Origin: an uncultured Thermotogae bacterium
Lineage (GTDB): Bacteria > Bipolaricaulota > Bipolaricaulia > UBA7950 > UBA9294
Reading direction: 5' to 3'
Assembly (NCBI GenBank): GCA_964620325.1
Contig: CAZUIM010000019.1
Coordinates: 1,142 to 40,166 of the forward strand
Length of the DNA: 39,025 bases
Shown here: one piece after another, positions 1 through 39,025 of the stretch
Layout: each line of letters starts with the position of its first letter
How positions within the stretch are numbered: position 1 is the stretch's first letter
Program-made: the position numbers and the translations under genes
Notes under the pieces: model-generated
Database searches by the model: none
Told to the model about the DNA's origin: nothing
Seen by the model: only the letters and a program-made list of their open reading frames with translations

Positions 1-360
1 CGTCGCCGACCTGGTTGGTGTCGGACTCGGGCGTCAGGGACAGGCGCAGGTCGATCCACGTCTTGGACGCGGGGTCGGCCGAGACGCTGGCGTCGGCGCC
101 GGCGACGGTGCCGTCGAACGACGCGTTCATCGTCAGCGTTCCGGGGGTGTTCGAGGTGAGCGTCTTGGTGGCGACGCCGCTCGTGTCGGTCGTCACCGTC
201 TCGCTGCCGCTCAAGATGCCGGCCCACTCGAAGTCGACGGCGGCGCCGGAGACGGGGGTCCACGTCGTGCCGTTGGTCGTCTGCTCGAGGGTGGCGGTAA
301 AGGTGTGATCGTCGCCGACCTGGTTGGTGTCGGACTCGGGCGTCAGGGACAGGCGCAGGT
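1..360 (-). repeat. Intragenic tandem domain repeat. An exactly identical 56-nt segment occurs at 1-56 and 305-360, a period of 304 bp (about 101 aa), within the adhesin gene.
   Basis: Direct comparison of 1-56 with 305-360 shows they are identical. Sequence diverges immediately after. Confidence 0.85.
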
Positions 361-2017
361 CGATGCCGGTGTAATGCGAGGAGTCCGCATCCGAGTATGG
401 ATCTCCGCGATACTGACCGGTCGCCGTTGCTTCGTTCGAGTACGGCCCCACCTCGGCGATTCCCGTTGCTCGATACGTCCACGTCTCTCCCGGGTCGAGC
501 ACATCATTGCCGTTCGTGTCGCCGGATTCGTAGAGAGGCGTGACTCCTTGGTCGTCGCTGACGGTGACGTCCTGCAGTCGAACGTCTCCCGAGTTGGTCA
601 CCTCGTAGACCCAAGTCACGGTGGCTCCGACGGCCACGTACGGACCGGGTGCCGCGTCAGCATCTTCTCCGTTTGTGAACTTCTCCACATCAATCGATGG
701 ATCTGGACACGCCGGTCCTGTGGTCGGCTTCGGGCAGACCTTCGTGCCCGCTTTGATGGCCGCTTCCACACTCCCCTCGGGCCAATACCCGTACAGCATC
801 AGAGTGAACGTTCTCGAGGATCCGACCTCGACGCCGCTGTCGAACTTGAGCCCCGTCACGCCGGTCGTCGGGTCGTACCCGTAGTCGACCGTGCCGGGGC
901 CGGTGCCTGAATAATCGATGTCGCCGCTCGTCACGCAACTTGGCAGACCGAGAATCCAATGGCTGGTCGCCGGGCTGGCGTTCGACGTGATCGTGTACGT
1001 AAAGACGGTCTTATCGGTAGCGGAGTTGTACGAACTCCCCTTGAAATCTATGATGTAGTTGGCGCATTCCGGCTCGACCACGGTGAGGAGAGCGGCCTGT
1101 GACTCGACCGTGCCGCAATCGGTGCTGATCCGAACAATGTAGTCCCCTTCGTCACTCTGGTCGACGTCGGTCAGCGTTAGCGTGTCCGTCGTGGAGCCGG
1201 AGACGCCGTTCCCATTGACGAGAAGCACTCCGTTCTTGTACCACTGGTAGGAGAGGCCGCTTCCTGTTGCCGAGACGGAGAAGACGACGTCCTCCGCCTC
1301 GTAGACGGTTGCGTCCTCCGGCTCATCGGTGATCTGCGGCTGGGTGCAGACGATCGTCAGTCTCCCGAAGACGTAGGCGACGTTGTCTCGGTCTTCTTTG
1401 GTGATGAAATAGCTGAGCGGGGTTCCGCCCCCGGCGCTGCTCGTGAATCCGAGGATCTCCAACGTGTACTTCGTGTCGTCGATCCAGAAGGTGTCCGATG
1501 TGCTTCCGGGGAACGTGACGCGATCGTAACATCCTTTGTAGTCGCCTCCGTACGGGCAGACGTTCCCAGGGTTGTCGTCCGGATCGTTCGGGGTCTCGTG
1601 AAATCCGAGAACGTATGTGAACTCCGGGTCGGGCGAAATCGCAGGGCTGTCGAAATGAAGGGTGATCTCCAATTCGACCTCCGTCGGCGCGTCTCCCATG
1701 ATCGGCTTGTTGTGGTGAGTGAACGTTCCGATGAGGAAGCTCTCACCCGAATCGAACGACTCGTTCGAGTTCCCGTCGAAGTCGAACCCGCTCCGACCTG
1801 AACCGGTCGACGTTCCCCACCGAATCTCGCTGGTGTTCAGTCCGGTGACCGACACGTCCGCATCTGTCCAGATGCCATTCGCCGTCGCAAGCTGGAAATC
1901 TGTGCCACTGGCGACGAAGGCCGAGAAGACCAGCGTCACAAGCGCAATGAGAACTACAGCTCCGGCCGTCTCCCCCCAGCTTCTACCCCGGGATGCCGCA
2001 GTCTGCCGCACAGCCAT
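1..2017 (-). CDS. Giant secreted surface/adhesin-like protein, N-terminal roughly 670 aa. The gene continues past window position 1. It has a signal peptide, a THHN-motif domain reminiscent of choice-of-anchor domains, an Ig-like (I-set) domain, a DUF11-like conserved repeat domain and tandem roughly 100-aa Big-like repeats.
   Basis: Manual reverse translation from the ATG at complement 2015-2017 gives MAVRQTAASRGRSWGETAGAVVLIALVTLVFSAFVASG... (signal/TM). A GGAGGA RBS lies 7 nt upstream. Recognisable motifs are FTHHNKPIMG, YQWYKNG...DEGDYIVRISTDCG (Ig-like) and VTWVYEVTNSGDV (DUF11-like), plus repeated IDLRLSLTPESDTNQVGDDHTFTATLEQ units. The frame remains open to position 1. It is absent from the ORF track only because no stop codon lies inside the window. 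High GC3. Confidence 0.7.
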   Translation of the reverse strand, partial: MAVRQTAASRGRSWGETAGAVVLIALVTLVFSAFVASGTDFQLATANGIWTDADVSVTGLNTSEIRWGTSTGSGRSGFDFDGNSNESFDSGESFLIGTFTHHNKPIMGDAPTEVELEITLHFDSPAISPDPEFTYVLGFHETPNDPDDNPGNVCPYGGDYKGCYDRVTFPGSTSDTFWIDDTKYTLEILGFTSSAGGGTPLSYFITKEDRDNVAYVFGRLTIVCTQPQITDEPEDATVYEAEDVVFSVSATGSGLSYQWYKNGVLLVNGNGVSGSTTDTLTLTDVDQSDEGDYIVRISTDCGTVESQAALLTVVEPECANYIIDFKGSSYNSATDKTVFTYTITSNASPATSHWILGLPSCVTSGDIDYSGTGPGTVDYGYDPTTGVTGLKFDSGVEVGSSRTFTLMLYGYWPEGSVEAAIKAGTKVCPKPTTGPACPDPSIDVEKFTNGEDADAAPGPYVAVGATVTWVYEVTNSGDVRLQDVTVSDDQGVTPLYESGDTNGNDVLDPGETWTYRATGIAEVGPYSNEATATGQYRGDPYSDADSSHYTGIDLRLSLTPESDTNQVGDDHTFTATLEQTTNGTTWTPVSGAAVDFEWAGILSGSETVTTDTSGVATKTLTSNTPGTLTMNASFDGTVAGADASVSADPASKTWIDLRLSLTPESDTNQVGD

Positions 2018-2066
2018 CGAATCCTCCTTGGAGTTGGCAACCCGGCAGCCTCCCGAGAGGTCCGCG

Positions 2067-2106
2067 GCTTTGCGTCCTGTTCTCACGAACAGTTTGCCCT
2101 TTTCAG
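2067..2106 (-). promoter_or_regulatory. Conserved upstream element, copy A: GCTTTGCGTCC-N14-GTTTGCCCTTTTCAG. It lies 50-90 nt upstream of the adhesin start. It is a putative operator/promoter, possibly the RHH regulator's binding site.
   Basis: A near-identical element is present at 2612-2651 upstream of the neighbouring RHH gene. The 15-mer GTTTGCCCTTTTCAG is identical in both copies. The GCTTTGCG(T/C)CC box is at the same spacing in both. TTTGC(G/C) units are reiterated. Confidence 0.5.
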
Positions 2107-2152
2107 CTCAATTCCTTCGAGTTCTCGTTACATCCTTTCCGTGTGCACTTCG

Positions 2153-2482
2153 TCAAGGGGTTGTGTGCTCGTTGTGTCGTCCCTGAATGATCAGAGCGCG
2201 CTCCACCGCCTCCGGCTCGACCAACCGCTCTTCGAGCAGGATATCACCGAGAAGCTTGTCGGTGAACTTGCTCTTCTGAAGCTCAAGGCCCTTCGCGAGA
2301 TCCACATGGCTGAGCACACCGAGGTCGACGAGGATTTCGCCGAGCCGCTTCTCGCGCTCGAAGTGCTTTTCGAGGATCGAAAGGATGACGGCGCTGCGGC
2401 TCTTCCGCTCACGACGTCCTTTCGCGTCGACCTGTTTCATCAGGTAGGCGTCCGCCTCGTTGTAGTAGATGGTCGTCTGCAC
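2153..2482 (-). CDS. Ribbon-helix-helix (CopG/Arc/MetJ-like) DNA-binding domain fused to a tandem MshEN-type c-di-GMP-binding motif. Putative c-di-GMP-responsive transcription factor.
   Basis: GTG start, with an AGGAAGGAG RBS 7 nt upstream. The N-terminal TTIYYNEADAYLMKQVDAKGRRERKSRSAVILSILEKHF fits an RHH beta-strand plus two helices. RLGEILVDLGVLSHVDLAKGLELQ matches the 24-residue MshEN motif RLGxx(L/V/I)(L/V/I)xxG(L/V/I)(L/V/I)xxxxLxxxLxxQ exactly. After a 5-residue spacer (KSKFT) comes a second copy, KLLGDILLEERLVEPEAVERALIIQ (G10 replaced by R). Confidence 0.75.
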   Translation of the reverse strand: MQTTIYYNEADAYLMKQVDAKGRRERKSRSAVILSILEKHFEREKRLGEILVDLGVLSHVDLAKGLELQKSKFTDKLLGDILLEERLVEPEAVERALIIQGRHNEHTTP

Positions 2483-2523
2483 GTTTCGGCTCCTTCCTCT
2501 TCGAACCGGCTTCCAAACGAAAA

Positions 2524-2554
2524 GGCCGGGTCCCAGTCACCCTGGTAACCCGGC
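2524..2554 (-). terminator. Intrinsic-terminator-like hairpin in the minus-strand leader of the RHH-MshEN gene. An 11-bp GC-rich interrupted stem is followed by CUUUUCGUUU. It is either a transcription attenuator or the 3' end of a small leader RNA.
   Basis: Minus-strand RNA: GCCGGGUUACCAGGGUGACUGGGACCCGGC CUUUUCGUUUGG. The stem pairs GCCGGGU with ACCCGGC, with an inner CCAG/CUGG pairing and a 5-nt loop. The U-tract is oriented for the minus strand only. It lies about 40 nt upstream of the RBS. Additional hairpins (GCGAGC-cgcguc-GCUCGC, a C(UUCG)G loop) lie further 5'. Confidence 0.45.
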
Positions 2555-2611
2555 TGCCATGAACTCTTACTCGAGTTCTCTCGCGAGCGACGCGGCTCGC
2601 GCAGGCCCGAA

Positions 2612-2651
2612 GCTTTGCGCCCCTACCTTGCGATAGGTTTGCCCTTTTCAG
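2612..2651 (-). promoter_or_regulatory. Conserved upstream element, copy B: GCTTTGCGCCC-N14-GTTTGCCCTTTTCAG. It lies 130-170 nt upstream of the RHH-MshEN gene and is flanked by AT-rich GTATAT repeats.
   Basis: See copy A. TTGC cores at 2615, 2628 and 2639 are spaced 11-13 bp apart. GTATAT at 2652 and GTATATAT at 2673 are rare AT-rich patches in a GC-rich genome. Confidence 0.5.
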
Positions 2652-2773
2652 GTATATGAACCAATGGCGACAAGTATATATGCCCCTCCAGTTCGTGTCA
2701 AGAGGCGGAAAGACACCAAGGAAAGGACCTTCTTTTGCATGTTCCATGGAATCGGTATGCAGTGCGCCGTCGA

Positions 2774-2803
2774 TTGCGGCTCGATCGACCTGTGATCTAT
2801 ACT
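2774..2803 (+). promoter_or_regulatory. Putative sigma70-type promoter of mutS: TTGCGG-N18-TATACT. The -10 element ends 11 nt before the ATG, so the mRNA is likely leaderless or near-leaderless.
   Basis: TTGCGG at 2774-2779 and TATACT at 2798-2803. No Shine-Dalgarno sequence precedes ATG 2814. Confidence 0.4.
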
Positions 2804-2813
2804 CGACGATACG

Positions 2814-5333
2814 ATGACGGCCGATCAGACTCCGATGATGAAGCAGTATCTGCGTTTCAAGGCCGAACACCCGGATGCCATCCTCTTCTTTCACTTGGGG
2901 GATTTCTACGAAGCGTTCTTCGAAGACGCAGAGACGCTCGCCCGGGAACTGGACATCGTCCTCACCTCGAGGAACGGCCATCCGATGGCCGGCGTTCCGA
3001 TCCGTCGAGGATCGGCCTACGTGAACCAGCTGTTGAAGAAGGGGTACAAGGTTGCGATCTGCGATCAGATCGAGGATCCGAAGAAGGCGCACGGGCTCGT
3101 CAAGCGGGATGTCGTTCGAATTGTCACGCCGGGGACCGCGCTCGACGAATCGGTTCTCGATCCGGGGGCGAACAACTACTTGGCCGCCGTGCATCGGCCG
3201 ACGGGACGTGAGACGATCGGTCTGTCGTTCGTCGATCTCTCCACCGGCGAGTTCATCTGCACGGCCGTGGCATCGCTCGCCGTCTGCCTCGGCGAAATCG
3301 AACGACAGGATCCGACGGAGGTTCTCCTGTCGTCGGCTGCATCGGACGATCTGAGGCGCCTCCTCTCGGAGCGGACGCTGACCGACCTTCCGCCGACCGC
3401 CTTCGTGGCGGCCGCTTCGGATGAGCTCGGTGTCGATGAGGCGGCTCTGCAGGCGGCCGGAGCGATCGCCGAGTACGTCGGAGCGACCCAGAAGGCGGCG
3501 CAGGTGCAGATGCGACCTCTGCGGGCGTATTCGGTCTCCGACCACGTCGATCTCGATCCATTCACTGTCACCAGTCTCGAGCTGGTGAAGCCGCTTCGAG
3601 ACGGGAAAGAACGAGGGACACTCCTCCACGTACTCGACGAAACGACGACGAGCATGGGGCGCCGACGTCTGCGACGGATGGTCCTCTCGCCCCTCACCGA
3701 CCGGGCGACCCTCGAGGAGCGGCTCGACGCGGTCGGCTCGATGGTCGAGGCGAGTCTGCTCCGCCAGGAGCTTCGCGACCGACTCAAAGACGTGCACGAT
3801 CTCGAGCGGCTGGCCGGGCGGCTCGGCGCCGGGCGATTCCATCCGCACGACTTGAGCGTTCTCCTGCGTTCTCTCGGTGCGATTCCTTCCGTTTGTCGGC
3901 TGATCGAGGAGGGGGGCGATCAAGATCGAAGCCGAACGTTCGCCCGTCTCCGCGACGCGATGGGCGACGCCGACGTCGGAGGGCTGACCGCACGGTACGG
4001 CTCCATGCTCGTCGACCAGCCGCCGGTCGACCCTCGAGACGGTGGACTCATCGAGAACGGCTACAGCCACGAACTCGATCGCTTACGGGACGAGACGCGA
4101 ACCCTGCGAGAGGCGTTGACGACCCTCGAGGCGGACGAGCGAGAGCGAACCGGGATTCCATCGCTCAAGGTCGGGTACAACAGGGTCTTCGGGTACTACA
4201 TCGAGGTGACCAGGCCTCATCTCGACAAGGTTCCCGAGGAGTACCGTCGCCGTCAGACGCTGGCGAATGCTGAGCGGTTCGTAACCGACGCCCTTCGCGG
4301 GATCGAGGAGAAGATCGCGCTCTCCGAAGAGCGGACGACCGCCCTCGAGGTGAAGCTCTTCGATGAAGCGGTCAACGCACTGGCTGAGAGGATCCCGCAG
4401 ATTCAAGCCGTCGCCGATGCACTCGCCGAGCTCGATGTGATCCTCGGGCTCGCCGACGTGGCGCATCGGAATGCGTACGTTCGGCCGTCGTTCACGGAGA
4501 AACACGCGCTGGTGATCCGCGGCGGTAGGCACCCGGTGGTCGAGCAAATCGAGGAATTCGTTCCGAACGATCTCGATCTCTCCGACGGCCGAGATCTGGT
4601 GATTCTGACCGGGCCAAACATGGCCGGAAAGTCGGTCTTCCTCCGCCAGACGGCGCTGATCTCACTGATGGCGCAGATCGGCTCGTTCGTCCCCGCCTCC
4701 GAGGCGAGGCTTCCGATCGTCGAGAGCATCTTCGCCCGCGTCGGAGCGAGCGACATGCTCGTTGCCGGGGTGAGCACGTTCATGATGGAGATGCTCGAGG
4801 TCGCTGCCATCCTCGAGCGTGCCACGTCGCGCAGTCTGATCATTCTCGACGAGATGGGGAGAGGGACGAGCACGTTCGACGGTGTCTCAATCGCGTGGGC
4901 GGTCGCCGAGGAGTTGGCTCGCAAGGTTCGAGCGAAAACCCTCTTCGCTACGCACTACCAAGAGATGACGCGTCTCGCCGACGAGGTTCCGAACGTCGTC
5001 AATCTGCACGTCGCCGTCAAGGAGGTCGGCTCCGAGATCGTCTTCCTCCACCGCGTCGAGCCGGGGACAGCGGCCGGGAGCTACGGGGTGCACGTCGCCC
5101 GCCTCGCCGGCCTGCCGCAACACGTCACTGAGGCGGCAGATCGGATTCTCGCGGAGCTCCTCGCCGACGCTCCGCTCTCCGAGCTCGGCGGGGGGCAAGT
5201 CGCGGAGCGGATCCCGCTGTTCGGGGCGGAGGACCACCCGATCGTGCAGCGGCTTCGTCGACTCGATCCGAATCGGATGACGCCGCTCGAGGCGCTCGAG
5301 ACACTGGCCGAGTTGATCGAGGAGGCGGAGTGA
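2814..5333 (+). CDS. mutS: DNA mismatch repair protein MutS
   Basis: The N-terminus MMKQYLRFKAEHPDAILFFHLGDFYEAFFEDA is the canonical MutS mismatch-recognition domain. Walker A (GPNMAGKS) and DE(M/L)GRGTSTFDG motifs are present. 839 aa. Confidence 0.95.
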   Translation: MTADQTPMMKQYLRFKAEHPDAILFFHLGDFYEAFFEDAETLARELDIVLTSRNGHPMAGVPIRRGSAYVNQLLKKGYKVAICDQIEDPKKAHGLVKRDVVRIVTPGTALDESVLDPGANNYLAAVHRPTGRETIGLSFVDLSTGEFICTAVASLAVCLGEIERQDPTEVLLSSAASDDLRRLLSERTLTDLPPTAFVAAASDELGVDEAALQAAGAIAEYVGATQKAAQVQMRPLRAYSVSDHVDLDPFTVTSLELVKPLRDGKERGTLLHVLDETTTSMGRRRLRRMVLSPLTDRATLEERLDAVGSMVEASLLRQELRDRLKDVHDLERLAGRLGAGRFHPHDLSVLLRSLGAIPSVCRLIEEGGDQDRSRTFARLRDAMGDADVGGLTARYGSMLVDQPPVDPRDGGLIENGYSHELDRLRDETRTLREALTTLEADERERTGIPSLKVGYNRVFGYYIEVTRPHLDKVPEEYRRRQTLANAERFVTDALRGIEEKIALSEERTTALEVKLFDEAVNALAERIPQIQAVADALAELDVILGLADVAHRNAYVRPSFTEKHALVIRGGRHPVVEQIEEFVPNDLDLSDGRDLVILTGPNMAGKSVFLRQTALISLMAQIGSFVPASEARLPIVESIFARVGASDMLVAGVSTFMMEMLEVAAILERATSRSLIILDEMGRGTSTFDGVSIAWAVAEELARKVRAKTLFATHYQEMTRLADEVPNVVNLHVAVKEVGSEIVFLHRVEPGTAAGSYGVHVARLAGLPQHVTEAADRILAELLADAPLSELGGGQVAERIPLFGAEDHPIVQRLRRLDPNRMTPLEALETLAELIEEAE

Positions 5334-6274
5334 ACGGCGGAGCGGAGATCCATCGCCCCGTTCTGACGACCGAGGTCGTTCGTCTCCTCTCTGGGCTTCC
5401 GAAGCCGACGGTCGTCGATGGGACGATCGGGCTCGGGGGACACGCAGAGGCGATCCTCGAAGGGAAGGCCGACACGCGCGTGATCGGGATCGATCGGGAC
5501 GAAGGGGCACTCGCGATCGCGGAGGCGCGTCTGGCCCGGTTTGGAGATCGGGTTCAGCTCGTTCACGGAGACTTCGTGGACGTCGCGGTGCATCTCGCTC
5601 GACTCGGTGTCGAGACGGTCGGAGGGCTGCTTCTTGACATCGGCGTCTCGTCGTTCCAACTCGACGATCCGGAGAGAGGCTTCAGCTTCCGACGTGACGG
5701 GCCACTCGATATGAGGATGGATCCGTCGGCCGGCAGCCCGGCCTCGGCCTGGCTCTCGACGGTTCGAGAAGACGAGCTGGCGGCTGCGTTGTGGTCGTAC
5801 GGCGAGGAACGATACGCGCGGCGGATCGCCCGGGAGATCGTCCGGGCCCGCGTGTCCGACGCGATTCTGACGACCGGCGCGCTGCGCCGGGTCGTCCACC
5901 GGGCCGTTCCGAATCGATACTTCGATGGCCCGATCGATCCGGCGACGCGGACGTTCCAGGCGATTCGGATCGTCGTCAATCGTGAACTCGCGAGTCTCGA
6001 GCGAGGACTGGAGACCGGCTTCGCCGTTCTCGCACGCGGCGGGGTCCTCGTTGTCATCTCGTTTCACTCACTCGAGGATCGGATCGTCAAGCGGTTTCTT
6101 CGCGAACGTGCGGCCGATTGCATCTGTCCGCCGGAACTTCCCGAATGCATGTGCGACAAGCAGATCGAGGCCGAGATCCTGACGCGGCGTCCGATGGTCC
6201 CGGACGCGGACGAGGTCGCCCGAAACCCGAGGGCCCGAAGCGCGAAACTCCGCGCGGGGAAGAAGGTCGTCTAG
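5330..6274 (+). CDS. rsmH: 16S rRNA (cytosine1402-N4)-methyltransferase RsmH (MraW)
   Basis: GTG start overlaps the mutS stop (GTGA). A GAGGAGG RBS is present. Motifs include GGHAEAIL, DIGVSSFQLD, FHSLEDRIVK and a C-terminal NPRARSAKLR. Confidence 0.9.
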   Translation: MNGGAEIHRPVLTTEVVRLLSGLPKPTVVDGTIGLGGHAEAILEGKADTRVIGIDRDEGALAIAEARLARFGDRVQLVHGDFVDVAVHLARLGVETVGGLLLDIGVSSFQLDDPERGFSFRRDGPLDMRMDPSAGSPASAWLSTVREDELAAALWSYGEERYARRIAREIVRARVSDAILTTGALRRVVHRAVPNRYFDGPIDPATRTFQAIRIVVNRELASLERGLETGFAVLARGGVLVVISFHSLEDRIVKRFLRERAADCICPPELPECMCDKQIEAEILTRRPMVPDADEVARNPRARSAKLRAGKKVV

Positions 6275-6338
6275 TTCGGGTTCCAACACGACAGCTGTCC
6301 GTCTCCGGTGATCCGGGGTCGACTACGCTCACGAGGAG

Positions 6339-6680
6339 ATGTTGCACCGCGGTCGAAACCGTACGGTGGAAGGTGAACGGTCGCGGCGCCGGGGGGCGAG
6401 AGTTCCGAGCCGATGGATCGCGCTTTCCGGCGTCACGACCCTCATTGTCGGCCTCTGCTTCCTCTATGTCCTTCAGGCAACGGCTCTTCGCAGTCTGACC
6501 GCGGAATGCGAGCAGGCTCGCGACGAACTCGTGCGCGTGGAGGAGGTCAACCTCACACTCGAATTTGAGATCGAACAGGCGTTCTCGCTGGAGCGAGTCT
6601 CAAGAATCGCTCGAGAGCGCCTCGGTATGGTCGAACCTTCGGTGGTCAGATATGTCCCCGTTCCTGCGTCGGAAGACTAG
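6339..6680 (+). CDS. ftsL: Cell division protein FtsL-like (septum formation initiator)
   Basis: ATG with an ACGAGGAG RBS. It has one TM helix (WIALSGVTTLIVGLCFLYVL), then a coiled coil and an ERVSRIARERLGM motif. Its position between rsmH and ftsI matches dcw-cluster synteny. Confidence 0.6.
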   Translation: MLHRGRNRTVEGERSRRRGARVPSRWIALSGVTTLIVGLCFLYVLQATALRSLTAECEQARDELVRVEEVNLTLEFEIEQAFSLERVSRIARERLGMVEPSVVRYVPVPASED

Positions 6681-8424
6681 CGATTCGACGACCCGTCGCC
6701 GTGGTCGCGTGGTCGCGGCGATCCTCATCCTCTGTGCAATGGCCGTGGTCGGACGGCTGCTGCAGCTTCAGATCATCGACGGAAGTCAATGGCGTGCGCT
6801 CGCTGCGTCGGTCCAGGAGCGAACCCTCGATCTCCCCCCGAGACGCGGTGCGATTCTCGACCGGGACGGGACCCCGCTCGCGTTCGACGTGAAGGCGACA
6901 GCGATCGCCGTCGACGGGTTCAACATGACCAAGCCGGAGACGCTGGTGACGATCTTGGCCGACGAACTCGATCGCTCCGAGGCCGAGATCTCAGATCTGG
7001 TCTATCGGTCGAGCTATTTCACATGGGTCGATCGTTCCGCGCCGCTCGATGCGGCGCAGCGGATCGAGGAGCGTGCTGCGGATGCCGGAGCCTACGGGCT
7101 GATCTTCTTCGACACCTGGAAACGGTGCTATCCACAGGGGCGATTGGCGTCGAACGTGATCGGCTTCGTCGGTACGGACGGAAGCGGTCTCGAGGGGATC
7201 GAGCTCTCCTTCGACGAGACCCTTCGGGGGGTCCCGAAGCGAGTGCGAGTCGTCGAAGGCGCAGACGGTCGCACCTACCAGACGGACGTGATCGATCCGG
7301 GGAGGCCGGGGGAGGACGTTGTCCTTACGCTCGACGCCGATCTCCAATTCATCTGTGAGGACGAGATCGAGGCGGGCGTCTCGCGCTTCCGGGCCGCCGC
7401 CGGCGTGATTGTCGCCGTCGACCTGAGCACCGGCGAGGCTCTGGCGATGGCACAGGACAAGGGATACGACCTGAACGAGTTCCAGTCATCGACCCTGGTA
7501 GAGCGAAGAAACCTGGCCGTGGCAGCGATCTTCGAGCCTGGGTCGATCTTCAAGGTCTTCGCCGGCCTGGCGGCGCTCGAGGCCGGCATTGTCGGGGTCG
7601 ATGACACGTTCGACGGAAACGACGGGATCGCGATCGGCGGACACGTCATGCACAACGCCGATCGGGTCGACTACGGGACCGTGACGTTCGGACAGACGAT
7701 CGAGGACTCGGTGAACACGGCGATGATCCAGGTGGCCCTTCGCCTCGGCGAGGAGGGGCTCCGCTCGTATCTCGCGGACCTCGGATTCGGTCGGCGGACC
7801 GAGATCGGGCTTCCCGGAGAGGAGGCCGGGATTCTGCGTCCGGCCGCTGTGTGGTCGTCGCTCGACTTGGCCGCAGCCTCGATCGGCCAGTCGGTCGCGG
7901 TGACGGCGATCCAGCTCACCCGAGCGCTCGCCTGTGTTGCCAACGACGGGATTCTTCCCGAGGTGAGCATCGTGCGGCACGGGGAGGTCGGCGCTGGAAG
8001 TCGCGTCGCGACCGAGGAATCGACGGCGACGATGCTCGAGCTGATGACGCGGGTCGTCGAGTCCGGGACCGGAACGCTCGCTGCGATCGACGGGTTCACG
8101 ATCGCCGGAAAGACGGGGACGGCGCAGAAGGCGACGAGCGAACGTGGCTACGCCGACGGGAAGTACACATCCCTGTTTGCCGGCTGTCTTCCGGCCGAGG
8201 ATCCACACGTCGTGATCCTCGTCGTCCTCGACGAGGTCGGCACGACGCCGGTCTCAGGCGGATACACCGCGGGGCAGATCTTCCAAGAGACGGCGACGAG
8301 GATGATTCACGCCGAACGACTGGCATCGACGACATCGGACACCTATGAGCCTCGGAGCCACGCTCCGGCGACGAGCGTTGAAGGGCGTGTGCTGAGCGGG
8401 GAGGAGCTGTTCGGGCGACACTAG
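6652..8424 (+). CDS. ftsI: Peptidoglycan D,D-transpeptidase FtsI (class B penicillin-binding protein)
   Basis: An N-terminal TM anchor is followed by a PBP dimerisation domain. Transpeptidase motifs SIFK (SxxK), SVN (SxN) and KTGTA (KTG) are present. The start was chosen at ATG 6652, overlapping the ftsL end. The ORF-track start at 6565 is less likely. Confidence 0.9.
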   Translation: MSPFLRRKTSDSTTRRRGRVVAAILILCAMAVVGRLLQLQIIDGSQWRALAASVQERTLDLPPRRGAILDRDGTPLAFDVKATAIAVDGFNMTKPETLVTILADELDRSEAEISDLVYRSSYFTWVDRSAPLDAAQRIEERAADAGAYGLIFFDTWKRCYPQGRLASNVIGFVGTDGSGLEGIELSFDETLRGVPKRVRVVEGADGRTYQTDVIDPGRPGEDVVLTLDADLQFICEDEIEAGVSRFRAAAGVIVAVDLSTGEALAMAQDKGYDLNEFQSSTLVERRNLAVAAIFEPGSIFKVFAGLAALEAGIVGVDDTFDGNDGIAIGGHVMHNADRVDYGTVTFGQTIEDSVNTAMIQVALRLGEEGLRSYLADLGFGRRTEIGLPGEEAGILRPAAVWSSLDLAAASIGQSVAVTAIQLTRALACVANDGILPEVSIVRHGEVGAGSRVATEESTATMLELMTRVVESGTGTLAAIDGFTIAGKTGTAQKATSERGYADGKYTSLFAGCLPAEDPHVVILVVLDEVGTTPVSGGYTAGQIFQETATRMIHAERLASTTSDTYEPRSHAPATSVEGRVLSGEELFGRH

Positions 8425-8427
8425 CCG

Positions 8428-10275
8428 CTACCGCCGCAGGTGGATGGCGAGGATCGAGAGATCGGCCTGGGAGACGCCGGGAACGCGGGTCGCCTGTCCG
8501 AACGATCGAGGTCGGACGCGAGCCAGGAGATCTCGGCCTTCGATCGAAATGCCTTCGAGCGCGCGAAAGTCGACGTCGGCCGGGATGGCCAGGGACTCCA
8601 TTCGTCGGAGCCGCTCGATCTGTCGCTCTTGCTGTTCGAGATAGCCGGCGTACTTCCCGGCGATCTCCGCCTCGAGGAGAACGTCGCCGGAGAGCCCGTC
8701 TGGTTCCACCAGATCCTCGATGCGCACGTGCGGACGCCGTAGGAGGTCGAACAGCGAGGTGCCGTTCTTCGAAAGTGCTGAGCTCCCTCTCTCGGCCAGA
8801 CGGGTGTTCAGTGGATCGCTCGGCCCGACGCGCGTTTCGACCATTCGATCGATGAGCCGTTCGATCGATCGCCGTCGTTCGAGGAAGCGTTCGTACTTCT
8901 CGTCAGAGAGGAGGCCGATCGTGTGTCCGAGATCGCAGAGCCGGAGATCGGCGTTGCCCTCGCGGAGTGTGATCCGGTATTCGGCCCGTGACGGGAGCAT
9001 CCGATACGGCTCGGTGATCCCTTTGGTGACGAGATCGTCGACGAGGACTCCGGCGAACGCCTGTCCGCGATCGAGAATCAAGGGAGGTTCTCCTCGGAGT
9101 CGGCGGACGGCGTTCACTCCGGCGAGGAGGCCGAGGGCGGCCGCCTCCTCGTAACCGGTCGTTCCGATGATCTGGCCGGCGAGGTAGAGGCCGGAGATTC
9201 CATCGACTTGAAGGGACGCGTCGACGTGGAGCGGATCGACGTGGTCGTACTCGATGTTGTACCCATACCGCTCGATCTGTGCTCGTTCCAGCCCGCGAAT
9301 CGAACGGACGATTCGATCCTGGATCTGCGGGGAGAAGGCGGTGTAGATCCCCTGGAGATAGACCTCCGGCCGGTTTCGCCCCTCCGGTTCGCAGAAGACC
9401 TTGTGCGAGGTCCGCTCGGGGAAGCGGACGATCTTCGTCTCTAATGAGGGGCAGTGGCGTGGACCGACGCCGTTCATCAGACCGTTGTAGTTTGCGCTCC
9501 GGTCGAGACTTGTCGCGATGATCGCGTGCGTCCGGGGGTTCGTATGCGTCACGTGGACAGGGAAGTTGTCAGGGAGGACCTGCGGAGTCGACCAGAAGGA
9601 GAAGGCGAGCGGGCGCTCGCTCGTTGCCTGTCGTTCGAGGGTCGTTGTGTCGATCGAGTCTCTGGTGACGCGGGGTGGTGTTCCGGTCTTCATCCGGCGC
9701 AATCGGAGACCGAGATTTCGTAGCGCTCGAGCGAGATCGATCGACGGCGGCTCACCTGCCCGGCCGGCTGGGTGGGCCTCGCGACCGAGAAGGATCCTTC
9801 CGTTCAGGAACGTGCCGGCGCAGACGATGACGGCCTTCGCCTTCAACGTCCGACCGTCCTGCAGGCGAACGCCTTCCACACGGCGGCTTCGTACGACGAG
9901 TTCATCGACGCACGCCTCGACGACGTCAAGAGATTCCTCGCCCGCGAGGATCTCCTTCCACGCGAGCTCATACGTGTCACGATCGGCTTGGGCGCGACGG
10001 ACCTGCATCGCCGGCCCCTTGCTCGAGTTCAGGATGCGGATGTGAATCGCCGCGGCGTCGGCGACGCGGGCCATCTGGCCGCCGAGCGCATCGATCTCGC
10101 GAACGAGCTGTGATTTTCCCGGCCCGCCGATCGCAGGATTGCAGGGCATCTTCCCGATCTCGGAGCGACGCATCGTGACCAGTGCCGTCTCGGCGCCGAG
10201 ACGGCTTGAAGCGACGGCCGCTTCGCATCCGGCGTGGCCGGCGCCGACCACGACGACGTCGTAGTAGCTCATCAC
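8428..10275 (-). CDS. mnmG: tRNA uridine 5-carboxymethylaminomethyl modification enzyme MnmG (GidA)
   Basis: The N-terminus YDVVVVGAGHAGCEAA is an FAD-binding fold. A GTGTPPR-like segment is present. 615 aa, typical for MnmG. Confidence 0.95.
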   Translation of the reverse strand: MMSYYDVVVVGAGHAGCEAAVASSRLGAETALVTMRRSEIGKMPCNPAIGGPGKSQLVREIDALGGQMARVADAAAIHIRILNSSKGPAMQVRRAQADRDTYELAWKEILAGEESLDVVEACVDELVVRSRRVEGVRLQDGRTLKAKAVIVCAGTFLNGRILLGREAHPAGRAGEPPSIDLARALRNLGLRLRRMKTGTPPRVTRDSIDTTTLERQATSERPLAFSFWSTPQVLPDNFPVHVTHTNPRTHAIIATSLDRSANYNGLMNGVGPRHCPSLETKIVRFPERTSHKVFCEPEGRNRPEVYLQGIYTAFSPQIQDRIVRSIRGLERAQIERYGYNIEYDHVDPLHVDASLQVDGISGLYLAGQIIGTTGYEEAAALGLLAGVNAVRRLRGEPPLILDRGQAFAGVLVDDLVTKGITEPYRMLPSRAEYRITLREGNADLRLCDLGHTIGLLSDEKYERFLERRRSIERLIDRMVETRVGPSDPLNTRLAERGSSALSKNGTSLFDLLRRPHVRIEDLVEPDGLSGDVLLEAEIAGKYAGYLEQQERQIERLRRMESLAIPADVDFRALEGISIEGRDLLARVRPRSFGQATRVPGVSQADLSILAIHLRR

Positions 10276-10285
10276 TCGAACGACG

Positions 10286-11032
10286 CTAGTCCTTCTTCGT
10301 CTTGAGCCACTCGAACAGCTCGAGCGGCACCGGGAAGACGATCGTCGACGCGTTTTCGGCCGAAATGTCGTTCAGTGTTTGCAGGTAGCGAAGTTGGAGA
10401 GCCGACGGATTCCGTTCGATGATCGCCGCCGCTTCGCCGAGCTTCGTCGCCGCTTGGAGTTCTCCCTCTGCGTTGATCACCTTGGCGCGTCGGTCGCGTT
10501 CCGCCTCCGCCTGTCGGGCGATCGCACGCTGCATGTCGGCCGGAAGCTTCACGTCCTTGATCTCCATGTTCTTGACCTTGATCCCCCAGGGATCGGTCTG
10601 CTCGTCGACGATCTGCTGGAGTTGTTGGTTGATCATGTCGCGCTCGCTCAAGACCTGATCGAGTTCGAATCGACCGAGAACGCTTCGAAGCGTGGTCATC
10701 GCGATCTGGCGAGTCGCTTCCATGTAGTTCTGCACTTGGACGACGGCGTCGCTCGGGTCGAGGACGCGGAAGAAGAGGACGGCGTTCACCTGCGTCGAGA
10801 CGTTGTCCTTCGTGATGACCTCTTGCGGCGGTACGTCAAGCGCGATCGTGCGCAGACTGACCTTCACCATCTTGTCGACGATCGGGATGATCAGGAAGAT
10901 CCCCGGGCCTCTGGCGCCGACGAGCCGCCCCAGTCGGAAGATGACGCCTCGTTCGTACTCGCGGACGATCTTGATCGCGCTGGTCAGGAACAGAAAGACG
11001 ACGGCGACAATCGCACCAATGGCTGTGTACAT
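10286..11032 (-). CDS. SPFH/Band-7 (stomatin/HflC-like) membrane protein
   Basis: An N-terminal TM helix is followed by [17 protein letters not shown], typical of the SPFH domain. The start is set at ATG 11032, which has GGGGGAGGG 7 nt upstream. The GTG at 11038 used in the ORF track abuts the RBS. The gene sits immediately upstream of mnmG on the same strand. Confidence 0.85.
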
Positions 11033-11157
11033 GCTCACCCCTCCCCCTCAGATTCGTGTCCGACCGAACGTGGCATAGTAGATAGGCCCGTCTGGAATGT
11101 CAATTGCCCCGTACGACGGCCGGTTCGGTATACTGCAAATCGAAAGGGGAGGTGGGC

Positions 11158-11919
11158 GTGAGACGACGGTTGATCGCAGGGAACTGGAAGATGCATATGA
11201 CGCCTCAGGAGACGGAGAGTTTCATCGGCGCGTTCGTCGACCGAATCGGATCGCGAGGAGACGTCGAGGTGTTGCTGATTCCGCCGTTCACCAGTCTCGA
11301 TCGAGCCGCGCGGCTCCTCGAAGGGACGCCTGTGGCCGTCGGGGCGCAGGATCTTCATTTCGAACAGAAGGGGGCCTACACAGGCGCGATCTCGGGCGAG
11401 ATGATCCGCGCGAGCGGCTGTCGGTACGTCTTGGTCGGACATTCGGAGCGCCGTTACGTCTTCGGCGACGCCGATGAGACCGTCGGGCGGAAGCTTCGAG
11501 CGGCTCTCGACGCCGGGCTGTCGCCGATCCTCTGTGTCGGTGAGACGCACGGACAACGCCGAGCCGGAGAGACGGACAACGTGATCAGCGGACAGCTTGC
11601 GGCGGGGCTCGACGGCGTCGAGATAGGCGAGATGGGGCGGATTGCGATTGCCTACGAGCCGGTGTGGGCGATCGGGACCGGCGAAACGGCGACGCCGGAT
11701 CAGGCGCAAGCGGTGATCGCTTCGATCCGTCGGAGACTCGACGAGCGATTCGGCGACACGGTGGCCGAATCGACGCGCATCCTCTACGGTGGAAGCGTCA
11801 AGCCCGAGAACGCCGCGTCCTTGATCACTGAACCGGACATCGACGGCGCCCTCGTCGGCGGTGCCTCCCTCGATCCAGACTCGTTCGCCCGGATCGTCGA
11901 AGAGGCGAGCACAGGATGA
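11158..11919 (+). CDS. tpiA: Triose-phosphate isomerase
   Basis: GTG start with an AAAGGGGAGGTGGG RBS. IAGNWKMH, the catalytic region and C-terminal loops are conserved. Confidence 0.9.
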   Translation: MRRRLIAGNWKMHMTPQETESFIGAFVDRIGSRGDVEVLLIPPFTSLDRAARLLEGTPVAVGAQDLHFEQKGAYTGAISGEMIRASGCRYVLVGHSERRYVFGDADETVGRKLRAALDAGLSPILCVGETHGQRRAGETDNVISGQLAAGLDGVEIGEMGRIAIAYEPVWAIGTGETATPDQAQAVIASIRRRLDERFGDTVAESTRILYGGSVKPENAASLITEPDIDGALVGGASLDPDSFARIVEEASTG

Positions 11920-12485
11920 GTGGGTGGATCGGGCTCTTTCGGACGATTCCGAACCAGATCACGTTGTCGAGGATTGCGTTCGTCCCACTCCTGATGTTCC
12001 TCATCCTGTTCGAGTCGGATGTCACCAGGATCCTGGCGATGATCCTCTTCTTCCTCGCCGCTGTCTCCGACGCGGTCGATGGATACTTGGCGCGGAGCCT
12101 CAAGCAGACGAGCACCTTCGGGAAGTTCGCCGACCCAATCGCCGACAAGCTTCTGATCGCCGGGGCACTGGTCGCGTTTCTTCAACTCGGCGAACTGAGT
12201 GCGTGGGCGGTGATGGCGATCATCGCGAGGGAGTTTCTCGTGACCGGACTGCGGATCCTGGCAATCTCCGAGGGTGAAGCGATCGGGGCGCGCTTCCTCG
12301 GCAAGGCGAAAACGATCTCGCACGTCGCCCTCGTCCTCGCGATTCTCGTCGATCGATCGTTCGCACTCGGTACGGGGGGCGACGTGGCGAAGACGATCTG
12401 CCTCGCTCTGGCTCTTGCCCTCTCGTTCGCGTCGGGGGTCGAGTACTTCTACAGATCTCGGAATCTGTTCCGACAGCCCGCCTGA
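11916..12485 (+). CDS. pgsA: CDP-alcohol phosphatidyltransferase (CDP-diacylglycerol--glycerol-3-phosphate 3-phosphatidyltransferase-like)
   Basis: ATGA overlap with the tpiA stop. The DGYLAR...G...DPIADK motif (D-G-x2-A-R...G-x3-D-x3-D) is present, and the protein is multi-TM. Confidence 0.8.
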   Translation: MSGWIGLFRTIPNQITLSRIAFVPLLMFLILFESDVTRILAMILFFLAAVSDAVDGYLARSLKQTSTFGKFADPIADKLLIAGALVAFLQLGELSAWAVMAIIAREFLVTGLRILAISEGEAIGARFLGKAKTISHVALVLAILVDRSFALGTGGDVAKTICLALALALSFASGVEYFYRSRNLFRQPA

Positions 12486-12583
12486 CCGGGAGCGTTTGTC
12501 TGCCGTTCGGGTAACCGACTCGCCGACCGGGCGGTACGTCGATGACCTCGCCACAAACGTACCGAGGGCACACTCGCCTCACC

Positions 12584-15514
12584 ATGCGAAGGATCCACTG
12601 TCTGCGGTCGTTGTCGGCCGTCGCCGCTTTCGTCTGTCTGGTTAGCCTGTCTGCCGACGCGACCGTTTCGATCTCGCTCTCTGCGGATCCGATCCCGGTC
12701 GCGCGGGGGGAGGATCTGAACTACGCGATCACAATCGAGAACCACGGTCCGGGCCCGATCGCCGACGCGACCCTCTACGTCCCGCTACCCGCGGGGATCG
12801 ACCAGTTGGCCGCCGAGGTCCGTGTCGAGGGCGGAGGCTGGGAACCGTATCCGCCGAACGGTCTCGTCCCCCTCGCGCCGCTTCCGGTCGATGAGCGGCG
12901 AGGCTTCGAGATCCGTGGGCGGGTGGAGCTGGGTGCGCCCGGGCGCTTGGCGACGACGGCACAGATCGTTTCGCCCTCTGGACCTCTGGCCGAGGAGTCT
13001 CTCGCGGTCAACGTTCTCCCTTCGGTCGATGCGGGACCCGATCTGATTGTCGAGCTCGGTGGAGCGGTGCACCTTGTCGGCTGCTCGGCCGACGATGGCG
13101 GAGACGGGATCGCGACGCTCGCGTGGTCCGACGACGGCGCGGGGGGGGCGTTCGACGATTCGGCGATTCTGCATCCGATTTACACCCCATGTGCGGCTAG
13201 CGGCCTCGTCGACCTGACCCTGTCCGTCAGCGACCACGACGGCGACGAGGCGAGCGACTCACTTCGCGTACGTGTCAACGAACTGCCGGTCGTCTACGCC
13301 GGGGACGATCGCATCACGCGACAATCAGCGTCGGTCGGTCTGGACGACGCGACGGCCTCCGATGCCGACGGGTGGATCGTCGAGTACACGTGGTCGGACG
13401 GTGGCGCCGGGGGGAGGTTCTCGCCGTCGGCCGATGTCTTTCATCCGACCTACGCGGTTCCGATGGTCGACCCGTGCGGCAACGGAGAGATCGAGTTGAC
13501 GTTGACCGCCGTCGACGATTGGGGCGGTGAGGCGGCCGACTCACTTTGGATCGTCGTGAGGAACCCGAATCGGCCGCCCTGCGTGGACGCCGGGGACAGC
13601 CTGACGGTCGAGAGCGGCGCGACGGTCACTCTGGACGGAGTTGCGACCGATCCGGACGGCGTCCTCGACGTCGTTGTGTGGGATCAGACGGGGGGGACGA
13701 CCGTCGCCATCACCGGGTCGAGCGCGACGGTCGAGTTTGTCGCTCCGGAGGTCGATGTCGTCGAGGAACTGAGGTTCCAGCTTCGGGCGGTCGACGGGTG
13801 CGGCGTCGTGGCGACCGACGAGATGACCGTGACCGTGGAGCCCGTGCCGACGTTCGGGGGCGAGCTCCGTCTCGCCGTCTCCATCGCCGCGTTCGATTCC
13901 TGGGGACTTCCGCTCTCGCCGCTCGACGTGCTCTCCGGCGGGGACGAGGTCCGGTTGGTGGTCGAGGTGCGGAACGTCGGCGACGGGCGGCTCGTCGACT
14001 TGCAGGGATGGACCGGCATGGGAGAGGACCTCGTCTTCGGGAAGGTCGAGCTTGGCCCGTGGGAGGCCGCTCGGGCGGAGTTCTTCCACTGCATCGAGCC
14101 CGGGACGCTCGACGAGCGGGTCGAACTCGGCGTCGAGGTCTCGGCAAGCGGCCCGAAGGGTGAACGGATCGTGGCCGACGATTCGATCGTCCTCGCCGTC
14201 CGGGAGCCGGTCGAGGCCCTCTCCCTCGAGAAACGGGTCGACGCCGCCGAGGCGGCCGTCGGAGAGACCATCGTTTACACGTACGCGATTCGAAACGTCG
14301 GCGGCTCGAACGTTTCGGGGATCGCCCTGGTCGATGATCGACTCGGATCGATCTCGCTTCCGCGGACGACTCTCGCTTCGGGGGAGAGCCTGACCGTCGC
14401 GGTCGAGTACATCGTTTCCGAGTCGGACGTCCCGGGGCCGCTCGTCAACACGGCGCAGCTGACCGGATTCGGGGTCTCCGGTGTGAGAACGCAAGTCGAT
14501 TCGGTCGCGTCGGTCGCGGTCGTCACGGCCGGTGAGGGCGGCGCCGGCGGGAGTTCCGCGGCGCCCACTGACGGTAGATTCCGGTCCGTCGTCATCAGTG
14601 AAGTCGCTTGGGGGGGAACATCGCATGACGCGGCCGACGAGTGGATCGAGCTGGTCAATCTGACGGATCGGCCGATCGACCTCGGCGGCTGGAGCCTTCG
14701 TTGGCGGGGCAGCTCGTCGGGCGGGCTCTGGCGATCGATCGACCTCGCAGGGACGATCGATCCGCTTCCCGTTCCGTTGACCGACTCCGTCGACGAGCTC
14801 GGTCGTCTCGCCTCCGTCCGCGAGGACGAGGGCTGGAGAGTCTTCGACCTTTCGTGGTGGAACGTCGGGAAGCGCGACGGCGACGGACGAGGGTTCTACG
14901 TTCTCGAGCGCGGCAGCGACGAGACGATCGCCGACCTGGCGGCCGACCTCGTCTACGGCGCCGACGAGACGTTCGCGCTCCCCGACGACGGGACGACCCT
15001 CTACCTGCACGCGCCGGACGGGACACTCGTCGATACTGCGAACGCGTCGTCGGCCTCAGGCTGGTCGGCCGGGGACGGTCGAAGCGGAGCAACGATGGAG
15101 CGGGTCAACCTCCTTCGCGCGGACGAGATAGGGAATTGGCAGACGAATCCGGGAATTCTGACCAATGGACGCGACGCGGCCGGGAGTCGACTCGTGGCGA
15201 CGGCCGGGAGGCCGAACTCGCCGAGCTTGGAGACACTGACCGTCTACGCTGCTTCGAAGGTTCCGGCGATCCGGGTCGACGCGGCGACGGAGGTTCCGAT
15301 TCCACTCGACGGATCGATCCGAGTCACGGTCGCCGAGGCGGGCGAGCCCTCGGGGGGCGGGGGGAGTTCGGTCGCCGGGCCGATCGTCACACGCCGGACG
15401 GAGAACGCCACGTGGTTCGTGTTCGACCCGGAGCGGTGGCCGGCCGGGACGGTCTGCGTTTGGGTCGTCTGTGCAGAAAGCACCTACTTGATCCCTTTGG
15501 TGCGGGGAGACTGA
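12584..15514 (+). CDS. Large secreted multidomain protein (976 aa). It has a signal peptide, an N-terminal DUF11-like domain, internal paired repeats (WSDDGAGGAFD... and WSDGGAGGRFS...) and a lamin-tail domain (LTD).
   Basis: Signal peptide MRRIHCLRSLSAVAAFVCLVSLSADA. The LTD signature is FRSVVISEVAWGG...DEWIELVNLTDRPIDLGGWSLRW. The start was chosen at ATG 12584. The upstream in-frame start at 12542 is less likely. Confidence 0.75.
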   Translation: MRRIHCLRSLSAVAAFVCLVSLSADATVSISLSADPIPVARGEDLNYAITIENHGPGPIADATLYVPLPAGIDQLAAEVRVEGGGWEPYPPNGLVPLAPLPVDERRGFEIRGRVELGAPGRLATTAQIVSPSGPLAEESLAVNVLPSVDAGPDLIVELGGAVHLVGCSADDGGDGIATLAWSDDGAGGAFDDSAILHPIYTPCAASGLVDLTLSVSDHDGDEASDSLRVRVNELPVVYAGDDRITRQSASVGLDDATASDADGWIVEYTWSDGGAGGRFSPSADVFHPTYAVPMVDPCGNGEIELTLTAVDDWGGEAADSLWIVVRNPNRPPCVDAGDSLTVESGATVTLDGVATDPDGVLDVVVWDQTGGTTVAITGSSATVEFVAPEVDVVEELRFQLRAVDGCGVVATDEMTVTVEPVPTFGGELRLAVSIAAFDSWGLPLSPLDVLSGGDEVRLVVEVRNVGDGRLVDLQGWTGMGEDLVFGKVELGPWEAARAEFFHCIEPGTLDERVELGVEVSASGPKGERIVADDSIVLAVREPVEALSLEKRVDAAEAAVGETIVYTYAIRNVGGSNVSGIALVDDRLGSISLPRTTLASGESLTVAVEYIVSESDVPGPLVNTAQLTGFGVSGVRTQVDSVASVAVVTAGEGGAGGSSAAPTDGRFRSVVISEVAWGGTSHDAADEWIELVNLTDRPIDLGGWSLRWRGSSSGGLWRSIDLAGTIDPLPVPLTDSVDELGRLASVREDEGWRVFDLSWWNVGKRDGDGRGFYVLERGSDETIADLAADLVYGADETFALPDDGTTLYLHAPDGTLVDTANASSASGWSAGDGRSGATMERVNLLRADEIGNWQTNPGILTNGRDAAGSRLVATAGRPNSPSLETLTVYAASKVPAIRVDAATEVPIPLDGSIRVTVAEAGEPSGGGGSSVAGPIVTRRTENATWFVFDPERWPAGTVCVWVVCAESTYLIPLVRGD

Positions 15515-15639
15515 CCACACGGCGGGGCGCGATCCCCGATGTCGAGCGAGCTGGGATCGACTCCGTGACAACATCGACCTCCGGGGCACTTCGGCCGGCC
15601 GCTCGAAGCCCGGTAGAATGATCCGAAGGGAGGGGCACC

Positions 15640-17100
15640 TTGCGAACCCGCGTGTCGATCCTTCACTATCTGGGCATCATCCTTGTCGCCTTCTCGATTC
15701 TGCAGGCGGCACCGCTCGTCGTCAGCGTCATCTTCGACGAGACAGTCCAGTTCCCGATGCGCAATTTCGCGATCCCCGCCGGAATCAGCCTGGCGGTCGG
15801 TCTCTCACTCCTCGTCTTCTTCCGACCGCGACGGATGACGGTCGGCACGGCGATGGCCGTCGGAGCCCTCGGGTGGTTCGCTCTTTCCCTCGTCGGCGCG
15901 ATCCCCTACTGGCTCGCTCTCAAGGTCACGTTCCTCGACGCGTTCTTCGAGTCGGCGAGCGGCTTCACCACGACCGCCACGACCCTGCTGACCGGTCTAC
16001 AGATCCTCCCGCGTAGTCTCCTCATCTGGCGCGCTTTGACAGAGTGGATCGGCGGATTGGGGATCTTCACGCTCTTCCTATTCGTCATTCGCGAGGGGGG
16101 CGCGCGCCATGCACTCCTCGGGGCGGAGTCGCACAACGCGGCCTCCGAGCGCTTCTCTCCCGGTGTCTTCAGCTCGCTTCGCATCCTCTGGTCGATCTAC
16201 GGAGGGCTGACGGTCGCGTGCGCCCTGGTCCTTTGGATCGAGGGGTTGAGCCCGTTCGATGCAGCGGCGCACGCGCTGACGACCGTGTCGACCGGCGGTT
16301 ACTCCAACTACGACGCGAGCATCGCGCACTTCGGCGCGGTCGGGTTTCGCAACTACGTCGCGGTCGAGTACACGATCCTCGCGTTCATGTTCCTCGGCGG
16401 CACAAGCTTTCTCATCCATTGGAACGCGTTGCGCGGACGATGGCGATCGATCCTTGGAAACGTCGAGCTTCGGGCGTGGATCGTCCTCCTCCTCGGGGCG
16501 ACACTTCTCGTCGGCTTCGCCGATCGGGGGCGGATCGCCGAGGTCGGACTGCACACACACATTCGGACATCGCTCTTCCAAGTCGTCTCGATCGCAACGA
16601 CGACCGGCTTCACGACGGCTGATCTGAACACGTTCGAGCCGCTTTCGCAGCAGGTCTTCTTGTTGATGATGTTCATCGGTGGCTGCGTCGGTTCGACCTC
16701 CGGCGGTGTGAAGGTACTGCGCGCGACTGTCCTGTGGCGGATCCTTCGCCGGAGGCTCCGAGTGACGACACGTTCGCCACGCGAGGTCGTTCCGCTCACC
16801 TACGCGCGGGGGACGCTGTCGTCCGATGAAGCGGAGCGGACGACGGGGATCGTCGTCGGGTGGGTGTTGGCGCTGGCGATCGTCTGGCTCGCGATGACCC
16901 TCATCTCGAACCTCGACGGGTGGAGCTCGCTGTCGGCCGCCGTGTCGGCATTGAGCAACGTCGGACCGCACTTCGTTGTGCCGGAGGCGTTTGCGCAAGT
17001 TGGCACGACGTCTAAGGTCTTCTACATACTTGCGATGGTCGCCGGGCGTTTGGAGATCCTTCCGCTCCTGCTGATCTTCTCGCGCCGGGCCTGGAGGTAG
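15640..17100 (+). CDS. trkH: TrkH/KtrB-family potassium transporter, membrane subunit
   Basis: TTG start with a GAAGGGAGGGG RBS. The protein is multi-TM with repeated selectivity-filter-like GGxSxGG motifs (GGCVGSTSGGVKVLR). Confidence 0.9.
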   Translation: MRTRVSILHYLGIILVAFSILQAAPLVVSVIFDETVQFPMRNFAIPAGISLAVGLSLLVFFRPRRMTVGTAMAVGALGWFALSLVGAIPYWLALKVTFLDAFFESASGFTTTATTLLTGLQILPRSLLIWRALTEWIGGLGIFTLFLFVIREGGARHALLGAESHNAASERFSPGVFSSLRILWSIYGGLTVACALVLWIEGLSPFDAAAHALTTVSTGGYSNYDASIAHFGAVGFRNYVAVEYTILAFMFLGGTSFLIHWNALRGRWRSILGNVELRAWIVLLLGATLLVGFADRGRIAEVGLHTHIRTSLFQVVSIATTTGFTTADLNTFEPLSQQVFLLMMFIGGCVGSTSGGVKVLRATVLWRILRRRLRVTTRSPREVVPLTYARGTLSSDEAERTTGIVVGWVLALAIVWLAMTLISNLDGWSSLSAAVSALSNVGPHFVVPEAFAQVGTTSKVFYILAMVAGRLEILPLLLIFSRRAWR

Positions 17101-17111
17101 GTGAACGATCG

Positions 17112-17933
17112 ATGCGCATTATCATGTCCGGAGCCGGGGTCACCGGCCGACGGTTGGCCGGGAAACTCGCCGACGATCGGCACGATCTGACGGTGATCGA
17201 CTTGAATCGGGACCTGTGCGAGGCGCTCAGCGCCGAGTTCGGGGTGGTTGCGATCTGCGGAAACGCGACCGACATCGCGACGCTGGAGGAGGCCGAACTC
17301 GGCCGGGCCGACGTCGCCGTCGCGCTGATGGGGTCGAGCGCCGACAATCTCGCTTTCTCGCTTCTGGCGAGTGGAGCGGGGGTCGATCGAGTCATCGCCA
17401 GGATGCCGAATCCGAAGTATCGGGCCGCCTACGAGCGGGCGGGAGTGACGAGCATCCTCGACGTCGTCGGCCTGTTCCTCGATCGGCTCGTCCTCGAGAT
17501 CGAGCATCCGCCGATCCATCAGGTCGCATCGATCGCTGACGGGCAGGGCGCGATCGTCTGGGTGACGGTCGTCGACACGGCCCCCGGGAGCGGACGCCCG
17601 CTCGATGAGGTTCGAGCCGACCGTCGCTTCCCGCACGGTTGTGCGGTCGCGGGGCTCGTTCGCTCGGACGACGAGCGACTCCTCTTCCCGTCCGGACGCG
17701 ATCGCGTTCTCGTCGGGGACCGCATCCTTCTGGTCGGAACGATCGACGGGCTGACCCGGGCGGCGAGCCTGTTCGGCGAGAAGGGCGGGATCGCGTCGTT
17801 CTTCCGGCGAAAGCTGACGTCGGGCCGGGCGGGTCGCGCCGGCGATGACGAGACCATCGCCCGCGTCGAAGCGACCGTCGAGGAGATCGAGCAGGGGATC
17901 GGCGAGGAGTCGAACGGACGTCCGGACGCGTAG
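17112..17933 (+). CDS. trkA: TrkA/KtrA-family K+ transport regulatory protein (RCK_N NAD-binding domain plus TrkA_C domain)
   Basis: MRIIMSGAGVTGRRLA forms a Rossmann GxGxxG motif. The gene follows trkH with an 11-nt gap. Confidence 0.8.
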   Translation: MRIIMSGAGVTGRRLAGKLADDRHDLTVIDLNRDLCEALSAEFGVVAICGNATDIATLEEAELGRADVAVALMGSSADNLAFSLLASGAGVDRVIARMPNPKYRAAYERAGVTSILDVVGLFLDRLVLEIEHPPIHQVASIADGQGAIVWVTVVDTAPGSGRPLDEVRADRRFPHGCAVAGLVRSDDERLLFPSGRDRVLVGDRILLVGTIDGLTRAASLFGEKGGIASFFRRKLTSGRAGRAGDDETIARVEATVEEIEQGIGEESNGRPDA

Positions 17934-17948
17934 CCGGCTCGTCGGCTA
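17931..17948. terminator. Short hairpin TAGCCG-gctcgt-CGGCTA between the convergent trkA and the downstream minus-strand gene. It overlaps both stop codons.
   Basis: Perfect 6-bp inverted repeat with a 6-nt loop. Confidence 0.3.
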
Positions 17949-18665
17949 GTGGTCGGACGAGATCGACACTGGAGAGGCGAGGACTTCGACCTCCCGGAAG
18001 ACCAAATGAAGGACGACTGACCGGTCAGCGTTGCTGTCCGCGTCGTAGAGCAGGAGTGTGAATTCCAACCGGCCCGGATCGGCGAAAATCGTGTTGTCGC
18101 GCAGGAGGGGGCTAAAGATCAGGCCGCGATTCCGGATTGCGCCGTCCTCTCGTCTCAAGGCATCTCCGAGAATCCATATCCCATCGAACGATTCCTCGAG
18201 CGGCTCTCCGTCGAGGATGAGTTCAAATCGGGTCTCGACGGCGAGGAGAGCGAAGGTCACCGGAAGGCGCGGATCGCCGAATTCGTTCTCGCCGTGAACC
18301 GTAACGTTCGTTCGAATGTCCGCGGTCTCGTCGACTCGCGAACGGAGGGTCAACGCGCCGATCCAGGGTCGATCGCCGCGGGAAGGATCGGTCTTCTCGT
18401 CGAGGTGAACGGTGAGGCGAACGACGCCGCAATCGGCCCCTTTGGAGAGGCGAAGCCGACTGTCCCCGTCGGCCGATCGGACCAGGTGGCCCCCGGCGTA
18501 GGCGAATCGATCGCTCGCGTCGCCGACGAGGAGCAGGCCGGAGGCGCGGACTTCCCAACCGGAACTCAGAGCGATCGACTCGTTGATGGCCTGAATGGCG
18601 AGCCAGCCGGCGACGGCGAGGATGCCAATCCCCAGGAGAGCGACGACGGTTCGCGAGGAGTCCAT
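17946..18665 (-). CDS. Hypothetical N-terminally membrane-anchored protein, 239 aa, beta-rich ectodomain
   Basis: N-terminal TM VVALLGIGILAVAGWLAI. High GC3. A 3-nt gap separates it from the upstream gene. No recognisable family. Confidence 0.5.
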   Translation of the reverse strand: MDSSRTVVALLGIGILAVAGWLAIQAINESIALSSGWEVRASGLLLVGDASDRFAYAGGHLVRSADGDSRLRLSKGADCGVVRLTVHLDEKTDPSRGDRPWIGALTLRSRVDETADIRTNVTVHGENEFGDPRLPVTFALLAVETRFELILDGEPLEESFDGIWILGDALRREDGAIRNRGLIFSPLLRDNTIFADPGRLEFTLLLYDADSNADRSVVLHLVFREVEVLASPVSISSDH

Positions 18666-18668
18666 CGA

Positions 18669-19637
18669 CTACCGTGAGATCGTGAACGGCTCGTTGAACG
18701 CCTCGGCGCCGTTCAGGGTGCCGTGCGCTCGGTATCTGCCGCTCGCAAGACCGGCCGGATCGATTCGATAGTGACGCCACTCGCCGGCGGAGACGACGTC
18801 CTCGACGCGGGAAACTGTCGACTGGTCCGGACCGAGCCAGACGAGGTCGAACACATCACTCTGTCCGATCCGTGTGAAGTGAACGATCAGATGGATCGCA
18901 TCGTCGGAGGTGGAGAACCGGCTGGTCGGATCCTTGCCGACGTACCCTTCTCGCTTCGGTTCGACCGAGCGGTAGAGCCCGTAGCGGATCTCCTTGGTGT
19001 AGGCGGCGGTCAGGGCACTCTCGACGTCCCCAGCGATCGACGTCGCCGCAGTGGCGAGGAGTGAGTCGAATCCACCGAATAGGCTCCCCGAACGGAGCGT
19101 AGTCGAGTTGGCCCCCTGCACGTCGAGGGCCCGTTCGATCAGTCCGGTTCTCGTGTCAACGACCTCGACCTGGGCTCGAATCCGGACGCTGTACTCCGTC
19201 GCCGGCGCTTCTTCGGCGCAGTCGCCGTCTTCCCAGGCAACGCAGATCGTCGTCTCACGGGCGTTCGAATCGACAGCGTAGACCGCCCCGGTGATCAGCT
19301 TGTTGACCCCGGTGAGCGTGCCGATCTCGACGGCGGTCGACGGATCGATGAAGCCTGTCTGGGTCAGCGCGTTCTCCATCAGTAAGGCGTCGAGTTGAGC
19401 GCGCGAGTAGACGTCGATCCCGGACGCGTTGACGAGGCGCGTCTCGATTCGCCCGGCCAGCGTCCCTTCGACGCCGGGCCAACTCGAGCTGTTTGTGAAG
19501 GGGAGGACGGCGACGTCGAGTCGCTCGCTCGTGATCACGGCACGTTCCGAGGGCTCCGGAACAACGAAGACCAACAACGTCGCCACCAGCAGGACGCCGA
19601 TGACGAGTGCAATCAGCAGACCGGTGCTGTCGTCCAT
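18669..19637 (-). CDS. Single-pass membrane protein with a CsgG/LpoB/FlgO-like periplasmic domain plus an unknown C-terminal domain
   Basis: ATG with a GGAGGTG RBS. TM LLIALVIGVLLVATLLVFVV. VAVLPFTN...GIDVYSRAQLDALLMENALTQTGFID...GVNKLITGAVYAV matches the CsgG-like fold pattern. Confidence 0.5.
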   Translation of the reverse strand: MDDSTGLLIALVIGVLLVATLLVFVVPEPSERAVITSERLDVAVLPFTNSSSWPGVEGTLAGRIETRLVNASGIDVYSRAQLDALLMENALTQTGFIDPSTAVEIGTLTGVNKLITGAVYAVDSNARETTICVAWEDGDCAEEAPATEYSVRIRAQVEVVDTRTGLIERALDVQGANSTTLRSGSLFGGFDSLLATAATSIAGDVESALTAAYTKEIRYGLYRSVEPKREGYVGKDPTSRFSTSDDAIHLIVHFTRIGQSDVFDLVWLGPDQSTVSRVEDVVSAGEWRHYRIDPAGLASGRYRAHGTLNGAEAFNEPFTISR

Positions 19638-20572
19638 CGCTCACCTCCGCATCCCGGGCTTCGGGGTGATTTACCGTACCTCTGCTCCGGTCCCGTTTCA
19701 AGACGTTCGGGCCTTTGCCGGGCGATTCGATCGGTGGCGACGGTGCAGGCCCTTGCGTTTGCGATCGAGATCGTCTCCCCGCGCAGCCGAGCGACGACGA
19801 AGGCCGCCGCGTAGGCGTCCCCGGCCCCTGTCGTGTCGCCGGAGACGGGTTCGGCGATTGCTGCAAGATCTCGTTCCTCTCCGGACCAGGCGAGTGCGCC
19901 CCGTGGGCCGAGCGTCACCGATCCGACCGAGAACGAGGTCGACAGCGCGTCGGCGATCGCCTCCGGCTCCTCATGGCCGGCGAGGAGCTTGCCTTCGGCT
20001 AGATTGGGGAAGACCCAGTCTGCGCAGGAGATCTCATCGAGAAACGCCTCGACGCCGAACGATGCGATCAGACTCGCCGGAGGCGGATCGATCGACACGG
20101 TCGCGCCGTGTTGGCGGGCGAAGGCGATCGCGCGGTGGGCGGCCGGAAGCTGATGGGCAGAGAGAACGGCGTAGCCGGAGACGTGGAGATGGTCGACACC
20201 GGAGAAGACGCCCTCCTCGATCGACGTCTCGGTCAGACCGTCGTTCGCTCCGCGCGAGCAGATCATCGTTCGCTCGCTCCCCTGCTCAAGGGCGAGGATC
20301 GTTCCGCTCGGTCCTTCGGCACGGCCGACGACGGCTTCGATCCCGGAGTCCTCGAGAGATTGGACGAGCAGGTCGCCGATCAGATCGGTCCCGACGCAAC
20401 CGAGGAAGGTGACGGCGGCGCCCTCGGCGGCCGCGACGCGGGCGAACGTTCCGGCGCTTCCGCCCGGGGCGGCCCAAACCGTGGATCGGACTTCGCTCCC
20501 CGGGGCGACGGCGTCGAATGCGACAGCGTGGACGTCGAGGTTCAGATCGCCGAGGACGACGACCCGACTCAC
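19613..20572 (-). CDS. PfkB-family carbohydrate/ribokinase-like kinase
   Basis: GTG start overlapping the btpA stop (GTGA). VVVLGDLNLDV is at the N-terminus and a GAGD motif (DTTGAGDAYAAAF) lies near the C-terminus. The longer ORF-track frame (652 aa) overprints btpA and is rejected. Confidence 0.8.
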   Translation of the reverse strand: MSRVVVLGDLNLDVHAVAFDAVAPGSEVRSTVWAAPGGSAGTFARVAAAEGAAVTFLGCVGTDLIGDLLVQSLEDSGIEAVVGRAEGPSGTILALEQGSERTMICSRGANDGLTETSIEEGVFSGVDHLHVSGYAVLSAHQLPAAHRAIAFARQHGATVSIDPPPASLIASFGVEAFLDEISCADWVFPNLAEGKLLAGHEEPEAIADALSTSFSVGSVTLGPRGALAWSGEERDLAAIAEPVSGDTTGAGDAYAAAFVVARLRGETISIANARACTVATDRIARQRPERLETGPEQRYGKSPRSPGCGGERWTTAPVC

Positions 20573-21360
20573 TTCGAATCCCTGAGGGTTGCGATCCCCT
20601 CTGCGAGGGCGCGGACGCGTTCGACGTCGATCGCCCCCCCGAGCTTCCCCCCCTCTTTGAGGATCGTGCCGACGATGAACCCGTCGGCGTCTCGGTAGGT
20701 GGCGAGGTTGTCGATCCGGACACCACTGCCGATCAGAACCGGGAGATCGACGACGCTGCGGACCGTCTGCACGTCGGCCGGATCGGTCCGTCGACCGGTC
20801 CCGATTCCCGAGACGATCAGCGCGTCGGGGCCGTTCCTCGCTGCATCGAGCGCCGCTTCCCCCAACCGCGTCAAGTGGGCGGCGTGCTTGACGTGGACGT
20901 CGGCGAGGACCTTCGTCTCGATCCCCAGGTTGCGCTTCAACCACATCAGATCGCGGGCCTGTCCCTCGATCATCCCTTGATCGGCGAACGCGACGCCGGC
21001 GAAGACATTGACCCGAATGAACGCCGCGCCGGTCGCTGCGGCGATCGACATCGCCGCCAGTCCATCGTTGCGGAGCACGTTCACGCCGATCGGGACGGAC
21101 GCCTTCTGCGCAAGGCGATCGACGATGACGGCCATCATCGCGATCGTCTCGGGCGGCGCCGTCTTTGCGTACGGGGTGTCGCCGAGGTTCTCGATGAGGA
21201 CCGCGTCGATGCCGCCCGACTCGAGAGCATAGAGATCGCGCAGGGCAGCATCGATGATCGGCTTCGGCCCCTGCTGTCGGTAGCGGACCGACCCGGCAAC
21301 GGGGAGAAGGTGGATCATCCCGATCAGCGGTTTCTCGACCGTGAAGGTCTTTGCGGACAT
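20569..21360 (-). CDS. BtpA/SgcQ-family TIM-barrel protein
   Basis: IGMIHLLP...GIDAVLIENLGD...GVNVLRND... is the characteristic BtpA pattern. It is 263 aa and paired with a PfkB kinase as in sgc-like loci. Confidence 0.8.
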   Translation of the reverse strand: MSAKTFTVEKPLIGMIHLLPVAGSVRYRQQGPKPIIDAALRDLYALESGGIDAVLIENLGDTPYAKTAPPETIAMMAVIVDRLAQKASVPIGVNVLRNDGLAAMSIAAATGAAFIRVNVFAGVAFADQGMIEGQARDLMWLKRNLGIETKVLADVHVKHAAHLTRLGEAALDAARNGPDALIVSGIGTGRRTDPADVQTVRSVVDLPVLIGSGVRIDNLATYRDADGFIVGTILKEGGKLGGAIDVERVRALAEGIATLRDSK

Positions 21361-21410
21361 GACGGGTGACTATATCGGAACGGCGGTTCGGCGGCCAACG
21401 AGCGCCAAGG

Positions 21411-22199
21411 TTACAGCCAGGGCTCGATGTGGTAGTCGCGCAGCCGGATCGGATGATCGGTGTATCGCACAATTCCCTGGCGATCGAGAACGAACGTATG
21501 CGGGATCCCGTCGACGCCGTAGAGGAAACGGACCGCCGTCGCTTTCTCGAGACTGCCGCGAAGGACGACAAATTCGGTGAATCCGTTCTCGTTCAGGAAG
21601 TCGCGGGCTTTTGCCTCGGTCTCGTCCAAGTTGACGGTGACGGCGACGAGGCCGTCGGCGGCGAACCGCGCCCGAAGAGCCTCCAAATGAGGCATCGTCA
21701 ATCGACAGGGCGGGCAGCTGCTCCGCCAGAAGTCGAGAACGACTACGTAGCCTCGGTACTGGGCGAGGGATGTCTCGACCCCGTCGAGGCTCCTCAGGGT
21801 GAACTCCGGGGCGAGCTCGCCGATCTCGGTCCCCGTCGTCGGGGGCGCGACCGGATTGGAGGTGACAATCGCGCGCGTCGCCCTCCCTTCGCCACCGCGA
21901 TCGTCGGTCACCGTCAGCGTCGCCTCGAACGTTCCGGCCTGCGCGTACGTGTGGGAGACCGTCAGACCCGCGGCGATCGTCCCGTCTCCGAGATTCCATG
22001 CGTAGGCGACGATCGTCCCATCGGCATCGATCGAGTCGCTCGCGTCGAAGAAGACGGAGAGGGGGACGTCGCCGCTCGATGGAGACCGAGTGAATGACGC
22101 GATCGGGGATCGATTCAGCGCGATGCAGGAACTCATCAGGAATGCGACCAATGCAACGAGGAGGGTGGGAAGGGCGATAGCGAGGCGGGTTCGAGTCAT
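21411..22199 (-). CDS. Putative lipoprotein with a PKD domain fused to a TlpA/ResA-like thioredoxin (thiol-disulfide oxidoreductase, CxxC)
   Basis: Signal peptide with LMSSC. PKD-like segment PIASFTRSPSSGDVPLSVFFDASDSIDADGTIVAYAWNLGDG. Thioredoxin motif FWRSSCPPCR. Confidence 0.8.
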   Translation of the reverse strand: MTRTRLAIALPTLLVALVAFLMSSCIALNRSPIASFTRSPSSGDVPLSVFFDASDSIDADGTIVAYAWNLGDGTIAAGLTVSHTYAQAGTFEATLTVTDDRGGEGRATRAIVTSNPVAPPTTGTEIGELAPEFTLRSLDGVETSLAQYRGYVVVLDFWRSSCPPCRLTMPHLEALRARFAADGLVAVTVNLDETEAKARDFLNENGFTEFVVLRGSLEKATAVRFLYGVDGIPHTFVLDRQGIVRYTDHPIRLRDYHIEPWL

Positions 22200-22324
22200 G
22201 GTCGCAGTGTATGTCTCCAGGCAAACCTACGAGGCCCCTCTCGGAGCCTCGTACATTCTCTGGCTTGGGTCCCCTCTCGTACGCCACCAAGCTACGATTC
22301 CTGTGTCAAGGGAGGATGGAGAGG

Positions 22325-22343
22325 TTGTGAAGGGTTTGTGAAG
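22325..22343 (+). promoter_or_regulatory. Perfect 8-bp direct repeat TTGTGAAG-ggt-TTGTGAAG (11-bp periodicity). On the other strand it reads CTTCACAA x2, which is PHO-box-like, suggesting an OmpR/PhoB-family response-regulator site. It lies in the divergent region between the PKD-thioredoxin operon and the phosphatase gene.
   Basis: Exact repeat at 22325-22332 and 22336-22343. It is about 113 nt upstream of ATG 22456. Confidence 0.45.
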
Positions 22344-22455
22344 CGGCCTCCGTGTGGGAGGATCCGGCTCGTCACTCAATCTATCTTCGGTTTTGGATCG
22401 AGGAAGCGGCGCCGCGGGATTTGATTCGCCCCGATCGCTCGGTATCCTCTGGGGC

Positions 22456-23790
22456 ATGGTCGCGAGACAGATCGGATCGGCCGTCCTTGTCGGGCTTTTG
22501 CTCGCCCTTTCGGTGGCGGCCGTCGCCGCTTCGTTCGACCACGGTCCATACTCGGGGGCCCCTTCGCTCGACGGTGTGACCGTCAGTTGGGTCTGTGAGC
22601 CGGCACTGCCGGCGCGGATCGAGTACGAATCGCGGGCCCGGTTCGACGCCGACGGAACGATGACCGGTTCGCTGCTCGTCCCGCCACTTGAGGAGGACAT
22701 CTTGGTCACGACGTCGCACGCGACGATCGAGGATCTCGAGCCCGGCACAGACTACGTGTACCGGGTCGTTCTGATCGACGAGGATGGGGAGGAGACGGTA
22801 AGTCCGATCGGCGCGTTCTCTACCGCACCCGCACCGGGCGAGCCGGTCGCGTTCGTCGTTGTCGCGGACACTCAGAAGCAATCGGAAGGGGTCAATCGCC
22901 TGGCACTGGTCGCCGACGGGATCGCGTCCGATCCGACCGAGTTTGCGTTCATCCTGCACGGCGGCGACGTGGTCGAGATCCCGTCGTCCTTCTACTGGGA
23001 CGACTGGTTCGACGCCTTCGACGAGGCGCTGCTGCGGGCGCCGTTCGTCCCGGTTCTCGGGAATCACGAGAAGAATCATCGATCGTACTACGACGCGTTC
23101 GAGCTTCCGCCGGGCGGCGGAAAGGACGACGAGCGTTGGTGGGCCCTCCACTGGGGTGACGTCGTCGTCGTCGGCCTCGATTCGAACGTCAAGAAGGCGA
23201 GCGACTACCGCACTCAGCAAGAGTGGGCGCGCGAGCATCTCTCCGGGCCTGAACCGCACAAGTTTGCCATCTTCCATCACCCCGTCTTCACCTCCGACGC
23301 GTACCACGAGTCGGGATCTTTCCTGGACAAGATCTACCATCCGATCTTCGCCGAGTGTGGCGTCGATGTCGTCTTCAACGGGCATTCTCACCACTACGAG
23401 CACATCGTTCGTGAGGGCGTGACGTATCTGGTCGTCGGGGGAGGTGGGGCAACCCCGCGGCAGACGCGGCCGGAACACATCGAGGGTTCGGACATCTCCG
23501 TTGAGGGGCACTACTTCTACACGCGCGTCCACACGTCGACGAGTGGGATCCGAGTCGAGACGATCTCGGTCGGCGAAGAGCGTCCCGACGGCGTCTGCAT
23601 CGAGTCGACCGGCCCGATCGATTCCTTCACGTTGAGACCGGACTCTCTGCTGGAGCCGGTCGAGGAACGCGTCCCCGAGCCGCCGTCGGATCCGGAGGCG
23701 GCAGAGGACAGAGCTCAAACGACGTGGATTCTGATCGGGGCAGTGGTTGCGGCGCTCGTCGTCCTTCTGCTGAGCGCCGGGCCCGAGTAG
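22456..23790 (+). CDS. Purple-acid-phosphatase-like metallophosphoesterase with an N-terminal FN3-like domain and a C-terminal TM anchor
   Basis: Signal peptide MVARQIGSAVLVGLLLALSVAAVAA. Metallophosphoesterase motifs GDVVE, GNHE, GHSHHYEH. C-terminal TWILIGAVVAALVVLLLSAG. Confidence 0.8.
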   Translation: MVARQIGSAVLVGLLLALSVAAVAASFDHGPYSGAPSLDGVTVSWVCEPALPARIEYESRARFDADGTMTGSLLVPPLEEDILVTTSHATIEDLEPGTDYVYRVVLIDEDGEETVSPIGAFSTAPAPGEPVAFVVVADTQKQSEGVNRLALVADGIASDPTEFAFILHGGDVVEIPSSFYWDDWFDAFDEALLRAPFVPVLGNHEKNHRSYYDAFELPPGGGKDDERWWALHWGDVVVVGLDSNVKKASDYRTQQEWAREHLSGPEPHKFAIFHHPVFTSDAYHESGSFLDKIYHPIFAECGVDVVFNGHSHHYEHIVREGVTYLVVGGGGATPRQTRPEHIEGSDISVEGHYFYTRVHTSTSGIRVETISVGEERPDGVCIESTGPIDSFTLRPDSLLEPVEERVPEPPSDPEAAEDRAQTTWILIGAVVAALVVLLLSAGPE

Positions 23791-23882
23791 TCCGAAATGG
23801 GGGTCCGGGAGGCGTTCCCGGAGAGGCTTCTTTCGCCGTTCTGATTGCGGTTCTCTGATTCCAACCTTCACGGCGGGGTCTT

Positions 23883-23911
23883 TTGCGTCGGCTGTAACCG
23901 GTCTGTATACT
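23883..23911 (+). promoter_or_regulatory. Sigma70-type promoter TTGCGT-N17-TATACT with an extended -10 (TGTATACT), upstream of the sugar ABC transporter genes
   Basis: TTGCGT at 23883-23888 and TATACT at 23906-23911. Confidence 0.45.
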
Positions 23912-23926
23912 GGTCGTTCACGAGGC

Positions 23927-24802
23927 GTGGAGTGGACCAAGGGGGGCGCATTGGAGGCAGTCCGCACCGGTCAGGAGTACGTTGCTCGGCAACGACTCTA
24001 TCGCCTTATGCTGTACGTCCTCCTCCTTGCCGGCTGCGCGATCATGCTCCTTCCCTTCTTCTGGATGGTCACCACGTCCCTCAAGACCCAGGCGGAGGCG
24101 CTGCGAGTTCCTCCGCTCTGGTTCCCTTCGACCCTGCAATGGCAGAACTTCGCGAAGGCGTGGAATGCGGCGCCGTTCGGTTGGTACTTCTTCAACAGCT
24201 TCTTTATGGCGATCACGACGACGACCGGAGAGGTCTTCACGACGATTCTCGCCGCCTACACCTTCGCCAAGATGAAGTTCTTCGGGAAGAATGTGTTGTT
24301 CGCGATACTCCTCGGAACGCTGATGATCCCGGGGCAGATGCTCCTGCTGCCGAATTACGTGACGATGGCGCGCCTGAGCTGGCTCGACAAGTACCAGGCG
24401 CTGATCATTCCGTGGCTCGTCTCGGTGTTCGGGATCTTCCTGTTGCGGCAGTTCTTCCGCAGCGTGCCCGATGAGCTGCTCGACGCGGCTCGGATCGACG
24501 GTTGTTCGCGGTTCCGTTTTCTGTTCACGATTATGGTTCCGCTCTCTAAGCCGGCGATCTTCACCGTCGCATTGTTCAAATTCCTCGGTAGCTGGAACTC
24601 GTTCCAGTGGGTTCTGATCATGACGAACTCGGCGAAGATGCGGACGGTGCCCGTCGGGTTGCAGGTGTTCTCGAGCGAAATCGGAACGGCGTACGAGCAG
24701 CTGATGGCCGCCTCGGTTCTGGCCATCATCCCGGTGTTGGTGTTGTTCTTCTTCACCCAGAAGCAGTTCATTCAGGGGGTCGCGAGAACGGGGATCAAGT
24801 GA
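23927..24802 (+). CDS. Carbohydrate ABC transporter permease (MalG/AraQ-like). Start uncertain: GTG 23927, TTG 23951 (which has an AAGGGGGG RBS) or ATG 24009.
   Basis: PFFWMVTTSLK is at the N-terminus. The EAA-like loop is in ARIDGCSRFRFLFTIMVPL. Six TM helices. Confidence 0.8.
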   Translation: MEWTKGGALEAVRTGQEYVARQRLYRLMLYVLLLAGCAIMLLPFFWMVTTSLKTQAEALRVPPLWFPSTLQWQNFAKAWNAAPFGWYFFNSFFMAITTTTGEVFTTILAAYTFAKMKFFGKNVLFAILLGTLMIPGQMLLLPNYVTMARLSWLDKYQALIIPWLVSVFGIFLLRQFFRSVPDELLDAARIDGCSRFRFLFTIMVPLSKPAIFTVALFKFLGSWNSFQWVLIMTNSAKMRTVPVGLQVFSSEIGTAYEQLMAASVLAIIPVLVLFFFTQKQFIQGVARTGIK

Positions 24803-24906
24803 GAAGCCGATCGGAACAATCGACACAAGGAGGTGATGTCGTACTCGGTGGCACGCACGCGGTCTGTACGATCGATGGTCCATGGACTTCAAGGAGGTCT
24901 TGAACG

Positions 24907-26133
24907 ATGAAGCTTCGAGAAACAATGATTGCTCTCGGACTCCTCGCTGTGTTCGCGCTCGGATTCGCGACGATGGCTCAAGAGCCGGTCACGATCGAGT
25001 TCTGGCATCGATTCAGCGAGAGCCACAATGAGGCGCTTGAGAAACTGGCCAGCGACTTTGAGGCGATGTACCCCCATGTCACGGTGGAGTACGTCTATCA
25101 GGGGAGCTACGGCGCACTCCAGCAGAAGATCAACAGCTCCGTCGTCGCGGGCGAGACCCCGACGATGACGATCTTCTACGAGAACTGGATCCCTCCGGTG
25201 CGGGACGCCCTGCTCCCGCTCGACGATCTCCTGTCACAGGAGACCAAGGATGACATCATCGATGGGCTGTACGCCTCATGTACGTTTGAGGGAGAACTCA
25301 TTACGGTGCCGTTCAACAAGTCGATCATGGTGTTCTACTACATCCAAGAGCGCGTGCCGACGCCGCCCACGACCTGGGACGAGCTTCTCCAGCTGTGTCT
25401 GGATCTTGAAGTTGACACCGATGGCGACGGGACCATCGACCAGTGGGGCATCGGTTTCCGCCCGGCGAGCAATCCGGAGCAGTTCTTCACCCTCCTCGCA
25501 CAGAACAACGGGTCGATCCTGAGTGAGGACTGGAGCGAGGTCACGCTCGACAACGAGGCCGGAATGGAGGCCGCGGAGTTCTACGCCGAGCTCTGCCAGC
25601 ACGCGTACATCACGGAGGAGTACCTGAACTCCCATCTCGACAAGCTGGCGATGGCGATCGATACGTCGGCCGGGTACCCGTACTGGGAGTCGGCCGCTTC
25701 CAACCTCGGACTGACGATCGGCGTGGCCCGCGTTCCGGGCAAGGAGAATCGGAAGTCGGCGATCCAGGGAACGAACATCGGAATCTTCAACAGCGCGTCG
25801 CAGGCTGAGATCGACGCGGCGATCCTGTTCGTCGAGTTCCTGTTGTCCGCCGATCAGACTGCGTACTGGGCAATCGACTCCGGCTACATGCCCGTCACGT
25901 ATTCGGGGTATGAGAGTCAGCTGTGGCTCGACTACGGCGCGGAGCACGACTACATCCAGGTGATGACCGAGCAGTTCGCCGACGGCTTTTCGCAGGTTCT
26001 CCATCCGAATTACGGAGACATGCGCGACGAAGTCCTCAGCACGTTCTGTGAAGAGATCGCAACGGGAGCAATGACCGTCGCGGAAGCGATGCCAATCGCC
26101 GTCGCTGATCTCGAGGCGTTGCTCGACTACTAG
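24907..26133 (+). CDS. Extracellular solute-binding protein (family 1, sugar ABC transporter)
   Basis: AAGGAGGT RBS. Signal peptide MKLRETMIALGLLAVFALGFATMAQE, then EFWHRFSESHNEALEKLASDFE, typical of SBP_bac_1. Confidence 0.85.
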   Translation: MKLRETMIALGLLAVFALGFATMAQEPVTIEFWHRFSESHNEALEKLASDFEAMYPHVTVEYVYQGSYGALQQKINSSVVAGETPTMTIFYENWIPPVRDALLPLDDLLSQETKDDIIDGLYASCTFEGELITVPFNKSIMVFYYIQERVPTPPTTWDELLQLCLDLEVDTDGDGTIDQWGIGFRPASNPEQFFTLLAQNNGSILSEDWSEVTLDNEAGMEAAEFYAELCQHAYITEEYLNSHLDKLAMAIDTSAGYPYWESAASNLGLTIGVARVPGKENRKSAIQGTNIGIFNSASQAEIDAAILFVEFLLSADQTAYWAIDSGYMPVTYSGYESQLWLDYGAEHDYIQVMTEQFADGFSQVLHPNYGDMRDEVLSTFCEEIATGAMTVAEAMPIAVADLEALLDY

Positions 26134-26141
26134 GACCGCTA

Positions 26142-26173
26142 CTCGGGTGGGGCGACCATCGGCCCCACCCGAG
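26142..26173 (+). terminator. Perfect 12-bp GC-rich stem-loop (CTCGGGTGGGGC-gaccatcg-GCCCCACCCGAG) immediately after the SBP stop. Likely an intra-operon attenuator/terminator giving SBP excess over the permeases.
   Basis: Exact inverted repeat, followed by TCTGATTCTTCG. Confidence 0.55.
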
Positions 26174-26202
26174 TCTGATTCTTCGATCGGATCGAGGTTC
26201 TG

Positions 26203-27138
26203 ATGGCGTCGAAGGTGCCGTTCTGGAAGAGGCCGATGCCGGACGACTGGCGAAGGCCGGGCTACTGGAGGGACACGGCGTGGGCGTACATCTACCTGGC
26301 GCCCGCGTTGGTGATCCTCGGTGTGTTCACGTTCTATCCCTTCTTTTCCGCCTTTCAACTGAGCCTCTACAAGGTGTCGTTCACCAATTTCCCGGGGACG
26401 TACATCGGCCTCGATCACTACAGGTATATCTTTGGCGACCGTTACTTTTGGCAAGCCCTTTGGCATACGCTGGTCATTGTGGGGGTCAGCGTGCCGGTCA
26501 CGCTGTTTCTGGCGCTCATGGTTGCGAGCCTGCTGAACAAGTCCCTGCGACTGCGGACGTTCGCACGCACCTCGTTCTTCCTATCATACATCACGCCGAT
26601 GGTCGCCGTGATCATGGTCTGGCGATTGATGTACAACGAGAGCTATGGGTTGATCAACTATTTCCTCGGACTGATCGGCATCAATCCGATTGCATGGCTG
26701 AACAGCACAGAATGGGCGTTGCCGTCGGTGATCATCCTGAGTGTGTGGCGATACGTCGGGTACCAAGCGATCATTCTCCTCGCCGGGATGCAGGGGATCG
26801 ATCAGATGTACTACGAAGCTGCGCGCATCGACGGCGCGTCGGGCTTTCAGGTCTGGCGGAAGATCACCGTGCCGCTTCTGACGCCGCAGATCTTTTTCCT
26901 GTTGATCATTTCGATGATCGGCTCGTTCAAGATTTTCACCGAGGTCTACGTGTTGTTCAATGGACCTGGCCGACTGAAGAGCGCAGAGACACTCGTCTAC
27001 TATATCATGCGACAGGGCTTCTTCGGCACACCCCACTACGGTCGCGCCGCGGCCGCATCGATCGTCCTCTTCGCGATCATCTTCGTCGTCACGCTGTTGC
27101 AGATGCAGGTGGCGAAGCGGCGCGTTCACTATCAGTAG
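26203..27138 (+). CDS. Carbohydrate ABC transporter permease (MalF/UgpA-like)
   Basis: EAA loop in EAARIDGASGFQVWRKITVPLL. Multi-TM. Confidence 0.85.
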   Translation: MASKVPFWKRPMPDDWRRPGYWRDTAWAYIYLAPALVILGVFTFYPFFSAFQLSLYKVSFTNFPGTYIGLDHYRYIFGDRYFWQALWHTLVIVGVSVPVTLFLALMVASLLNKSLRLRTFARTSFFLSYITPMVAVIMVWRLMYNESYGLINYFLGLIGINPIAWLNSTEWALPSVIILSVWRYVGYQAIILLAGMQGIDQMYYEAARIDGASGFQVWRKITVPLLTPQIFFLLIISMIGSFKIFTEVYVLFNGPGRLKSAETLVYYIMRQGFFGTPHYGRAAAASIVLFAIIFVVTLLQMQVAKRRVHYQ

Positions 27139-27169
27139 GTTCTTCGCCTGCCGGCTCTCCTCGCGTGGT

Positions 27170-27583
27170 TCACTTCACCCAGGTGATCACGGAGTACTCG
27201 TCGATCGTCTCGTCCTCCCAAGGCCGCCGGTAGACGAACGACAGCGTGGCCGTCCCGGAAACGACGGCGCGGTATCGGTACGTGAAGACGCCGGGACCGC
27301 CACAGACGCCGGGATCCTCCGGTCTGTAGGTTCCCTCTTCGACGATCTCCAGCGGGCCGTCACCGAATGACGTCGGTTCGACACGGACCCATTGGTACCC
27401 GGTCGACGCGTTCCCTTCGAGCCGGATCTCCAGTGTATCGCCGACCTCGATCGATCGAACGGCACCGTTGTCGGACATGTCGAGGATCACGGGCAGTAGT
27501 GAGCATCCGGGCAGTAGAGCGGCGAAAACGCCGGCACAGGTGAGGGCGACGATCCAGCGTGCAGTCTTGCGTCCGTCCATCAT
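27170..27583 (-). CDS. Chagasin-family (MEROPS I42) cysteine-peptidase inhibitor, lipoprotein
   Basis: ATG with a GGGGAGG RBS. Lipobox VFAALLPGCS. The three chagasin loops are conserved: LEGNASTGYQW (NPTTG-like), CGGPGVFTYRY (GxGG) and YRRPWEDE (RPW). The ORF-track start at 27793 is rejected as an N-terminal over-extension. Confidence 0.75.
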   Translation of the reverse strand: MMDGRKTARWIVALTCAGVFAALLPGCSLLPVILDMSDNGAVRSIEVGDTLEIRLEGNASTGYQWVRVEPTSFGDGPLEIVEEGTYRPEDPGVCGGPGVFTYRYRAVVSGTATLSFVYRRPWEDETIDEYSVITWVK

Positions 27584-27663
27584 CGGGCCTCCCCGGGAAC
27601 TGAATCCCCTCGGTTGTACGCGAGAACCGCCGAACGGGCAAGTCGCCTCAGAGGGCGGGCGTG

Positions 27664-28320
27664 TTAGGGGGGCGTCGGCGCGACGGGGATGATCTCCGGC
27701 GAGGAGGTGTACCTGGTCGGCATCGTGCCGATCGCCCAGCCGGTCGCCGTCGTTTCGAGGTAGTAGTATCTGTCGCCGCTCCATTCGTACCACACCGCCT
27801 CGGGCGCGTTCGGCGGAAGGACGCGAATCCCGACGGCCATGTGATTCTCGGCGGTGAACGCGAGGAGGACAACGCCGAATCCCATCTGCTCGAAGATGGC
27901 GGCTGTGAGAATCGCGAAATCCTCGCAGTCTCCGCAGCCTTCAACGAGCGTTTCGATCGGGTACCGCGGGTACTCCCCCTCTTCCGCTTCGTAGCGGAGC
28001 GACTGCACGAACGCGACGACAAGGTTGAGCTTCTCCCACACGTTGAGGCCGGCCGAGTGGGCCATCCCTTCCATGTCGGCGATCAGCGAGGCGAGTTCGA
28101 CGTCGTTGCTCGGTTCCAGAGCGTAGGCCGCGTAGGCGGTGTACGCGGCGACTCGGGGAAGAGATCGGAAGTGGCGGTACGCGTCGCCGGAGAAGGTGTG
28201 GGTGAGCGTCCAGACTCGTCCCGAGAACTCCCACGTGAATTCGCGCGTGATCGGTGCTGCTTGCCCCCAAAGCTCAACGGCGAATGCGGTCACAAGAACC
28301 GCGAGAACGAGCTTCCGCAT
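27664..28320 (-). CDS. Secreted transglutaminase-like (papain-fold) cysteine peptidase
   Basis: ATG 28320 with an AGGGAG RBS. Signal peptide MRKLVLAVLVTAFAVELWGQAA. Transglut_core catalytic signature GCGDCEDFA (G-x-C-x-x-F-A), with His at ENHMAVG about 35 aa later and an acidic residue in YYYLETT. Confidence 0.65.
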   Translation of the reverse strand: MRKLVLAVLVTAFAVELWGQAAPITREFTWEFSGRVWTLTHTFSGDAYRHFRSLPRVAAYTAYAAYALEPSNDVELASLIADMEGMAHSAGLNVWEKLNLVVAFVQSLRYEAEEGEYPRYPIETLVEGCGDCEDFAILTAAIFEQMGFGVVLLAFTAENHMAVGIRVLPPNAPEAVWYEWSGDRYYYLETTATGWAIGTMPTRYTSSPEIIPVAPTPP

Positions 28321-28471
28321 CCCACTCCCTGCCTTTCTGAATCCGTGCCTCGAGGAAGACGCCGGAGCGTGACTTGCATTACACTCCGACAATGAGAAGG
28401 TAGTCGGGAGTTGTCGATCGTTCGTGAAGATCGAATGGGGCGTGTGTGTTGGCGCTCGGTCGTCGGGGGGG

Positions 28472-29305
28472 CTAGAGCAGAGAGGAGACGAGTCCGCTGG
28501 TCGTCAGCCCGCTCGGCATCCCGACGTATCGGATGACGCCGGTGCGATCGATCAGGAATGCGGTCGGCGTTCCCCTCACGCCGTACGCGGCGATCGTCCC
28601 GAAGGTCACCGGCCGGGTCTCCCGCACGACGACGAACTTCGTGTACCCGTCCCCCTCGAGAAATCGCTGTGTGTCACGAGCACTTCCGTCGAGGCTGATC
28701 AACACGATGACCAGTCCCTGGTCGCCGTAGGTCCGTCGGAGCGCCTCCAGGTTCGGTGTCGACGCTCGACAGCTCGGGCAGGTGCTCTTCCAGAACTCGA
28801 GCACGACGACCAGCCCGAGGAAATCGGAAAGGTTGACGGTGTCTCCCGTGAGCGTCGGCAGAGCGAAGTCGGGCGCACGTTGGCCGACCTTGTTGCCCGT
28901 CAGAACGTCGGCCGGCGTGACCTCTCTCGCGAACGCCGGCGCTTCCGATTCTCCGGTCTCCGAGGGGCCCGCAGGCAAACTCAGCACATCGATCGTCTCG
29001 GTGATCATGTGCCACGAGCCGCCGTTGTCGGTCGCCAACAGGGTGACGTTGTATCGGTCAGCGCGGGGGAAAGTGTGCTCGACCACCGGGCCGGAGCCTG
29101 TCGTTCCGTCCCCGAAGACCCATTGATAGCGAACGACTCGGCCATCGGGATCGGACGATGCGGAGGCGTCGAACGCGACCACGGTCTCCGCTTCGTCGGG
29201 CAGCCGATGCGCCGAGAACGAGGCGATCGGTGTTTCGTTCGCCAACGCGGCCTGCGAGATCAGAATCAGCGCGGCCGAGAGAAGCAACGCGCGAAGCGGA
29301 CTCAT
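28472..29305 (-). CDS. Secreted PKD-domain/TlpA-like thioredoxin fusion (paralog of 21411-22199)
   Basis: Signal peptide MSPLRALLLSAALILISQAALA. PKD-like VVAFDASASSDPDGRVVRYQWVFGDG. Thioredoxin FWKSTCPSCR. Domain order matches the other copy. Confidence 0.8.
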   Translation of the reverse strand: MSPLRALLLSAALILISQAALANETPIASFSAHRLPDEAETVVAFDASASSDPDGRVVRYQWVFGDGTTGSGPVVEHTFPRADRYNVTLLATDNGGSWHMITETIDVLSLPAGPSETGESEAPAFAREVTPADVLTGNKVGQRAPDFALPTLTGDTVNLSDFLGLVVVLEFWKSTCPSCRASTPNLEALRRTYGDQGLVIVLISLDGSARDTQRFLEGDGYTKFVVVRETRPVTFGTIAAYGVRGTPTAFLIDRTGVIRYVGMPSGLTTSGLVSSLL

Positions 29306-29380
29306 CGTGTCACCCTTCCGGACGTTCCGTGTCGTCCCTCCTGGCAAGAGAGCCACGAGACCGAGGTTCACGTGCTCCTC

Positions 29381-30826
29381 CTACGGGGAGGGCTCGGACG
29401 GGGTTTGCGACTCCTCGGGCTCGAGCAGGTCCAGGCGGGCCTGAATCGTCGAGTCCTCACCGACCTTCTCCAATGCCTGGTGGTAGTAGGCGATCGCCCG
29501 ATCCGTCGACTCCTCGATCGTGACTTCGAGTTCGGCGATCCTGGCCTCGGTGTCCGCATCGATCTCTTCGGCTTCTTCCAGTTGAGCCTTCTCGTTGACG
29601 GCCTCTTGCCGTTTCGACTCGTAGCCGATGGCGACCAGGTAGGCTAGATACGGGTCGTCGACCGACTCGTCATCGAGCAGATCCTCGAGAGCTTCGAGTC
29701 CGAGATCGGGGTCTTCCTTCTGCAGCTTCGCTGCGGCGAGCAATGGATCCTCAATCACGATCTCCGCGTCGTCGAATTCCGATTGAAACCAGGCTTGGAA
29801 CTGATCGTCGGCCTCGGCCTCCGCGGCGTCGGCGCGAACCTGATCGGCGATCTCCGCGAATGCGGGCTTCGACTCGTCCTTGTGGCCCGTCTTCAGGATG
29901 ATGTGGAATCCGTACTCCGATTCGACAATGTCGCTTGTCTCGCCCTTCTCGAGGGCGAACGCTGCTTCCTCGAACGAAGGGACCATGTCTCCGCGGGCGA
30001 ACCAGCCGAGATCACCGCCGCTGGAGGACGAAGGGCAGGTCGAGTACTCCTCGGCCAACTCGGCCAAGTCCTCGCCCGTCTCGAGGCGCTCTGCAAGAAC
30101 TTCGGCCTGCGTCTGCGTGTCGACGAGGATGTGCGATGCCCGGATCTGCTCGGCCTGCTCGTAGTCTGCGCGATTCTCCTCGAAGAACGTCGCAACGTCA
30201 TCATCGGAGACCTCGGGCGTTCCGATAACGGCCTCCTCGAGCTCCTCGGCGACCAGCTGCTCGCGGATGCTCTGCTTCGACTGGGAGACGAACGTGTCCG
30301 GGTTCGTTCCGGCGCTTTCGAGGGAGGTGAAGAACTCCACCTCAGTCATTCCCTGCGCTTCGAGGTAGTCGGCGAAAAGATCCTGGAATCGCGCGTCGAT
30401 CTCCTCGTCGGTGACGACGACCCCTTCACTCTCCGCTTCCTCGAACAGGAATTCGCGTGCCGCCAGCCGCTGAAGGGCTTCGAGTTGCATGTTCAACGTG
30501 AGCTCGCGTCCGGAAGCGCCGGTGAGCAGTGTCCGGATGTCCTGGCCGAACTGAGCGTAGAGCTCCTGGTATTGCGATAGAACGAGGTTGAACTGTCGTG
30601 CGAGACCCTCGTCATACAGCGGTCGTCCATTCAAGTACGCGACGATCGTCCGCTCCGCCTCCTCAGCAACAGCTTCGTCGTCCACGGTCTCTGGTGCGAC
30701 CTCCGGAGCGGTCTCTTCAACCTGGTCGGCGGCCTCGGCCGGCTCTTCCGGTTGGCGACTGCAACCGGCGAACAAAAGGGACAGGGCGATCAGGAACACG
30801 ATGGGCAAGAACGAGCGAATCTGCAT
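29381..30826 (-). CDS. Lipoprotein peptidyl-prolyl cis-trans isomerase (SurA/PrsA-like, parvulin domain)
   Basis: ATG 30826 with an AAGGAGG RBS. Lipobox LLFAGCS. Parvulin signature IRASHILV...GGDLGWFARGDMVPSFEEAAFAL...SEYGFHIILK, flanked by acidic chaperone-like regions. Confidence 0.8.
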   Translation of the reverse strand: MQIRSFLPIVFLIALSLLFAGCSRQPEEPAEAADQVEETAPEVAPETVDDEAVAEEAERTIVAYLNGRPLYDEGLARQFNLVLSQYQELYAQFGQDIRTLLTGASGRELTLNMQLEALQRLAAREFLFEEAESEGVVVTDEEIDARFQDLFADYLEAQGMTEVEFFTSLESAGTNPDTFVSQSKQSIREQLVAEELEEAVIGTPEVSDDDVATFFEENRADYEQAEQIRASHILVDTQTQAEVLAERLETGEDLAELAEEYSTCPSSSSGGDLGWFARGDMVPSFEEAAFALEKGETSDIVESEYGFHIILKTGHKDESKPAFAEIADQVRADAAEAEADDQFQAWFQSEFDDAEIVIEDPLLAAAKLQKEDPDLGLEALEDLLDDESVDDPYLAYLVAIGYESKRQEAVNEKAQLEEAEEIDADTEARIAELEVTIEESTDRAIAYYHQALEKVGEDSTIQARLDLLEPEESQTPSEPSP

Positions 30827-31006
30827 GAGGACCTCCTTCGTTGGCCCAAGGATACGCGTTCGGGTCCGGTGATGAAAGGTGCCGACTCCGATCACATCGG
30901 CTCGATGAGCTGTGGTCCGGGTGGTTCCGGCGGCCGATACTCGCCTCGACGCGTCCCGTCAAGACTGGCCCCCTCGACCTGCTGGCAAGCCTCTCAGGGC
31001 GCTCGT

Positions 31007-32101
31007 CTACAGGAATCCGTGAGGGATTCGGACGGCGAACCGGCAGGCGTCGGCTCCGTCGAGCATCGTCTCGACCAGGTCGACCTGTGGCGACTCCCCG
31101 AACACGATCTCCCACTCCCGCACGTACCAGCCGGCGGAGCAGTGGCAGAAGGTGCGCGAGACGGGCCTTCGGTCTCGAATCGCATCGCGTACCAGCGGAC
31201 AGAAGCAGGCCGCGTAGCGCCTCTCGACCGGATCGGTCGCCTTCTCGTACGCCTCCGGACGGGCCGGGCGTCGCTCGATCATGAGCAGCGGTTGCACGCC
31301 CGACTCGTCGAGCCAGTACTTGCCTCCGAGGAACGGTTCGTCGGTCATCTTCTGCAGCAGCTTGCGAAGGTCGCGTCCGACCTCATCCCACGCGGCCTCG
31401 AGCAGCTCGCCACTCTGCACGATGTAGTGGTGGGCGCAGGCGTTGAGGATGCAGGCGCGCGCACGCTCGTCGGGGAGTTCGTGATCGAGCCGCGCCACCG
31501 CTCGCTGGACCCAGTCGGCCGCCAGGCTACCGTTCATCGTTTCGGCCAGTCCCTCGCTCCCGGCGAGGATCCGCTCGGCCGCCTTCGGATCGACGGCGCG
31601 GGCGACGCCACTGGCGAACGCGTCGAGCCAGATCGGCATGTGGTGCGGATACTGGACCTCCAGCGTGAATCGCTCGTCGGCGTCGACGGTGTTCAGTCCA
31701 TTGTGGTAGATGAACCGGACCGGATCGTCGCCGACGAGGATCGCGTTCTCCCCGATGAACGCGGCGAACGGGGCCCACGTGTCCGCGAGGTTCGTCCCCT
31801 CCGGACCGCCCTTCAGCGGGCCTTCGTGAACGATCGAGAACATCGGAAGCGCCGGCAACGTCTTCGTCTCGAAGCCCTCGCGGCAGGTCGGCTCGCGAAG
31901 CGGGAAAGCCAAGTCATAATCGGCCTTTCCGTGACGAGGAAAACCGGTCCGGAGGGCCATCGGGGGGGCATCCATCACGTCGAAAACGCTCGGGAGAAGG
32001 CTCGCGAGTTCACGCGCGACCTCGCCTTGATCGGCGAGGGACCTCCGCACGGTCAGCACGTGCAGCGGTTCGACGTGCTTGACGGGAAATTCGATCGGCA
32101 T
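31007..32101 (-). CDS. GyrI-like small-molecule-binding domain protein with a Cys/His-rich C-terminal domain of unknown function
   Basis: AGGAGGAGG RBS. The N-terminal roughly 150 aa (HVLTVR...GFETKTLPA...HEGP) fit a GyrI-like/AraC effector-binding fold. C-terminal cysteine motifs are ACAHHY, AACFCP, FCHCSAGW and DACRF. Confidence 0.65.
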   Translation of the reverse strand: MPIEFPVKHVEPLHVLTVRRSLADQGEVARELASLLPSVFDVMDAPPMALRTGFPRHGKADYDLAFPLREPTCREGFETKTLPALPMFSIVHEGPLKGGPEGTNLADTWAPFAAFIGENAILVGDDPVRFIYHNGLNTVDADERFTLEVQYPHHMPIWLDAFASGVARAVDPKAAERILAGSEGLAETMNGSLAADWVQRAVARLDHELPDERARACILNACAHHYIVQSGELLEAAWDEVGRDLRKLLQKMTDEPFLGGKYWLDESGVQPLLMIERRPARPEAYEKATDPVERRYAACFCPLVRDAIRDRRPVSRTFCHCSAGWYVREWEIVFGESPQVDLVETMLDGADACRFAVRIPHGFL

Positions 32102-32233
32102 CGCGGCCTCCTCCTGGCGTTCTGGCAGTCTCTAGATTGAGAGGGTCGCGCCGGCCCGTCACGCAAACGTCTCACGGGCGTGAAGGCCCGGGGACGACCC
32201 GTCCGCGCGCGGGCCGAATCCCCCAACCAGTCC

Positions 32234-32531
32234 CGGCCGCCCTTCAGCGGGCCTTCGTGAACGATCGAGAACATTGGGATCTCCGGCAACGTCTTCGTCT
32301 CGAAGCCCTCGCGGCAGGTCGGCTCGCGAAGCGGGGAGGCCAAGTCGCAATCGACCTTCCCGTTACGAGGAGAGCCGGTCCGGAGGGCCATCGGAGCGTG
32401 GCCGTTGCGTCGCCGATCCTCGGGAGAAGGCTCGCGAGTTCACGAGCGACCTCGCCTTGATCGGCGAGGGACCTCCGCACGGTCAGCACGTGCAGCGGTT
32501 CGACCGGCTTGGCCGGATCGACGACAGGCAT
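32234..32531 (-). pseudogene. Decayed partial paralog of the GyrI-like gene. It covers the N-terminal roughly 100 codons at about 90% nucleotide identity, is frameshifted and truncated, and has its own RBS.
   Basis: 32234-32531 aligns to 31806-32090. Examples are CCCTTCAGCGGGCCTTCGTGAACGATCGAGAACAT and CTCGCCTTGATCGGCGAGGGACCTCCGCACGGTCAGCACGTGCAGCGGTTCGAC. Translation gives MPVVDPAKPVEPLHVLTVRRSLADQGEVARELASLLP, then a frame change to MALRTG...CREGFETKTLPEIPMFSIVHEGPLKGG. Confidence 0.6.
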
Positions 32532-32629
32532 CGGATCTTCCTTCCTTGGCGGTGGAACCGTGCAAACGATCGTCGACTCGCGTGAATCATCGTCTCGCAC
32601 CGGGTCAAGGCACCGCGTTCCGGCGGGGG

Positions 32630-32658
32630 TTGACCGCGAATCGTCGCGAGCGTAGGGT
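32630..32658 (+). promoter_or_regulatory. Putative promoter TTGACC-N17-TAGGGT for the outer-membrane protein gene
   Basis: TTGACC at 32630-32635 and TAGGGT at 32653-32658. A GAAGGAG RBS precedes ATG 32682. Confidence 0.35.
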
Positions 32659-32681
32659 GATGTCGCTGTCGAAGGAGTTCG

Positions 32682-33182
32682 ATGATGAGAACGGCTCTCG
32701 GGATCCTGCTCGTTCTATCGATCGTCTGCGTGATCGGCGTCGCCCAGGAATCGGGCACCGACACCAACCTCTCCGACGGTCGGACGCTCGGCCTGGGCGT
32801 CGAGGTCGGATTCCCATTCGGCGGCTTGGTCAGCTCGCGGTACTGGCTCAACTCGGCGTTCGGTGTCGAAGGGGTCCTGTTCCTCTGGGGCGACGCTGCC
32901 GATGTCGAAGGAACGCTCACCGCTCGGGCCCTCTATCGGATCGCCGATGCATCGGTCGTCGACTTCTACGGAGTCGCCGGGGCGACGCTTCCCATCTCCG
33001 CGGGCGGCTTCGGCGGCGACTCGATCGCTCTCGCGGCCGGCGGCGGGATCGAGTTCGGATTCCGCTTCGCGCCGGCCCTCGCCTGGAACCTCGAATTCGG
33101 CCTCTCGATTCGGACGAACGGCGAGCTCGGCATGCTCTTCGGCACGGGCGTTCACTTCTACTTCGTCACCGACTCCGGCTGA
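32682..33182 (+). CDS. Small outer-membrane beta-barrel protein (OmpW/OmpA-like beta-barrel porin family)
   Basis: Signal peptide MMRTALGILLVLSIVCVIGVAQE. Alternating hydrophobic/glycine-rich beta-strand pattern. Aromatic C-terminal strand HFYFV. Confidence 0.6.
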   Translation: MMRTALGILLVLSIVCVIGVAQESGTDTNLSDGRTLGLGVEVGFPFGGLVSSRYWLNSAFGVEGVLFLWGDAADVEGTLTARALYRIADASVVDFYGVAGATLPISAGGFGGDSIALAAGGGIEFGFRFAPALAWNLEFGLSIRTNGELGMLFGTGVHFYFVTDSG

Positions 33183-33747
33183 TCGATCCCGGGCGGGAGG
33201 ACTTCGATTCTCTGCGTGCGATGAGACATGGCATGGGGACTGCAATCTGACCGCGGGTTCTCGACTCGACGACCAGCGTGATCGCCAAGCGGATACCTGA
33301 GATACCGAAGATTCGAAAGCAACAGGCCGACTCGTACCCGATGGCAGGCCGGACGACGCCCGAAATGAGTCGTGTGTCCCTCGACTCGGGCACCTTCCTA
33401 CTTGGACGCATCATTTGAGGAAGCGAAGGCAGGTCTGTAGACTTACCGCCGTCTTCGCGTGTTGGGGTGGCGTAAGGCCCCGACGACACTCCGCGGAGAA
33501 CCGGGCCCTGACACGGCCGCCGGAAGGGAGAAGGGCCAGCGTGATTCTGGCGGCGAAGTAGCACGGACCGAAAGGCCGTACACCCCGGACGCGTTGGGTT
33601 TTTCCTCTGAGAACTCCAATCCCAATTCATCGCTGTTCTCTGCTGCGTGTTCGCGTTCGCCTTTCGGTGTTGAGTTCACATAGCGATCACCGACCGCGCG
33701 ATTGCGTGCCGTCCTGTGATGGCACGAAACGCAGAAAGGACCAACCG

Positions 33748-34263
33748 ATGAAGCTTGCACGACGACCGTATCAGACCGAGCCTGATTACTGGGCGATCCG
33801 CGAGTTCCTCCGCGACACGTACCTGCAGAACGGACGGCGGGAGTACTCCTGGCCTGTGGCGCGACTTGACTACTGGCGCTGGCACGTGGCGGCGAACTGC
33901 GACACAGGTCCGATCGAAGAGGGGATCTTCCTGTGGGAGACCTCGGACGAGCGAATCGTCGCCGTTCTCAACCGCGAGGATCCTGGACACGCGTACCTTC
34001 AGGTCGATCCTCAATTCCGAACGCCGGAGCTGGAAGAGGAGATGCTCCGTCTGGCTGAGGAGCGCCTCGTGACCATCGGCTTGTCTTCGGGTCGCCCGGT
34101 GCTCGTCGTCGGGCTCCGCGATGGGGACACGCTTCGTGAGGAGATCCTCACGCGCTGCGGCTACAAACCGCGGGCCGGGACGCAGACGTTCGACCGGTAT
34201 CGCGACCTGGCTCTGTCCATCCCCGAGGCGCCGACGCCCAAGGCTACTCCATCCGGCCGATGA
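33748..34263 (+). CDS. GNAT-like (degenerate) acetyltransferase-fold protein, upstream partner of an ATGA-coupled pair
   Basis: The N-terminus RPYQTEPDYWAIREFL resembles GNAT beta1-alpha1. AYLQVDPQFRTPELEEEMLRLAEERL resembles a degenerate motif A. Confidence 0.45.
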   Translation: MKLARRPYQTEPDYWAIREFLRDTYLQNGRREYSWPVARLDYWRWHVAANCDTGPIEEGIFLWETSDERIVAVLNREDPGHAYLQVDPQFRTPELEEEMLRLAEERLVTIGLSSGRPVLVVGLRDGDTLREEILTRCGYKPRAGTQTFDRYRDLALSIPEAPTPKATPSGR

Positions 34264-34742
34264 CGCTCGAGGACATCCCATCGCGGAGCTGGGCTAGCTG
34301 GCGCGCCTTCCATCCGGATGAGCCGGACGAGGACTATCAGGGTCACACGTGGTACGAGAGCATCATGAGAGCGCCGATGTATCGGCGCGACTTGGATCTC
34401 ATCGCAGCTGACCGCAGTGGAGCGGTTGTGTCGTTCTGCACTGTGTGGTACGACGACGTCACGCGCTCGGGATATTTCGAACCGGTCGGCACGATGCCTG
34501 AGCACCAGCGACGGGGTCTCTGCTACGCGCTCCTCCATGAGGGGATGCGACGGCTGAAGGAGCGAGGCGCCGTCCAAGCCTGCCTCGGCGGGGGCGGCGA
34601 GGCCAATCCACCGGCAGAAGGCGTTTACTCGAGAGCGTTCGGAGACGATCAGGACAGCTACGTCACCTGGATGAAGTACATGGACGGGAACCTGGGTAGT
34701 CGTCCAACGAGGGGGCGTTCCCGATTCGAGTCCGTAGCGTAG
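34260..34742 (+). CDS. GNAT-family N-acetyltransferase
   Basis: YFEPVGTMPEHQRRGLCYALLHEGMRRLKERGA is the acetyl-CoA-binding motif A (V-x-P-x-x-R/Q-x-x-G). ATGA overlap with the preceding ORF. The out-of-frame upstream continuation reads ...QGYSIRPMTLEDIP, so a single frameshifted two-domain GNAT is an alternative. Confidence 0.55.
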   Translation: MTLEDIPSRSWASWRAFHPDEPDEDYQGHTWYESIMRAPMYRRDLDLIAADRSGAVVSFCTVWYDDVTRSGYFEPVGTMPEHQRRGLCYALLHEGMRRLKERGAVQACLGGGGEANPPAEGVYSRAFGDDQDSYVTWMKYMDGNLGSRPTRGRSRFESVA

Positions 34743-35098
34743 AAGCCCGACTTGACTGCATTCTGGGGACCGGACGCCCTACCCCGTGCGAAAAGGACCG
34801 ATGTCCCGATTCAATATGAGTACCTCGGCTTCGCTGTAGCGTGCGTTCATGGCGGCCGTCTCGCAGTGCGTCATCCACAGCGCCTTGACGGGGATCGTCA
34901 GCCTTATGGTCGCCGGTCCGGAACCTGTCTGTTCGGTTGGAACTGGCGAAGGTTCGCGGGATGCGCACGCTGAATGTGCAGGAGACGATCGAGCGGACGG
35001 GCTCCCCATCGACGTGAATGGACGAGCGATCCTTGATGGGGCCCGCGGCGAGCGCATCCGGGCCGCACTCTGCCGGTGGATGAACCGCGTTGTGGATG

Positions 35099-35124
35099 TT
35101 CAAAACATAACACTGTGCTATAAT
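35099..35124 (+). promoter_or_regulatory. Promoter with extended -10: TTCAAA-N14-TGcTATAAT, upstream of the C-N hydrolase gene. It contains the 13-mer AACATAACACTGT also found at 37297-37309.
   Basis: TATAAT at 35119-35124 is preceded by TG at 35116-35117. A GAAGGAGG RBS lies at 35158-35165, before ATG 35173. Confidence 0.5.
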
Positions 35125-35172
35125 GGCAACGATCTCCCAGCACGTCTCTGAGTTCTCGAAGGAGGCTCTTCA

Positions 35173-36042
35173 ATGAGCCAAGTACAGAGGGCATCATCGC
35201 TCAAGGTTGCAGCCGCAACGATCACGCCGAGTCTGGAGCCGTCCACGACACGGGAACGGATCCGCGCGGTCGTCGAGAATACGATGGCTAGTCACCCGGA
35301 CGTCCGCTTGATCCTGTTCGGGGAGGTCATCCTTGGCTGGTTCGGCAGGAAGGGGCACACGCGCGAGTACCATCAATCGATCGCGGAACCCATCCCGGGG
35401 CCGTCGACGGGCTTCGTCGGCGACCTTGCCCGCGAGCACGGGGTCTACATCTCCTTCGGCCTGTCCGAACGCGCCGACGACGCCATCTACAACACGCAGG
35501 TTCTCCTGTCTCCGGAAGGTGAGCTTGTGGCGGCTCACCGAAAGTTCTGGATCATGAATCCGGCGTTCACGGCAGGGAAACGAACGCTCACCACGGCGCA
35601 AGTCGATGCTGCAAAGGTCGCGCTGCTTGTCTGTGCGGACGTGAGAAGCCTAAGCATCCTCCGAGCGATTCGGAAGCAGAAGGTCGACCTCGTCCTGGCG
35701 GGGCTCGCCGACTACGGGACGGATCCCTCGATGAGCGCGATCATCGGGACATTATTCGATGCGTGGGCGATCACCGCGAACCGCTACGGCGTGGAAGACG
35801 CCATTCAATGGCAAGGCCTGACCACCATGACCGACCGGTGGGGGCGGCTCGTACAATGGAGCGTCAGCCGGGAGTGCGTTCTGGTCCAGGACATCGAGGT
35901 CGATTGCGGCTCTCCCTGGACACGGTTCGCCCGAAGAACCCGTGTTGCCTTCCGCTCGATCGGCCTGATCGTAGCGATGGTTGCTCGAAACACGTGGTCG
36001 AAAGCCGCCGGATCGTCTCGTGGTGCCGGCCCCGGAAAGTGA
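35173..36042 (+). CDS. Carbon-nitrogen hydrolase (nitrilase superfamily)
   Basis: LKVAAATITP...RLILFGE (catalytic Glu), HRKF (Lys) and LLVCADV (Cys) form the E-K-C triad spacing. Confidence 0.75.
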   Translation: MSQVQRASSLKVAAATITPSLEPSTTRERIRAVVENTMASHPDVRLILFGEVILGWFGRKGHTREYHQSIAEPIPGPSTGFVGDLAREHGVYISFGLSERADDAIYNTQVLLSPEGELVAAHRKFWIMNPAFTAGKRTLTTAQVDAAKVALLVCADVRSLSILRAIRKQKVDLVLAGLADYGTDPSMSAIIGTLFDAWAITANRYGVEDAIQWQGLTTMTDRWGRLVQWSVSRECVLVQDIEVDCGSPWTRFARRTRVAFRSIGLIVAMVARNTWSKAAGSSRGAGPGK

Positions 36043-36064
36043 AACACGGCACACGGACGTTGCC

Positions 36065-37274
36065 TCAATCCGTGGGAGCGGTTCGCGGCGACTCCGGCGT
36101 ATCCGCCGCCAGTCCGAGGCGGATGGCGGCGGAGTGGATTGTACCAGCCTCCGTCTCGCCGAGGTAGCACGAAAGGTCCATCGCGCGAGATTCAATGTCG
36201 TAGATCGACGTATAGACCGTGCGAATGGGGTGAAGATCGCCTTGCGCCCGCGGTCCACAAAGCACGTCGAACGACGCTTCACGGGCAATGCCCGCGAGTC
36301 GCGCCCGCGTGATCGGTTCTTGTGTCTCCAATGCACGCTTTACAGTCCGGTATCGCTCGTAGACGAAGCCTTGCTCCAGCCCGTCTCCCTCGGGAAGCGC
36401 GTCAGTATGGTCGAATCGAGAAAGCGCGAAATTCGTCATCACCAAGGGCTCGCCGTCTTCCTTGGTGGGGATGATTCGGTTGCCGCTGGGCGACTTCTCG
36501 AAGACGACCGATCGTCCGCGGGCATCAGCGACCAGATAGAGTGACGGAGTGAACATGTAATACGTGCGTAAAGAGAGAAGCGCCTCCATCGCGTCATCCG
36601 TGTCCGCGCATGTCCAGCAAGAACCGCACGACCTGTAACTCATTGAGTCCCGCTTCGGGCTGCCGGACCGGATCGTACGAGTACGCCGGCTTCGGACGGA
36701 AACCGCCGGTCAAACGGTAGTCTCCGTGAGAATTGCAGATGACGACGAGTCCTTTCTCGTTGATGCCGTCCATAGCCCCCATCAGATCGAAAACGACGAC
36801 CGATAACGATGCATACCCTTCATCCGGCGTCATGGCCAGAGCCAGGATTCTCGAAGCAGACGGGTGCGCGACCTCTCCGGTGAGATCGACACCCAAATCC
36901 ATGTTGCGAAGCACGTAGGAACGACCATCCGCCGTCCGCTGCTTCGGAATGAAACCCGCCGAGCAGCCGGGGAGCTGGACATCGAACCAGAGAGCGGAAA
37001 GATCGTGCGTCGGCTCCTCGGCTGACAAGCCGAAGGCATCGGCAACGCCGAACATCCGTTGGTAGAATGGGGGGAACCGAGCCTCGAAGAATCGGCGTTG
37101 CGCCTGGATTCGAGCGGCGTCTGGGCACGGCCGAGGAAAGGCGCCGGCTTGGTCTCGGCCGTAGGATCCGAGAGCACGCCCGATCTCTCGGTTCGTTCCG
37201 CGTAGACGCCACTCCCAAAGGGCCGCGTACGTCTCGTTGTCGCCGACTCGAAGTTGCGGGACGGGCAGGGGCAT
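36065..37274 (-). pseudogene. Ntn-hydrolase, peptidase C45/acyl-CoA:6-APA acyltransferase-like gene. It is split by a frameshift between two overlapping ORFs (36594-37274 and 36065-36643).
   Basis: ATG 37274 with an AAAGGAGG RBS. Candidate nucleophile region DVQLPGCSAGF at roughly residue 110. The downstream frame continues the same domain (VMTNFALSRF...). The two ORFs overlap by 50 nt in different frames. This is either a genuine pseudogene or an assembly or sequencing error. Confidence 0.5.
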
Positions 37275-37299
37275 GGGTCCTCCTTTGGTTCTAAGAAAC

Positions 37300-37312
37300 A
37301 TAACACTGTTAT
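37300..37312. promoter_or_regulatory. 13-bp palindrome ATAACA-C-TGTTAT embedded in a promoter-like sequence (TTCTAA-N17-TATATT on the plus strand). A half-site copy is at 35107-35119.
   Basis: Perfect 6-bp inverted arms around a central C. It sits in an unusually AT-rich patch. Confidence 0.4.
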
Positions 37313-37329
37313 ATATTGTACCTTGCGAG

Positions 37330-37815
37330 CTGCGCGCGTCAAGCGGCGGGTTCAGAGATCAGCGATGATGGACTGAAATAGACGGTGTCCGCAGAGGGGG
37401 AAAGGAAAATCGGCGCTTCGAATAACGGGGCATGCCATCGAGGTGCAGCGGTGCACGACACGCAACTTCGTAGTCAGGACTCCCGCTGCTCGGAGGAGCA
37501 GGGTCAAGTCTTGCAATGCAATATGAGTGACAGCTGGGATTCGCTAGATGCTAGTGCTGCAGTGCAAGACCTCGTATCTTGGCGGGGCGTCGTAGCTGTC
37601 GTGCATCTCTGGACTGAGTCGGATGGAGATGCTCGCGGGTGGGCAGATCGGGCAAGACCGGAACGACGAAGTCGTCAGTTCGCGGGTCAGATGGACCGCC
37701 CTCCCACAAGCCAGGACAGCATCAAGAGCGCAGCTCGCGCTGCAGCTCGTGTTTACGAGGTCAGGCTGGAGAGGGCAGCCCACACGAACTCTCCATCACT
37801 CTAGGATGACGGAGG
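37330..37815 (+). ncRNA. Candidate IS110-type bridge/guide ncRNA region (structured 5' non-coding arm of the IS)
   Basis: IS110-group elements encode their bridge RNA in the left arm upstream of the transposase (established knowledge). Here stems are visible, for example CTGCTC-ggag-GAGCAG (37481-37496) and GTCTTGCA...TGCAAGAC (37509-37571, 8-bp arms). The ORF-track ORF at 37385-37804 has poor coding character. Confidence 0.35.
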
Positions 37816-37820
37816 TTCCG

Positions 37821-38795
37821 ATGAACTGTATCGGTGTCGATGTCAGCAAGCAAGAGCTGGTCACCTTCGACGGTAGCAAGGAGCGGATCTTCCCCAACAC
37901 GAGTGGGCTAGCCGAGTTCGGTCGATTCCTCAAGCGATCGAAGGATGCGCTGGTGGTGTTCGAGCCGACGAGCACGTACTCACGCAGGCTGGAGGCGTTG
38001 TGCAGAGCGCAGCGCATCACGTGCTGTCAACTGAATCCACGTGTGGTTCCGCATCTGCGTCAAGTAGGCAAGGGACGCTCGAAGACGGACAGCACGGATG
38101 CAGAACTCCTGTATCGCTACGGGATCGAGCGCGGACACAGCGAAGCAACTCCACTCGAGAACGACGCACTGGCTGAATCGATCCAGGCGCGGCTCGCCTG
38201 CTACCGCGTGGCCCAGAAGGGGCGTGTTGCCTACCAGAACGTGTTCGAGGCGTTGAGCCAGGATCCGGAGACATCGGGAGCGCTGCTCGCTGAGCTTCGG
38301 ACGGAGATCTCCGAGCTGAAGAAGAAGGAGAAGCAGCATCTCGATGCGGCACAGCAGCTCGTCGAGGAAGATGAAGAGATCTCACAACGACTGAACGCGC
38401 TCCTCTCGATTCCCGGCGTTGGCCCGATCATCGCACTGACGCTCCTCGCGCTGTTCCGCAAGTACGCTGACGTGAATCGGGGCCAGATCGTCGCGCTGGC
38501 CGGATTCGACCCGATTCAGGTGCAATCTGGAACGTCAGTTCACGGGAAGAGCCGGATCAGCAAGCGTGGGAACCGAGAGGTCCGCAAGCGTCTGTTCGAA
38601 GCGACGTTGTCTGCCGCTCGCTACAACCCGAGCATCCGCGCGATCTACCGACGGCTAAAGGAAGCAGGGAAGCCGGAGAAGGTGGCGAGGATCGCAGCGG
38701 CGCGGAAGCTGCTACTGATTGCCCATGCTATCTACAAGAGCGGGGATCCCTACCGCGATCCGAACGTCGAGCATGAGTTCCGTAGGAACTCGTAA
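37821..38795 (+). CDS. IS110-family transposase (DEDD/RuvC-like N-terminal domain plus Transposase_20 C-terminal domain)
   Basis: ATG 37821 with a GGAGGT RBS 5 nt upstream. MNCIGVDVSKQELV...FEPTSTYSRRL (DEDD). C-terminal LSIPGVGPIIALTLLA...AGFDPIQVQSGTSVHGKSRISKRGNREVRKRL. Confidence 0.85.
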   Translation: MNCIGVDVSKQELVTFDGSKERIFPNTSGLAEFGRFLKRSKDALVVFEPTSTYSRRLEALCRAQRITCCQLNPRVVPHLRQVGKGRSKTDSTDAELLYRYGIERGHSEATPLENDALAESIQARLACYRVAQKGRVAYQNVFEALSQDPETSGALLAELRTEISELKKKEKQHLDAAQQLVEEDEEISQRLNALLSIPGVGPIIALTLLALFRKYADVNRGQIVALAGFDPIQVQSGTSVHGKSRISKRGNREVRKRLFEATLSAARYNPSIRAIYRRLKEAGKPEKVARIAAARKLLLIAHAIYKSGDPYRDPNVEHEFRRNS

Positions 38796-38816
38796 GCAAC
38801 TCAGCTTCTGAGTTGC
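38796..38816 (+). terminator. Hairpin GCAACTCAG-ctt-CTGAGTTGC directly after the transposase stop codon
   Basis: Perfect 9-bp inverted repeat. No strong U-tract. Confidence 0.35.
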
Positions 38817-39025
38817 CGTTGACCATTCGATACAGCATCTGAACATCCCTCTTGGATTTTCAAGTCGTGGGGTGGATATCCTCCCGGATCTTGTAATCTC
38901 GGTGGTCCCTGAGCATCGCCCAGATGACACGTACCAAGTGGCGTCCGAGTGATCGGACGGCTTGGTTATGTGGAGTTACCCCAGTTTCGCGGACAGTGTA
39001 GCACTTGACATTGCTGACGTACCAG

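Follow-up and report, generated by a model that had tools for sequence, protein, structure and literature searches.

A 109-aa protein, encoded between two c-di-GMP riboswitches, may well act as a c-di-GMP-modulated transcription regulator, a protein-level layer on top of riboswitches that control genes for surface and secreted proteins; this layer would be feed-forward or autoregulatory in nature. We put the probability of this reading at roughly 55%. The protein joins a probable ribbon-helix-helix (RHH) to an MshEN_N-type four-helix module, hence RHH-MshEN in the following. A single surface-protein operon thereby appears to be under the joint control of riboswitches and a likely protein sensor for one and the same signal. 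The features of the locus are given below by their coordinates in the window, i.e. the whole stretch of 39,025 nt of DNA that was analysed.

2673-2701 (-): sigma-70-type promoter, TTGACA-17-TATACT, 11 of 12 consensus matches (shuffle mean 0.2 sites)
2540-2652 (-): c-di-GMP-I (GEMM-I) riboswitch aptamer 1, as judged from sequence, in the leader of the RHH-MshEN gene; long P2-loop insertion
2516-2554 (-): terminator-like hairpin CCGGGUUACCAGG/CUGGGACCCGG with CUUUUCGUU tail; the 3' strand of aptamer 1 doubles as the 5' arm of the hairpin
2490-2497 (-): Shine-Dalgarno sequence GGAAGGAG of the RHH-MshEN gene, read off the sequence
2153-2482 (-): RHH-MshEN protein gene, 109 aa, GTG start; open reading frame and codon-change evidence
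2348-2482 (-): probable ribbon-helix-helix, residues 1-45; strand MQTTIYY, helices 9-25 and 29-44, N-cap RKSRS
2183-2347 (-): MshEN_N-type four-helix module, residues 46-100, from profile, sequence and fold matches; c-di-GMP binding predicted; motif I residues 46-69, spacer 70-76, motif II 77-100
2032-2107 (-): c-di-GMP-I riboswitch aptamer 2, as judged from sequence, in the leader of the surface-protein gene; Rfam 62.9 bits vs 59, E 1.1e-12
2015-2029 (-): Shine-Dalgarno sequence AAGGAGG (2023-2029) and ATG (2015-2017) of the surface-protein gene, beginning 3 nt past aptamer 2
2-2017 (-): 5' part (672 codons) of the gene for a secreted multi-Ig-domain surface protein, continuing beyond the window

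The 109-aa ORF named in the original prediction is a genuine gene. Between 12 orthologues the codon positions 1, 2 and 3 differ 172, 97 and 634 times, respectively, and 514 synonymous stand against 210 non-synonymous codon changes, so that purifying selection acts on this frame. In addition to the GTG start and the Shine-Dalgarno sequence found here, most orthologous leaders carry a purine-rich box of the GGAG type (GGAGG, GGGAG or AGGAG) 5-12 nt upstream of the start codon. Homologues of the protein number 437 at E≤1e-3 and are mostly about 104-115 aa long; the full-length family falls into about 45 clusters at 50% identity, and 133 genomic copies of the gene were located. Its neighbors are mutS and the riboswitch-controlled surface-protein gene, and this chromosomal synteny is kept across many genomes. 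Some family members were named 'metal-responsive CopG/Arc/MetJ family regulator' by JGI pipelines.

A scan of the 39 kb with Rfam and with our own models yielded only two c-di-GMP riboswitches, both of them flanking the RHH-MshEN gene. Aptamer 1 falls into Rfam clan CL00126 with RF03167 as the best model (63.8 bits vs a gathering score of 59, E 5.7e-13) and scores 74.2 bits with the covariance model built here; the best clan model of aptamer 2 is again RF03167, and the score with our own model R1 is 80.2 bits. Both therefore fit the 'GGC variant' best, yet have A, not G, at the variant-defining position 37, and some orthologous aptamers score best with RF01051 (51-65 bits vs 35). Judged by sequence and covariation, both RNAs are c-di-GMP-I riboswitch aptamers. 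In the alignment of 23 related aptamers, pairing holds in 93.8% of cells, compared to 28-49% in slid controls, double (compensatory) changes occur at 13 of 21 aptamer pairs, and the covariation score was reached by none of 500 shuffles. Model positions 10 (G) and 37 (A) are invariant in the 23 aligned sequences and lie 27 nt apart, as do G20 and A47, which together with C92 are the ligand-contact nucleotides of GEMM-I (PMC4744006); a C is retained at junction position 75, tested as the C92 equivalent, with the mapping of model positions to Vc2 numbering being our own reading. The repeats at 2067-2106 and 2612-2651, initially put forward as protein operators, are real, but they turned out to be the conserved 5' halves of these two aptamers.

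The upstream aptamer is present in 36 of 39 close loci from Bipolaricaulota and the downstream one in 35 of 39, located 18-285 nt beyond the RHH-MshEN stop codon. The arrangement was also found in 14 of 41 distant loci, and all 113 aptamer matches lie on the strand of the RHH-MshEN gene. As no riboswitch lies near the gene in 26 of the 41 distant family members, the coupling to riboswitches is lineage-specific. The proposed link to c-di-GMP is thus strongly and independently corroborated, because two c-di-GMP-I riboswitches bracket the gene and have been kept across a phylum.

Upstream of aptamer 1, the promoter pattern TTGACA-17-TATAGT/TATACT is found in 21 of 22 related loci, with the end of the -10 element exactly 20 nt upstream of the aptamer and no conservation upstream of the -35 element. 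The terminator hairpin is part of the minimum-free-energy fold of the leader. A corresponding hairpin of 11-16 pairs, using the 3' strand of the aptamer and followed by a U-rich tail, accompanies 48 of the 51 upstream aptamers and shows compensatory changes, for example in loci L042 and L033. Since terminator and aptamer 1 use one and the same 3' strand, we predict that riboswitch 1 is an ON switch. Regarding the second riboswitch, the Shine-Dalgarno sequence is located 3-21 nt beyond the downstream aptamer copies of related loci, and in the free fold that of the surface-protein gene pairs with CUCU of the aptamer's distal P2 region. It is more accessible with the aptamer closed in 32 of 35 loci, in a folding comparison that is biased, and from these folds we infer an ON polarity for aptamer 2 as well.

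The N-terminus of the surface protein is signal-peptide-like, and Pfam detects I-set, Ig_3 and DUF7507 domains in it, with Big_1 remaining sub-threshold (19.7 bits vs a cut-off of 34.9); in the orthologous downstream genes the domains are Big_1, CARDB, CLIPPER, LTD or of cadherin-like type. A secreted surface protein encoded next on the strand of the RHH-MshEN gene, as had been proposed, is thus confirmed, with Ig repeats, but the sequences support 'large' rather than 'giant', with 672 aa in the window and about 950-1300 aa in complete downstream proteins of related loci.

The N-terminal half, residues 1-45, is a probable ribbon-helix-helix by sequence and model, as originally proposed. We keep to 'probable' because the matches to CopG, CdbA and antitoxins are weak but consistent, with a Pfam RHH_1 match in 11 of the 25 family N-termini, the best at E 1.3e-4. 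Foldseek matched CopG (1ea4), CdbA (6sbw), StnY, TacA1 and VapB with target TM values of 0.43-0.72 but E values of 2-9; a PDB profile search gave CopG at E about 0.1, and the Pfam search of the window protein itself gave no RHH match. Of five AF2 models one reached a pLDDT of 76. It places helices at residues 9-25 and 29-44 and leaves residues 1-8 unstructured; this agrees with a strand that only dimerisation would bring about, since the ribbon is out of reach of a monomer model. Conservation in the N-terminal half peaks at the putative DNA-reading strand face (Q2, T4 and Y6, invariant in close homologues) and at the helix-2 N-cap (R26 and S28 invariant, S30 at least 90% in 29 diverse members).

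These conserved residues fit DNA contact better than dimerisation alone, and to our knowledge nearly all characterised RHH proteins bind DNA. Both points count against an alternative that we consider unlikely, namely a c-di-GMP receptor without a role in transcription, in which the RHH serves for dimerisation only; the protein would then buffer or sequester c-di-GMP, or act as an adaptor on a partner such as the secretion or surface-protein machinery, in the manner of MshEN and PilB N-domains, which operate by contacts with other proteins. This alternative draws its support from the RHH-MshEN gene being conserved beside genes for secreted proteins (S8 subtilase as well as adhesins), from the complex of the PilB N-domain with PilZ (7lkn), which is also among the Foldseek matches, and from MshEN domains normally regulating attached or partner proteins (PMC5013675); a buffer would moreover need synthesis of the ligand-binding protein only at high ligand. 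A search of the locus for an operator, the outcome of which also favors a receptor of this kind, gave no convincing one, the best candidate being a 9-nt direct repeat (2649-2657 and 2671-2679, 22-nt spacing) that may be mere -10-like sequence. The proposed role as a repressor of the adhesin found no support.

Residues 46-100 form, according to sequence and model, an MshEN_N-type four-helix bundle with predicted c-di-GMP binding, for which the conservation of contact residues and the position of the gene between two c-di-GMP riboswitches speak indirectly. The 109-aa protein matches NCBIfam NF053729 above the cut-off (42.2 bits vs 38, E 4.9e-11), and in the PDB sequence-profile search PilF GSPII-C aligns to the C-terminal half at E 3.3e-10 and MshE 5HTL at E 2e-3. 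The AF2 bundle helices comprise residues 47-53, 59-71, 78-84 and 90-105 (pLDDT 74-88 in these blocks), and Foldseek superimposes the model on the c-di-GMP-bound structures of MshE and PilF GSPII-B (5htl and 8pdk) with an rmsd of 1.1-1.2 Å over 57-59 residues at 32-40% identity (5htl_B: 1.1 Å, 59 columns, probability 1.00). The MshEN domain reading is hereby upheld; in its details, it required some correction. Compared to the tandem 24-residue consensus RLGxx(L/V/I)(L/V/I)xxG(L/V/I)(L/V/I)xxxxLxxxLxxQ, motif I (RLGEILVDLGVLSHVDLAKGLELQ) agrees at all constrained positions as claimed, including all eight key positions, but spans residues 46-69 rather than 47-70. The spacer comprises seven residues (K70-K76), not five, as in Thermus PilF GSPII-C. 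The second copy is present but degenerate, matching 8 of 11 constrained positions, with the strict consensus broken by Leu77 for Arg and Arg86 for the turn Gly and a conservative change of Leu to Val93; the consensus L, G, L and Q are retained. In the mutS-linked clade the turn Gly is replaced by Arg or Glu.

The loss of Arg and turn Gly from motif II speaks for a further reading that we regard as quite improbable, an RHH transcription factor with a non-binding bundle that would serve as an oligomerisation or partner domain, as in the N-domains of XpsE and GspE, so that c-di-GMP input came from the riboswitches alone. R38G is indeed among the changes that Wang et al. list in the non-binder XpsE, and a Pfam search of the 109-aa protein gave no T2SSE_N match. 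Against this, motif I is perfect, the equivalents of G11, I19, L29, G40, L58 and Q61, which are altered in XpsE, are all retained, and 29 diverse members show no variation at G48, G79, L97 and Q100 and hardly any at L66 and Q69; more distant members of the family possess a canonical motif II (RLGxxLV..G). Leu also occupies position 1 of motif II in PilF GSPII-B, which binds c-di-GMP at 6 nM, and GSPII-C has an affinity of about 500 nM, similar to MshEN (PMC11731258); for the isolated MshEN_N of MshE a KD of 0.35 µM was reported (PMC5013675). It is highly improbable that we are dealing with a toxin-antitoxin pair in which the protein is the RHH antitoxin, or with some unrelated small regulator from a plasmid or phage, given that, despite matches to the antitoxins TacA1, VapB and 7e4j in the Foldseek and PDB profile searches, no toxin-sized ORF adjoins the gene, its mutS and surface-protein neighbors keep their chromosomal synteny in many genomes, and the C-terminal half is MshEN-like and not a toxin-binding tail.

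For the c-di-GMP-modulated regulator we propose the following circuit. One sigma-70 promoter would serve, in this order, riboswitch 1, the RHH-MshEN gene, riboswitch 2 and the large surface protein of these Bipolaricaulota (Acetothermia). Binding of c-di-GMP to aptamer 1 would block the terminator, and the small protein and the read-through transcript would be made only at high c-di-GMP, while aptamer 2 would also gate translation of the surface protein by releasing its Shine-Dalgarno sequence. The protein would dimerise via the ribbon-helix-helix and bind DNA, with each MshEN_N bundle taking up one c-di-GMP per chain. In the model, the bundle starts two residues past RHH helix 2 with Arg46, predicted to stack on a guanine of c-di-GMP, at the junction; bound ligand could therefore alter the affinity for DNA or the way in which dimers assemble into dimers of dimers, much like the C-terminal ligand domains of NikR-type regulators. 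The most likely site of action is the regulator's own promoter. As the adhesin gene has its own c-di-GMP riboswitch, the RHH-MshEN protein would be an additional layer and not the minimal or sole c-di-GMP switch of the adhesin.

In c-di-GMP signalling, the enzymes that make or break the messenger are many, while the receptors known so far are comparatively few, above all outside Proteobacteria. In NikR-type regulators an RHH dimer at the N-terminus is combined with a small-molecule sensor at the C-terminus, which modulates DNA binding; RHH-MshEN would share this architecture logic, but NikR has an ACT-like metal domain where the former has an MshEN four-helix bundle, with a second messenger as its predicted ligand. 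With MshE, PilB and Thermus PilF it shares the tandem 24-residue motifs and the four-helix bundle, the closest sequence being PilF GSPII-C, and with GSPII-B the Leu at motif II position 1. In contrast to these proteins it consists of MshEN_N alone, fused to a DNA-binding-type module instead of the alpha/beta MshEN_C and the ATPase. Membership in the secretion ATPases MshE/PilB/GspE was rejected, as the protein stops at residue 109 and has no T2SSE match. CdbA of Myxococcus xanthus, one of the N-terminal structural matches, is a small c-di-GMP-responsive RHH protein (PMC7156744), as RHH-MshEN would be, but it is nucleoid-associated and shows no significant sequence similarity to RHH-MshEN. With a Foldseek E of 3-4 and CdbA absent from the PDB sequence-profile matches, we rejected membership in the CdbA family, characterised by sequence homology to CdbA and by an RHH tetramer that binds c-di-GMP, and regard CdbA as an analogue only.

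We came across an RHH+MshEN fusion neither in the paper that established MshEN nor in the searchable literature, and found no c-di-GMP literature on Bipolaricaulota/Acetothermia. As far as we found, RHH-MshEN would be the first MshEN sensor on a DNA-binding module and, at 109 residues, would rank among the smallest conceivable c-di-GMP transcription factors. We tentatively suggest that it could found a class of c-di-GMP-dependent transcription factors not described so far, with the widespread MshEN sensor wired directly to DNA binding and forming, together with the flanking riboswitches, a two-tier RNA-plus-protein feed-forward circuit. If so, the factor would be made only once the riboswitch permits it at high c-di-GMP, and its ligand state would then set promoter activity, allowing persistence detection or a rapid shut-off in the expression of adhesins and proteases by Bipolaricaulota, a largely uncultured phylum. 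The flanking riboswitches are independent sequence-level evidence for c-di-GMP and therefore turn a motif match into a testable regulon, and the locus offers a first handle on the control of surface attachment in these bacteria.

A ligand-sensing RNA that controls the synthesis of a protein for the same ligand is an unusual circuit logic. GEMM-I aptamers are known to precede adhesin genes (CD2831 and pilA1 in C. difficile, Cap in B. thuringiensis, PMC4933901), and tandem Bc3-5 likewise places several aptamers in one transcription unit (PMC4759541); here, however, the aptamers are split by the ORF of a putative c-di-GMP receptor. In a sister lineage an S8 protease, RHH-MshEN and an adhesin follow in succession, each with its own aptamer. 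In L093, apparently a distant lineage, one paralogue precedes a canonical RF01051 riboswitch and a gene for an outer-membrane protein, and a second is located about 0.9 kb upstream of a GGDEF/GAF/HD-GYP gene.

Computational analysis of the window placed two c-di-GMP aptamers, a promoter, a terminator overlapping the aptamer and a gene for a two-module protein next to each other on the minus strand, in an arrangement that is conserved:

2701-2673, minus strand: promoter TTGACA-17-TATACT (promoter scan)
2540-2652, minus strand: aptamer 1, in the leader of the RHH-MshEN gene (63.8 bits against a gathering score of 59, RF03167)
2153-2482, minus strand: RHH-MshEN gene, 109 aa, GTG start
2032-2107, minus strand: aptamer 2, in the leader of the surface-protein gene (62.9 bits against a gathering score of 59, RF03167)
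2015-2017, minus strand: ATG of the surface-protein gene, which leaves the window after 672 codons

With a probability of about 0.55 we read the RHH-MshEN protein as a c-di-GMP-modulated ribbon-helix-helix (RHH) regulator that would add a feed-forward or autoregulatory layer to the control of surface and secreted-protein genes. The ORF is present as claimed and has the Shine-Dalgarno (SD) sequence GGAAGGAG 7 nt 5' of its start codon. Against 12 orthologues, codon positions 1, 2 and 3 carry 172, 97 and 634 differences, and 514 codon changes are synonymous versus 210 non-synonymous; because of this distribution over the codon positions and the synonymous excess, comparative evidence identifies the ORF as a genuine coding sequence. 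Since the substitutions obey the minus-strand frame, the overlapping plus-strand ORFs 2141-2548 and 1719-2186 were ruled out, and the better-supported gene on the opposite strand that the original prediction had named as its counter-case was not found.

The two elements that had been proposed as DNA targets of the protein belong instead to two c-di-GMP-I (GEMM-I) aptamers encoded on the same strand as the gene. Each element is the 5' half of one aptamer, and both aptamers score above the gathering score of RF03167. This model was the best-scoring clan member for either aptamer, and the two are the only c-di-GMP-I matches in the whole 39-kb window. At the position that defines the RF03167 variant (model position 37) aptamers 1 and 2 and all 23 aptamers of our alignment A4 carry A, not G; the position lies 27 nt past the conserved G at position 10, as does A47 from G20 in Vc2 (ligand-contact residues from PMC4744006). 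Judged by the binding-site nucleotides, that is, by the base at the defining position, both would be canonical c-di-GMP-I aptamers, and it is possible that the capture of canonical aptamers of this phylum by the RF03167 model ('c-di-GMP-I-GGC variant') is a classification artefact. Among the 23 aligned aptamers 93.8% of the cells are paired versus 28-49% with slid partners, double changes occur in 13 of the 21 pairs, and the covariation score was attained by none of 500 shuffles. Covariation at this level supports the predicted GEMM-I fold.

Of 22 related loci, 21 have a promoter matching that of the window, the end of its -10 box lying exactly 20 nt 5' of the aptamer, and divergence is complete upstream of the -35 box. 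In aptamer 1 the 3' strand of P2 and P1 is provided by the segment CCGGGUUACCAGG, whose alternative partner is CUGGGACCCGG, followed by CUUUUCGUU (2516-2554). Mutually exclusive aptamer and terminator, with compensatory changes, were found for 48 of 51 upstream aptamers. We infer that riboswitch 1 is an ON switch, in which transcription reads through when c-di-GMP stabilises the aptamer; high c-di-GMP would turn on transcription of the RHH-MshEN gene. Between its stop codon (2153) and aptamer 2 neither a promoter nor a terminator was detected, and co-transcription of the RHH-MshEN and surface-protein genes is therefore likely. AAGGAGG and then the ATG follow 3 nt past aptamer 2, and in the ligand-free fold this SD is paired with CUCU of distal P2. 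In 35 loci the SD begins 3-21 nt past the downstream aptamer; it was more accessible with the aptamer closed in 32 of the 35, in a comparison biased towards that outcome, for which reason we grade the ON polarity of aptamer 2 as tentative. With this polarity high c-di-GMP would also turn on translation of the adhesin.

At E≤1e-3 we found 437 homologues of the RHH-MshEN protein, mostly 104-115 aa long and unannotated; the full-length ones fall into about 45 clusters at 50% identity. One cluster comes from Candidatus Aerophobetes. GTDB species representatives hold 133 copies. Loci were gathered with a closer alignment (A3), and the best 80 of these 133 genomic copies, which were inspected, come almost all from Bipolaricaulota/Acetothermia MAGs. 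Crude ORF calls gave many false ORFs in high-GC loci and were relied on only in combination with Pfam or precomputed gene calls. Close orthologues share their synteny: mutS in one direction and, in the other, aptamer, RHH-MshEN, aptamer and surface protein. Our own covariance model found 113 aptamers in the best 80 of 133 loci and the window, all of them on the gene's strand. Of 39 loci with ≥70% identity, 36 have an aptamer upstream, 35 downstream, 34 on both sides and one has none; the corresponding numbers for the 41 loci below 70% are 14, 10, 10 and 26. At ≥70% identity 41-79 nt separate the end of the upstream aptamer from the start codon, and the downstream aptamer starts 18-285 nt past the stop codon.

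Five loci (L014, L016, L023, L029, L044) carry two tandem upstream aptamers, 40-50 nt apart, plus one downstream aptamer, as do L006/L007 (9692-9946); a sharper dose response would be expected from such tandems. A second lineage has one aptamer ahead of each of three consecutive genes, for a secreted S8 subtilase, RHH-MshEN and a large adhesin, with three aptamers in about 1.8 kb (L067, L069 at 2635-4427, L070, L071, L073, L080, L086, L088, L064), and the pairing of subtilase and RHH-MshEN is retained in the three riboswitch-less loci checked (L066, L075, L091). Two RHH-MshEN paralogues are found in L093 (features at 864-1193, 1248-1321, 5001-5318 and 6209-8464): behind the first come a canonical RF01051 aptamer (65.2 bits) and the gene of a Toluene_X/FadL-type outer-membrane protein, and a GGDEF/GAF/HD-GYP gene is found about 0.9 kb downstream of the second. 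Judged only by its riboswitch with 56% GC and its distant proteins, L093 looks like a distant, non-Bipolaricaulota lineage.

The N-terminal half (residues 1-45) is probably an RHH domain, as had been predicted; the evidence here is weaker than for the C-terminal half, but consistent. AlphaFold2 places helices at 9-25 and 29-44, preceded by a strand-like MQTTIYY, and Foldseek returned CopG-DNA (1ea4), CdbA (6sbw), StnY, TacA1 and VapB (target TM 0.43-0.72, though at E 2-9). Of 25 relatives, 11 match Pfam RHH_1 at the N-terminus (best E 1.3e-4); the window protein does not. A PDB profile search restricted to the first 46 residues gave CopG and antitoxin matches at E about 0.1 only; its top matches, designed 'Bagel' proteins, were rejected as spurious repeat matches via the short word TIYxxxDxYL. 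A few family members are named 'CopG/Arc/MetJ family regulator' by JGI. Q2, T4 and Y6 are invariant among close homologues, and R26 and S28 are invariant, S30 nearly so, in 29 diverse members; the best-conserved N-terminal residues are the ones that an RHH would use on DNA.

A repeat search for an operator in 2640-2815 gave only one direct repeat, of 9 nt, and two inverted repeats, both weak, and in 28 promoters aligned by eye partial TGAAC...GTTCA symmetry and -10-like repeats were seen, none acceptable as an operator. The 9-nt copies, ATATACCTG and ATATACTTG on the minus strand, lie at 2649-2657 and 2671-2679 and are spaced by 22 nt; one overlaps the -10 box, the other abuts the start of aptamer 1, and in orthologues the second copy tends to mirror the local -10 variant. 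The repeat may represent an RHH operator or a second -10-like element, or have arisen by chance. Set beside this outcome, the protein might be a receptor or buffer for c-di-GMP that does not bind DNA; set beside the conserved N-terminal residues, we regard this as unlikely.

Motif I, the first of two tandem 24-residue MshEN motifs, fits the consensus RLGxx(L/V/I)(L/V/I)xxG(L/V/I)(L/V/I)xxxxLxxxLxxQ at every constrained position; it spans residues 46-69 (from Met1) and not 47-70. The second copy is likewise present (LLGDILLEERLVEPEAVERALIIQ, residues 77-100), but follows after 7 residues, not 5, and departs three times from the strict consensus, with Leu77 in place of Arg, Arg86 where the turn Gly is expected and Val93 instead of Leu. 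A profile search bore out the assignment, with NCBIfam NF053729 ('cyclic di-GMP-binding domain, MshE-related') at 42.2 bits versus a cut-off of 38 (E 4.9e-11) and weaker matches to the MshEN region of NfrB-type glycosyltransferases. Pfam gave no T2SSE_N match for the whole protein, probably because the N subdomain is present alone, and nothing but a chance EndoS_helical match (E 0.16). Matches of the family profile were Thermus PilF GSPII-C (E 3.3e-10, residues 299-361), N-termini of PilB (E about 5e-4) and MshE of V. cholerae (5HTL, E 2e-3). The best AlphaFold2 model (pLDDT 76; the other four 44-60) has four helices across residues 47-105, and its top Foldseek matches were c-di-GMP-bound MshE and PilF GSPII-B (rmsd 1.1-1.2 Å, 57-59 residues, 32-40% identity). 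G48, L51, G79, L97 and Q100 do not vary in the 29 diverse members, and L66 and Q69 hardly do.

For the MshEN_N bundle of MshE in isolation (62 residues), the KD for c-di-GMP is 0.35 uM (PMC5013675). The bundle of the RHH-MshEN protein would bind this ligand as well. PilF GSPII-B, in which Lys and Leu replace both motif Arg, binds c-di-GMP at 6 nM, and GSPII-C, with Pro at motif II position 1, has an affinity similar to MshEN, about 500 nM (PMC11731258); since both bind without Arg at that position, Leu77 is no obstacle to binding. Except for R38, the protein retains the equivalents of the residues altered in the non-binder XpsE (G11, I19, L29, R38, G40, L54, L58, Q61; PMC5013675), with Val at the L54 equivalent. 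An RHH factor with a bundle that lost ligand binding, to which the departures in motif II might point, has most of the binding residues against it and seems distinctly improbable. A subgroup of relatives (P0165, P0182, P0225) retains the RHH together with the first part of motif I (GEILxDMGVL), followed by an unrelated C-terminal tail without the conserved Gln residues, and may not bind the ligand. That the protein is an antitoxin, as are some of its N-terminal profile matches, is contradicted by the gene neighbourhood and hardly credible.

For the regulator modulated by c-di-GMP, the bundle starts two residues past RHH helix 2, which puts Arg46 at the junction, where the ligand could change DNA binding or higher-order assembly. 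MshEN fusions listed in the founding paper comprise ATPase, glycosyltransferase, REC, HD-GYP, CheA, CheX, cyclase and Ser/Thr kinase domains (PMC5013675); its text and supplement contain no RHH, CopG, HTH or 'DNA-binding' term. The novelty claimed for the fusion holds in so far as the full-text literature yielded CdbA-related papers and reviews only. CdbA is an RHH c-di-GMP receptor, but its RHH tetramer itself binds the ligand and it has no MshEN module. Adhesins under riboswitch control are already known; for two aptamers with the gene of a putative receptor of their ligand in between, as in this locus, we found no description in the literature, nor did we find c-di-GMP work on Bipolaricaulota. 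We class the modules and the riboswitch class as known, the combination and the circuit as new.

The surface protein has a signal-peptide-like N-terminus, I-set/Ig_3 and DUF7507 domains and a sub-threshold Big_1. A giant adhesin had been predicted as the next gene on the strand; a large surface protein is indeed encoded there, but 'giant' found no support, complete counterparts in related loci being about 950-1300 aa long. Assemblies of several samples break inside this gene (window 1-2017; L001-L005, L007, L008) and in other genome records it contains runs of N, in keeping with internal repeats. Another large surface protein (12542-15514, plus strand; 990 aa; PKD, DUF11, DUF7507 and lamin-tail domains) resembles the riboswitch-controlled one in general type and has no c-di-GMP aptamer in front. 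The window further contains the gene of a CsgG-like lipoprotein (curli secretion channel family) at 18669-19637 (minus strand) and, near its right end, an IS110-family transposase gene at 37623-38795 (plus strand).

Follow-up and report, generated by a model that had tools for sequence, protein, structure and literature searches.

A roughly 40-bp repeat precedes each of two consecutive minus-strand genes in the window (the whole 39-kb stretch of DNA analysed here). With high confidence, each copy is the conserved 5' half of a canonical c-di-GMP riboswitch aptamer of class I (GEMM-I), encoded on the minus strand. This reading is directly supported by family membership, judged from both sequence and structure, and by covariation, syntenic conservation, a promoter and the overlap of an aptamer with a terminator. 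It corrects the annotation, in that the "operator boxes" of the preliminary description are riboswitch cores, and c-di-GMP, not a DNA-binding protein, is likely the direct signal. The RNA class is already known, and both aptamers are detectable at standard Rfam thresholds. What may be new is a Bipolaricaulota cassette composed of a promoter, a riboswitch, a putative RHH-MshEN gene, a second riboswitch and a surface protein; a description of such a cassette was not found in the literature on MshEN with RHH, on c-di-GMP in Bipolaricaulota or on riboswitch feed-forward circuits.

A duplicated element and two riboswitch aptamers

The bipartite repeat GCTTTGCGYCC-N14-GTTTGCCCTTTTCAG occurs on the plus strand at exactly two sites in the 39-kb window, 2067-2106 (copy 1) and 2612-2651 (copy 2). 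No third site appears in the window when up to three mismatches are allowed, and the chance expectation from 100 shuffles is 0. The 15-mer GTTTGCCCTTTTCAG is the same in both copies, as originally noted, and is absent elsewhere in the window. Each copy does lie 5' of a minus-strand gene, copy 1 before an adhesin-like open reading frame (ATG at 2017) and copy 2 before one encoding a 109-aa protein (2482..2153).

A sequence of ~40 bp present in duplicate, in a window that elsewhere carries an IS110 transposase, could be a dispersed repeat or the remnant of a mobile element with no regulatory role. We give this explanation next to no chance, given that there are two copies only in 39 kb, that their position and orientation beside the same gene are kept across 31 species, and that the elements show structure-preserving covariation and conserved expression platforms. 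The related worry that the motif might sit at many unrelated positions is answered, within the 39-kb window, by the finding of just two copies, both of them riboswitches, though this is not the deciding point.

Scanned against Rfam at gathering thresholds, the whole window gave exactly two matches, both on the minus strand, both to the c-di-GMP-I clan and both covering the full model; two further matches to the same clan above threshold were masked by clan competition. Riboswitch 2 (2652..2540; 63.8 bits, E 5.7e-13) occupies the 5' UTR of the 109-aa gene, and riboswitch 1 (2107..2032; 62.9 bits, E 1.1e-12) lies directly 5' of the adhesin-like gene. Our own covariance model, built from 28 related aptamers, scores them at 70.6 bits and 79.7 bits, respectively, and finds only these two aptamers in the window.

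The 40-bp repeat is the 5' part only of these longer elements, which measure 76 nt (copy 1) and 113 nt (copy 2). Beyond it, on the 3' side, come a second helix and the closing P1, such that the conserved unit reaches 36-73 nt past the repeat. The repeat seemed to end early because a ~40-nt branched insertion carrying two extra hairpins (about 2601..2561, minus strand) sits in the second helix of riboswitch 2. All 21 of the 21 modelled pairs of riboswitch 2 are canonical.

The structure also bears on what had been described as two conserved boxes flanking a spacer that is not conserved. Selection on the boxes is borne out, as they are the ligand-pocket core of the aptamer: reverse-complemented, GCTTTGCG and GTTTGCCC read CGCAAAGC and GGGCAAAC, two stretches that make up the base of the first hairpin and hold the A47- and G20-equivalent contacts. 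The 14-nt spacer proves to be conserved in another sense. On the minus strand it forms a 6-bp hairpin with a GNRA loop in both copies, CUGUUC-GUGA-GAACAG in copy 1 (2092..2077) and CCUAUC-GCAA-GGUAGG in copy 2 (2637..2622), and the differences between the two stems are compensatory.

The preliminary description had explained the repeat as a DNA operator for the RHH-MshEN protein, serving autoregulation and co-regulation of the adhesin, or as a shared unusual promoter. The repeat is indeed upstream of both genes, and an RHH DNA-binding half is plausible for the 109-aa protein. The TTGC cores cited as a sign of a multimerising protein do recur every 11-13 bp in copy 2 (2615, 2628, 2639), but the periodicity is missing from copy 1, in which two TTGC stand 24 bp apart, and the central one of the three in copy 2 is the reverse complement of the GCAA tetraloop. 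Furthermore, a sigma-70-type promoter, TTGACA-17 nt-TATACT, lies on the minus strand upstream of the element (2701..2673; 11/12 match versus 0.2 expected in shuffles), with its -10 hexamer ending 20 nt before the riboswitch 2 aptamer, and about 29 of 32 related loci keep both this promoter and its 20-nt spacing. The element, starting downstream of this conserved promoter, is thus transcribed. In the sense orientation it matches c-di-GMP-I covariance models from end to end of the model, compensatory and G-U changes show the spacer to covary as a helix in RNA, and the conserved unit runs well past the repeat into the second helix. Everything is accounted for without any protein, and although a protein may also bind this DNA, nothing calls for one. 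We therefore consider the operator or unusual promoter extremely unlikely. Shared regulation of the two genes survives in the form of one common signal; the factor is most likely c-di-GMP sensed by the RNA instead of a DNA-bound protein.

Conservation and the ligand pocket

Close homologues of the 109-aa protein number in the hundreds, and the few with a named source are mostly Candidatus Bipolaricaulota (Acetothermia). Scanning one genome per species gave 52 loci with a full-length homologue. Rfam placed aptamers at every one of the first 20 loci scanned, and in 18 of these the gene has them both upstream and downstream; at L012 the downstream aptamer is interrupted by the contig end, and L021 has the upstream aptamer only. 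Tandem aptamers upstream of the gene were detected by Rfam in 3 loci. Our own covariance model identified 78 aptamers across the loci. An aptamer is present upstream in 31 of the 52 species, ending 41-78 nt before the start codon of the 109-aa homologue, and downstream in 27 of the 52, starting 22-263 nt past its stop codon. Both sides are occupied in 26/52 species, including 18/18 closest relatives, and six loci have a third aptamer ~1.2 kb further upstream.

The modelled pairs of these aptamers are retained while their sequences change. In a MAFFT alignment 93.8% of cells are paired and 13 of the 21 pairs change on both sides; in a larger, model-fitted alignment the values are 94.7% and 17 of 21. 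None of 500 shuffles was as good, and slid controls pair at 24-49%. In the first hairpin, corresponding to the spacer, 6/6 pairs covary, and this helix includes G-U pairs that are possible on the minus-strand transcript only.

In c-di-GMP-I riboswitches the ligand is contacted by G20, A47 and C92 (PMC4744006, PMC11218506). To place these positions (Vc2 numbering) we used the Rfam alignment together with the published distance of 27 nt from G to A in Vc1 and Bc1, and we read the pocket columns from alignments of 28 and then 78 related aptamers. The G20 equivalent (2098 in riboswitch 1, 2643 in riboswitch 2; minus strand throughout) is G in 77/78 related aptamers, the A47 equivalent (2071 and 2616) is A in 77/78, and the C92 equivalent (2037 and 2545) is C in 77/77. 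The interhelical C44-G83 pair is likewise kept (C44 equivalent 74/77, G83 equivalent 73/75), as is the GNRA loop on the first hairpin (74/78 aptamers).

The ligand preference could nonetheless differ if both copies were c-di-GMP-I-GGC variants (RF03167), with an altered pocket and possibly a different or weaker preference. Among Rfam families RF03167 scores highest for both window copies, with the 63.8 and 62.9 bits given above, and for 28 of 40 related aptamers, the other 12 being assigned to RF01051. The window scores are just 4-5 bits above the RF03167 gathering score of 59. Orthologues switch between the two families, and orthologous copies reach 50-70 bits on RF01051, the gathering score of which is 35. 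The score consequently does not discriminate, and because orthologues split in this way we regard the model choice as a scoring quirk. We take 'GGC' to stand for G20/G47/C92 and A47G to be what defines the class, a reading based on the RF03167 consensus. That consensus (...ACGCGAAgCc...) has G at the A47 equivalent, where both window copies and 77/78 relatives carry A. We find the variant very unlikely and conclude, on the strength of the pocket sequence, that both aptamers are predicted canonical c-di-GMP sensors, neither of the A47G variant nor of the A20 cGAMP type. The latter type is the c-AMP-GMP (3',3'-cGAMP) riboswitch, GEMM-Ib, in which A replaces G at position 20 (PMC9481103). We rejected a GEMM-Ib identity, as the position-20 equivalent is G in both copies and 77/78 relatives.

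The aptamers resemble the RF01051 type examples Vc2 and Vc1 of Vibrio cholerae in having two hairpins with a short P1 closing them, a first hairpin capped by a GNRA loop, a GGCAAAC / CGCAAAGC core, a 5' UTR location and a conserved interhelical C and G. The 27-nt G-to-A spacing and the equivalents of G20, A47 and C92 are shared with Vc2, Vc1 and Bc1. Unlike the type examples, they belong to a Bipolaricaulota host, and the second helix of riboswitch 2 is extended at its tip by a branched insertion of 40 nt. Their tetraloops are mostly GYRA, compared with GAAA in the type examples.

Predicted expression platforms

Folding placed the expression platform of riboswitch 2 at 2554..2515 on the minus strand. 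It comprises an intrinsic terminator hairpin, GCCGGGUUaCCAGggugaCUGGgACCCGGC (2554..2525), followed by CUUUUCGUUU (2524..2515), and the 3' strand of the aptamer, GCCGGGUUACCAG, doubles as the 5' half of the terminator hairpin. The hairpin is worth -23 kcal/mol alone; it is present in the free MFE structure and gone when the aptamer is enforced. Strand overlap and U-tract recur in 31 of 31 upstream copies. A simple consensus terminator scan did not list the riboswitch 2 terminator, which has a bulged stem and was identified by folding. Because the aptamer's 3' strand is the terminator's 5' half, ligand is predicted to prevent termination: c-di-GMP-stabilised riboswitch 2 would block the terminator and turn the 109-aa RHH-MshEN gene ON at the level of transcription.

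The expression platform of riboswitch 1, also located by folding, spans 2061..2015 on the minus strand. A 14-nt gap separates the aptamer from the adhesin start codon, and the SD sequence AAGGAGGA (2029..2022) together with the ATG (2017..2015) can pair with ACCUCUCGGGA (2061..2051; ACCUCU...), which forms the 5' strand of the second helix in the aptamer. For the GGAGG core of the SD, the probability of being unpaired is 0.00-0.18 in the free MFE structure and 0.17-0.94 with the aptamer enforced, so that the core opens up on the whole, with 2 of the 5 GGAGG positions remaining mostly paired (0.17, 0.28). The SD, at 5-12 nt past the aptamer, is sequestered in 18/18 downstream copies tested, its partner being either the 5' strand of the second helix or the 3' strand of P1. 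In the absence of ligand the adhesin ribosome-binding site would thus pair with an aptamer strand, and c-di-GMP would free the site, a translational ON switch.

The ON direction of both switches is predicted from thermodynamic folding and, like the ligand, co-transcription and protein function, is something that we infer. Enforcing the aptamer costs 18-23 kcal/mol in stability relative to the free MFE structures. With the OFF folds favoured to this extent, switching would need kinetic or ligand-driven, co-transcriptional action.

The two riboswitches are probably in series on one transcript, since there is no conserved promoter before riboswitch 1 and no terminator after the 109-aa gene. Relatives have no conserved promoter of their own for riboswitch 1 (mean best match 7.3/12 versus 11.3/12 upstream), the best promoter-like site before it in the window is a weak TTGACG-18-TGTAAC, and the terminator scan found none after the 109-aa gene. 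If the genes are co-transcribed, the adhesin would depend on c-di-GMP twice, for readthrough at riboswitch 2 and then for translation at riboswitch 1. The locus would be a natural case in which two riboswitches read the same ligand but control separate steps, termination and translation, possibly in one operon. Tandem arrangements of c-di-GMP-I riboswitches are known (PMC11218506, PMC9481103). As in those systems, several aptamers bear on one gene, and true upstream tandems occur in the three related loci noted above. Unlike in tandem leaders, a whole gene separates the two aptamers in the window, and one is predicted to control termination, the other translation initiation.

The 109-aa protein and the regulated genes

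The 109-aa gene (2482..2153, minus strand) has a GTG start and an SD, AAGGAG, at 2495..2490. It was first described as encoding an RHH-MshEN protein, and the two halves of that description fare differently. Pfam returned no match to the protein even at E up to 10, and the MshEN assignment rests for this reason on PDB sequence and fold searches. In the sequence search, residues 41-103 match PilF GSPII-C of Thermus (E about 2e-10), and the protein also matches other PilB N-domains, as well as MshE at E 0.003-0.015. The published MshEN consensus consists of two tandem 24-residue motifs, RLGxx(L/V/I)(L/V/I)xxG(L/V/I)(L/V/I)xxxxLxxxLxxQ (PMC5013675). Motif I, RLGEILVDLGVLSHVDLAKGLELQ, fits it perfectly, and motif II, LLGDILLEERLVEPEAVERALIIQ, deviates at two positions, 1 (Leu) and 10 (Arg). 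Leu at motif position 1 is also found in GSPII-B, a 6-nM c-di-GMP binder (PMC11731258). In the AF2 model (pLDDT 77) the C-terminal half superposes on ligand-bound GSPII-B/MshE at 1.1-1.4 A rmsd over 55-59 residues. A putative four-helix c-di-GMP-binding module of the MshEN type in the C-terminal half is therefore supported by sequence and model, and the protein probably binds c-di-GMP itself.

The N-terminal half is modelled with residues 1-8 unstructured and helices at 9-25 and 29-44. Foldseek relates it weakly to CdbA and CopG, with prob 0.3-0.5 and E above 4, and a few JGI entries label homologues as CopG family; an RHH fold is plausible for this half. CdbA is a ribbon-helix-helix c-di-GMP receptor of Myxococcus xanthus (PMC7156744). 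The 109-aa protein may be comparable to it, as a small, putatively RHH-type protein with a probable tie to c-di-GMP and a weak structural match in the N-terminal half (Foldseek prob about 0.5). CdbA differs in having no MshEN module, and in the 109-aa protein the ligand would bind the separate C-terminal module. Like MshE of V. cholerae and GSPII-B and GSPII-C of T. thermophilus PilF, the protein has two tandem 24-residue motifs, in its case within the C-terminal 55-60 residues. Unlike them, it consists of the four-helix module only, without the rest of the ~145-aa domain or the ATPase, and the module is fused to the putative RHH.

The small, putative RHH-MshEN protein is a candidate new class of c-di-GMP effector. 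We put forward tentatively, as a possibility that we rate somewhat below even, that it is a c-di-GMP-responsive transcription factor not described before, in which an RHH is fused to a minimal MshEN sensor, with riboswitch-gated synthesis and in one operon with a riboswitch-gated adhesin. If so, one second messenger would be read three times, by RNA, RNA and protein, in a conserved Bipolaricaulota circuit, and this feed-forward arrangement would set a sharp threshold for commitment to surface attachment. The promoter region (2652-2813) and a GGGACA-N3-TGTCCC palindrome that occurs in relatives are places where such a factor might have its operator. The cassette, present in dozens of species, also offers a first view of c-di-GMP signalling in this uncultured phylum.

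The regulated genes, a putative receptor of the MshEN type and surface proteins, match c-di-GMP biology. A c-di-GMP-I ON riboswitch, Bc2, precedes a collagen-adhesion protein in Bacillus thuringiensis (PMC11218506, PMC9481103), and riboswitch 1 is similar in that a c-di-GMP-I riboswitch is predicted here to switch ON an adhesin-type surface protein. The adhesin-like gene occupies 1..2017 on the minus strand and extends beyond the window; its product is an adhesin-like surface protein with an N-terminal signal/anchor, an I-set Ig domain, DUF7507 and Big_1-like repeats. Of the 25 ORFs called after downstream aptamers at related loci, 18 carry a signal/anchor (none was called in L009), and many of these ORFs exceed 1,200 aa and are partly homologous.

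Promoter and leader of the upstream aptamer

The c-di-GMP-I aptamer that precedes the 109-aa RHH-MshEN gene (putative RHH half, MshEN half of the c-di-GMP-binding type) is itself preceded by a near-consensus sigma-70-type promoter, CTTGACA-17-TATA(G/C)T, which lies at window 2673-2701 (-) and at equivalent positions in the related loci L003-L046, and is kept across Bipolaricaulota. In the window and at those equivalent positions, the end of the -10 is separated from the aptamer by exactly 20 nt, and within this short leader CACTTAGTTC is semi-conserved. The more distant loci L032, L034, L035, L037, L041, L044 and L046 carry a GGGACA-N3-TGTCCC-type palindrome directly 5' of the -35 of this promoter, about 5-20 nt upstream of the hexamer; the window lacks such a palindrome. 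The palindrome could be a protein operator, and the RHH-MshEN protein is possibly its binder.

Additional aptamers and labels among relatives

We observed a third c-di-GMP-I aptamer on the same strand, about 1.2 kb upstream, in L032, L034, L035, L037, L041 and L044, and each of these loci therefore holds three consecutive riboswitch-gated genes. In L034, the third aptamer (2635-2709) precedes an open reading frame (2708-3790) encoding a 360-aa secreted subtilisin-like protease. In three species, the RHH-MshEN homologue is preceded by a doublet of c-di-GMP-I aptamers in true tandem (L005 3667-3947, L007 3750-3948 and L020 3693-3942).

The same cassette of promoter, riboswitches, RHH-MshEN gene and surface protein gene occurs under the labels Gemmatimonadaceae (L026), Coriobacteriia (L035), Caldisericota (L040) and Fraserbacteria (L049), and several further cassette loci are labelled 'Thermotogae'. 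The non-Bipolaricaulota labels probably reflect mis-binning or outdated naming rather than true distribution.

Surface proteins and neighboring genes

Within the adhesin gene, a stretch of ~55 nt recurs in near-identical copies at window 1-60 and 301-360, 300 nt apart, reflecting tandem Ig-like (Big_1-like) domain repeats with ...LRLSLTPESDTNQVGD at the end. A second large surface protein, with DUF11, PKD, DUF7507 and lamin-tail domains, is encoded at 12542-15514 (+), and its gene lacks an upstream c-di-GMP aptamer. Riboswitch control in the window does not extend to every adhesin-like gene.

Housekeeping genes adjoin the cassette. Judged solely by inspection of their translations, those at 2814-8424 (+) look like mutS, rsmH, an ftsL-like gene and an ftsI-type PBP gene, the mutS-like gene being divergent from the riboswitch promoter, and the opposite strand carries what looks, on the same basis, like mnmG (8428-10275 (-)). 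Further along, an IS110-family transposase gene (DEDD_Tnp_IS110 and Transposase_20 domains) occupies 37623-38795 (+).

Follow-up and report, generated by a model that had tools for sequence, protein, structure and literature searches.

The locus described here raises two questions: to which of two divergent genes a perfect, 11-bp-phased direct repeat belongs, and by what class of protein it would be read. The repeat lies in the 256-nt gap between the genes 21411-22199 (minus strand) and 22456-23790 (plus strand) of a 39,025-nt stretch of DNA, which is referred to as the window throughout; named homologues of both flanking proteins come from Candidatus Bipolaricaulota. To our knowledge this phylum (formerly Acetothermia/OP1) has no cultured representatives and almost nothing is known of its transcriptional control, and we know of no such regulatory site described in it before. 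A first-pass annotation of the window had reported an 8-mer repeated exactly with a 3-nt spacer at 22325-22343, and the sequence is exactly as claimed. The following features are needed at the outset:

22325-22332 and 22336-22343, plus strand: direct repeat TTGTGAAG-GGT-TTGTGAAG (spacer GGT, period 11), ending 112 nt before the phosphoesterase ATG (22456)
22456-23790, plus strand: metallophosphoesterase, 444 aa, hydrophobic N-terminus, Metallophos 3.9e-14
21411-22199, minus strand: PKD + thioredoxin-fold lipoprotein gene (ResA/TlpA-like), 262 aa, Pfam PKD_4 and AhpC-TSA/Redoxin
20569-21360: BtpA, the next gene after the PKD-thioredoxin gene
19613-20572: PfkB
18669-19637: CsgG-like gene
17946-18665: gene for a 239-aa protein

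The PKD-thioredoxin protein and its orthologues carry a lipoprotein-type N-terminus, and the best NCBIfam resemblance of the former is to ResA (78 bits, under the cut-off of that family). The window is bacterial by its gene content (MutS, RsmH, a penicillin-binding protein, MnmG and a SurA-like protein). It also has an IS110-family transposase gene near its end (37623-38795, plus strand; DEDD_Tnp_IS110 and Transposase_20). Two c-di-GMP-I (GGC variant) riboswitch aptamers were recognised at gathering score on the minus strand (2540-2652 and 2032-2107; 63.8 and 62.9 bits). The one at 2540-2652 precedes a 109-aa ORF (2153-2482, minus strand) with, as judged by eye, a ribbon-helix-helix start and MshEN/T2SSE_N-like repeats.

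Taken by itself, the perfect 8-mer repeat is near chance and constitutes weak evidence. Exact 8-mer direct repeats with periods of 8-24 occur in the 39-kb window at 0-7 per period, the TTGTGAAG pair being the sole one with period 11. The 8-mer was observed three times in the window (0.41 expected); its third exact copy (19493-19500, plus strand) is situated inside the CsgG-like coding region without a phased partner and is most likely a chance occurrence. Despite these unremarkable statistics, chance as the sole origin of the repeat was ruled out by conservation: the TTCACA/TCACA cores and the 11-bp register do not change across the 12 distinct upstream regions of orthologues, and the flanks and spacers vary freely around them. 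When 577 kb of related DNA was searched, the pattern TTCACA-N5-NTCACA was confined to the element upstream of the thioredoxin gene.

Orthologous loci were gathered via the two flanking proteins and by one metagenome scan with the invariant core. Both the repeat and a nearby stem-loop are held in a non-coding block of about 125 nt (22223-22346). Relative to the closest relative (lineage L036), this block is 90% identical over 124 nt, the phosphoesterase coding DNA (gene start) 70%, and the PKD-thioredoxin protein 69%. In total, 12 lineages yielded twelve distinct versions, each lying directly upstream of a PKD-thioredoxin orthologue (51-69% identical); the core of the block begins 75-84 nt before the ATG of that gene wherever the distance was measured (11 sequences). 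On the opposite flank the neighbour differs, at least five kinds being found among the lineages: the phosphoesterase in the window, a 193-aa membrane protein in L036, a 218-aa protein in L043, a GAF protein in L047, a cNMP-binding protein in L050, and inhibitor I42 in L064 and L067. The array is likewise carried by the L055, L056 and L057 lineages, and CP070725.1 and the L072 lineage are without it. It had been remarked before that the repeat also lies upstream of the divergent PKD-thioredoxin operon, and this is the gene that the block precedes in 12/12 lineages. Judged by this linkage, the block, repeat included, is part of the promoter of the PKD-thioredoxin gene on the minus strand, whatever the opposite neighbour.

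Read on the minus strand, the region comprises four 11-bp-phased units (CTTCACAA, CTTCACAA, CTCCATCC and CTTGACAC), followed by an 8-nt spacer and a -10 of the form TAnnnT:

22333-22343, minus strand: unit R1, CTTCACAAacc (hexamer TTCACA), the second TTGTGAAG copy on the other strand, about -61 to -51 (here and below, counted from the predicted start at about 22282)
22322-22332, minus strand: unit R2, CTTCACAAcct, the first TTGTGAAG copy, about -50 to -40
22311-22321, minus strand: unit R3, CTCCATCCtcc, degenerate (consensus CTyCAyss), about -39 to -29
22303-22310, minus strand: unit R4, CTTGACAC, about -28 to -21 (TTGACA, TCTACA or TCTATA in relatives)
22295-22302, minus strand: variable 8-nt spacer
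22289-22294, minus strand: predicted -10 hexamer TAGCTT, TAnnnT in 12/12 sequences at a fixed distance from R4
22283-22288, minus strand: variable discriminator of 6-7 nt
22254-22282, minus strand: leader start, GTACGAGAGGGGAC then CCAAGCCAGAGAATG, with a 14-mer identical in 12 lineages
22228-22253, minus strand: leader hairpin, TACGAGGCTCC / GAGA / GGGGCCTCGTA

The TTCACA of R1 is invariant in 11/11 sequences reaching that position, with the 11-bp register fixed, and the TCACA of R2 in 12/12. R3, which covers the expected place of a -35 element, retains CA at unit positions 4-5 in all 12 sequences with the register unchanged, and positions 2, 5 and 7 of R4 (T..A.A) are likewise invariant (12/12). 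Not a single indel was found between R1 and TAnnnT in the 12 sequences, in which the spacers, the discriminator and all DNA upstream of R1 vary freely. No TTGAnn is present 17 nt from the -10 in any of them, a place at which phosphoesterase promoters of this phylum do have one. The TTGACA form of R4 was considered as a -35 and rejected: a distance of only 9 nt to the conserved TAnnnT makes it unusable as such, and no conserved -10 lies 17 nt downstream of it. A sigma-54 promoter was dismissed by eye (the GG of the -24 element is absent), as was an ECF-type promoter (GGAAC-like bases are unconserved and wrongly spaced); a generic sigma-70 scan called no promoter at the array. The -10 and the start site near 22282 are predicted from conservation alone. 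A fixed array, TAnnnT, no -35 and an invariant 14-mer at the predicted start together form what is, on the reading of the alignment, the footprint of an activator-dependent promoter.

The array is probably bound by a regulator of the OmpR/PhoB family that would replace the missing -35 contact. With the -10 kept and the -35 missing, a response regulator substituting for the -35 contact is the most likely mechanism; and binding by the OmpR/PhoB family is the most likely kind, since the array has the published PHO-box form of four 11-bp-phased hexamers. Sites of this family have two or more direct repeats with a core of 6-8 bp and a centre-to-centre distance of 10-11 bp; here there are four units at exactly 11 bp, and the array occupies the -35 position, with a -10 present and the -35 absent. 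The OmpR/PhoB-type anatomy proposed at first pass is thus strengthened: there are four phased units rather than two, ending 8 nt before a conserved -10 without a -35. Under the proposed mechanism, the array (TTCACA, TTCACA, TyCAyn, TTGACA/TCTACA) would span about -61 to -21 of the thioredoxin operon promoter, with the perfect repeat as its high-affinity half. A phosphorylated, winged-helix response regulator of this family would bind head-to-tail as two tandem dimers, stand in for the missing -35 contact and recruit RNA polymerase; transcription would then start near 22282, giving a leader that opens with the invariant GUACGAGAGGGGAC and carries the conserved hairpin. An OmpR-type DNA-binding domain, PstS and PhoU were sought by tblastn (E. 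coli PhoB, PstS and PhoU as approximate query sequences), and none was found in the window or at the element-bearing loci, the DNA searched amounting to 7-39 kb per genome. The motif alone does not name the protein, since TTCACAA is also a Rex half-site and TCACA a CRP-type half-site. The targets, a ResA/TlpA-like thiol-disulfide oxidoreductase and a Cys-dependent transglutaminase-like protein (see below), may point to a theme of envelope or thiol-redox function more than to one of phosphate. A ResD consensus was sought in the literature and nothing usable was found, so that a resemblance to ResD was left out of the evidence.

The invariant 14-mer begins exactly at the end of the variable discriminator, 6-7 nt after TAnnnT. 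The leader shows hardly any variation between 22282 and about 22223 (minus strand) and is composed of GUACGAGAGGGGAC (12/12), a purine-rich linker and the hairpin. The stem-loop had been noticed before as a shorter element; it is real and has 11-nt arms (22228-22238 and 22243-22253) around the loop 22239-22242. It is a conserved hairpin of the minus-strand leader and no separate plus-strand feature. All 10 distinct sequences counted preserve its upper eight pairs, and 6-9 of the 10 its three basal pairs. The loop measures 4 to 6 nt across the sequences, and this varying length speaks against a DNA palindrome of fixed spacing to which a dimeric protein would bind. One pair alternates between U.G and U-A (five sequences each), which on the plus strand would amount to a C.A mismatch and so marks the minus strand as the RNA strand. 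For the leader as a whole (22223-22282), 93% of the cells of 16 proposed pairs are paired; only one cell is changed on both sides, and most of the pairs never vary. RNAalifold found no compensatory pairs in the leader hairpin, and for this reason the structure is unproven by covariation.

Searches with Rfam 15 returned no family in 22200-22455 at E <= 10 and none at gathering score. A covariance model of the leader matched one copy per lineage and none elsewhere, the leader (22223-22282, minus strand) being present only upstream of PKD-thioredoxin orthologues. Coding explanations were also rejected: the plus-strand ORF 22090-22341 runs through the block, and relatives carry 1- and 2-nt indels; the ATG in the minus-strand leader, considered as a coding start, is missing from L047 and L055, and 1- or 2-nt indels again occur in relatives. 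A conservative guess at the role of the leader is that of a stabilising or protein-binding 5' element. More tentatively, and with a rather low probability, it may be a new cis-regulatory RNA specific to Bipolaricaulota ResA-like thioredoxin genes that binds a ligand or a protein and acts after initiation, on top of the response-regulator-dependent promoter. If so, leader and promoter would jointly mark out an envelope thiol-redox regulon not known before, in a phylum that is uncultivated.

With a matrix derived from R1-R2, a borderline match was obtained at 28429 (minus strand), and alignment with relatives then showed a conserved array at this place:

28397-28451, minus strand: second array, CAACACACacg, CCCCATTCgat, CTTCACGAacg and ATCGACAA, then 8 nt and TACCTT (-10, 28397-28402)
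27664-28320, minus strand: gene served by the second array, secreted transglutaminase-like protein, 218 aa, DUF553 (24.3 bits, above cut-off)

In the second array TACCTT is followed by 7 nt and then by a 5'-terminal hairpin; the start predicted for this promoter is at about 28389 (minus strand). The array is conserved in four lineages (L036, L037/L038 and L043 among them) and has up to six phased units (L043, L037). The window was also scanned for any set of four hexamers that keep an 11-bp phase and stand 9 nt ahead of TAnnnT; only two sites were returned, with scores of 20 and 15 (the latter being the second array), and 0/100 shuffles reached a score of 15. As the second array had first been noticed via the matrix from the first, its discovery was not fully blind. 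TTCACA-type arrays were thus found at more than one promoter within the 7-39 kb searched per genome. Since a second promoter shares the design, the thioredoxin and transglutaminase-like genes probably form a small regulon of cell-envelope proteins. The transglutaminase-like gene adjoins a gene for a chagasin-family inhibitor. PKD-thioredoxin paralogues number two per genome (28472-29305 and 21411-22199, both on the minus strand, in the window), and the repeat block is found only at the paralogue with BtpA/PfkB/CsgG downstream. Both paralogues and both arrays are adjacent in L043; in the window the two paralogues are separated by the phosphoesterase-ABC-inhibitor cluster.

On the plus strand, the following features belong to the opposite neighbour:

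22421-22426 and 22443-22448, plus strand: phosphoesterase promoter-like site TTGATT-N16-TATCCT, recognised by eye, ending 7 nt before the ATG
22421-23790 and 23927-27138, plus strand: the phosphoesterase cluster of the window

Among 32 phosphoesterase upstream regions, many show TTGAnn/TGGAnn-N16/17-TAnnCT near the start codon (by eye), and the TAnnnT/TAnnCT form of the -10 is also visible in many upstream regions of phosphoesterase orthologues. A stricter sigma-70 scan did not call the promoter-like site of the window. The site ends 7 nt before the ATG, so that the phosphoesterase mRNA may be leaderless. In the window lineage, L036, L037-L039 and L040-L042 the phosphoesterase gene opens a cluster that also encodes two permeases and a binding protein; the transport proteins most resemble UgpE, UgpA and UgpB, all below the family cut-offs, and in L040 a MalK-like ATPase gene lies divergently upstream of the cluster. 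In several other Bipolaricaulota genomes CheY-like receiver-domain coding was seen within about 400 bp upstream of the phosphoesterase orthologue (L004, 3608-3832; L009, 3616-3846; L015, 710-2012; L006, 3518-3823). The receiver part alone matches PhoB at those loci, where no OmpR-type DNA-binding domain was seen.

The gene named at first pass as the target of the repeat was this phosphoesterase, described as secreted and purple-acid-phosphatase-like. Besides the Metallophos match and the hydrophobic N-terminus, it has a weak Pur_ac_phosph_N match of 25.4 bits, below the 30-bit cut-off. The repeat would in that case be a Pho-type activator site for the plus-strand gene about 113 nt downstream, possibly for both divergent genes. 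Its geometry is as described, the phosphoesterase gene keeps its place at the head of a cluster that encodes Ugp-like permeases and a binding protein and forms a plausible phosphate-scavenging unit, and the ugp operon of E. coli is Pho-regulated (PMC4415409). Such a role is nevertheless highly improbable. Neither TTGTGAA nor TTCACAA occurs within 500 bp upstream of the phosphoesterase orthologues (0/29 loci), and adjacency is restricted to the window lineage and L036, in the latter of which another gene intervenes. The gene has its own promoter-like site, with a -35-like hexamer, beside the ATG, which puts the repeat at about -115, and the units point the opposite way, toward the thioredoxin -10. 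The assignment to the phosphatase is thus not supported: in every lineage the block follows the thioredoxin gene, 0/29 orthologue loci of the phosphoesterase carry the motif, and the latter gene has a promoter-like site of its own.

The remaining readings differ in what would bind, and not all of them place the event on DNA. A true PHO box, bound by a regulator of PhoB/PhoP type, would be a special case of the OmpR/PhoB-family array and would make the thioredoxin operon and the transglutaminase-like gene a Pho regulon. In favour of this reading, the resA promoter is bound by PhoP in Bacillus, where resA is likewise a gene for a thioredoxin of ResA type, and the array of the window faces a phosphoesterase and a Ugp-like ABC transporter cluster. 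Four TTCACA/TTGACA-like hexamers with 11-bp periodicity moreover correspond to the Bacillus-type definition (PMC11870197) and to that of the 7+4 unit (PMC4415409). A Pho regulon is all the same unlikely: no phosphate function is evident for either of the two regulated genes, the neighbour related to phosphate is not kept beside the array and its orthologues are without the motif (0/29 phosphoesterase orthologue loci carry it upstream), and similar hexamers are recognised by paralogous OmpR-family regulators, so that the motif does not identify PhoP. It is quite unlikely that a non-OmpR or new regulator, for example a Rex-like or CRP/FNR-like protein, acts as repressor or activator on TTCACAA/TCACA half-sites in an unusual direct arrangement. 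The Rex operator TTGTGAA-N4-TTCACAA (PMC2883068) agrees with the array in its half-site and in the 11-bp spacing, the gene controlled here encodes a redox protein, and cNMP-binding, GAF and cyclase genes lie just upstream in some lineages. The units are, however, in direct orientation in each of the 12 sequences, an inverted partner being absent on both sides, whereas the symmetric dimers of the Rex and CRP families require inverted half-sites; 4-6 phased units up to the -10 typify OmpR-family arrays and not an 18-bp operator. Finally, the whole block might be transcribed and act as RNA, either as a structured leader or as a small RNA, its C/A-rich repeats binding a protein or pairing with the G-rich GAGAGGGG. 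The downstream half of the block is indeed RNA-like (the stem is kept, the loop varies and the wobble is specific to the minus strand), and CCUCUC at the R2/R3 junction is complementary to GAGAGG. This is very unlikely for the block as a whole: the DNA upstream of R1 is unconserved; in L050 only 23 nt separate R1 from the end of the preceding gene, too little to hold a shared promoter upstream of R1; and the variable discriminator and the TAnnnT hexamer are promoter-like. L064 and L067 have lost CCUCUC, with GAGAGGGG remaining invariant, and folding of the block is no more stable than that of shuffles (z = -1.4; other strand, +0.95), with no Rfam match.

With the OmpR/PhoB-family array upstream of the thioredoxin operon as the preferred reading, the locus provides a concrete promoter design for Bipolaricaulota, in which a phased TTCACA array precedes a TAnnnT -10 and a predicted start site. 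The design has been conserved between lineages that share only about 50% protein identity, and two promoters of cell-envelope proteins have it; searches with it in metagenome-assembled genomes can serve to identify the cognate two-component system and the genes of its regulon. As for the invariant leader, it may represent a new RNA element. For annotation, caution is advisable, as a motif facing a 'classic' target may belong to the gene on the opposite strand.

Several known systems were compared with the array. The OmpR sites at ompF and ompC are several phased sites of graded quality, the strongest upstream and the weakest by the promoter, and in SARP-regulated promoters with heptamer repeats about 8 bp separate the last repeat from the -10. 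The array resembles both in its graded, phased units and in the 8 nt between its last unit and the -10, and differs from them in its sequence motif. The Rex operator is an inverted TTGTGAA-N4-TTCACAA (PMC2883068); it shares an identical half-site, the 11-bp half-site spacing and a target of redox function, but here both copies run in the same direction in all lineages and the array reaches four or more units. Sites of the PhoB/OmpR family consist of 11-nt direct-repeat units (seven conserved and four variable positions) that are bound head-to-tail (PMC4415409). Like the E. coli PhoB and Streptomyces PhoP boxes, the array is built of 11-nt direct-repeat units; unlike them, it is not upstream of a conserved Pho gene. 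Its core is TTCACAA, compared with CTGTCAT in E. coli and GTTCACC in Streptomyces (PMC4415409), so that the closeness to actinobacterial GTTCACC suggested earlier holds as a partial fit, the core itself being a different one. The PHO box of Bacillus subtilis (the PhoP core binding region) has four TT(A/T/C)ACA-like hexamers with 11-bp periodicity on the coding strand (PMC11870197). The genes served here, for a thioredoxin-fold lipoprotein and a transglutaminase-like protein, are not phosphate-scavenging genes as in that system, but the array of TTCACA, TTCACA, TyCAyn and TTGACA/TCTACA at about -60 to -22 is like it, and among the PHO-box consensuses, all of which come from other phyla, the core fits the Bacillus form and not the CTGTCAT of E. 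coli.

Follow-up and report, generated by a model that had tools for sequence, protein, structure and literature searches.

A chagasin-family lipoprotein encoded beside an exported transglutaminase-fold cysteine hydrolase in Bipolaricaulota: a possible inhibitor-target pair

We analysed a 39,025-nucleotide stretch of DNA (hereafter the window) from contig CAZUIM010000019.1 of an uncultured bacterium placed in the Bipolaricaulota by GTDB. Four consecutive genes on its minus strand form a module that is found in Candidatus Bipolaricaulota and encodes a PrsA-like foldase, a PKD-thioredoxin, a transglutaminase (TGase)-like enzyme and a chagasin-family (I42) protein, the last two making up the pair considered here (Table 1). 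The peptidylprolyl isomerase (PPIase) gene is the first of the conserved module, 80 nt separate the end of the TGase-like gene from the start codon of I42, and a Shine-Dalgarno-like run (GGGGAGG) stands 5 nt ahead of the I42 ATG. The positions, strand and 80-nt gap given for the pair by an earlier, sequence-only reading of this DNA were borne out. A promoter and terminator scan of 26900-31300 returned nothing useful; the lack of terminator-like sites between the four genes on the minus strand in that scan is weak evidence.

Table 1 Features of the window discussed in the text.
Feature	Position	Strand	Basis
Second PKD + TlpA/ResA-like thioredoxin, lipoprotein paralogue	21411-22199	minus	Pfam
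I42 inhibitor-like protein, probable lipoprotein	27170-27583	minus	Pfam, PDB matches, AF2/Foldseek, alignment
Intergenic spacer, 80 nt	27584-27663	minus	Read from sequence
Secreted transglutaminase-fold cysteine hydrolase, DUF553/LapG-like	27664-28320	minus	Pfam, PDB profile, AF2, Foldseek, conservation
PKD + TlpA/ResA-like thiol-disulfide oxidoreductase, exported, CPSC active site	28472-29305	minus	Pfam PKD_4, AhpC-TSA/Redoxin
PrsA/SurA-like parvulin PPIase lipoprotein, lipobox LFAGC	29381-30826	minus	Pfam Rotamase, SurA_N_3

The I42 gene encodes 137 aa followed by a stop codon, rather than the 138 aa first counted, and its assignment to the chagasin family on the basis of three loops is upheld by profile, by fold and by the alignment of the loops themselves. 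The product matches Inhibitor_I42 (PF09394) with an E value of 1.9e-21 and 76.6 bits against a Pfam cut-off of 27.2, and a search of PDB sequences places Pseudomonas aeruginosa ICP (2wgn) first (E 3.7e-10), with Leishmania mexicana ICP at 3.9e-9 and chagasin at about 5e-9. Phage tail proteins and a protein with an Ig-like domain are also among the PDB sequence matches. Loops L2 (N58-A-S-T-G62), L4 (G95-G-P-G98) and L6 (R120-P-W122) align as NASTG/GGPG/RPW with the NPTTG/GxGG/RPW of chagasin; T61, G62, W65, G95 and W122 do not vary in the family alignment, where the conservation of N58 and G98 is 90% or higher. The AF2 model (overall pLDDT 85.8, with the domain above 88) has the Ig-like beta-sandwich fold of chagasin/ICP; Foldseek pairs it with EhICP2 and chagasin at E values of 1e-9 to 1e-8, and its superposition on EhICP2, chagasin and amoebiasin gives a target TM of 0.80-0.85 with an rmsd of 2.2-2.8 A. 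The signal peptide ends in LLPGC27, where the Pro at -2 is atypical of a lipobox; since homologues carry L-[SANTG]-G-C at the same place, the product is probably a lipoprotein.

The product of the TGase-like gene is 218 aa long and starts with a Sec-type signal peptide. The earlier description of a secreted TGase-core protein with the motif GCGDCEDFA (residues 128-136) and a downstream His and acidic residue is correct. In Pfam the protein matches DUF553 (PF04473) with an E value of 2.3e-5 and 24.3 bits (cut-off 20.5), and its Transglut_core match falls under the cut-off for that family; among 32 homologues, 31 match DUF553, 27 match Transglut_core and nine weakly match Peptidase_C93 (PF06035; best E 0.0019). 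Both members of the pair are, on their profiles, assigned to families by strong E values and not by chance motifs. Candidate catalytic residues are C132, H160 and E189, which would make up the Cys-His-acid triad of the transglutaminase-like superfamily with Glu as the acid. The alignment gives no sign of a broken triad: all 159 family members carry Cys132 and His160, and 157 of them have Glu at position 189, with Asp in the remaining two. Q106, E123, D131 and D134 are likewise invariant, and E133 is kept in 158 of the 159. In the AF2 model (pLDDT 90.6), C132 opens helix 132-145, H160 opens strand 160-166 and E189 follows strand 183-188. Foldseek ranks LapG, putative cysteine proteases (3isr), transglutaminases, PNGase and PeiP at the top with probabilities of 0.97-1.0, although TM values of 0.3-0.47 mean that the match covers the core only.

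Within this fold the resemblance to LapG extends to a motif. A PDB profile search finds LapG (4fgo/4u65) over EYPRYP...GDCED, and the segment E116-YPRYP-x-E123...G130-DCED134 resembles the Ca2+/active-site motif of LapG, so that acidic residues of a putative LapG-type Ca2+ site and the upstream [DE]Y..P.E loop are present. Orthology to LapG was rejected, as the NCBIfam model NF045674, whose cut-off is 320 bits, gives the protein a score of 22.8. The catalytic Cys also lies in a CxxC, C129-G-D-C132. The family is rare, with 3347 clusters at E <= 1e-10 among 1.84 billion and 741 at E <= 1e-30. The enzyme may be a protease, an amidase or a transglutaminase.

The remaining members of the module agree in part with the envelope-folding cluster that had been proposed. 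Both the PKD-thioredoxin, whose NCBIfam matches are of the ResA/TlpA/DsbE type, and the PPIase are present; the latter is a PrsA-like lipoprotein and not a classical SurA, its best NCBIfam matches being generic and PrsA-type peptidylprolyl isomerases with SurA weaker. It is uncertain whether these proteins lie in a periplasm, since the kind of envelope in this phylum is not settled (PMC6092417). Of 21 clade loci, 17 have the PKD-thioredoxin gene directly upstream of the TGase-like gene. The thioredoxin gene is the most constant neighbour of the latter in Bipolaricaulota, and the PPIase gene lies upstream of it in turn in loci L001-003, L082-085, L094 and L161. The second thioredoxin of the window is 38% identical to that of the module, and its type directly follows the TGase-like gene in relatives that have no I42 gene (L082/083, L085 and L088), a placement which indicates that the older boundary of the synteny block lies here.

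To follow the pair across genomes we called neighbours by six-frame HMM searches of the GC-rich loci. I42 lies directly downstream of the enzyme and on the same strand in 11 of the 17 thioredoxin-linked Bipolaricaulota loci (the window, L001-003, L081, L084, L089, L092-094 and L161), and these span all three subclades. Genes past I42 vary from locus to locus (an ABC transporter, a NosD-like protein and others), indicating that I42 belongs to the module and not to a general synteny. Within the clade, identity falls as low as 48% for the TGase-like protein and to about 40% for I42. Their pairwise divergences correlate in a mirror-tree comparison (r = 0.91 over 15 pairs), a value that we discount as evidence for interaction because any two co-inherited genes would show it. 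Covariation between a Cys in loop L4 of I42 and Cys129 of the enzyme was considered and rejected as inconsistent, with L081 and the P0012/P0122 pair combining Arg129 with CGGPG. No natural fusion of the two proteins was found in 123 I42 proteins, 120 close TGase homologues and 149 TGase-family representatives.

The pairing recurs in a lineage of Dehalococcoidia, where the order is the inverse of that in Bipolaricaulota: an I42 lipoprotein gene is followed by a TGase-like gene whose product is a 344-aa lipoprotein that matches the Bipolaricaulota profile with an E value of about 1e-58. In locus L166, for instance, the I42 gene occupies 4001-4450 and the TGase-like gene 4508-5542. The flanking genes here are of the radical-SAM type and the context is unlike that in Bipolaricaulota. 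Adjacency was seen in L008, found by the forward scan, and in four further contexts among seven sampled I42 proteins of that cluster. A single synteny is common to all of these cases, which therefore represent one evolutionary event and bring the independent observations to two overall. Given the rarity of the TGase-like family in the searched clusters, chance adjacency is negligible. Co-directional adjacency is thus kept across lineages, in 11/17 clade loci and, in inverted order, in Dehalococcoidia, so the pairing that the sequence-only reading had picked out is not accidental: it persists across Bipolaricaulota subclades while the flanks change. Self-protection as a necessity, the other part of that proposal, is not supported. 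Of the 17 syntenic Bipolaricaulota loci with the enzyme, 6 have no I42, which indicates that I42 is no obligatory antidote, and one Dehalococcoidia locus keeps I42 with the enzyme absent. I42 is also missing from about 140 other loci of the wider TGase-like family, and it is a less constant neighbour of the enzyme than is the thioredoxin gene.

Both families are securely identified and retain their functional residues. From the sequences and their arrangement we tentatively favor, at somewhat less than an even chance, a reading in which the I42 lipoprotein binds and restrains the neighboring cysteine hydrolase at the membrane surface. The enzyme would be exported through Sec and helped to fold by the PrsA-like foldase, and the adjacent reductase would keep the active-site thiol reduced or else switch it, this thiol lying, in the present subclade, within C129-x-x-C132. 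Tethered I42 could then wedge its three loops onto the enzyme, with NASTG of L2 placed over Cys132/His160 and L4 and L6 flanking, such that the bound enzyme would be inactive or held at the membrane until released. This would amount to chagasin-mode inhibition transferred to a member of the papain-like superfamily outside C1, with the inhibitor acting as a modulator rather than as an essential antidote. More broadly, and with greater doubt, exported transglutaminase-fold (DUF553/LapG-like) hydrolases might be unnoticed endogenous targets of prokaryotic chagasins, operating in Bipolaricaulota inside a module of foldase, TlpA-type reductase and lipoprotein inhibitor.

An alternative that we consider unlikely, though it deserves attention, is that I42 is a true inhibitor of C1 cysteine proteases, belonging to grazers, hosts or competitors or encoded elsewhere in the genome, and that its place in the module reflects co-expression of envelope proteins. 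All characterised members of the chagasin family act on C1 peptidases (PMC7863939), bacterial Cip1 targets host plant proteases (PMC5014320), and the loops seen here are near the canonical C1-binding motifs. The TGase-like gene is, moreover, kept at loci that have no I42, so that I42 is dispensable for its retention, and I42 genes with no TGase-like neighbour occur elsewhere (P0133, P0204, P0206, P0139 and P0222). Yet a foreign C1 target leaves unexplained why the same rare TGase-like neighbor is found in two phyla, in opposite order and in unrelated contexts, and why, with such variable flanks, I42 keeps a constant place at the end of the module.

It is also rather improbable, in our estimation, that the I42-fold protein is non-inhibitory and serves as an Ig-like adaptor, membrane tether, chaperone or substrate, either anchoring the enzyme or being cleaved or cross-linked by it. 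Genomic coupling shows a functional link and not its direction, the fold is known from the non-inhibitor contexts noted above, and a tether suits the Bipolaricaulota arrangement, in which the enzyme has a Sec signal only and the lipid anchor is on I42. Against this, the conserved residues of the three loops, together with W65, form inhibitory motifs for which a tether has no need, and the Dehalococcoidia enzyme, being a lipoprotein in its own right, would have no use for a tether. Finally, that the adjacency is meaningless, a matter of inherited gene order in related genomes plus one coincidence in Dehalococcoidia, draws on there being two independent lineages only and on the absence of I42 from many loci in both, but is made very improbable by the reshuffling of flanks around an intact four-gene block, by the large divergence spanned and by the rarity of both families, for which a second direct same-strand adjacency in another phylum would hardly arise by chance.

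Restraint of the neighbouring hydrolase, if true, bears on the role of I42 proteins in prokaryotes generally. Chagasin homologues are present in bacteria and archaea, and the early ICP literature held that many of the prokaryotes bearing them have no papain-family peptidases, which leaves the role of the inhibitors in these organisms an open, if modest, question. To our knowledge no I42 member inhibits a transglutaminase-fold enzyme. The conserved coupling described here offers a concrete candidate target for bacterial chagasins; were it an inhibitory one, it would be the first case of an I42 inhibitor of a non-C1 enzyme, would give the DUF553/LapG-like branch its first assigned protein inhibitor and would extend the specificity of I42 beyond family C1. 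The coupling also offers a first functional lead on an uncharacterised family that is sizeable, at 741 clusters in the more stringent set above. Pfam leaves most of the family unannotated, so that screens for domain co-occurrence would miss its pairing with I42. The pairing had been called uncommon, and the literature that we searched makes no mention of chagasins together with transglutaminase-like enzymes; the solved complexes of the chagasin family that a review lists are all with family C1 peptidases (PMC7863939).

Comparison with known systems shows where the module may depart from them. The complexes of chagasin/ICP with C1 peptidases (cruzipain, cathepsin L, falcipain) involve the same inhibitor family by profile, fold and loops, and the presumed target here is also a thiol enzyme of the papain-like superfamily; the differences are that this candidate target has a transglutaminase fold (DUF553/LapG-like) and not the C1 fold, and that the inhibitor is predicted to be lipid-anchored and shares an apparent operon with the candidate target, a foldase and a thiol reductase. 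P. aeruginosa ICP and P. syringae Cip1, for which no endogenous target is known, are secreted bacterial I42 proteins, as is the one here, whereas Cip1 is directed at C1 proteases of the plant host (PMC5014320) and the present protein has a conserved neighboring endogenous candidate.

A further parallel is provided by LapG (BTLCP, MEROPS C93), the top match of the enzyme by both sequence and structure and likewise an exported TGase-fold thiol enzyme with an acidic Ca2+-site motif at its nucleophile (GDCED). LapG is a Ca-binding protease that is sequestered by the membrane-bound LapD (PMC4359373), and control by a membrane-bound partner is, by analogy, the logic that we propose. The two systems differ in that the third triad residue here is Glu and not Asp, that the N-terminal lobe of the TGase-like protein is different, and that the partner is an I42 lipoprotein and not a c-di-GMP receptor; no LapD-type c-di-GMP receptor or LapA-type adhesin was found within the four-gene module. 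In gene organisation there is a likeness to the staphopain-staphostatin operons (scpAB, sspBC) of Staphylococcus, where a cysteine protease gene is followed by that of a small beta-protein, as is the case here for the enzyme and its candidate inhibitor. Staphostatins (I57) inhibit the cysteine protease of their own operon specifically and, as cytoplasmic proteins, give protection from protease that becomes active too early. They belong to an unrelated family, and the present system differs from theirs in that it exports both proteins and that several lineages do without the candidate inhibitor.

In the window, the transglutaminase-like enzyme and the I42 protein (chagasin family, MEROPS I42, Pfam PF09394) are encoded in a module of four co-directional minus-strand genes that also encodes a foldase and a PKD-thioredoxin. 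The linkage of the two genes is well supported by the comparisons below; the nature of the link is inferred. The sequence-only reading, which proposed a self-protection pair, had the coordinates, the 80-nt gap, the enzyme motif GCGDCEDFA and the three chagasin loops right but gave the inhibitor 138 aa instead of 137. Its "SurA-like PPIase" is a parvulin PPIase with a SurA_N-type domain, as described, but the top NCBIfam models are generic and PrsA-type, with SurA weaker. As the envelope type of the Bipolaricaulota is still undecided (PMC6092417), what it called the periplasm is better termed the extracytoplasmic space.

Coordinates of the module and of other window features
Feature	Position	Strand	Basis
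Parvulin PPIase, SurA_N-type N-domain, lipobox LFAGC	29381-30826	-	Pfam, NCBIfam
Exported PKD domain fused to TlpA/ResA-like thioredoxin (CPSC)	28472-29305	-	Pfam, NCBIfam
Secreted transglutaminase-like protein, 218 aa	27664-28320	-	Pfam + sequence
Chagasin-family protein, 137 aa, 80 nt past the transglutaminase-like gene	27170-27583	-	Pfam + sequence
Second PKD + TlpA/ResA-like thioredoxin lipoprotein	21411-22199	-	38% identical to 28472-29305 gene
GyrI-like/DUF6144 protein	31007-32101	-	
112-aa ORF	32053-32391	-	
IS110-family transposase (DEDD_Tnp_IS110 + Transposase_20)	37623-38795	+	
990-aa surface-type protein (DUF11, PKD, DUF7507, lamin-tail domains)	12542-15514	+	
CsgG-like protein	18669-19637	-	

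We searched 160 loci carrying relatives of the enzyme (80 from species-representative genomes and 80 from metagenome contigs) in six frames with I42 profiles including chagasin, PaICP and LmICP. The nearest enzyme homologues are annotated Candidatus Bipolaricaulota, the basis for placing the window in this phylum; in L001-003, L081, L084, L089 and L092-094 of this clade the enzyme gene is followed directly, on the same strand, by I42. With the window and one further locus (L161) added, I42 is present in 11 of the 17 Bipolaricaulota loci that have an upstream PKD-thioredoxin gene. Because the I42-bearing loci fall in all three subclades of a neighbour-joining tree, I42 is probably ancestral to this clade and was repeatedly lost. 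The genes past I42 vary between I42-bearing loci, so the conserved unit runs from foldase to I42. Enzyme and I42 divergence are correlated (r = 0.91), as expected from co-inheritance alone. Outside the clade, some 140 loci from methanogens, Bathyarchaeota, Thermoplasmatota, Chloroflexota, Bacillota and Bacteroidota were covered, and of these only L008 (Dehalococcoidia) has I42, immediately upstream of the enzyme.

That I42 has been lost repeatedly from loci that keep the enzyme speaks against self-protection in the sense of an indispensable antidote and favours a modulatory role. In six of the 17 clade loci I42 is missing, and the enzyme gene is followed by either a BtpA homologue (L004, L086) or a second PKD-thioredoxin lipoprotein (L082/083, L085, L088); where this paralogue follows the enzyme gene, BtpA and PfkB genes come next. 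Between the enzyme gene and the second paralogue the window has I42, a convergent ABC sugar-transporter operon and a metallophosphatase, an interval that includes 22354-27138 (+); this arrangement suggests an insertion into an older synteny block.

The reverse comparison, of the contexts of 11 I42 proteins, recovered the pairing in a second phylum. Used as a search profile, the I42 alignment led to a large Chloroflexota/Dehalococcoidia cluster of I42 proteins of ~147 aa, with lipobox-like signals in those inspected. At P0182, P0170, P0178 and P0198 the order is a 179-aa protein, I42, a 337-348-aa protein and a MiaB-like radical-SAM gene; the 179-aa protein is conserved and Cys-rich. The 337-348-aa protein has no Pfam match even at E 0.01, so this enzyme branch is invisible to standard annotation, yet it matches the Bipolaricaulota transglutaminase profile at E ~1e-58 and carries EYPRYPIETLVDNGGDCED...HHMAVGV...YYYLETT and a lipobox. 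These lipoproteins (~345 aa; L166:4508-5542 (+), L167-L170, L008) have an extra C-terminal beta-rich region of ~95 aa. P0125 (Bipolaricaulota) has the identical four-gene block with new flanks, P0152 keeps the Dehalococcoidia synteny with the enzyme gone, and a transglutaminase-like neighbour is absent at P0133, P0204, P0206, P0139 and P0222. Thus the pairing occurs in two phyla, in opposite gene order and unrelated contexts, the Dehalococcoidia cases being counted as one event as they share one synteny. Recent joint transfer of the two genes is unlikely, as Dehalococcoidia I42 proteins (25-33% identity) resemble the window I42 no more than P. aeruginosa ICP does (35%).

Pfam DUF553 barely exceeds threshold in the window enzyme; among 32 close homologues, DUF553 is found in 31, Transglut_core in 27 and Peptidase_C93, weakly, in nine. 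A profile of these 32 retrieves LapG from the PDB (4fgo, 4u65) through E-Y-P-R-Y-P-x-E...G-D-C-E-D-x-A-I. LapG, a transglutaminase-fold protease, depends on Ca2+; its triad is Cys-His-Asp and its calcium ions sit beside the active site (PMC4359373). The AF2 model (pLDDT 90.6) has as Foldseek neighbours LapG, a putative Cytophaga cysteine protease, transglutaminases, PNGase and pseudomurein endoisopeptidase, at TM scores of 0.3-0.47, so the match is limited to the core fold. LapG orthology is ruled out (score 22.8 bits, cut-off 320). The sequence-only reading had named a broken triad as grounds for rejection; across 159 bacterial and archaeal members Q106, E123, D131, C132, D134 and H160 are invariant and residue 189 is Glu (157 members) or Asp (two), so the triad is intact, with Glu as its acid. 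At E <= 1e-30 the family comprises 741 clusters (50% identity), rising to 3347 at E <= 1e-10; most members have no precomputed Pfam match. No natural I42-transglutaminase fusion was found among the I42 proteins and transglutaminase-family sequences examined.

The thioredoxin gene is a more constant neighbour of the enzyme than I42. In the window's subclade the catalytic Cys132 belongs to a CxxC (C129-G-D-C132, codons 27925-27936), and other thioredoxin-linked Bipolaricaulota enzymes have Cys at 115 in place of 129. Because a second Cys occurs in 13/17 thioredoxin-linked enzymes, while 60/138 other members have the catalytic Cys only, one may speculate that the nucleophile is under redox control by the neighbouring reductase.

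The window I42 matches Pfam Inhibitor_I42 (E 1.9e-21) and, by phmmer against the PDB, P. aeruginosa ICP, L. mexicana ICP, chagasin and amoebiasins (1e-10 to 1e-7). Its AF2 model (pLDDT >88 over the domain) can be overlaid on EhICP2 and chagasin at a target-normalised TM of 0.80-0.85. The loops are NASTG (L2), GGPG (L4) and RPW (L6); in an alignment including chagasin, T61, G62, W65, G95 and W122 do not vary, and N58 is kept in at least 90% of sequences. Lipoboxes of homologues read L-[SANTG]-G-C; since LLPGC of the window protein is atypical at -2, we consider it a probable lipoprotein. Loop L4 contains Cys94 (27296-27298), and many transglutaminase-linked I42 proteins have a Cys in or beside this loop (CGGPG, GAPC, ECPNP; e.g. 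the partners in L002, L093 and L094), which canonical chagasins lack; among the linked proteins it shows no clean covariation with enzyme Cys129. Other lineages have tandem double-I42 proteins of 246-315 aa (L176:3501-4268, P0134-P0138, P0144), one of whose genes adjoins NosD/beta-helix protein genes and a GyrI-like gene.

Elsewhere in the window, the 112-aa ORF repeats 52 residues, at 87% identity, of the GyrI-like protein just downstream and appears to be a partial tandem duplication or gene remnant. The 990-aa and CsgG-like proteins are predicted further envelope components.

I42 complexes tabulated in a review all have C1 peptidase partners (PMC7863939), and bacterial I42 proteins studied to date target foreign C1 enzymes (PMC5014320). 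In the literature searched, "chagasin" and "transglutaminase-like" were not found together and DUF553 appeared in a single classification paper; the enzyme is therefore an unexpected partner family for I42. What appears new here is a known inhibitor family in a candidate protease-inhibitor gene pair with such a partner, a pairing that has comparative-genomic support. The most economical mechanism would be a membrane-anchored I42 that docks through its three loops onto the active-site face of the exported thiol hydrolase and so restrains or localises it. Such binding would follow the three-loop mode of chagasin on C1 enzymes, and its functional parallel would be the action of LapD on LapG.

What the first reader, a model, noticed from the sequence alone, without database searches (positions are those of the whole stretch)
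37312..39025. IS110-family element with a roughly 500-bp structured 5' arm (bridge-RNA candidate) and reconstitutable split promoter
IS110-group elements encode a structured bridge or guide RNA in the long non-coding arm upstream of the DEDD transposase. The transposase gene here (37821-38795) is preceded by a roughly 500-bp lower-GC region with clear stems: CTGCTC-ggag-GAGCAG at 37481-37496, GTCTTGCA...TGCAAGAC at 37509-37571, and a nested GCTAGATGCTAGTGC. The window ends 15 nt after a consensus TTGACA (39005-39010). The proposed left end begins with TATATT (37312-37317). On excision and circularisation these would form a TTGACA-N17-TATATT promoter, the known activation mechanism of IS110/IS492 circles. 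The loops of the candidate RNA should encode the target and donor specificities of this element.
Basis: partly seen in the sequence, partly recalled or inferred. Interest (0 to 1): 0.6.

Follow-up and report, generated by a model that had tools for sequence, protein, structure and literature searches.

The report
IS110 insertion sequence with bridge RNA

Summary
The transposase call is correct. ORF 37821-38795 is an IS110-family DEDD/Ser recombinase with all five catalytic residues.

The proposed boundaries are wrong.
- Comparison with about 28 independent insertions of the same family puts the element at 37571-38840. It has a CT core dinucleotide at both junctions.
- The non-coding arm is therefore 250 nt, not 500 nt.

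The true arm has the IS621 bridge-RNA layout.
- A target loop carries the guides GCAAGACC and GGGTCAG.
- A donor loop carries the guides ACAGCATC and TACGAG.
- The helices show compensatory base changes.
- The guides co-vary with flanks and element ends across loci.
- A covariance model built without the window hits 37636-37768 (E about 4e-33) and nowhere else.

A split promoter does form on circularisation, but from different boxes: TTGACC (38819-24), an 18-nt spacer, then TATCTT (37575-80).

- Its two stems sit in the left flank. One pairs the occupied half-site with an unoccupied target-like site.
- Its TATATT overlaps the -10 box of a neighbouring gene's promoter on the other strand.
- Its TTGACA lies in the coding sequence of a second, opposite-strand IS110-family transposase.

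That second element appears to use the same target site through an adjacent core dinucleotide. Verdict: a new member of a known kind.

The parts
37564..37570 (+). Left target half-site GCAAGAC, which is flanking DNA and not part of the element.
   Evidence: It is identical to the left target guide at 37652-58. Homology to relatives stops here.
37571..37572 (+). Left copy of the CT core dinucleotide; first bases of the element.
   Evidence: CT is the only sequence shared by both junctions in all loci. Removing the element with one CT restores the register of uninterrupted sites in L045 and L006.
37571..37820 (+). Left end: the 250-nt non-coding arm that encodes the bridge RNA.
   Evidence: Twenty-two distinct homologous arms all start at CTCGTA. 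Short contigs break at this position. The arm folds better than shuffles, z = -2.39.
37575..37580 (+). The -10 box TATCTT of the split promoter. The predicted transcription start near 37587 is inferred.
   Evidence: The circle junction gives TTGACC-N18-TATCTT, 9 of 12 matches. No promoter passes the same criteria in the integrated state.
37600..37635 (+). 5' stem-loop CGTGCATCTC...GAGATGCTCG.
   Evidence: A 10-nt inverted repeat, 90% complementary. Compensatory changes are seen in relatives such as L008 and L031 (helix 1; 71% paired overall, weaker in the distant clade).
37636..37768 (+). Bridge-RNA core: the target-binding loop plus the donor-binding loop.
   Evidence: A covariance model built from 21 other loci, without the window, gives 150.6 bits and E = 4.1e-33. 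All pairs are standard and it is the only hit in the window.
37637..37705 (+). Target-binding loop. The basal stem pairs 37637-44 with 37698-705. The distal hairpin is 37661-81.
   Evidence: Helices are 98% paired. Compensatory changes occur at 2 and 3 pairs respectively. Slid controls give about 40% paired.
37652..37659 (+). Left target guide GCAAGACC.
   Evidence: It equals the left flank 37564-70 plus the first core base. Guide and flank co-vary across loci, with exact 8-10 nt matches in L010, L031, L034, L045, L053, L054, L056 and L057. Permutation p is about 5e-5. It is the most variable segment of the core.
37684..37692 (+). Right target guide GGGTCAG, followed by the handshake dinucleotide AT.
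   Evidence: It is the reverse complement of CT+GACCC, the family's right flank. The T/A position co-varies with GA/GT flanks. In the window 5 of 7 positions match (CTGAACA). AU is complementary to donor positions 6-7 (AT), as in IS621 (PMC11208158).
37710..37766 (+). Donor-binding loop. The basal stem pairs 37710-15 with 37761-66. The distal hairpin is 37726-48.
   Evidence: Helices are 99-100% paired. Compensatory changes occur at 2 pairs of the distal hairpin.
37716..37723 (+). Left donor guide ACAGCATC.
   Evidence: It is identical to the right-end terminus 38832-39. C to T changes together in the guide and the right end in the distant clades.
37754..37761 (+). Right donor guide TACGAG, followed by the handshake dinucleotide GT.
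   Evidence: It is the reverse complement of the left-end start CTCGTA at 37571-76. GU is complementary to target positions 6-7 (AC).
37811..37815 (+). Ribosome-binding site GGAGG, 5 nt before the ATG.
   Evidence: It is invariant in the alignment.
37821..38795 (+). IS110-family DEDD/Ser recombinase gene, 324 aa, intact.
   Evidence: D7, E48, D90, D93 and S236 align with IS621 D11, E60, D102, D105 and S241.
38796..38816 (+). Perfect 9-bp hairpin GCAACTCAG-CTT-CTGAGTTGC, within an insert of about 48 nt that most relatives lack.
   Evidence: z = -4.1. The downstream alignment shows the insert.
38819..38824 (+). The -35 box TTGACC of the split promoter.
   Evidence: The family consensus is TTGACA at the same place, 13-14 nt before the core.
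38832..38840 (+). Right-end terminus ACAGCAT plus the right copy of the CT core (38839-40); last bases of the element.
   Evidence: Homology of all loci ends here.
38841..39025 (-). Flank: the end of a second IS110-family element. GA 38841-42 is its core copy. The stop codon is at 38860-62. The transposase 3' coding sequence runs off the window.
   Evidence: The last 36 aa are 78% identical to the 401-aa L008 transposase (NF033542). Junction logic comes from L008 and L017.

Best explanation
Window 37571-38840 is one complete copy (1,270 nt with both CT cores) of an IS110-group insertion sequence from a family common in Bipolaricaulota metagenome assemblies.

Proposed mechanism (homology and covariation are shown; activity is inferred):
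1. The element excises as a circle.
2. Joining the right end to the left end places TTGACC (38819-24) 18 nt upstream of TATCTT (37575-80). This creates a promoter that fires into the left arm.
3. The transcript, from about 37587 onward, folds into a 5' hairpin and two stem/internal-loop/hairpin modules.
4. The first module is the target-binding loop. It carries GCAAGACC, which has the same sequence as the left target half plus the first core base. It also carries GGGUCAG, which is complementary to CT+GACCC.
5. The second module is the donor-binding loop. It carries ACAGCAUC, which has the same sequence as the element's right terminus. It also carries UACGAG, which is complementary to the left terminus.
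6. The 324-aa DEDD/Ser recombinase bound to this RNA pairs the circle junction with a site of the form GCAAGAC-CT-GACCC. It exchanges strands at the CT core.

Here the element sits at GCAAGAC-CT-GAACA. The last bases of the ideal right half are replaced by the terminus of a second, oppositely oriented IS110-family element occupying the adjacent GA core of the same site.
For: Protein:
- Pfam and NCBIfam assign the IS110 family.
- It aligns over its full length to the solved IS621 and ISCro4 recombinases, with all five catalytic residues conserved (residues per PMC11208158).

Boundaries:
- Twenty-two distinct arms and about 28 different flanks agree on the same first and last nucleotide.
- Short contigs break there.
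- Uninterrupted sites in L045, L006, L017, L020 and L044 have the reconstructed sequence in register.

RNA:
- Helices are 98-100% paired, with 7-13 pairs carrying compensatory changes. Slid controls give about 40% paired.
- A covariance model built without the window hits only 37636-37768, E = 4e-33.

Guides:
- Exact 8-nt identities link the arm to its own flank and its own right end in the window.
- The left guide tracks the flank across loci, permutation p about 5e-5.
- The right target guide and the left donor guide change together with their DNA partners.
- The left guide is hypervariable in an otherwise nearly invariant core.
- The order and logic of the guides and the handshake dinucleotides match IS621 (PMC11208160; PMC11208158).

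Promoter: it is present only across the circle junction.
Against: - No expression, circle or transposition data exist.
- Rfam has no matching family.
- The window's promoter is sub-optimal, 9 of 12 with an 18-nt spacer. This reflects an extra C relative to the family's TTGACA-N17.
- The closest clade's -10 box (TACCTT) fails the scan criteria.
- The second core base is not matched by the left target guide or the left donor guide in the window (G and A instead of T).
- The register of the left guide differs by one nucleotide between sub-clades.
- The right target guide matches only 5 of 7 positions at the actual site.
- Covariation comes from a few clades, so the number of independent events is small.
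- The outer structure is unresolved. A long-range stem (37622-29 with 37790-97) and a 5' hairpin plus 3' hairpin are both compatible with the data.
Confidence: 0.85

Rival explanations
1. The element spans 37312 to beyond 39025. It has a 500-nt structured arm. TTGACA (39005) plus TATATT (37312) form the circle-junction promoter.
For: Both hexamers and the stems exist in the sequence.
Against: - No relative shares any homology with 37312-37570 or, as part of the element, with 38841-39025.
- 37312-37570 folds like shuffled sequence.
- TATATT overlaps the -10 of a 10-of-12 minus-strand promoter upstream of the next gene.
- TTGACA lies inside another transposase's coding sequence.
- The covariance model finds nothing in 37312-37570.
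Confidence: 0.02
2. The conserved arm is only a cis-acting leader controlling transposase translation or stability. Target choice is made by the protein, not by an RNA guide.
For: - The region from the invariant GGATGGAGA to TCTCCATC and the ribosome-binding site could form alternative structures.
- ISPpu9-type small-RNA regulation is known in this family (cited in PMC11208160).
Against: - Four arm segments are identical or complementary to the flank and to both element ends.
- They co-vary with their DNA partners across loci. A leader-only model does not predict this.
- The left guide is hypervariable while the rest of the core is invariant.
Confidence: 0.05
3. This element and the adjacent opposite-strand IS110-family element form one composite unit that moves or is inherited together.
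For: The same tail-to-tail pair occurs in L008.
Against: - About 26 other insertions of the family lack the neighbour.
- In L045 the neighbour-type end is uninterrupted.
- The outer flanks of the window and L008 are unrelated.
- Each element has its own core duplication, so removing both from L008 restores one clean target, CAAGAT-CT-GA-CCCC.
Confidence: 0.03
4. The copy is a structurally intact but immobile relic. This is not exclusive of the best explanation.
For: - The -35/spacer region carries a 1-nt insertion relative to the family (TTGACC-N18).
- An insert of about 48 nt with a hairpin sits in the right end.
- The exact protein is not found on any other contig in the collection.
Against: - The ORF is full length and all catalytic residues are intact.
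- All four guides are intact, and the left guide matches the actual flank perfectly. This argues for a recent, guide-directed insertion.
Confidence: 0.15

Closest known systems
IS621 / ISCro4 bridge-RNA recombinases (IS110 group; Durrant et al. 2024, PMC11208160; Hiraizumi et al. 2024, PMC11208158; PDB 8wt6, 9t56)
   Same: - The domain order is the same, with the DEDD plus Ser catalytic set.
- The left end is long and the right end is short.
- The core dinucleotide is CT.
- The promoter is split across the right-left junction.
- The RNA has a 5' hairpin, a target-binding loop and a donor-binding loop.
- The guides follow the same order: left target, right target, left donor, right donor.
- The strand logic is the same.
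- A two-base handshake guide (AU) follows the right target guide, complementary to donor positions 6-7.
   Different: - The protein match is distant (E about 1e-20 by phmmer).
- There is no detectable RNA sequence similarity through Rfam.
- The right target guide is 7 nt, against 4 nt in wild-type IS621.
- The left guides match only the first core base in this copy.
- The arm is about 250 nt, against about 190.
- The hosts are uncultured Bipolaricaulota.
- The target is a different motif, (A-rich)AAGnn-CT-GACCCC.
IS1111-group elements with seekRNA (Siddiquee et al. 2024, PMC11187229)
   Same: They have the same transposase superfamily and an RNA-guided, site-specific insertion principle.
   Different: IS1111 elements carry the RNA downstream of the transposase and have subterminal inverted repeats. 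Here the RNA is upstream, the right end is only 43 nt, and no inverted repeats are visible at the ends.
ISPpu9 and other IS110 members inserted in repetitive extragenic palindromes (PMC12288879; statement in PMC11208160)
   Same: Insertion is into a short repeated sequence that recurs, sometimes as inverted pairs, in the host genome.
   Different: The nature of the repeat targeted here is unresolved. No separate downstream small-RNA gene was seen.

Membership tests
IS110 family, IS110 group (bridge-RNA elements) | Recombinase with an N-terminal RuvC-like DEDD domain and a C-terminal Tnp domain carrying the catalytic Ser. | tested here: met
   Pfam PF01548 plus PF02371. NF033542 scores 163 bits against a cut-off of 140. 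D7, E48, D90, D93 and S236 align to the IS621 catalytic residues.
IS110 family, IS110 group (bridge-RNA elements) | A long non-coding left end upstream of the gene, a short right end, and no terminal inverted repeats. | tested here: met
   The left end is 250 nt (37571-37820). The right end is 43 nt plus the core (38796-38840). No complementarity between the termini is visible by direct reading.
IS110 family, IS110 group (bridge-RNA elements) | A two-base core present at both junctions and once in the empty site. | tested here: met
   CT is found at 37571-72 and 38839-40 and in all loci. Empty sites in L045, L017, L020 and L044 carry a single CT in register.
IS110 family, IS110 group (bridge-RNA elements) | Sequence-specific insertion. 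| tested here: met
   About 28 different flanks share the pattern AAGnn | CT | G(A/T)CCC(C/T).
IS110 family, IS110 group (bridge-RNA elements) | A sigma-70 promoter rebuilt across the right-left junction of the circle. | tested here: met
   The window gives TTGACC-N18-TATCTT, 9 of 12. Eight of 19 distinct junctions pass the scan criteria and none passes in the integrated state. The others have TTGACA-N17-TACCTT. Function was not tested.
IS110 family, IS110 group (bridge-RNA elements) | A non-coding RNA with two stem/internal-loop/hairpin modules. | tested here: met
   Covariation counts. The covariance-model hit has E = 4e-33.
IS110 family, IS110 group (bridge-RNA elements) | Loop segments that pair with the target and donor halves and co-vary with them. 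| tested here: met
IS110 family, IS110 group (bridge-RNA elements) | RNA expressed from the circle, bound by the recombinase and required for recombination. | not testable with these tools
   This needs RNA-seq, junction PCR and a recombination assay.
IS1111 group (seekRNA in the right end) | A long right end carrying the RNA, plus subterminal inverted repeats. | tested here: not met
   The right end is only 43 nt. The conserved structured RNA lies upstream of the gene.
Any curated Rfam RNA family | A score at or near the family's gathering threshold. | tested here: not met
   Only three chance-level matches (E of 2.7 or more) were found, none of them in the arm.

The most novel reading that the evidence does not exclude
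Two different IS110-family lineages read the same roughly 14-bp site, CAAGAn-CT-GA-CCCC, on opposite strands. They use adjacent core dinucleotides: CT for this element, and TC (GA on the plus strand) for the 401-aa neighbour type.
- Each insertion therefore leaves most of the other's target intact.
- The two elements nest tail-to-tail repeatedly, as seen in the window and in L008.
- Separately, the window's left target guide (GGCAAGACC) resembles that of a 69%-identical relative (L008) rather than those of its 86-87%-identical relatives (GATGAAGGC).
- That pattern suggests natural modular exchange or re-programming of a single guide.
Probability: 0.5. Interest if true: 0.4.

Novelty: new member of a known kind. 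Interest (0 to 1): 0.3.

Why it matters
It adds a well-delimited, apparently intact bridge-RNA recombinase from an uncultured phylum.
- The target (GCAAGAC-CT-GACCC) and the donor junction are fully predicted and could be tested directly as a new orthologue.
- The family gives a clean natural illustration that the left target guide is the fast-evolving specificity determinant.
- The shared site with a second IS110-type element, if confirmed, would show how RNA-guided elements can stack at one locus.

None of this changes the known mechanism.

Tried and rejected
- Rfam at a permissive threshold found nothing relevant.
- An exact-protein look-up found nothing on record. A protein-pattern scan of GTDB genomes found no relative. 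A DNA pattern from the RNA core then found 7 MAG contigs.
- A search for a second copy in the window found none.
- I tested whether 37302-37570 is the right end of the neighbouring element. It is not. The sequences after ...GGGATGTTC-AG-nnCTT in the window, L008, L045 and L006 are unrelated.
- I tested whether the family target is the 3' end of an ORF (AAG-nnC-TGA, that is K-x-stop). The open frames are only 3-69 codons long, so the idea was dropped. The nature of the repeat stays unresolved.
- RNAalifold proposed a long-range closing stem (37622-29 with 37790-97). It is invariant, so covariation neither supports nor refutes it. It competes with a 5' hairpin that does show compensatory changes. 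This is left open.
- The covariance model does not detect the neighbour's left arm in L008 or L017. Candidate guides there are only 5-6 nt long.
- The in-frame upstream ATG at 37623 (a 390-aa ORF) was rejected as the start. Most homologues are 319 aa starting MxCIGVDV. The arm has indels that are not multiples of three, and it shows RNA-type compensatory changes.
Full report
OBSERVATION

The ORF 37821-38795 (+) is real. It is an IS110-family recombinase.
- Pfam gives DEDD_Tnp_IS110 and Transposase_20.
- NCBIfam 'IS110 family RNA-guided transposase' scores above its cut-off.
- It aligns end to end with the solved IS621 and ISCro4 proteins.
- D7, E48, D90, D93 and S236 correspond to the IS621 catalytic residues D11, E60, D102, D105 and S241 (residue roles from PMC11208158).

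The hexamers TTGACA (39005-10) and TATATT (37312-17) exist. The two stems exist but are displaced from the stated coordinates. They are at 37486-91/37496-501 and 37508-20/37558-70. Neither is unusual against shuffles. The stretch 37312-37570 as a whole folds like shuffled sequence, z = -0.86.

BOUNDARIES

The window holds no second copy, so I collected relatives.
- There are 1,307 homologues at E of 1e-20 or better. Those that carry a name are from Bipolaricaulota.
- I collected 57 loci.
- Alignment of upstream and downstream flanks shows that similarity between all copies begins at one nucleotide, window 37571 (CTCGTA...).
- It ends at one nucleotide, window 38840 (...ATACAGCATCT).
- About 28 different left flanks are represented.
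- Many short contigs start or stop within a few bases of these positions, as expected at the edges of a repeat.
- CT is the only sequence common to both junctions.

Uninterrupted sites exist elsewhere, and removing the element with one CT restores them in register.
- L045 reads ...AAAGGC-CT-GAACATCCCTCTTGGATTTTCAAGTC. This is the window's right flank joined directly to a left half-site.
- L006 carries a variant with a CC core.
- L017, L020 and L044 carry AAGnn-CT-GACCCC.

The element is therefore 37571-38840. It has a 250-nt left arm, a 975-nt gene and a 43-nt right end plus the core.

THE ARM

The alignment of 22 distinct arms (A1) has a nearly invariant core interrupted by a few variable patches. 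I read it with the IS621 rules (PMC11208160). Under those rules the left guides have the sequence of the top strand, and the right guides are complementary to it.

The window contains four guide segments, in the IS621 order.
- GCAAGACC (37652-59) equals the left flank GCAAGAC (37564-70) plus the first core base.
- GGGTCAG (37684-90) is the reverse complement of CT+GACCC, the family's usual right flank.
- ACAGCATC (37716-23) equals the right terminus (38832-39).
- TACGAG (37754-59) is the reverse complement of the left terminus CTCGTA.

Two-base 'handshake' positions follow the right guides. AU is complementary to donor positions 6-7 (AT), exactly as in IS621. GU is complementary to target positions 6-7 (AC) (for the rule; direct reading for the match).

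Across loci the guides move with their DNA partners.
- The left target guide matches its own flank exactly over 8-10 nt in L010, L031, L034, L045, L053, L054, L056 and L057. Each has a different sequence.
- The mean match to a locus's own flank exceeds that to permuted flanks, p about 5e-5.
- The right target guide has T where the flank is GA and A where it is GT.
- The left donor guide and the right terminus are both ...GCATC in one set of clades and both ...GTATC in the other.
- The left target guide is the most variable segment of the core, at 0.8-1.0 bit per column. The other guides are at 0.04-0.24.

STRUCTURE

I propose a model with a basal stem, an internal loop and a distal hairpin for each module.
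- Target module: 37637-44 pairs with 37698-705, and the hairpin is 37661-81.
- Donor module: 37710-15 pairs with 37761-66, and the hairpin is 37726-48.
- The helices are 98-100% paired across the 22 arms.
- Compensatory changes occur in both target helices and in the donor hairpin. Partners slid by 1-3 columns give about 40% pairing.
- A 5' hairpin (37600-09 with 37626-35) has compensatory changes in the near clade.
- RNAalifold instead closes the whole RNA with an invariant long-range stem. The data cannot decide between the two.

A covariance model of the two modules was built from the 21 other arms, without the window. It hits the window once, at 37636-37768. The score is 150.6 bits, E = 4e-33, with no non-standard pair. 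It hits nothing in 37312-37570. The arm folds better than shuffles, z = -2.4.

PROMOTER

- Joining 38838 to 37571 gives TTGACC (38819-24), an 18-nt spacer and TATCTT (37575-80). This is 9 of 12 matches with the key A2 and T6 positions.
- The integrated left junction has no -35 box.
- Relatives have TTGACA-N17-TACATT (10 of 12) or TTGACA-N17-TACCTT. The window carries one extra C after TTGAC.

TATATT overlaps the -10 of a minus-strand promoter, TTGACG-N16-TACAAT (37342-37315, 10 of 12). That promoter faces the C45/AAT-like gene that starts near 37301 or 37274.

TTGACA 39005 lies in the minus-strand coding sequence of a second IS110-family transposase.
- Its last 36 residues are 78% identical to a 401-aa protein in L008.
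- Its stop codon is at 38860-62.

The long stem pairs the occupied left half-site (TGCAGTGCAAGAC, 37558-70) with an inverted, unoccupied target-like site.
- That site is GCAAGAC-TT-GACCC on the minus strand at 37501-14.
- It has one mismatch to the ideal target, in the core.
- The same motif recurs in L015, L017, L034 and L035.
- Target-like sites also lie close to the insertions in L053 and L056.

THE NEIGHBOUR

In L008 and L017 the neighbour type starts with TACCAT after ...GGGG-TC. It ends ...GGGATGT-TC.
- Its target, GGGG-TC-AG-nTCTTG, is the reverse complement of this family's CAAGAn-CT-GA-CCCC. Its core is the adjacent dinucleotide.
- Removing both elements from L008 leaves AAGAAACAAGAT-CT-GA-CCCCGG.
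- This explains why the window's right flank is CT-GA-ACATCC and matches the right guide at only 5 of 7 positions.
- The order of the two insertions cannot be told from the final arrangement.
- The neighbour also has a split promoter (L008: TTGACA-N17-TACCAT). It has short candidate guides in the right order. These matches are only 5-6 nt long, and my covariance model does not detect its arm.

MECHANISM

What is shown: the element's family membership, its boundaries, the core duplication, a conserved structured RNA, and guide/DNA co-variation.

What is inferred by analogy with IS621: excision to a circle, junction-promoter transcription, RNA-bridged synapsis of the donor junction with the target, and Ser-mediated strand exchange at CT.

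COMPARISON AND NOVELTY

Every defining feature of IS110-group bridge-RNA elements that can be tested in silico is met. The IS1111 layout is not met. No Rfam family matches. This is a new member of a known kind.

It is worth recording for three things.
- The target and donor are fully predicted.
- The left guide is naturally hypervariable.
- The two-element shared-site nest is probable but only partly tested.

Interest is 0.3.

DEAD ENDS

These are listed under 'tried and rejected'. The main ones are:
- the K-x-stop ORF idea for the target;
- the idea that 37302-37570 is the neighbour's right end;
- the unresolved outer stem.

Noticed in passing
window 38841-39025 (minus strand); L008 4613-6061; L017 2-531: A second, different IS110-family element (401-aa transposase type) abuts this one tail-to-tail. 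From L008 and L017 its core is TC. Its target is the reverse complement of this family's target, using the adjacent dinucleotide. The same nest occurs in L008.
   Followed up: partly
window 37501-37514 (minus strand): An unoccupied site, GCAAGAC-TT-GACCC, has one mismatch (in the core) to the target predicted from this element's own guides. It lies 50 nt from the insertion and is inverted relative to it. Chance expectation for a match with at most 1 mismatch anywhere in the window is about 0.01 (my estimate). Similar nearby target-like sites occur in L053 and L056.
   Followed up: partly
L017 1452, 2614, 7202, 8673, 8892; L020 1105; L044 3277: Empty copies of the family target (AAGnn-CT-GACCCC) recur, five times in one 8.9-kb locus, with 30-60 nt of conserved upstream context. 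This points to a genomic repeat of unknown nature. It is not consistently the end of an ORF.
   Followed up: partly
L021 vs L025; L044 vs L045: The same element and the same right flank occur with different left flanks. This is either recombination between copies or chimeric assembly across the repeat.
   Followed up: no
window 38796-38816: An insert of about 48 nt carries a perfect 9-bp hairpin between the stop codon and the -35 box. In most relatives (319 aa) the stop codon TGA overlaps TTGACA. L006 and L039 have other inserts at the same spot.
   Followed up: partly
window 37652-37660 vs L008 and L001/L003/L044 arms: The window's left target guide (GGCAAGACC) resembles that of a 69%-identical relative (L008, GGCAAGACT). 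It does not resemble those of its closest relatives (GATGAAGGC, 86-87% identical). The rest of the arm follows the close relatives.
   Followed up: no
window 37315-37342 (minus strand): A near-consensus promoter, TTGACG-N16-TACAAT, faces the C45/AAT-like gene. The likely true start of that gene is the internal ATG preceded by AGGAGG near 37274.
   Followed up: partly
window 36065-36643 and 36594-37301 (minus strand): Two overlapping ORFs of 192 and 235 aa may be one frameshifted gene. The upstream ORF has a weak match to the acyl-CoA:6-APA acyltransferase (C45) family.
   Followed up: no
window 31800-32542 and 1-388: Direct repeats of 164 nt (91% identical) and 135 nt (85%) recur with a period of about 430 nt. 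A separate 79-nt repeat (86%) occurs 309 nt apart at the start of the window.
   Followed up: no
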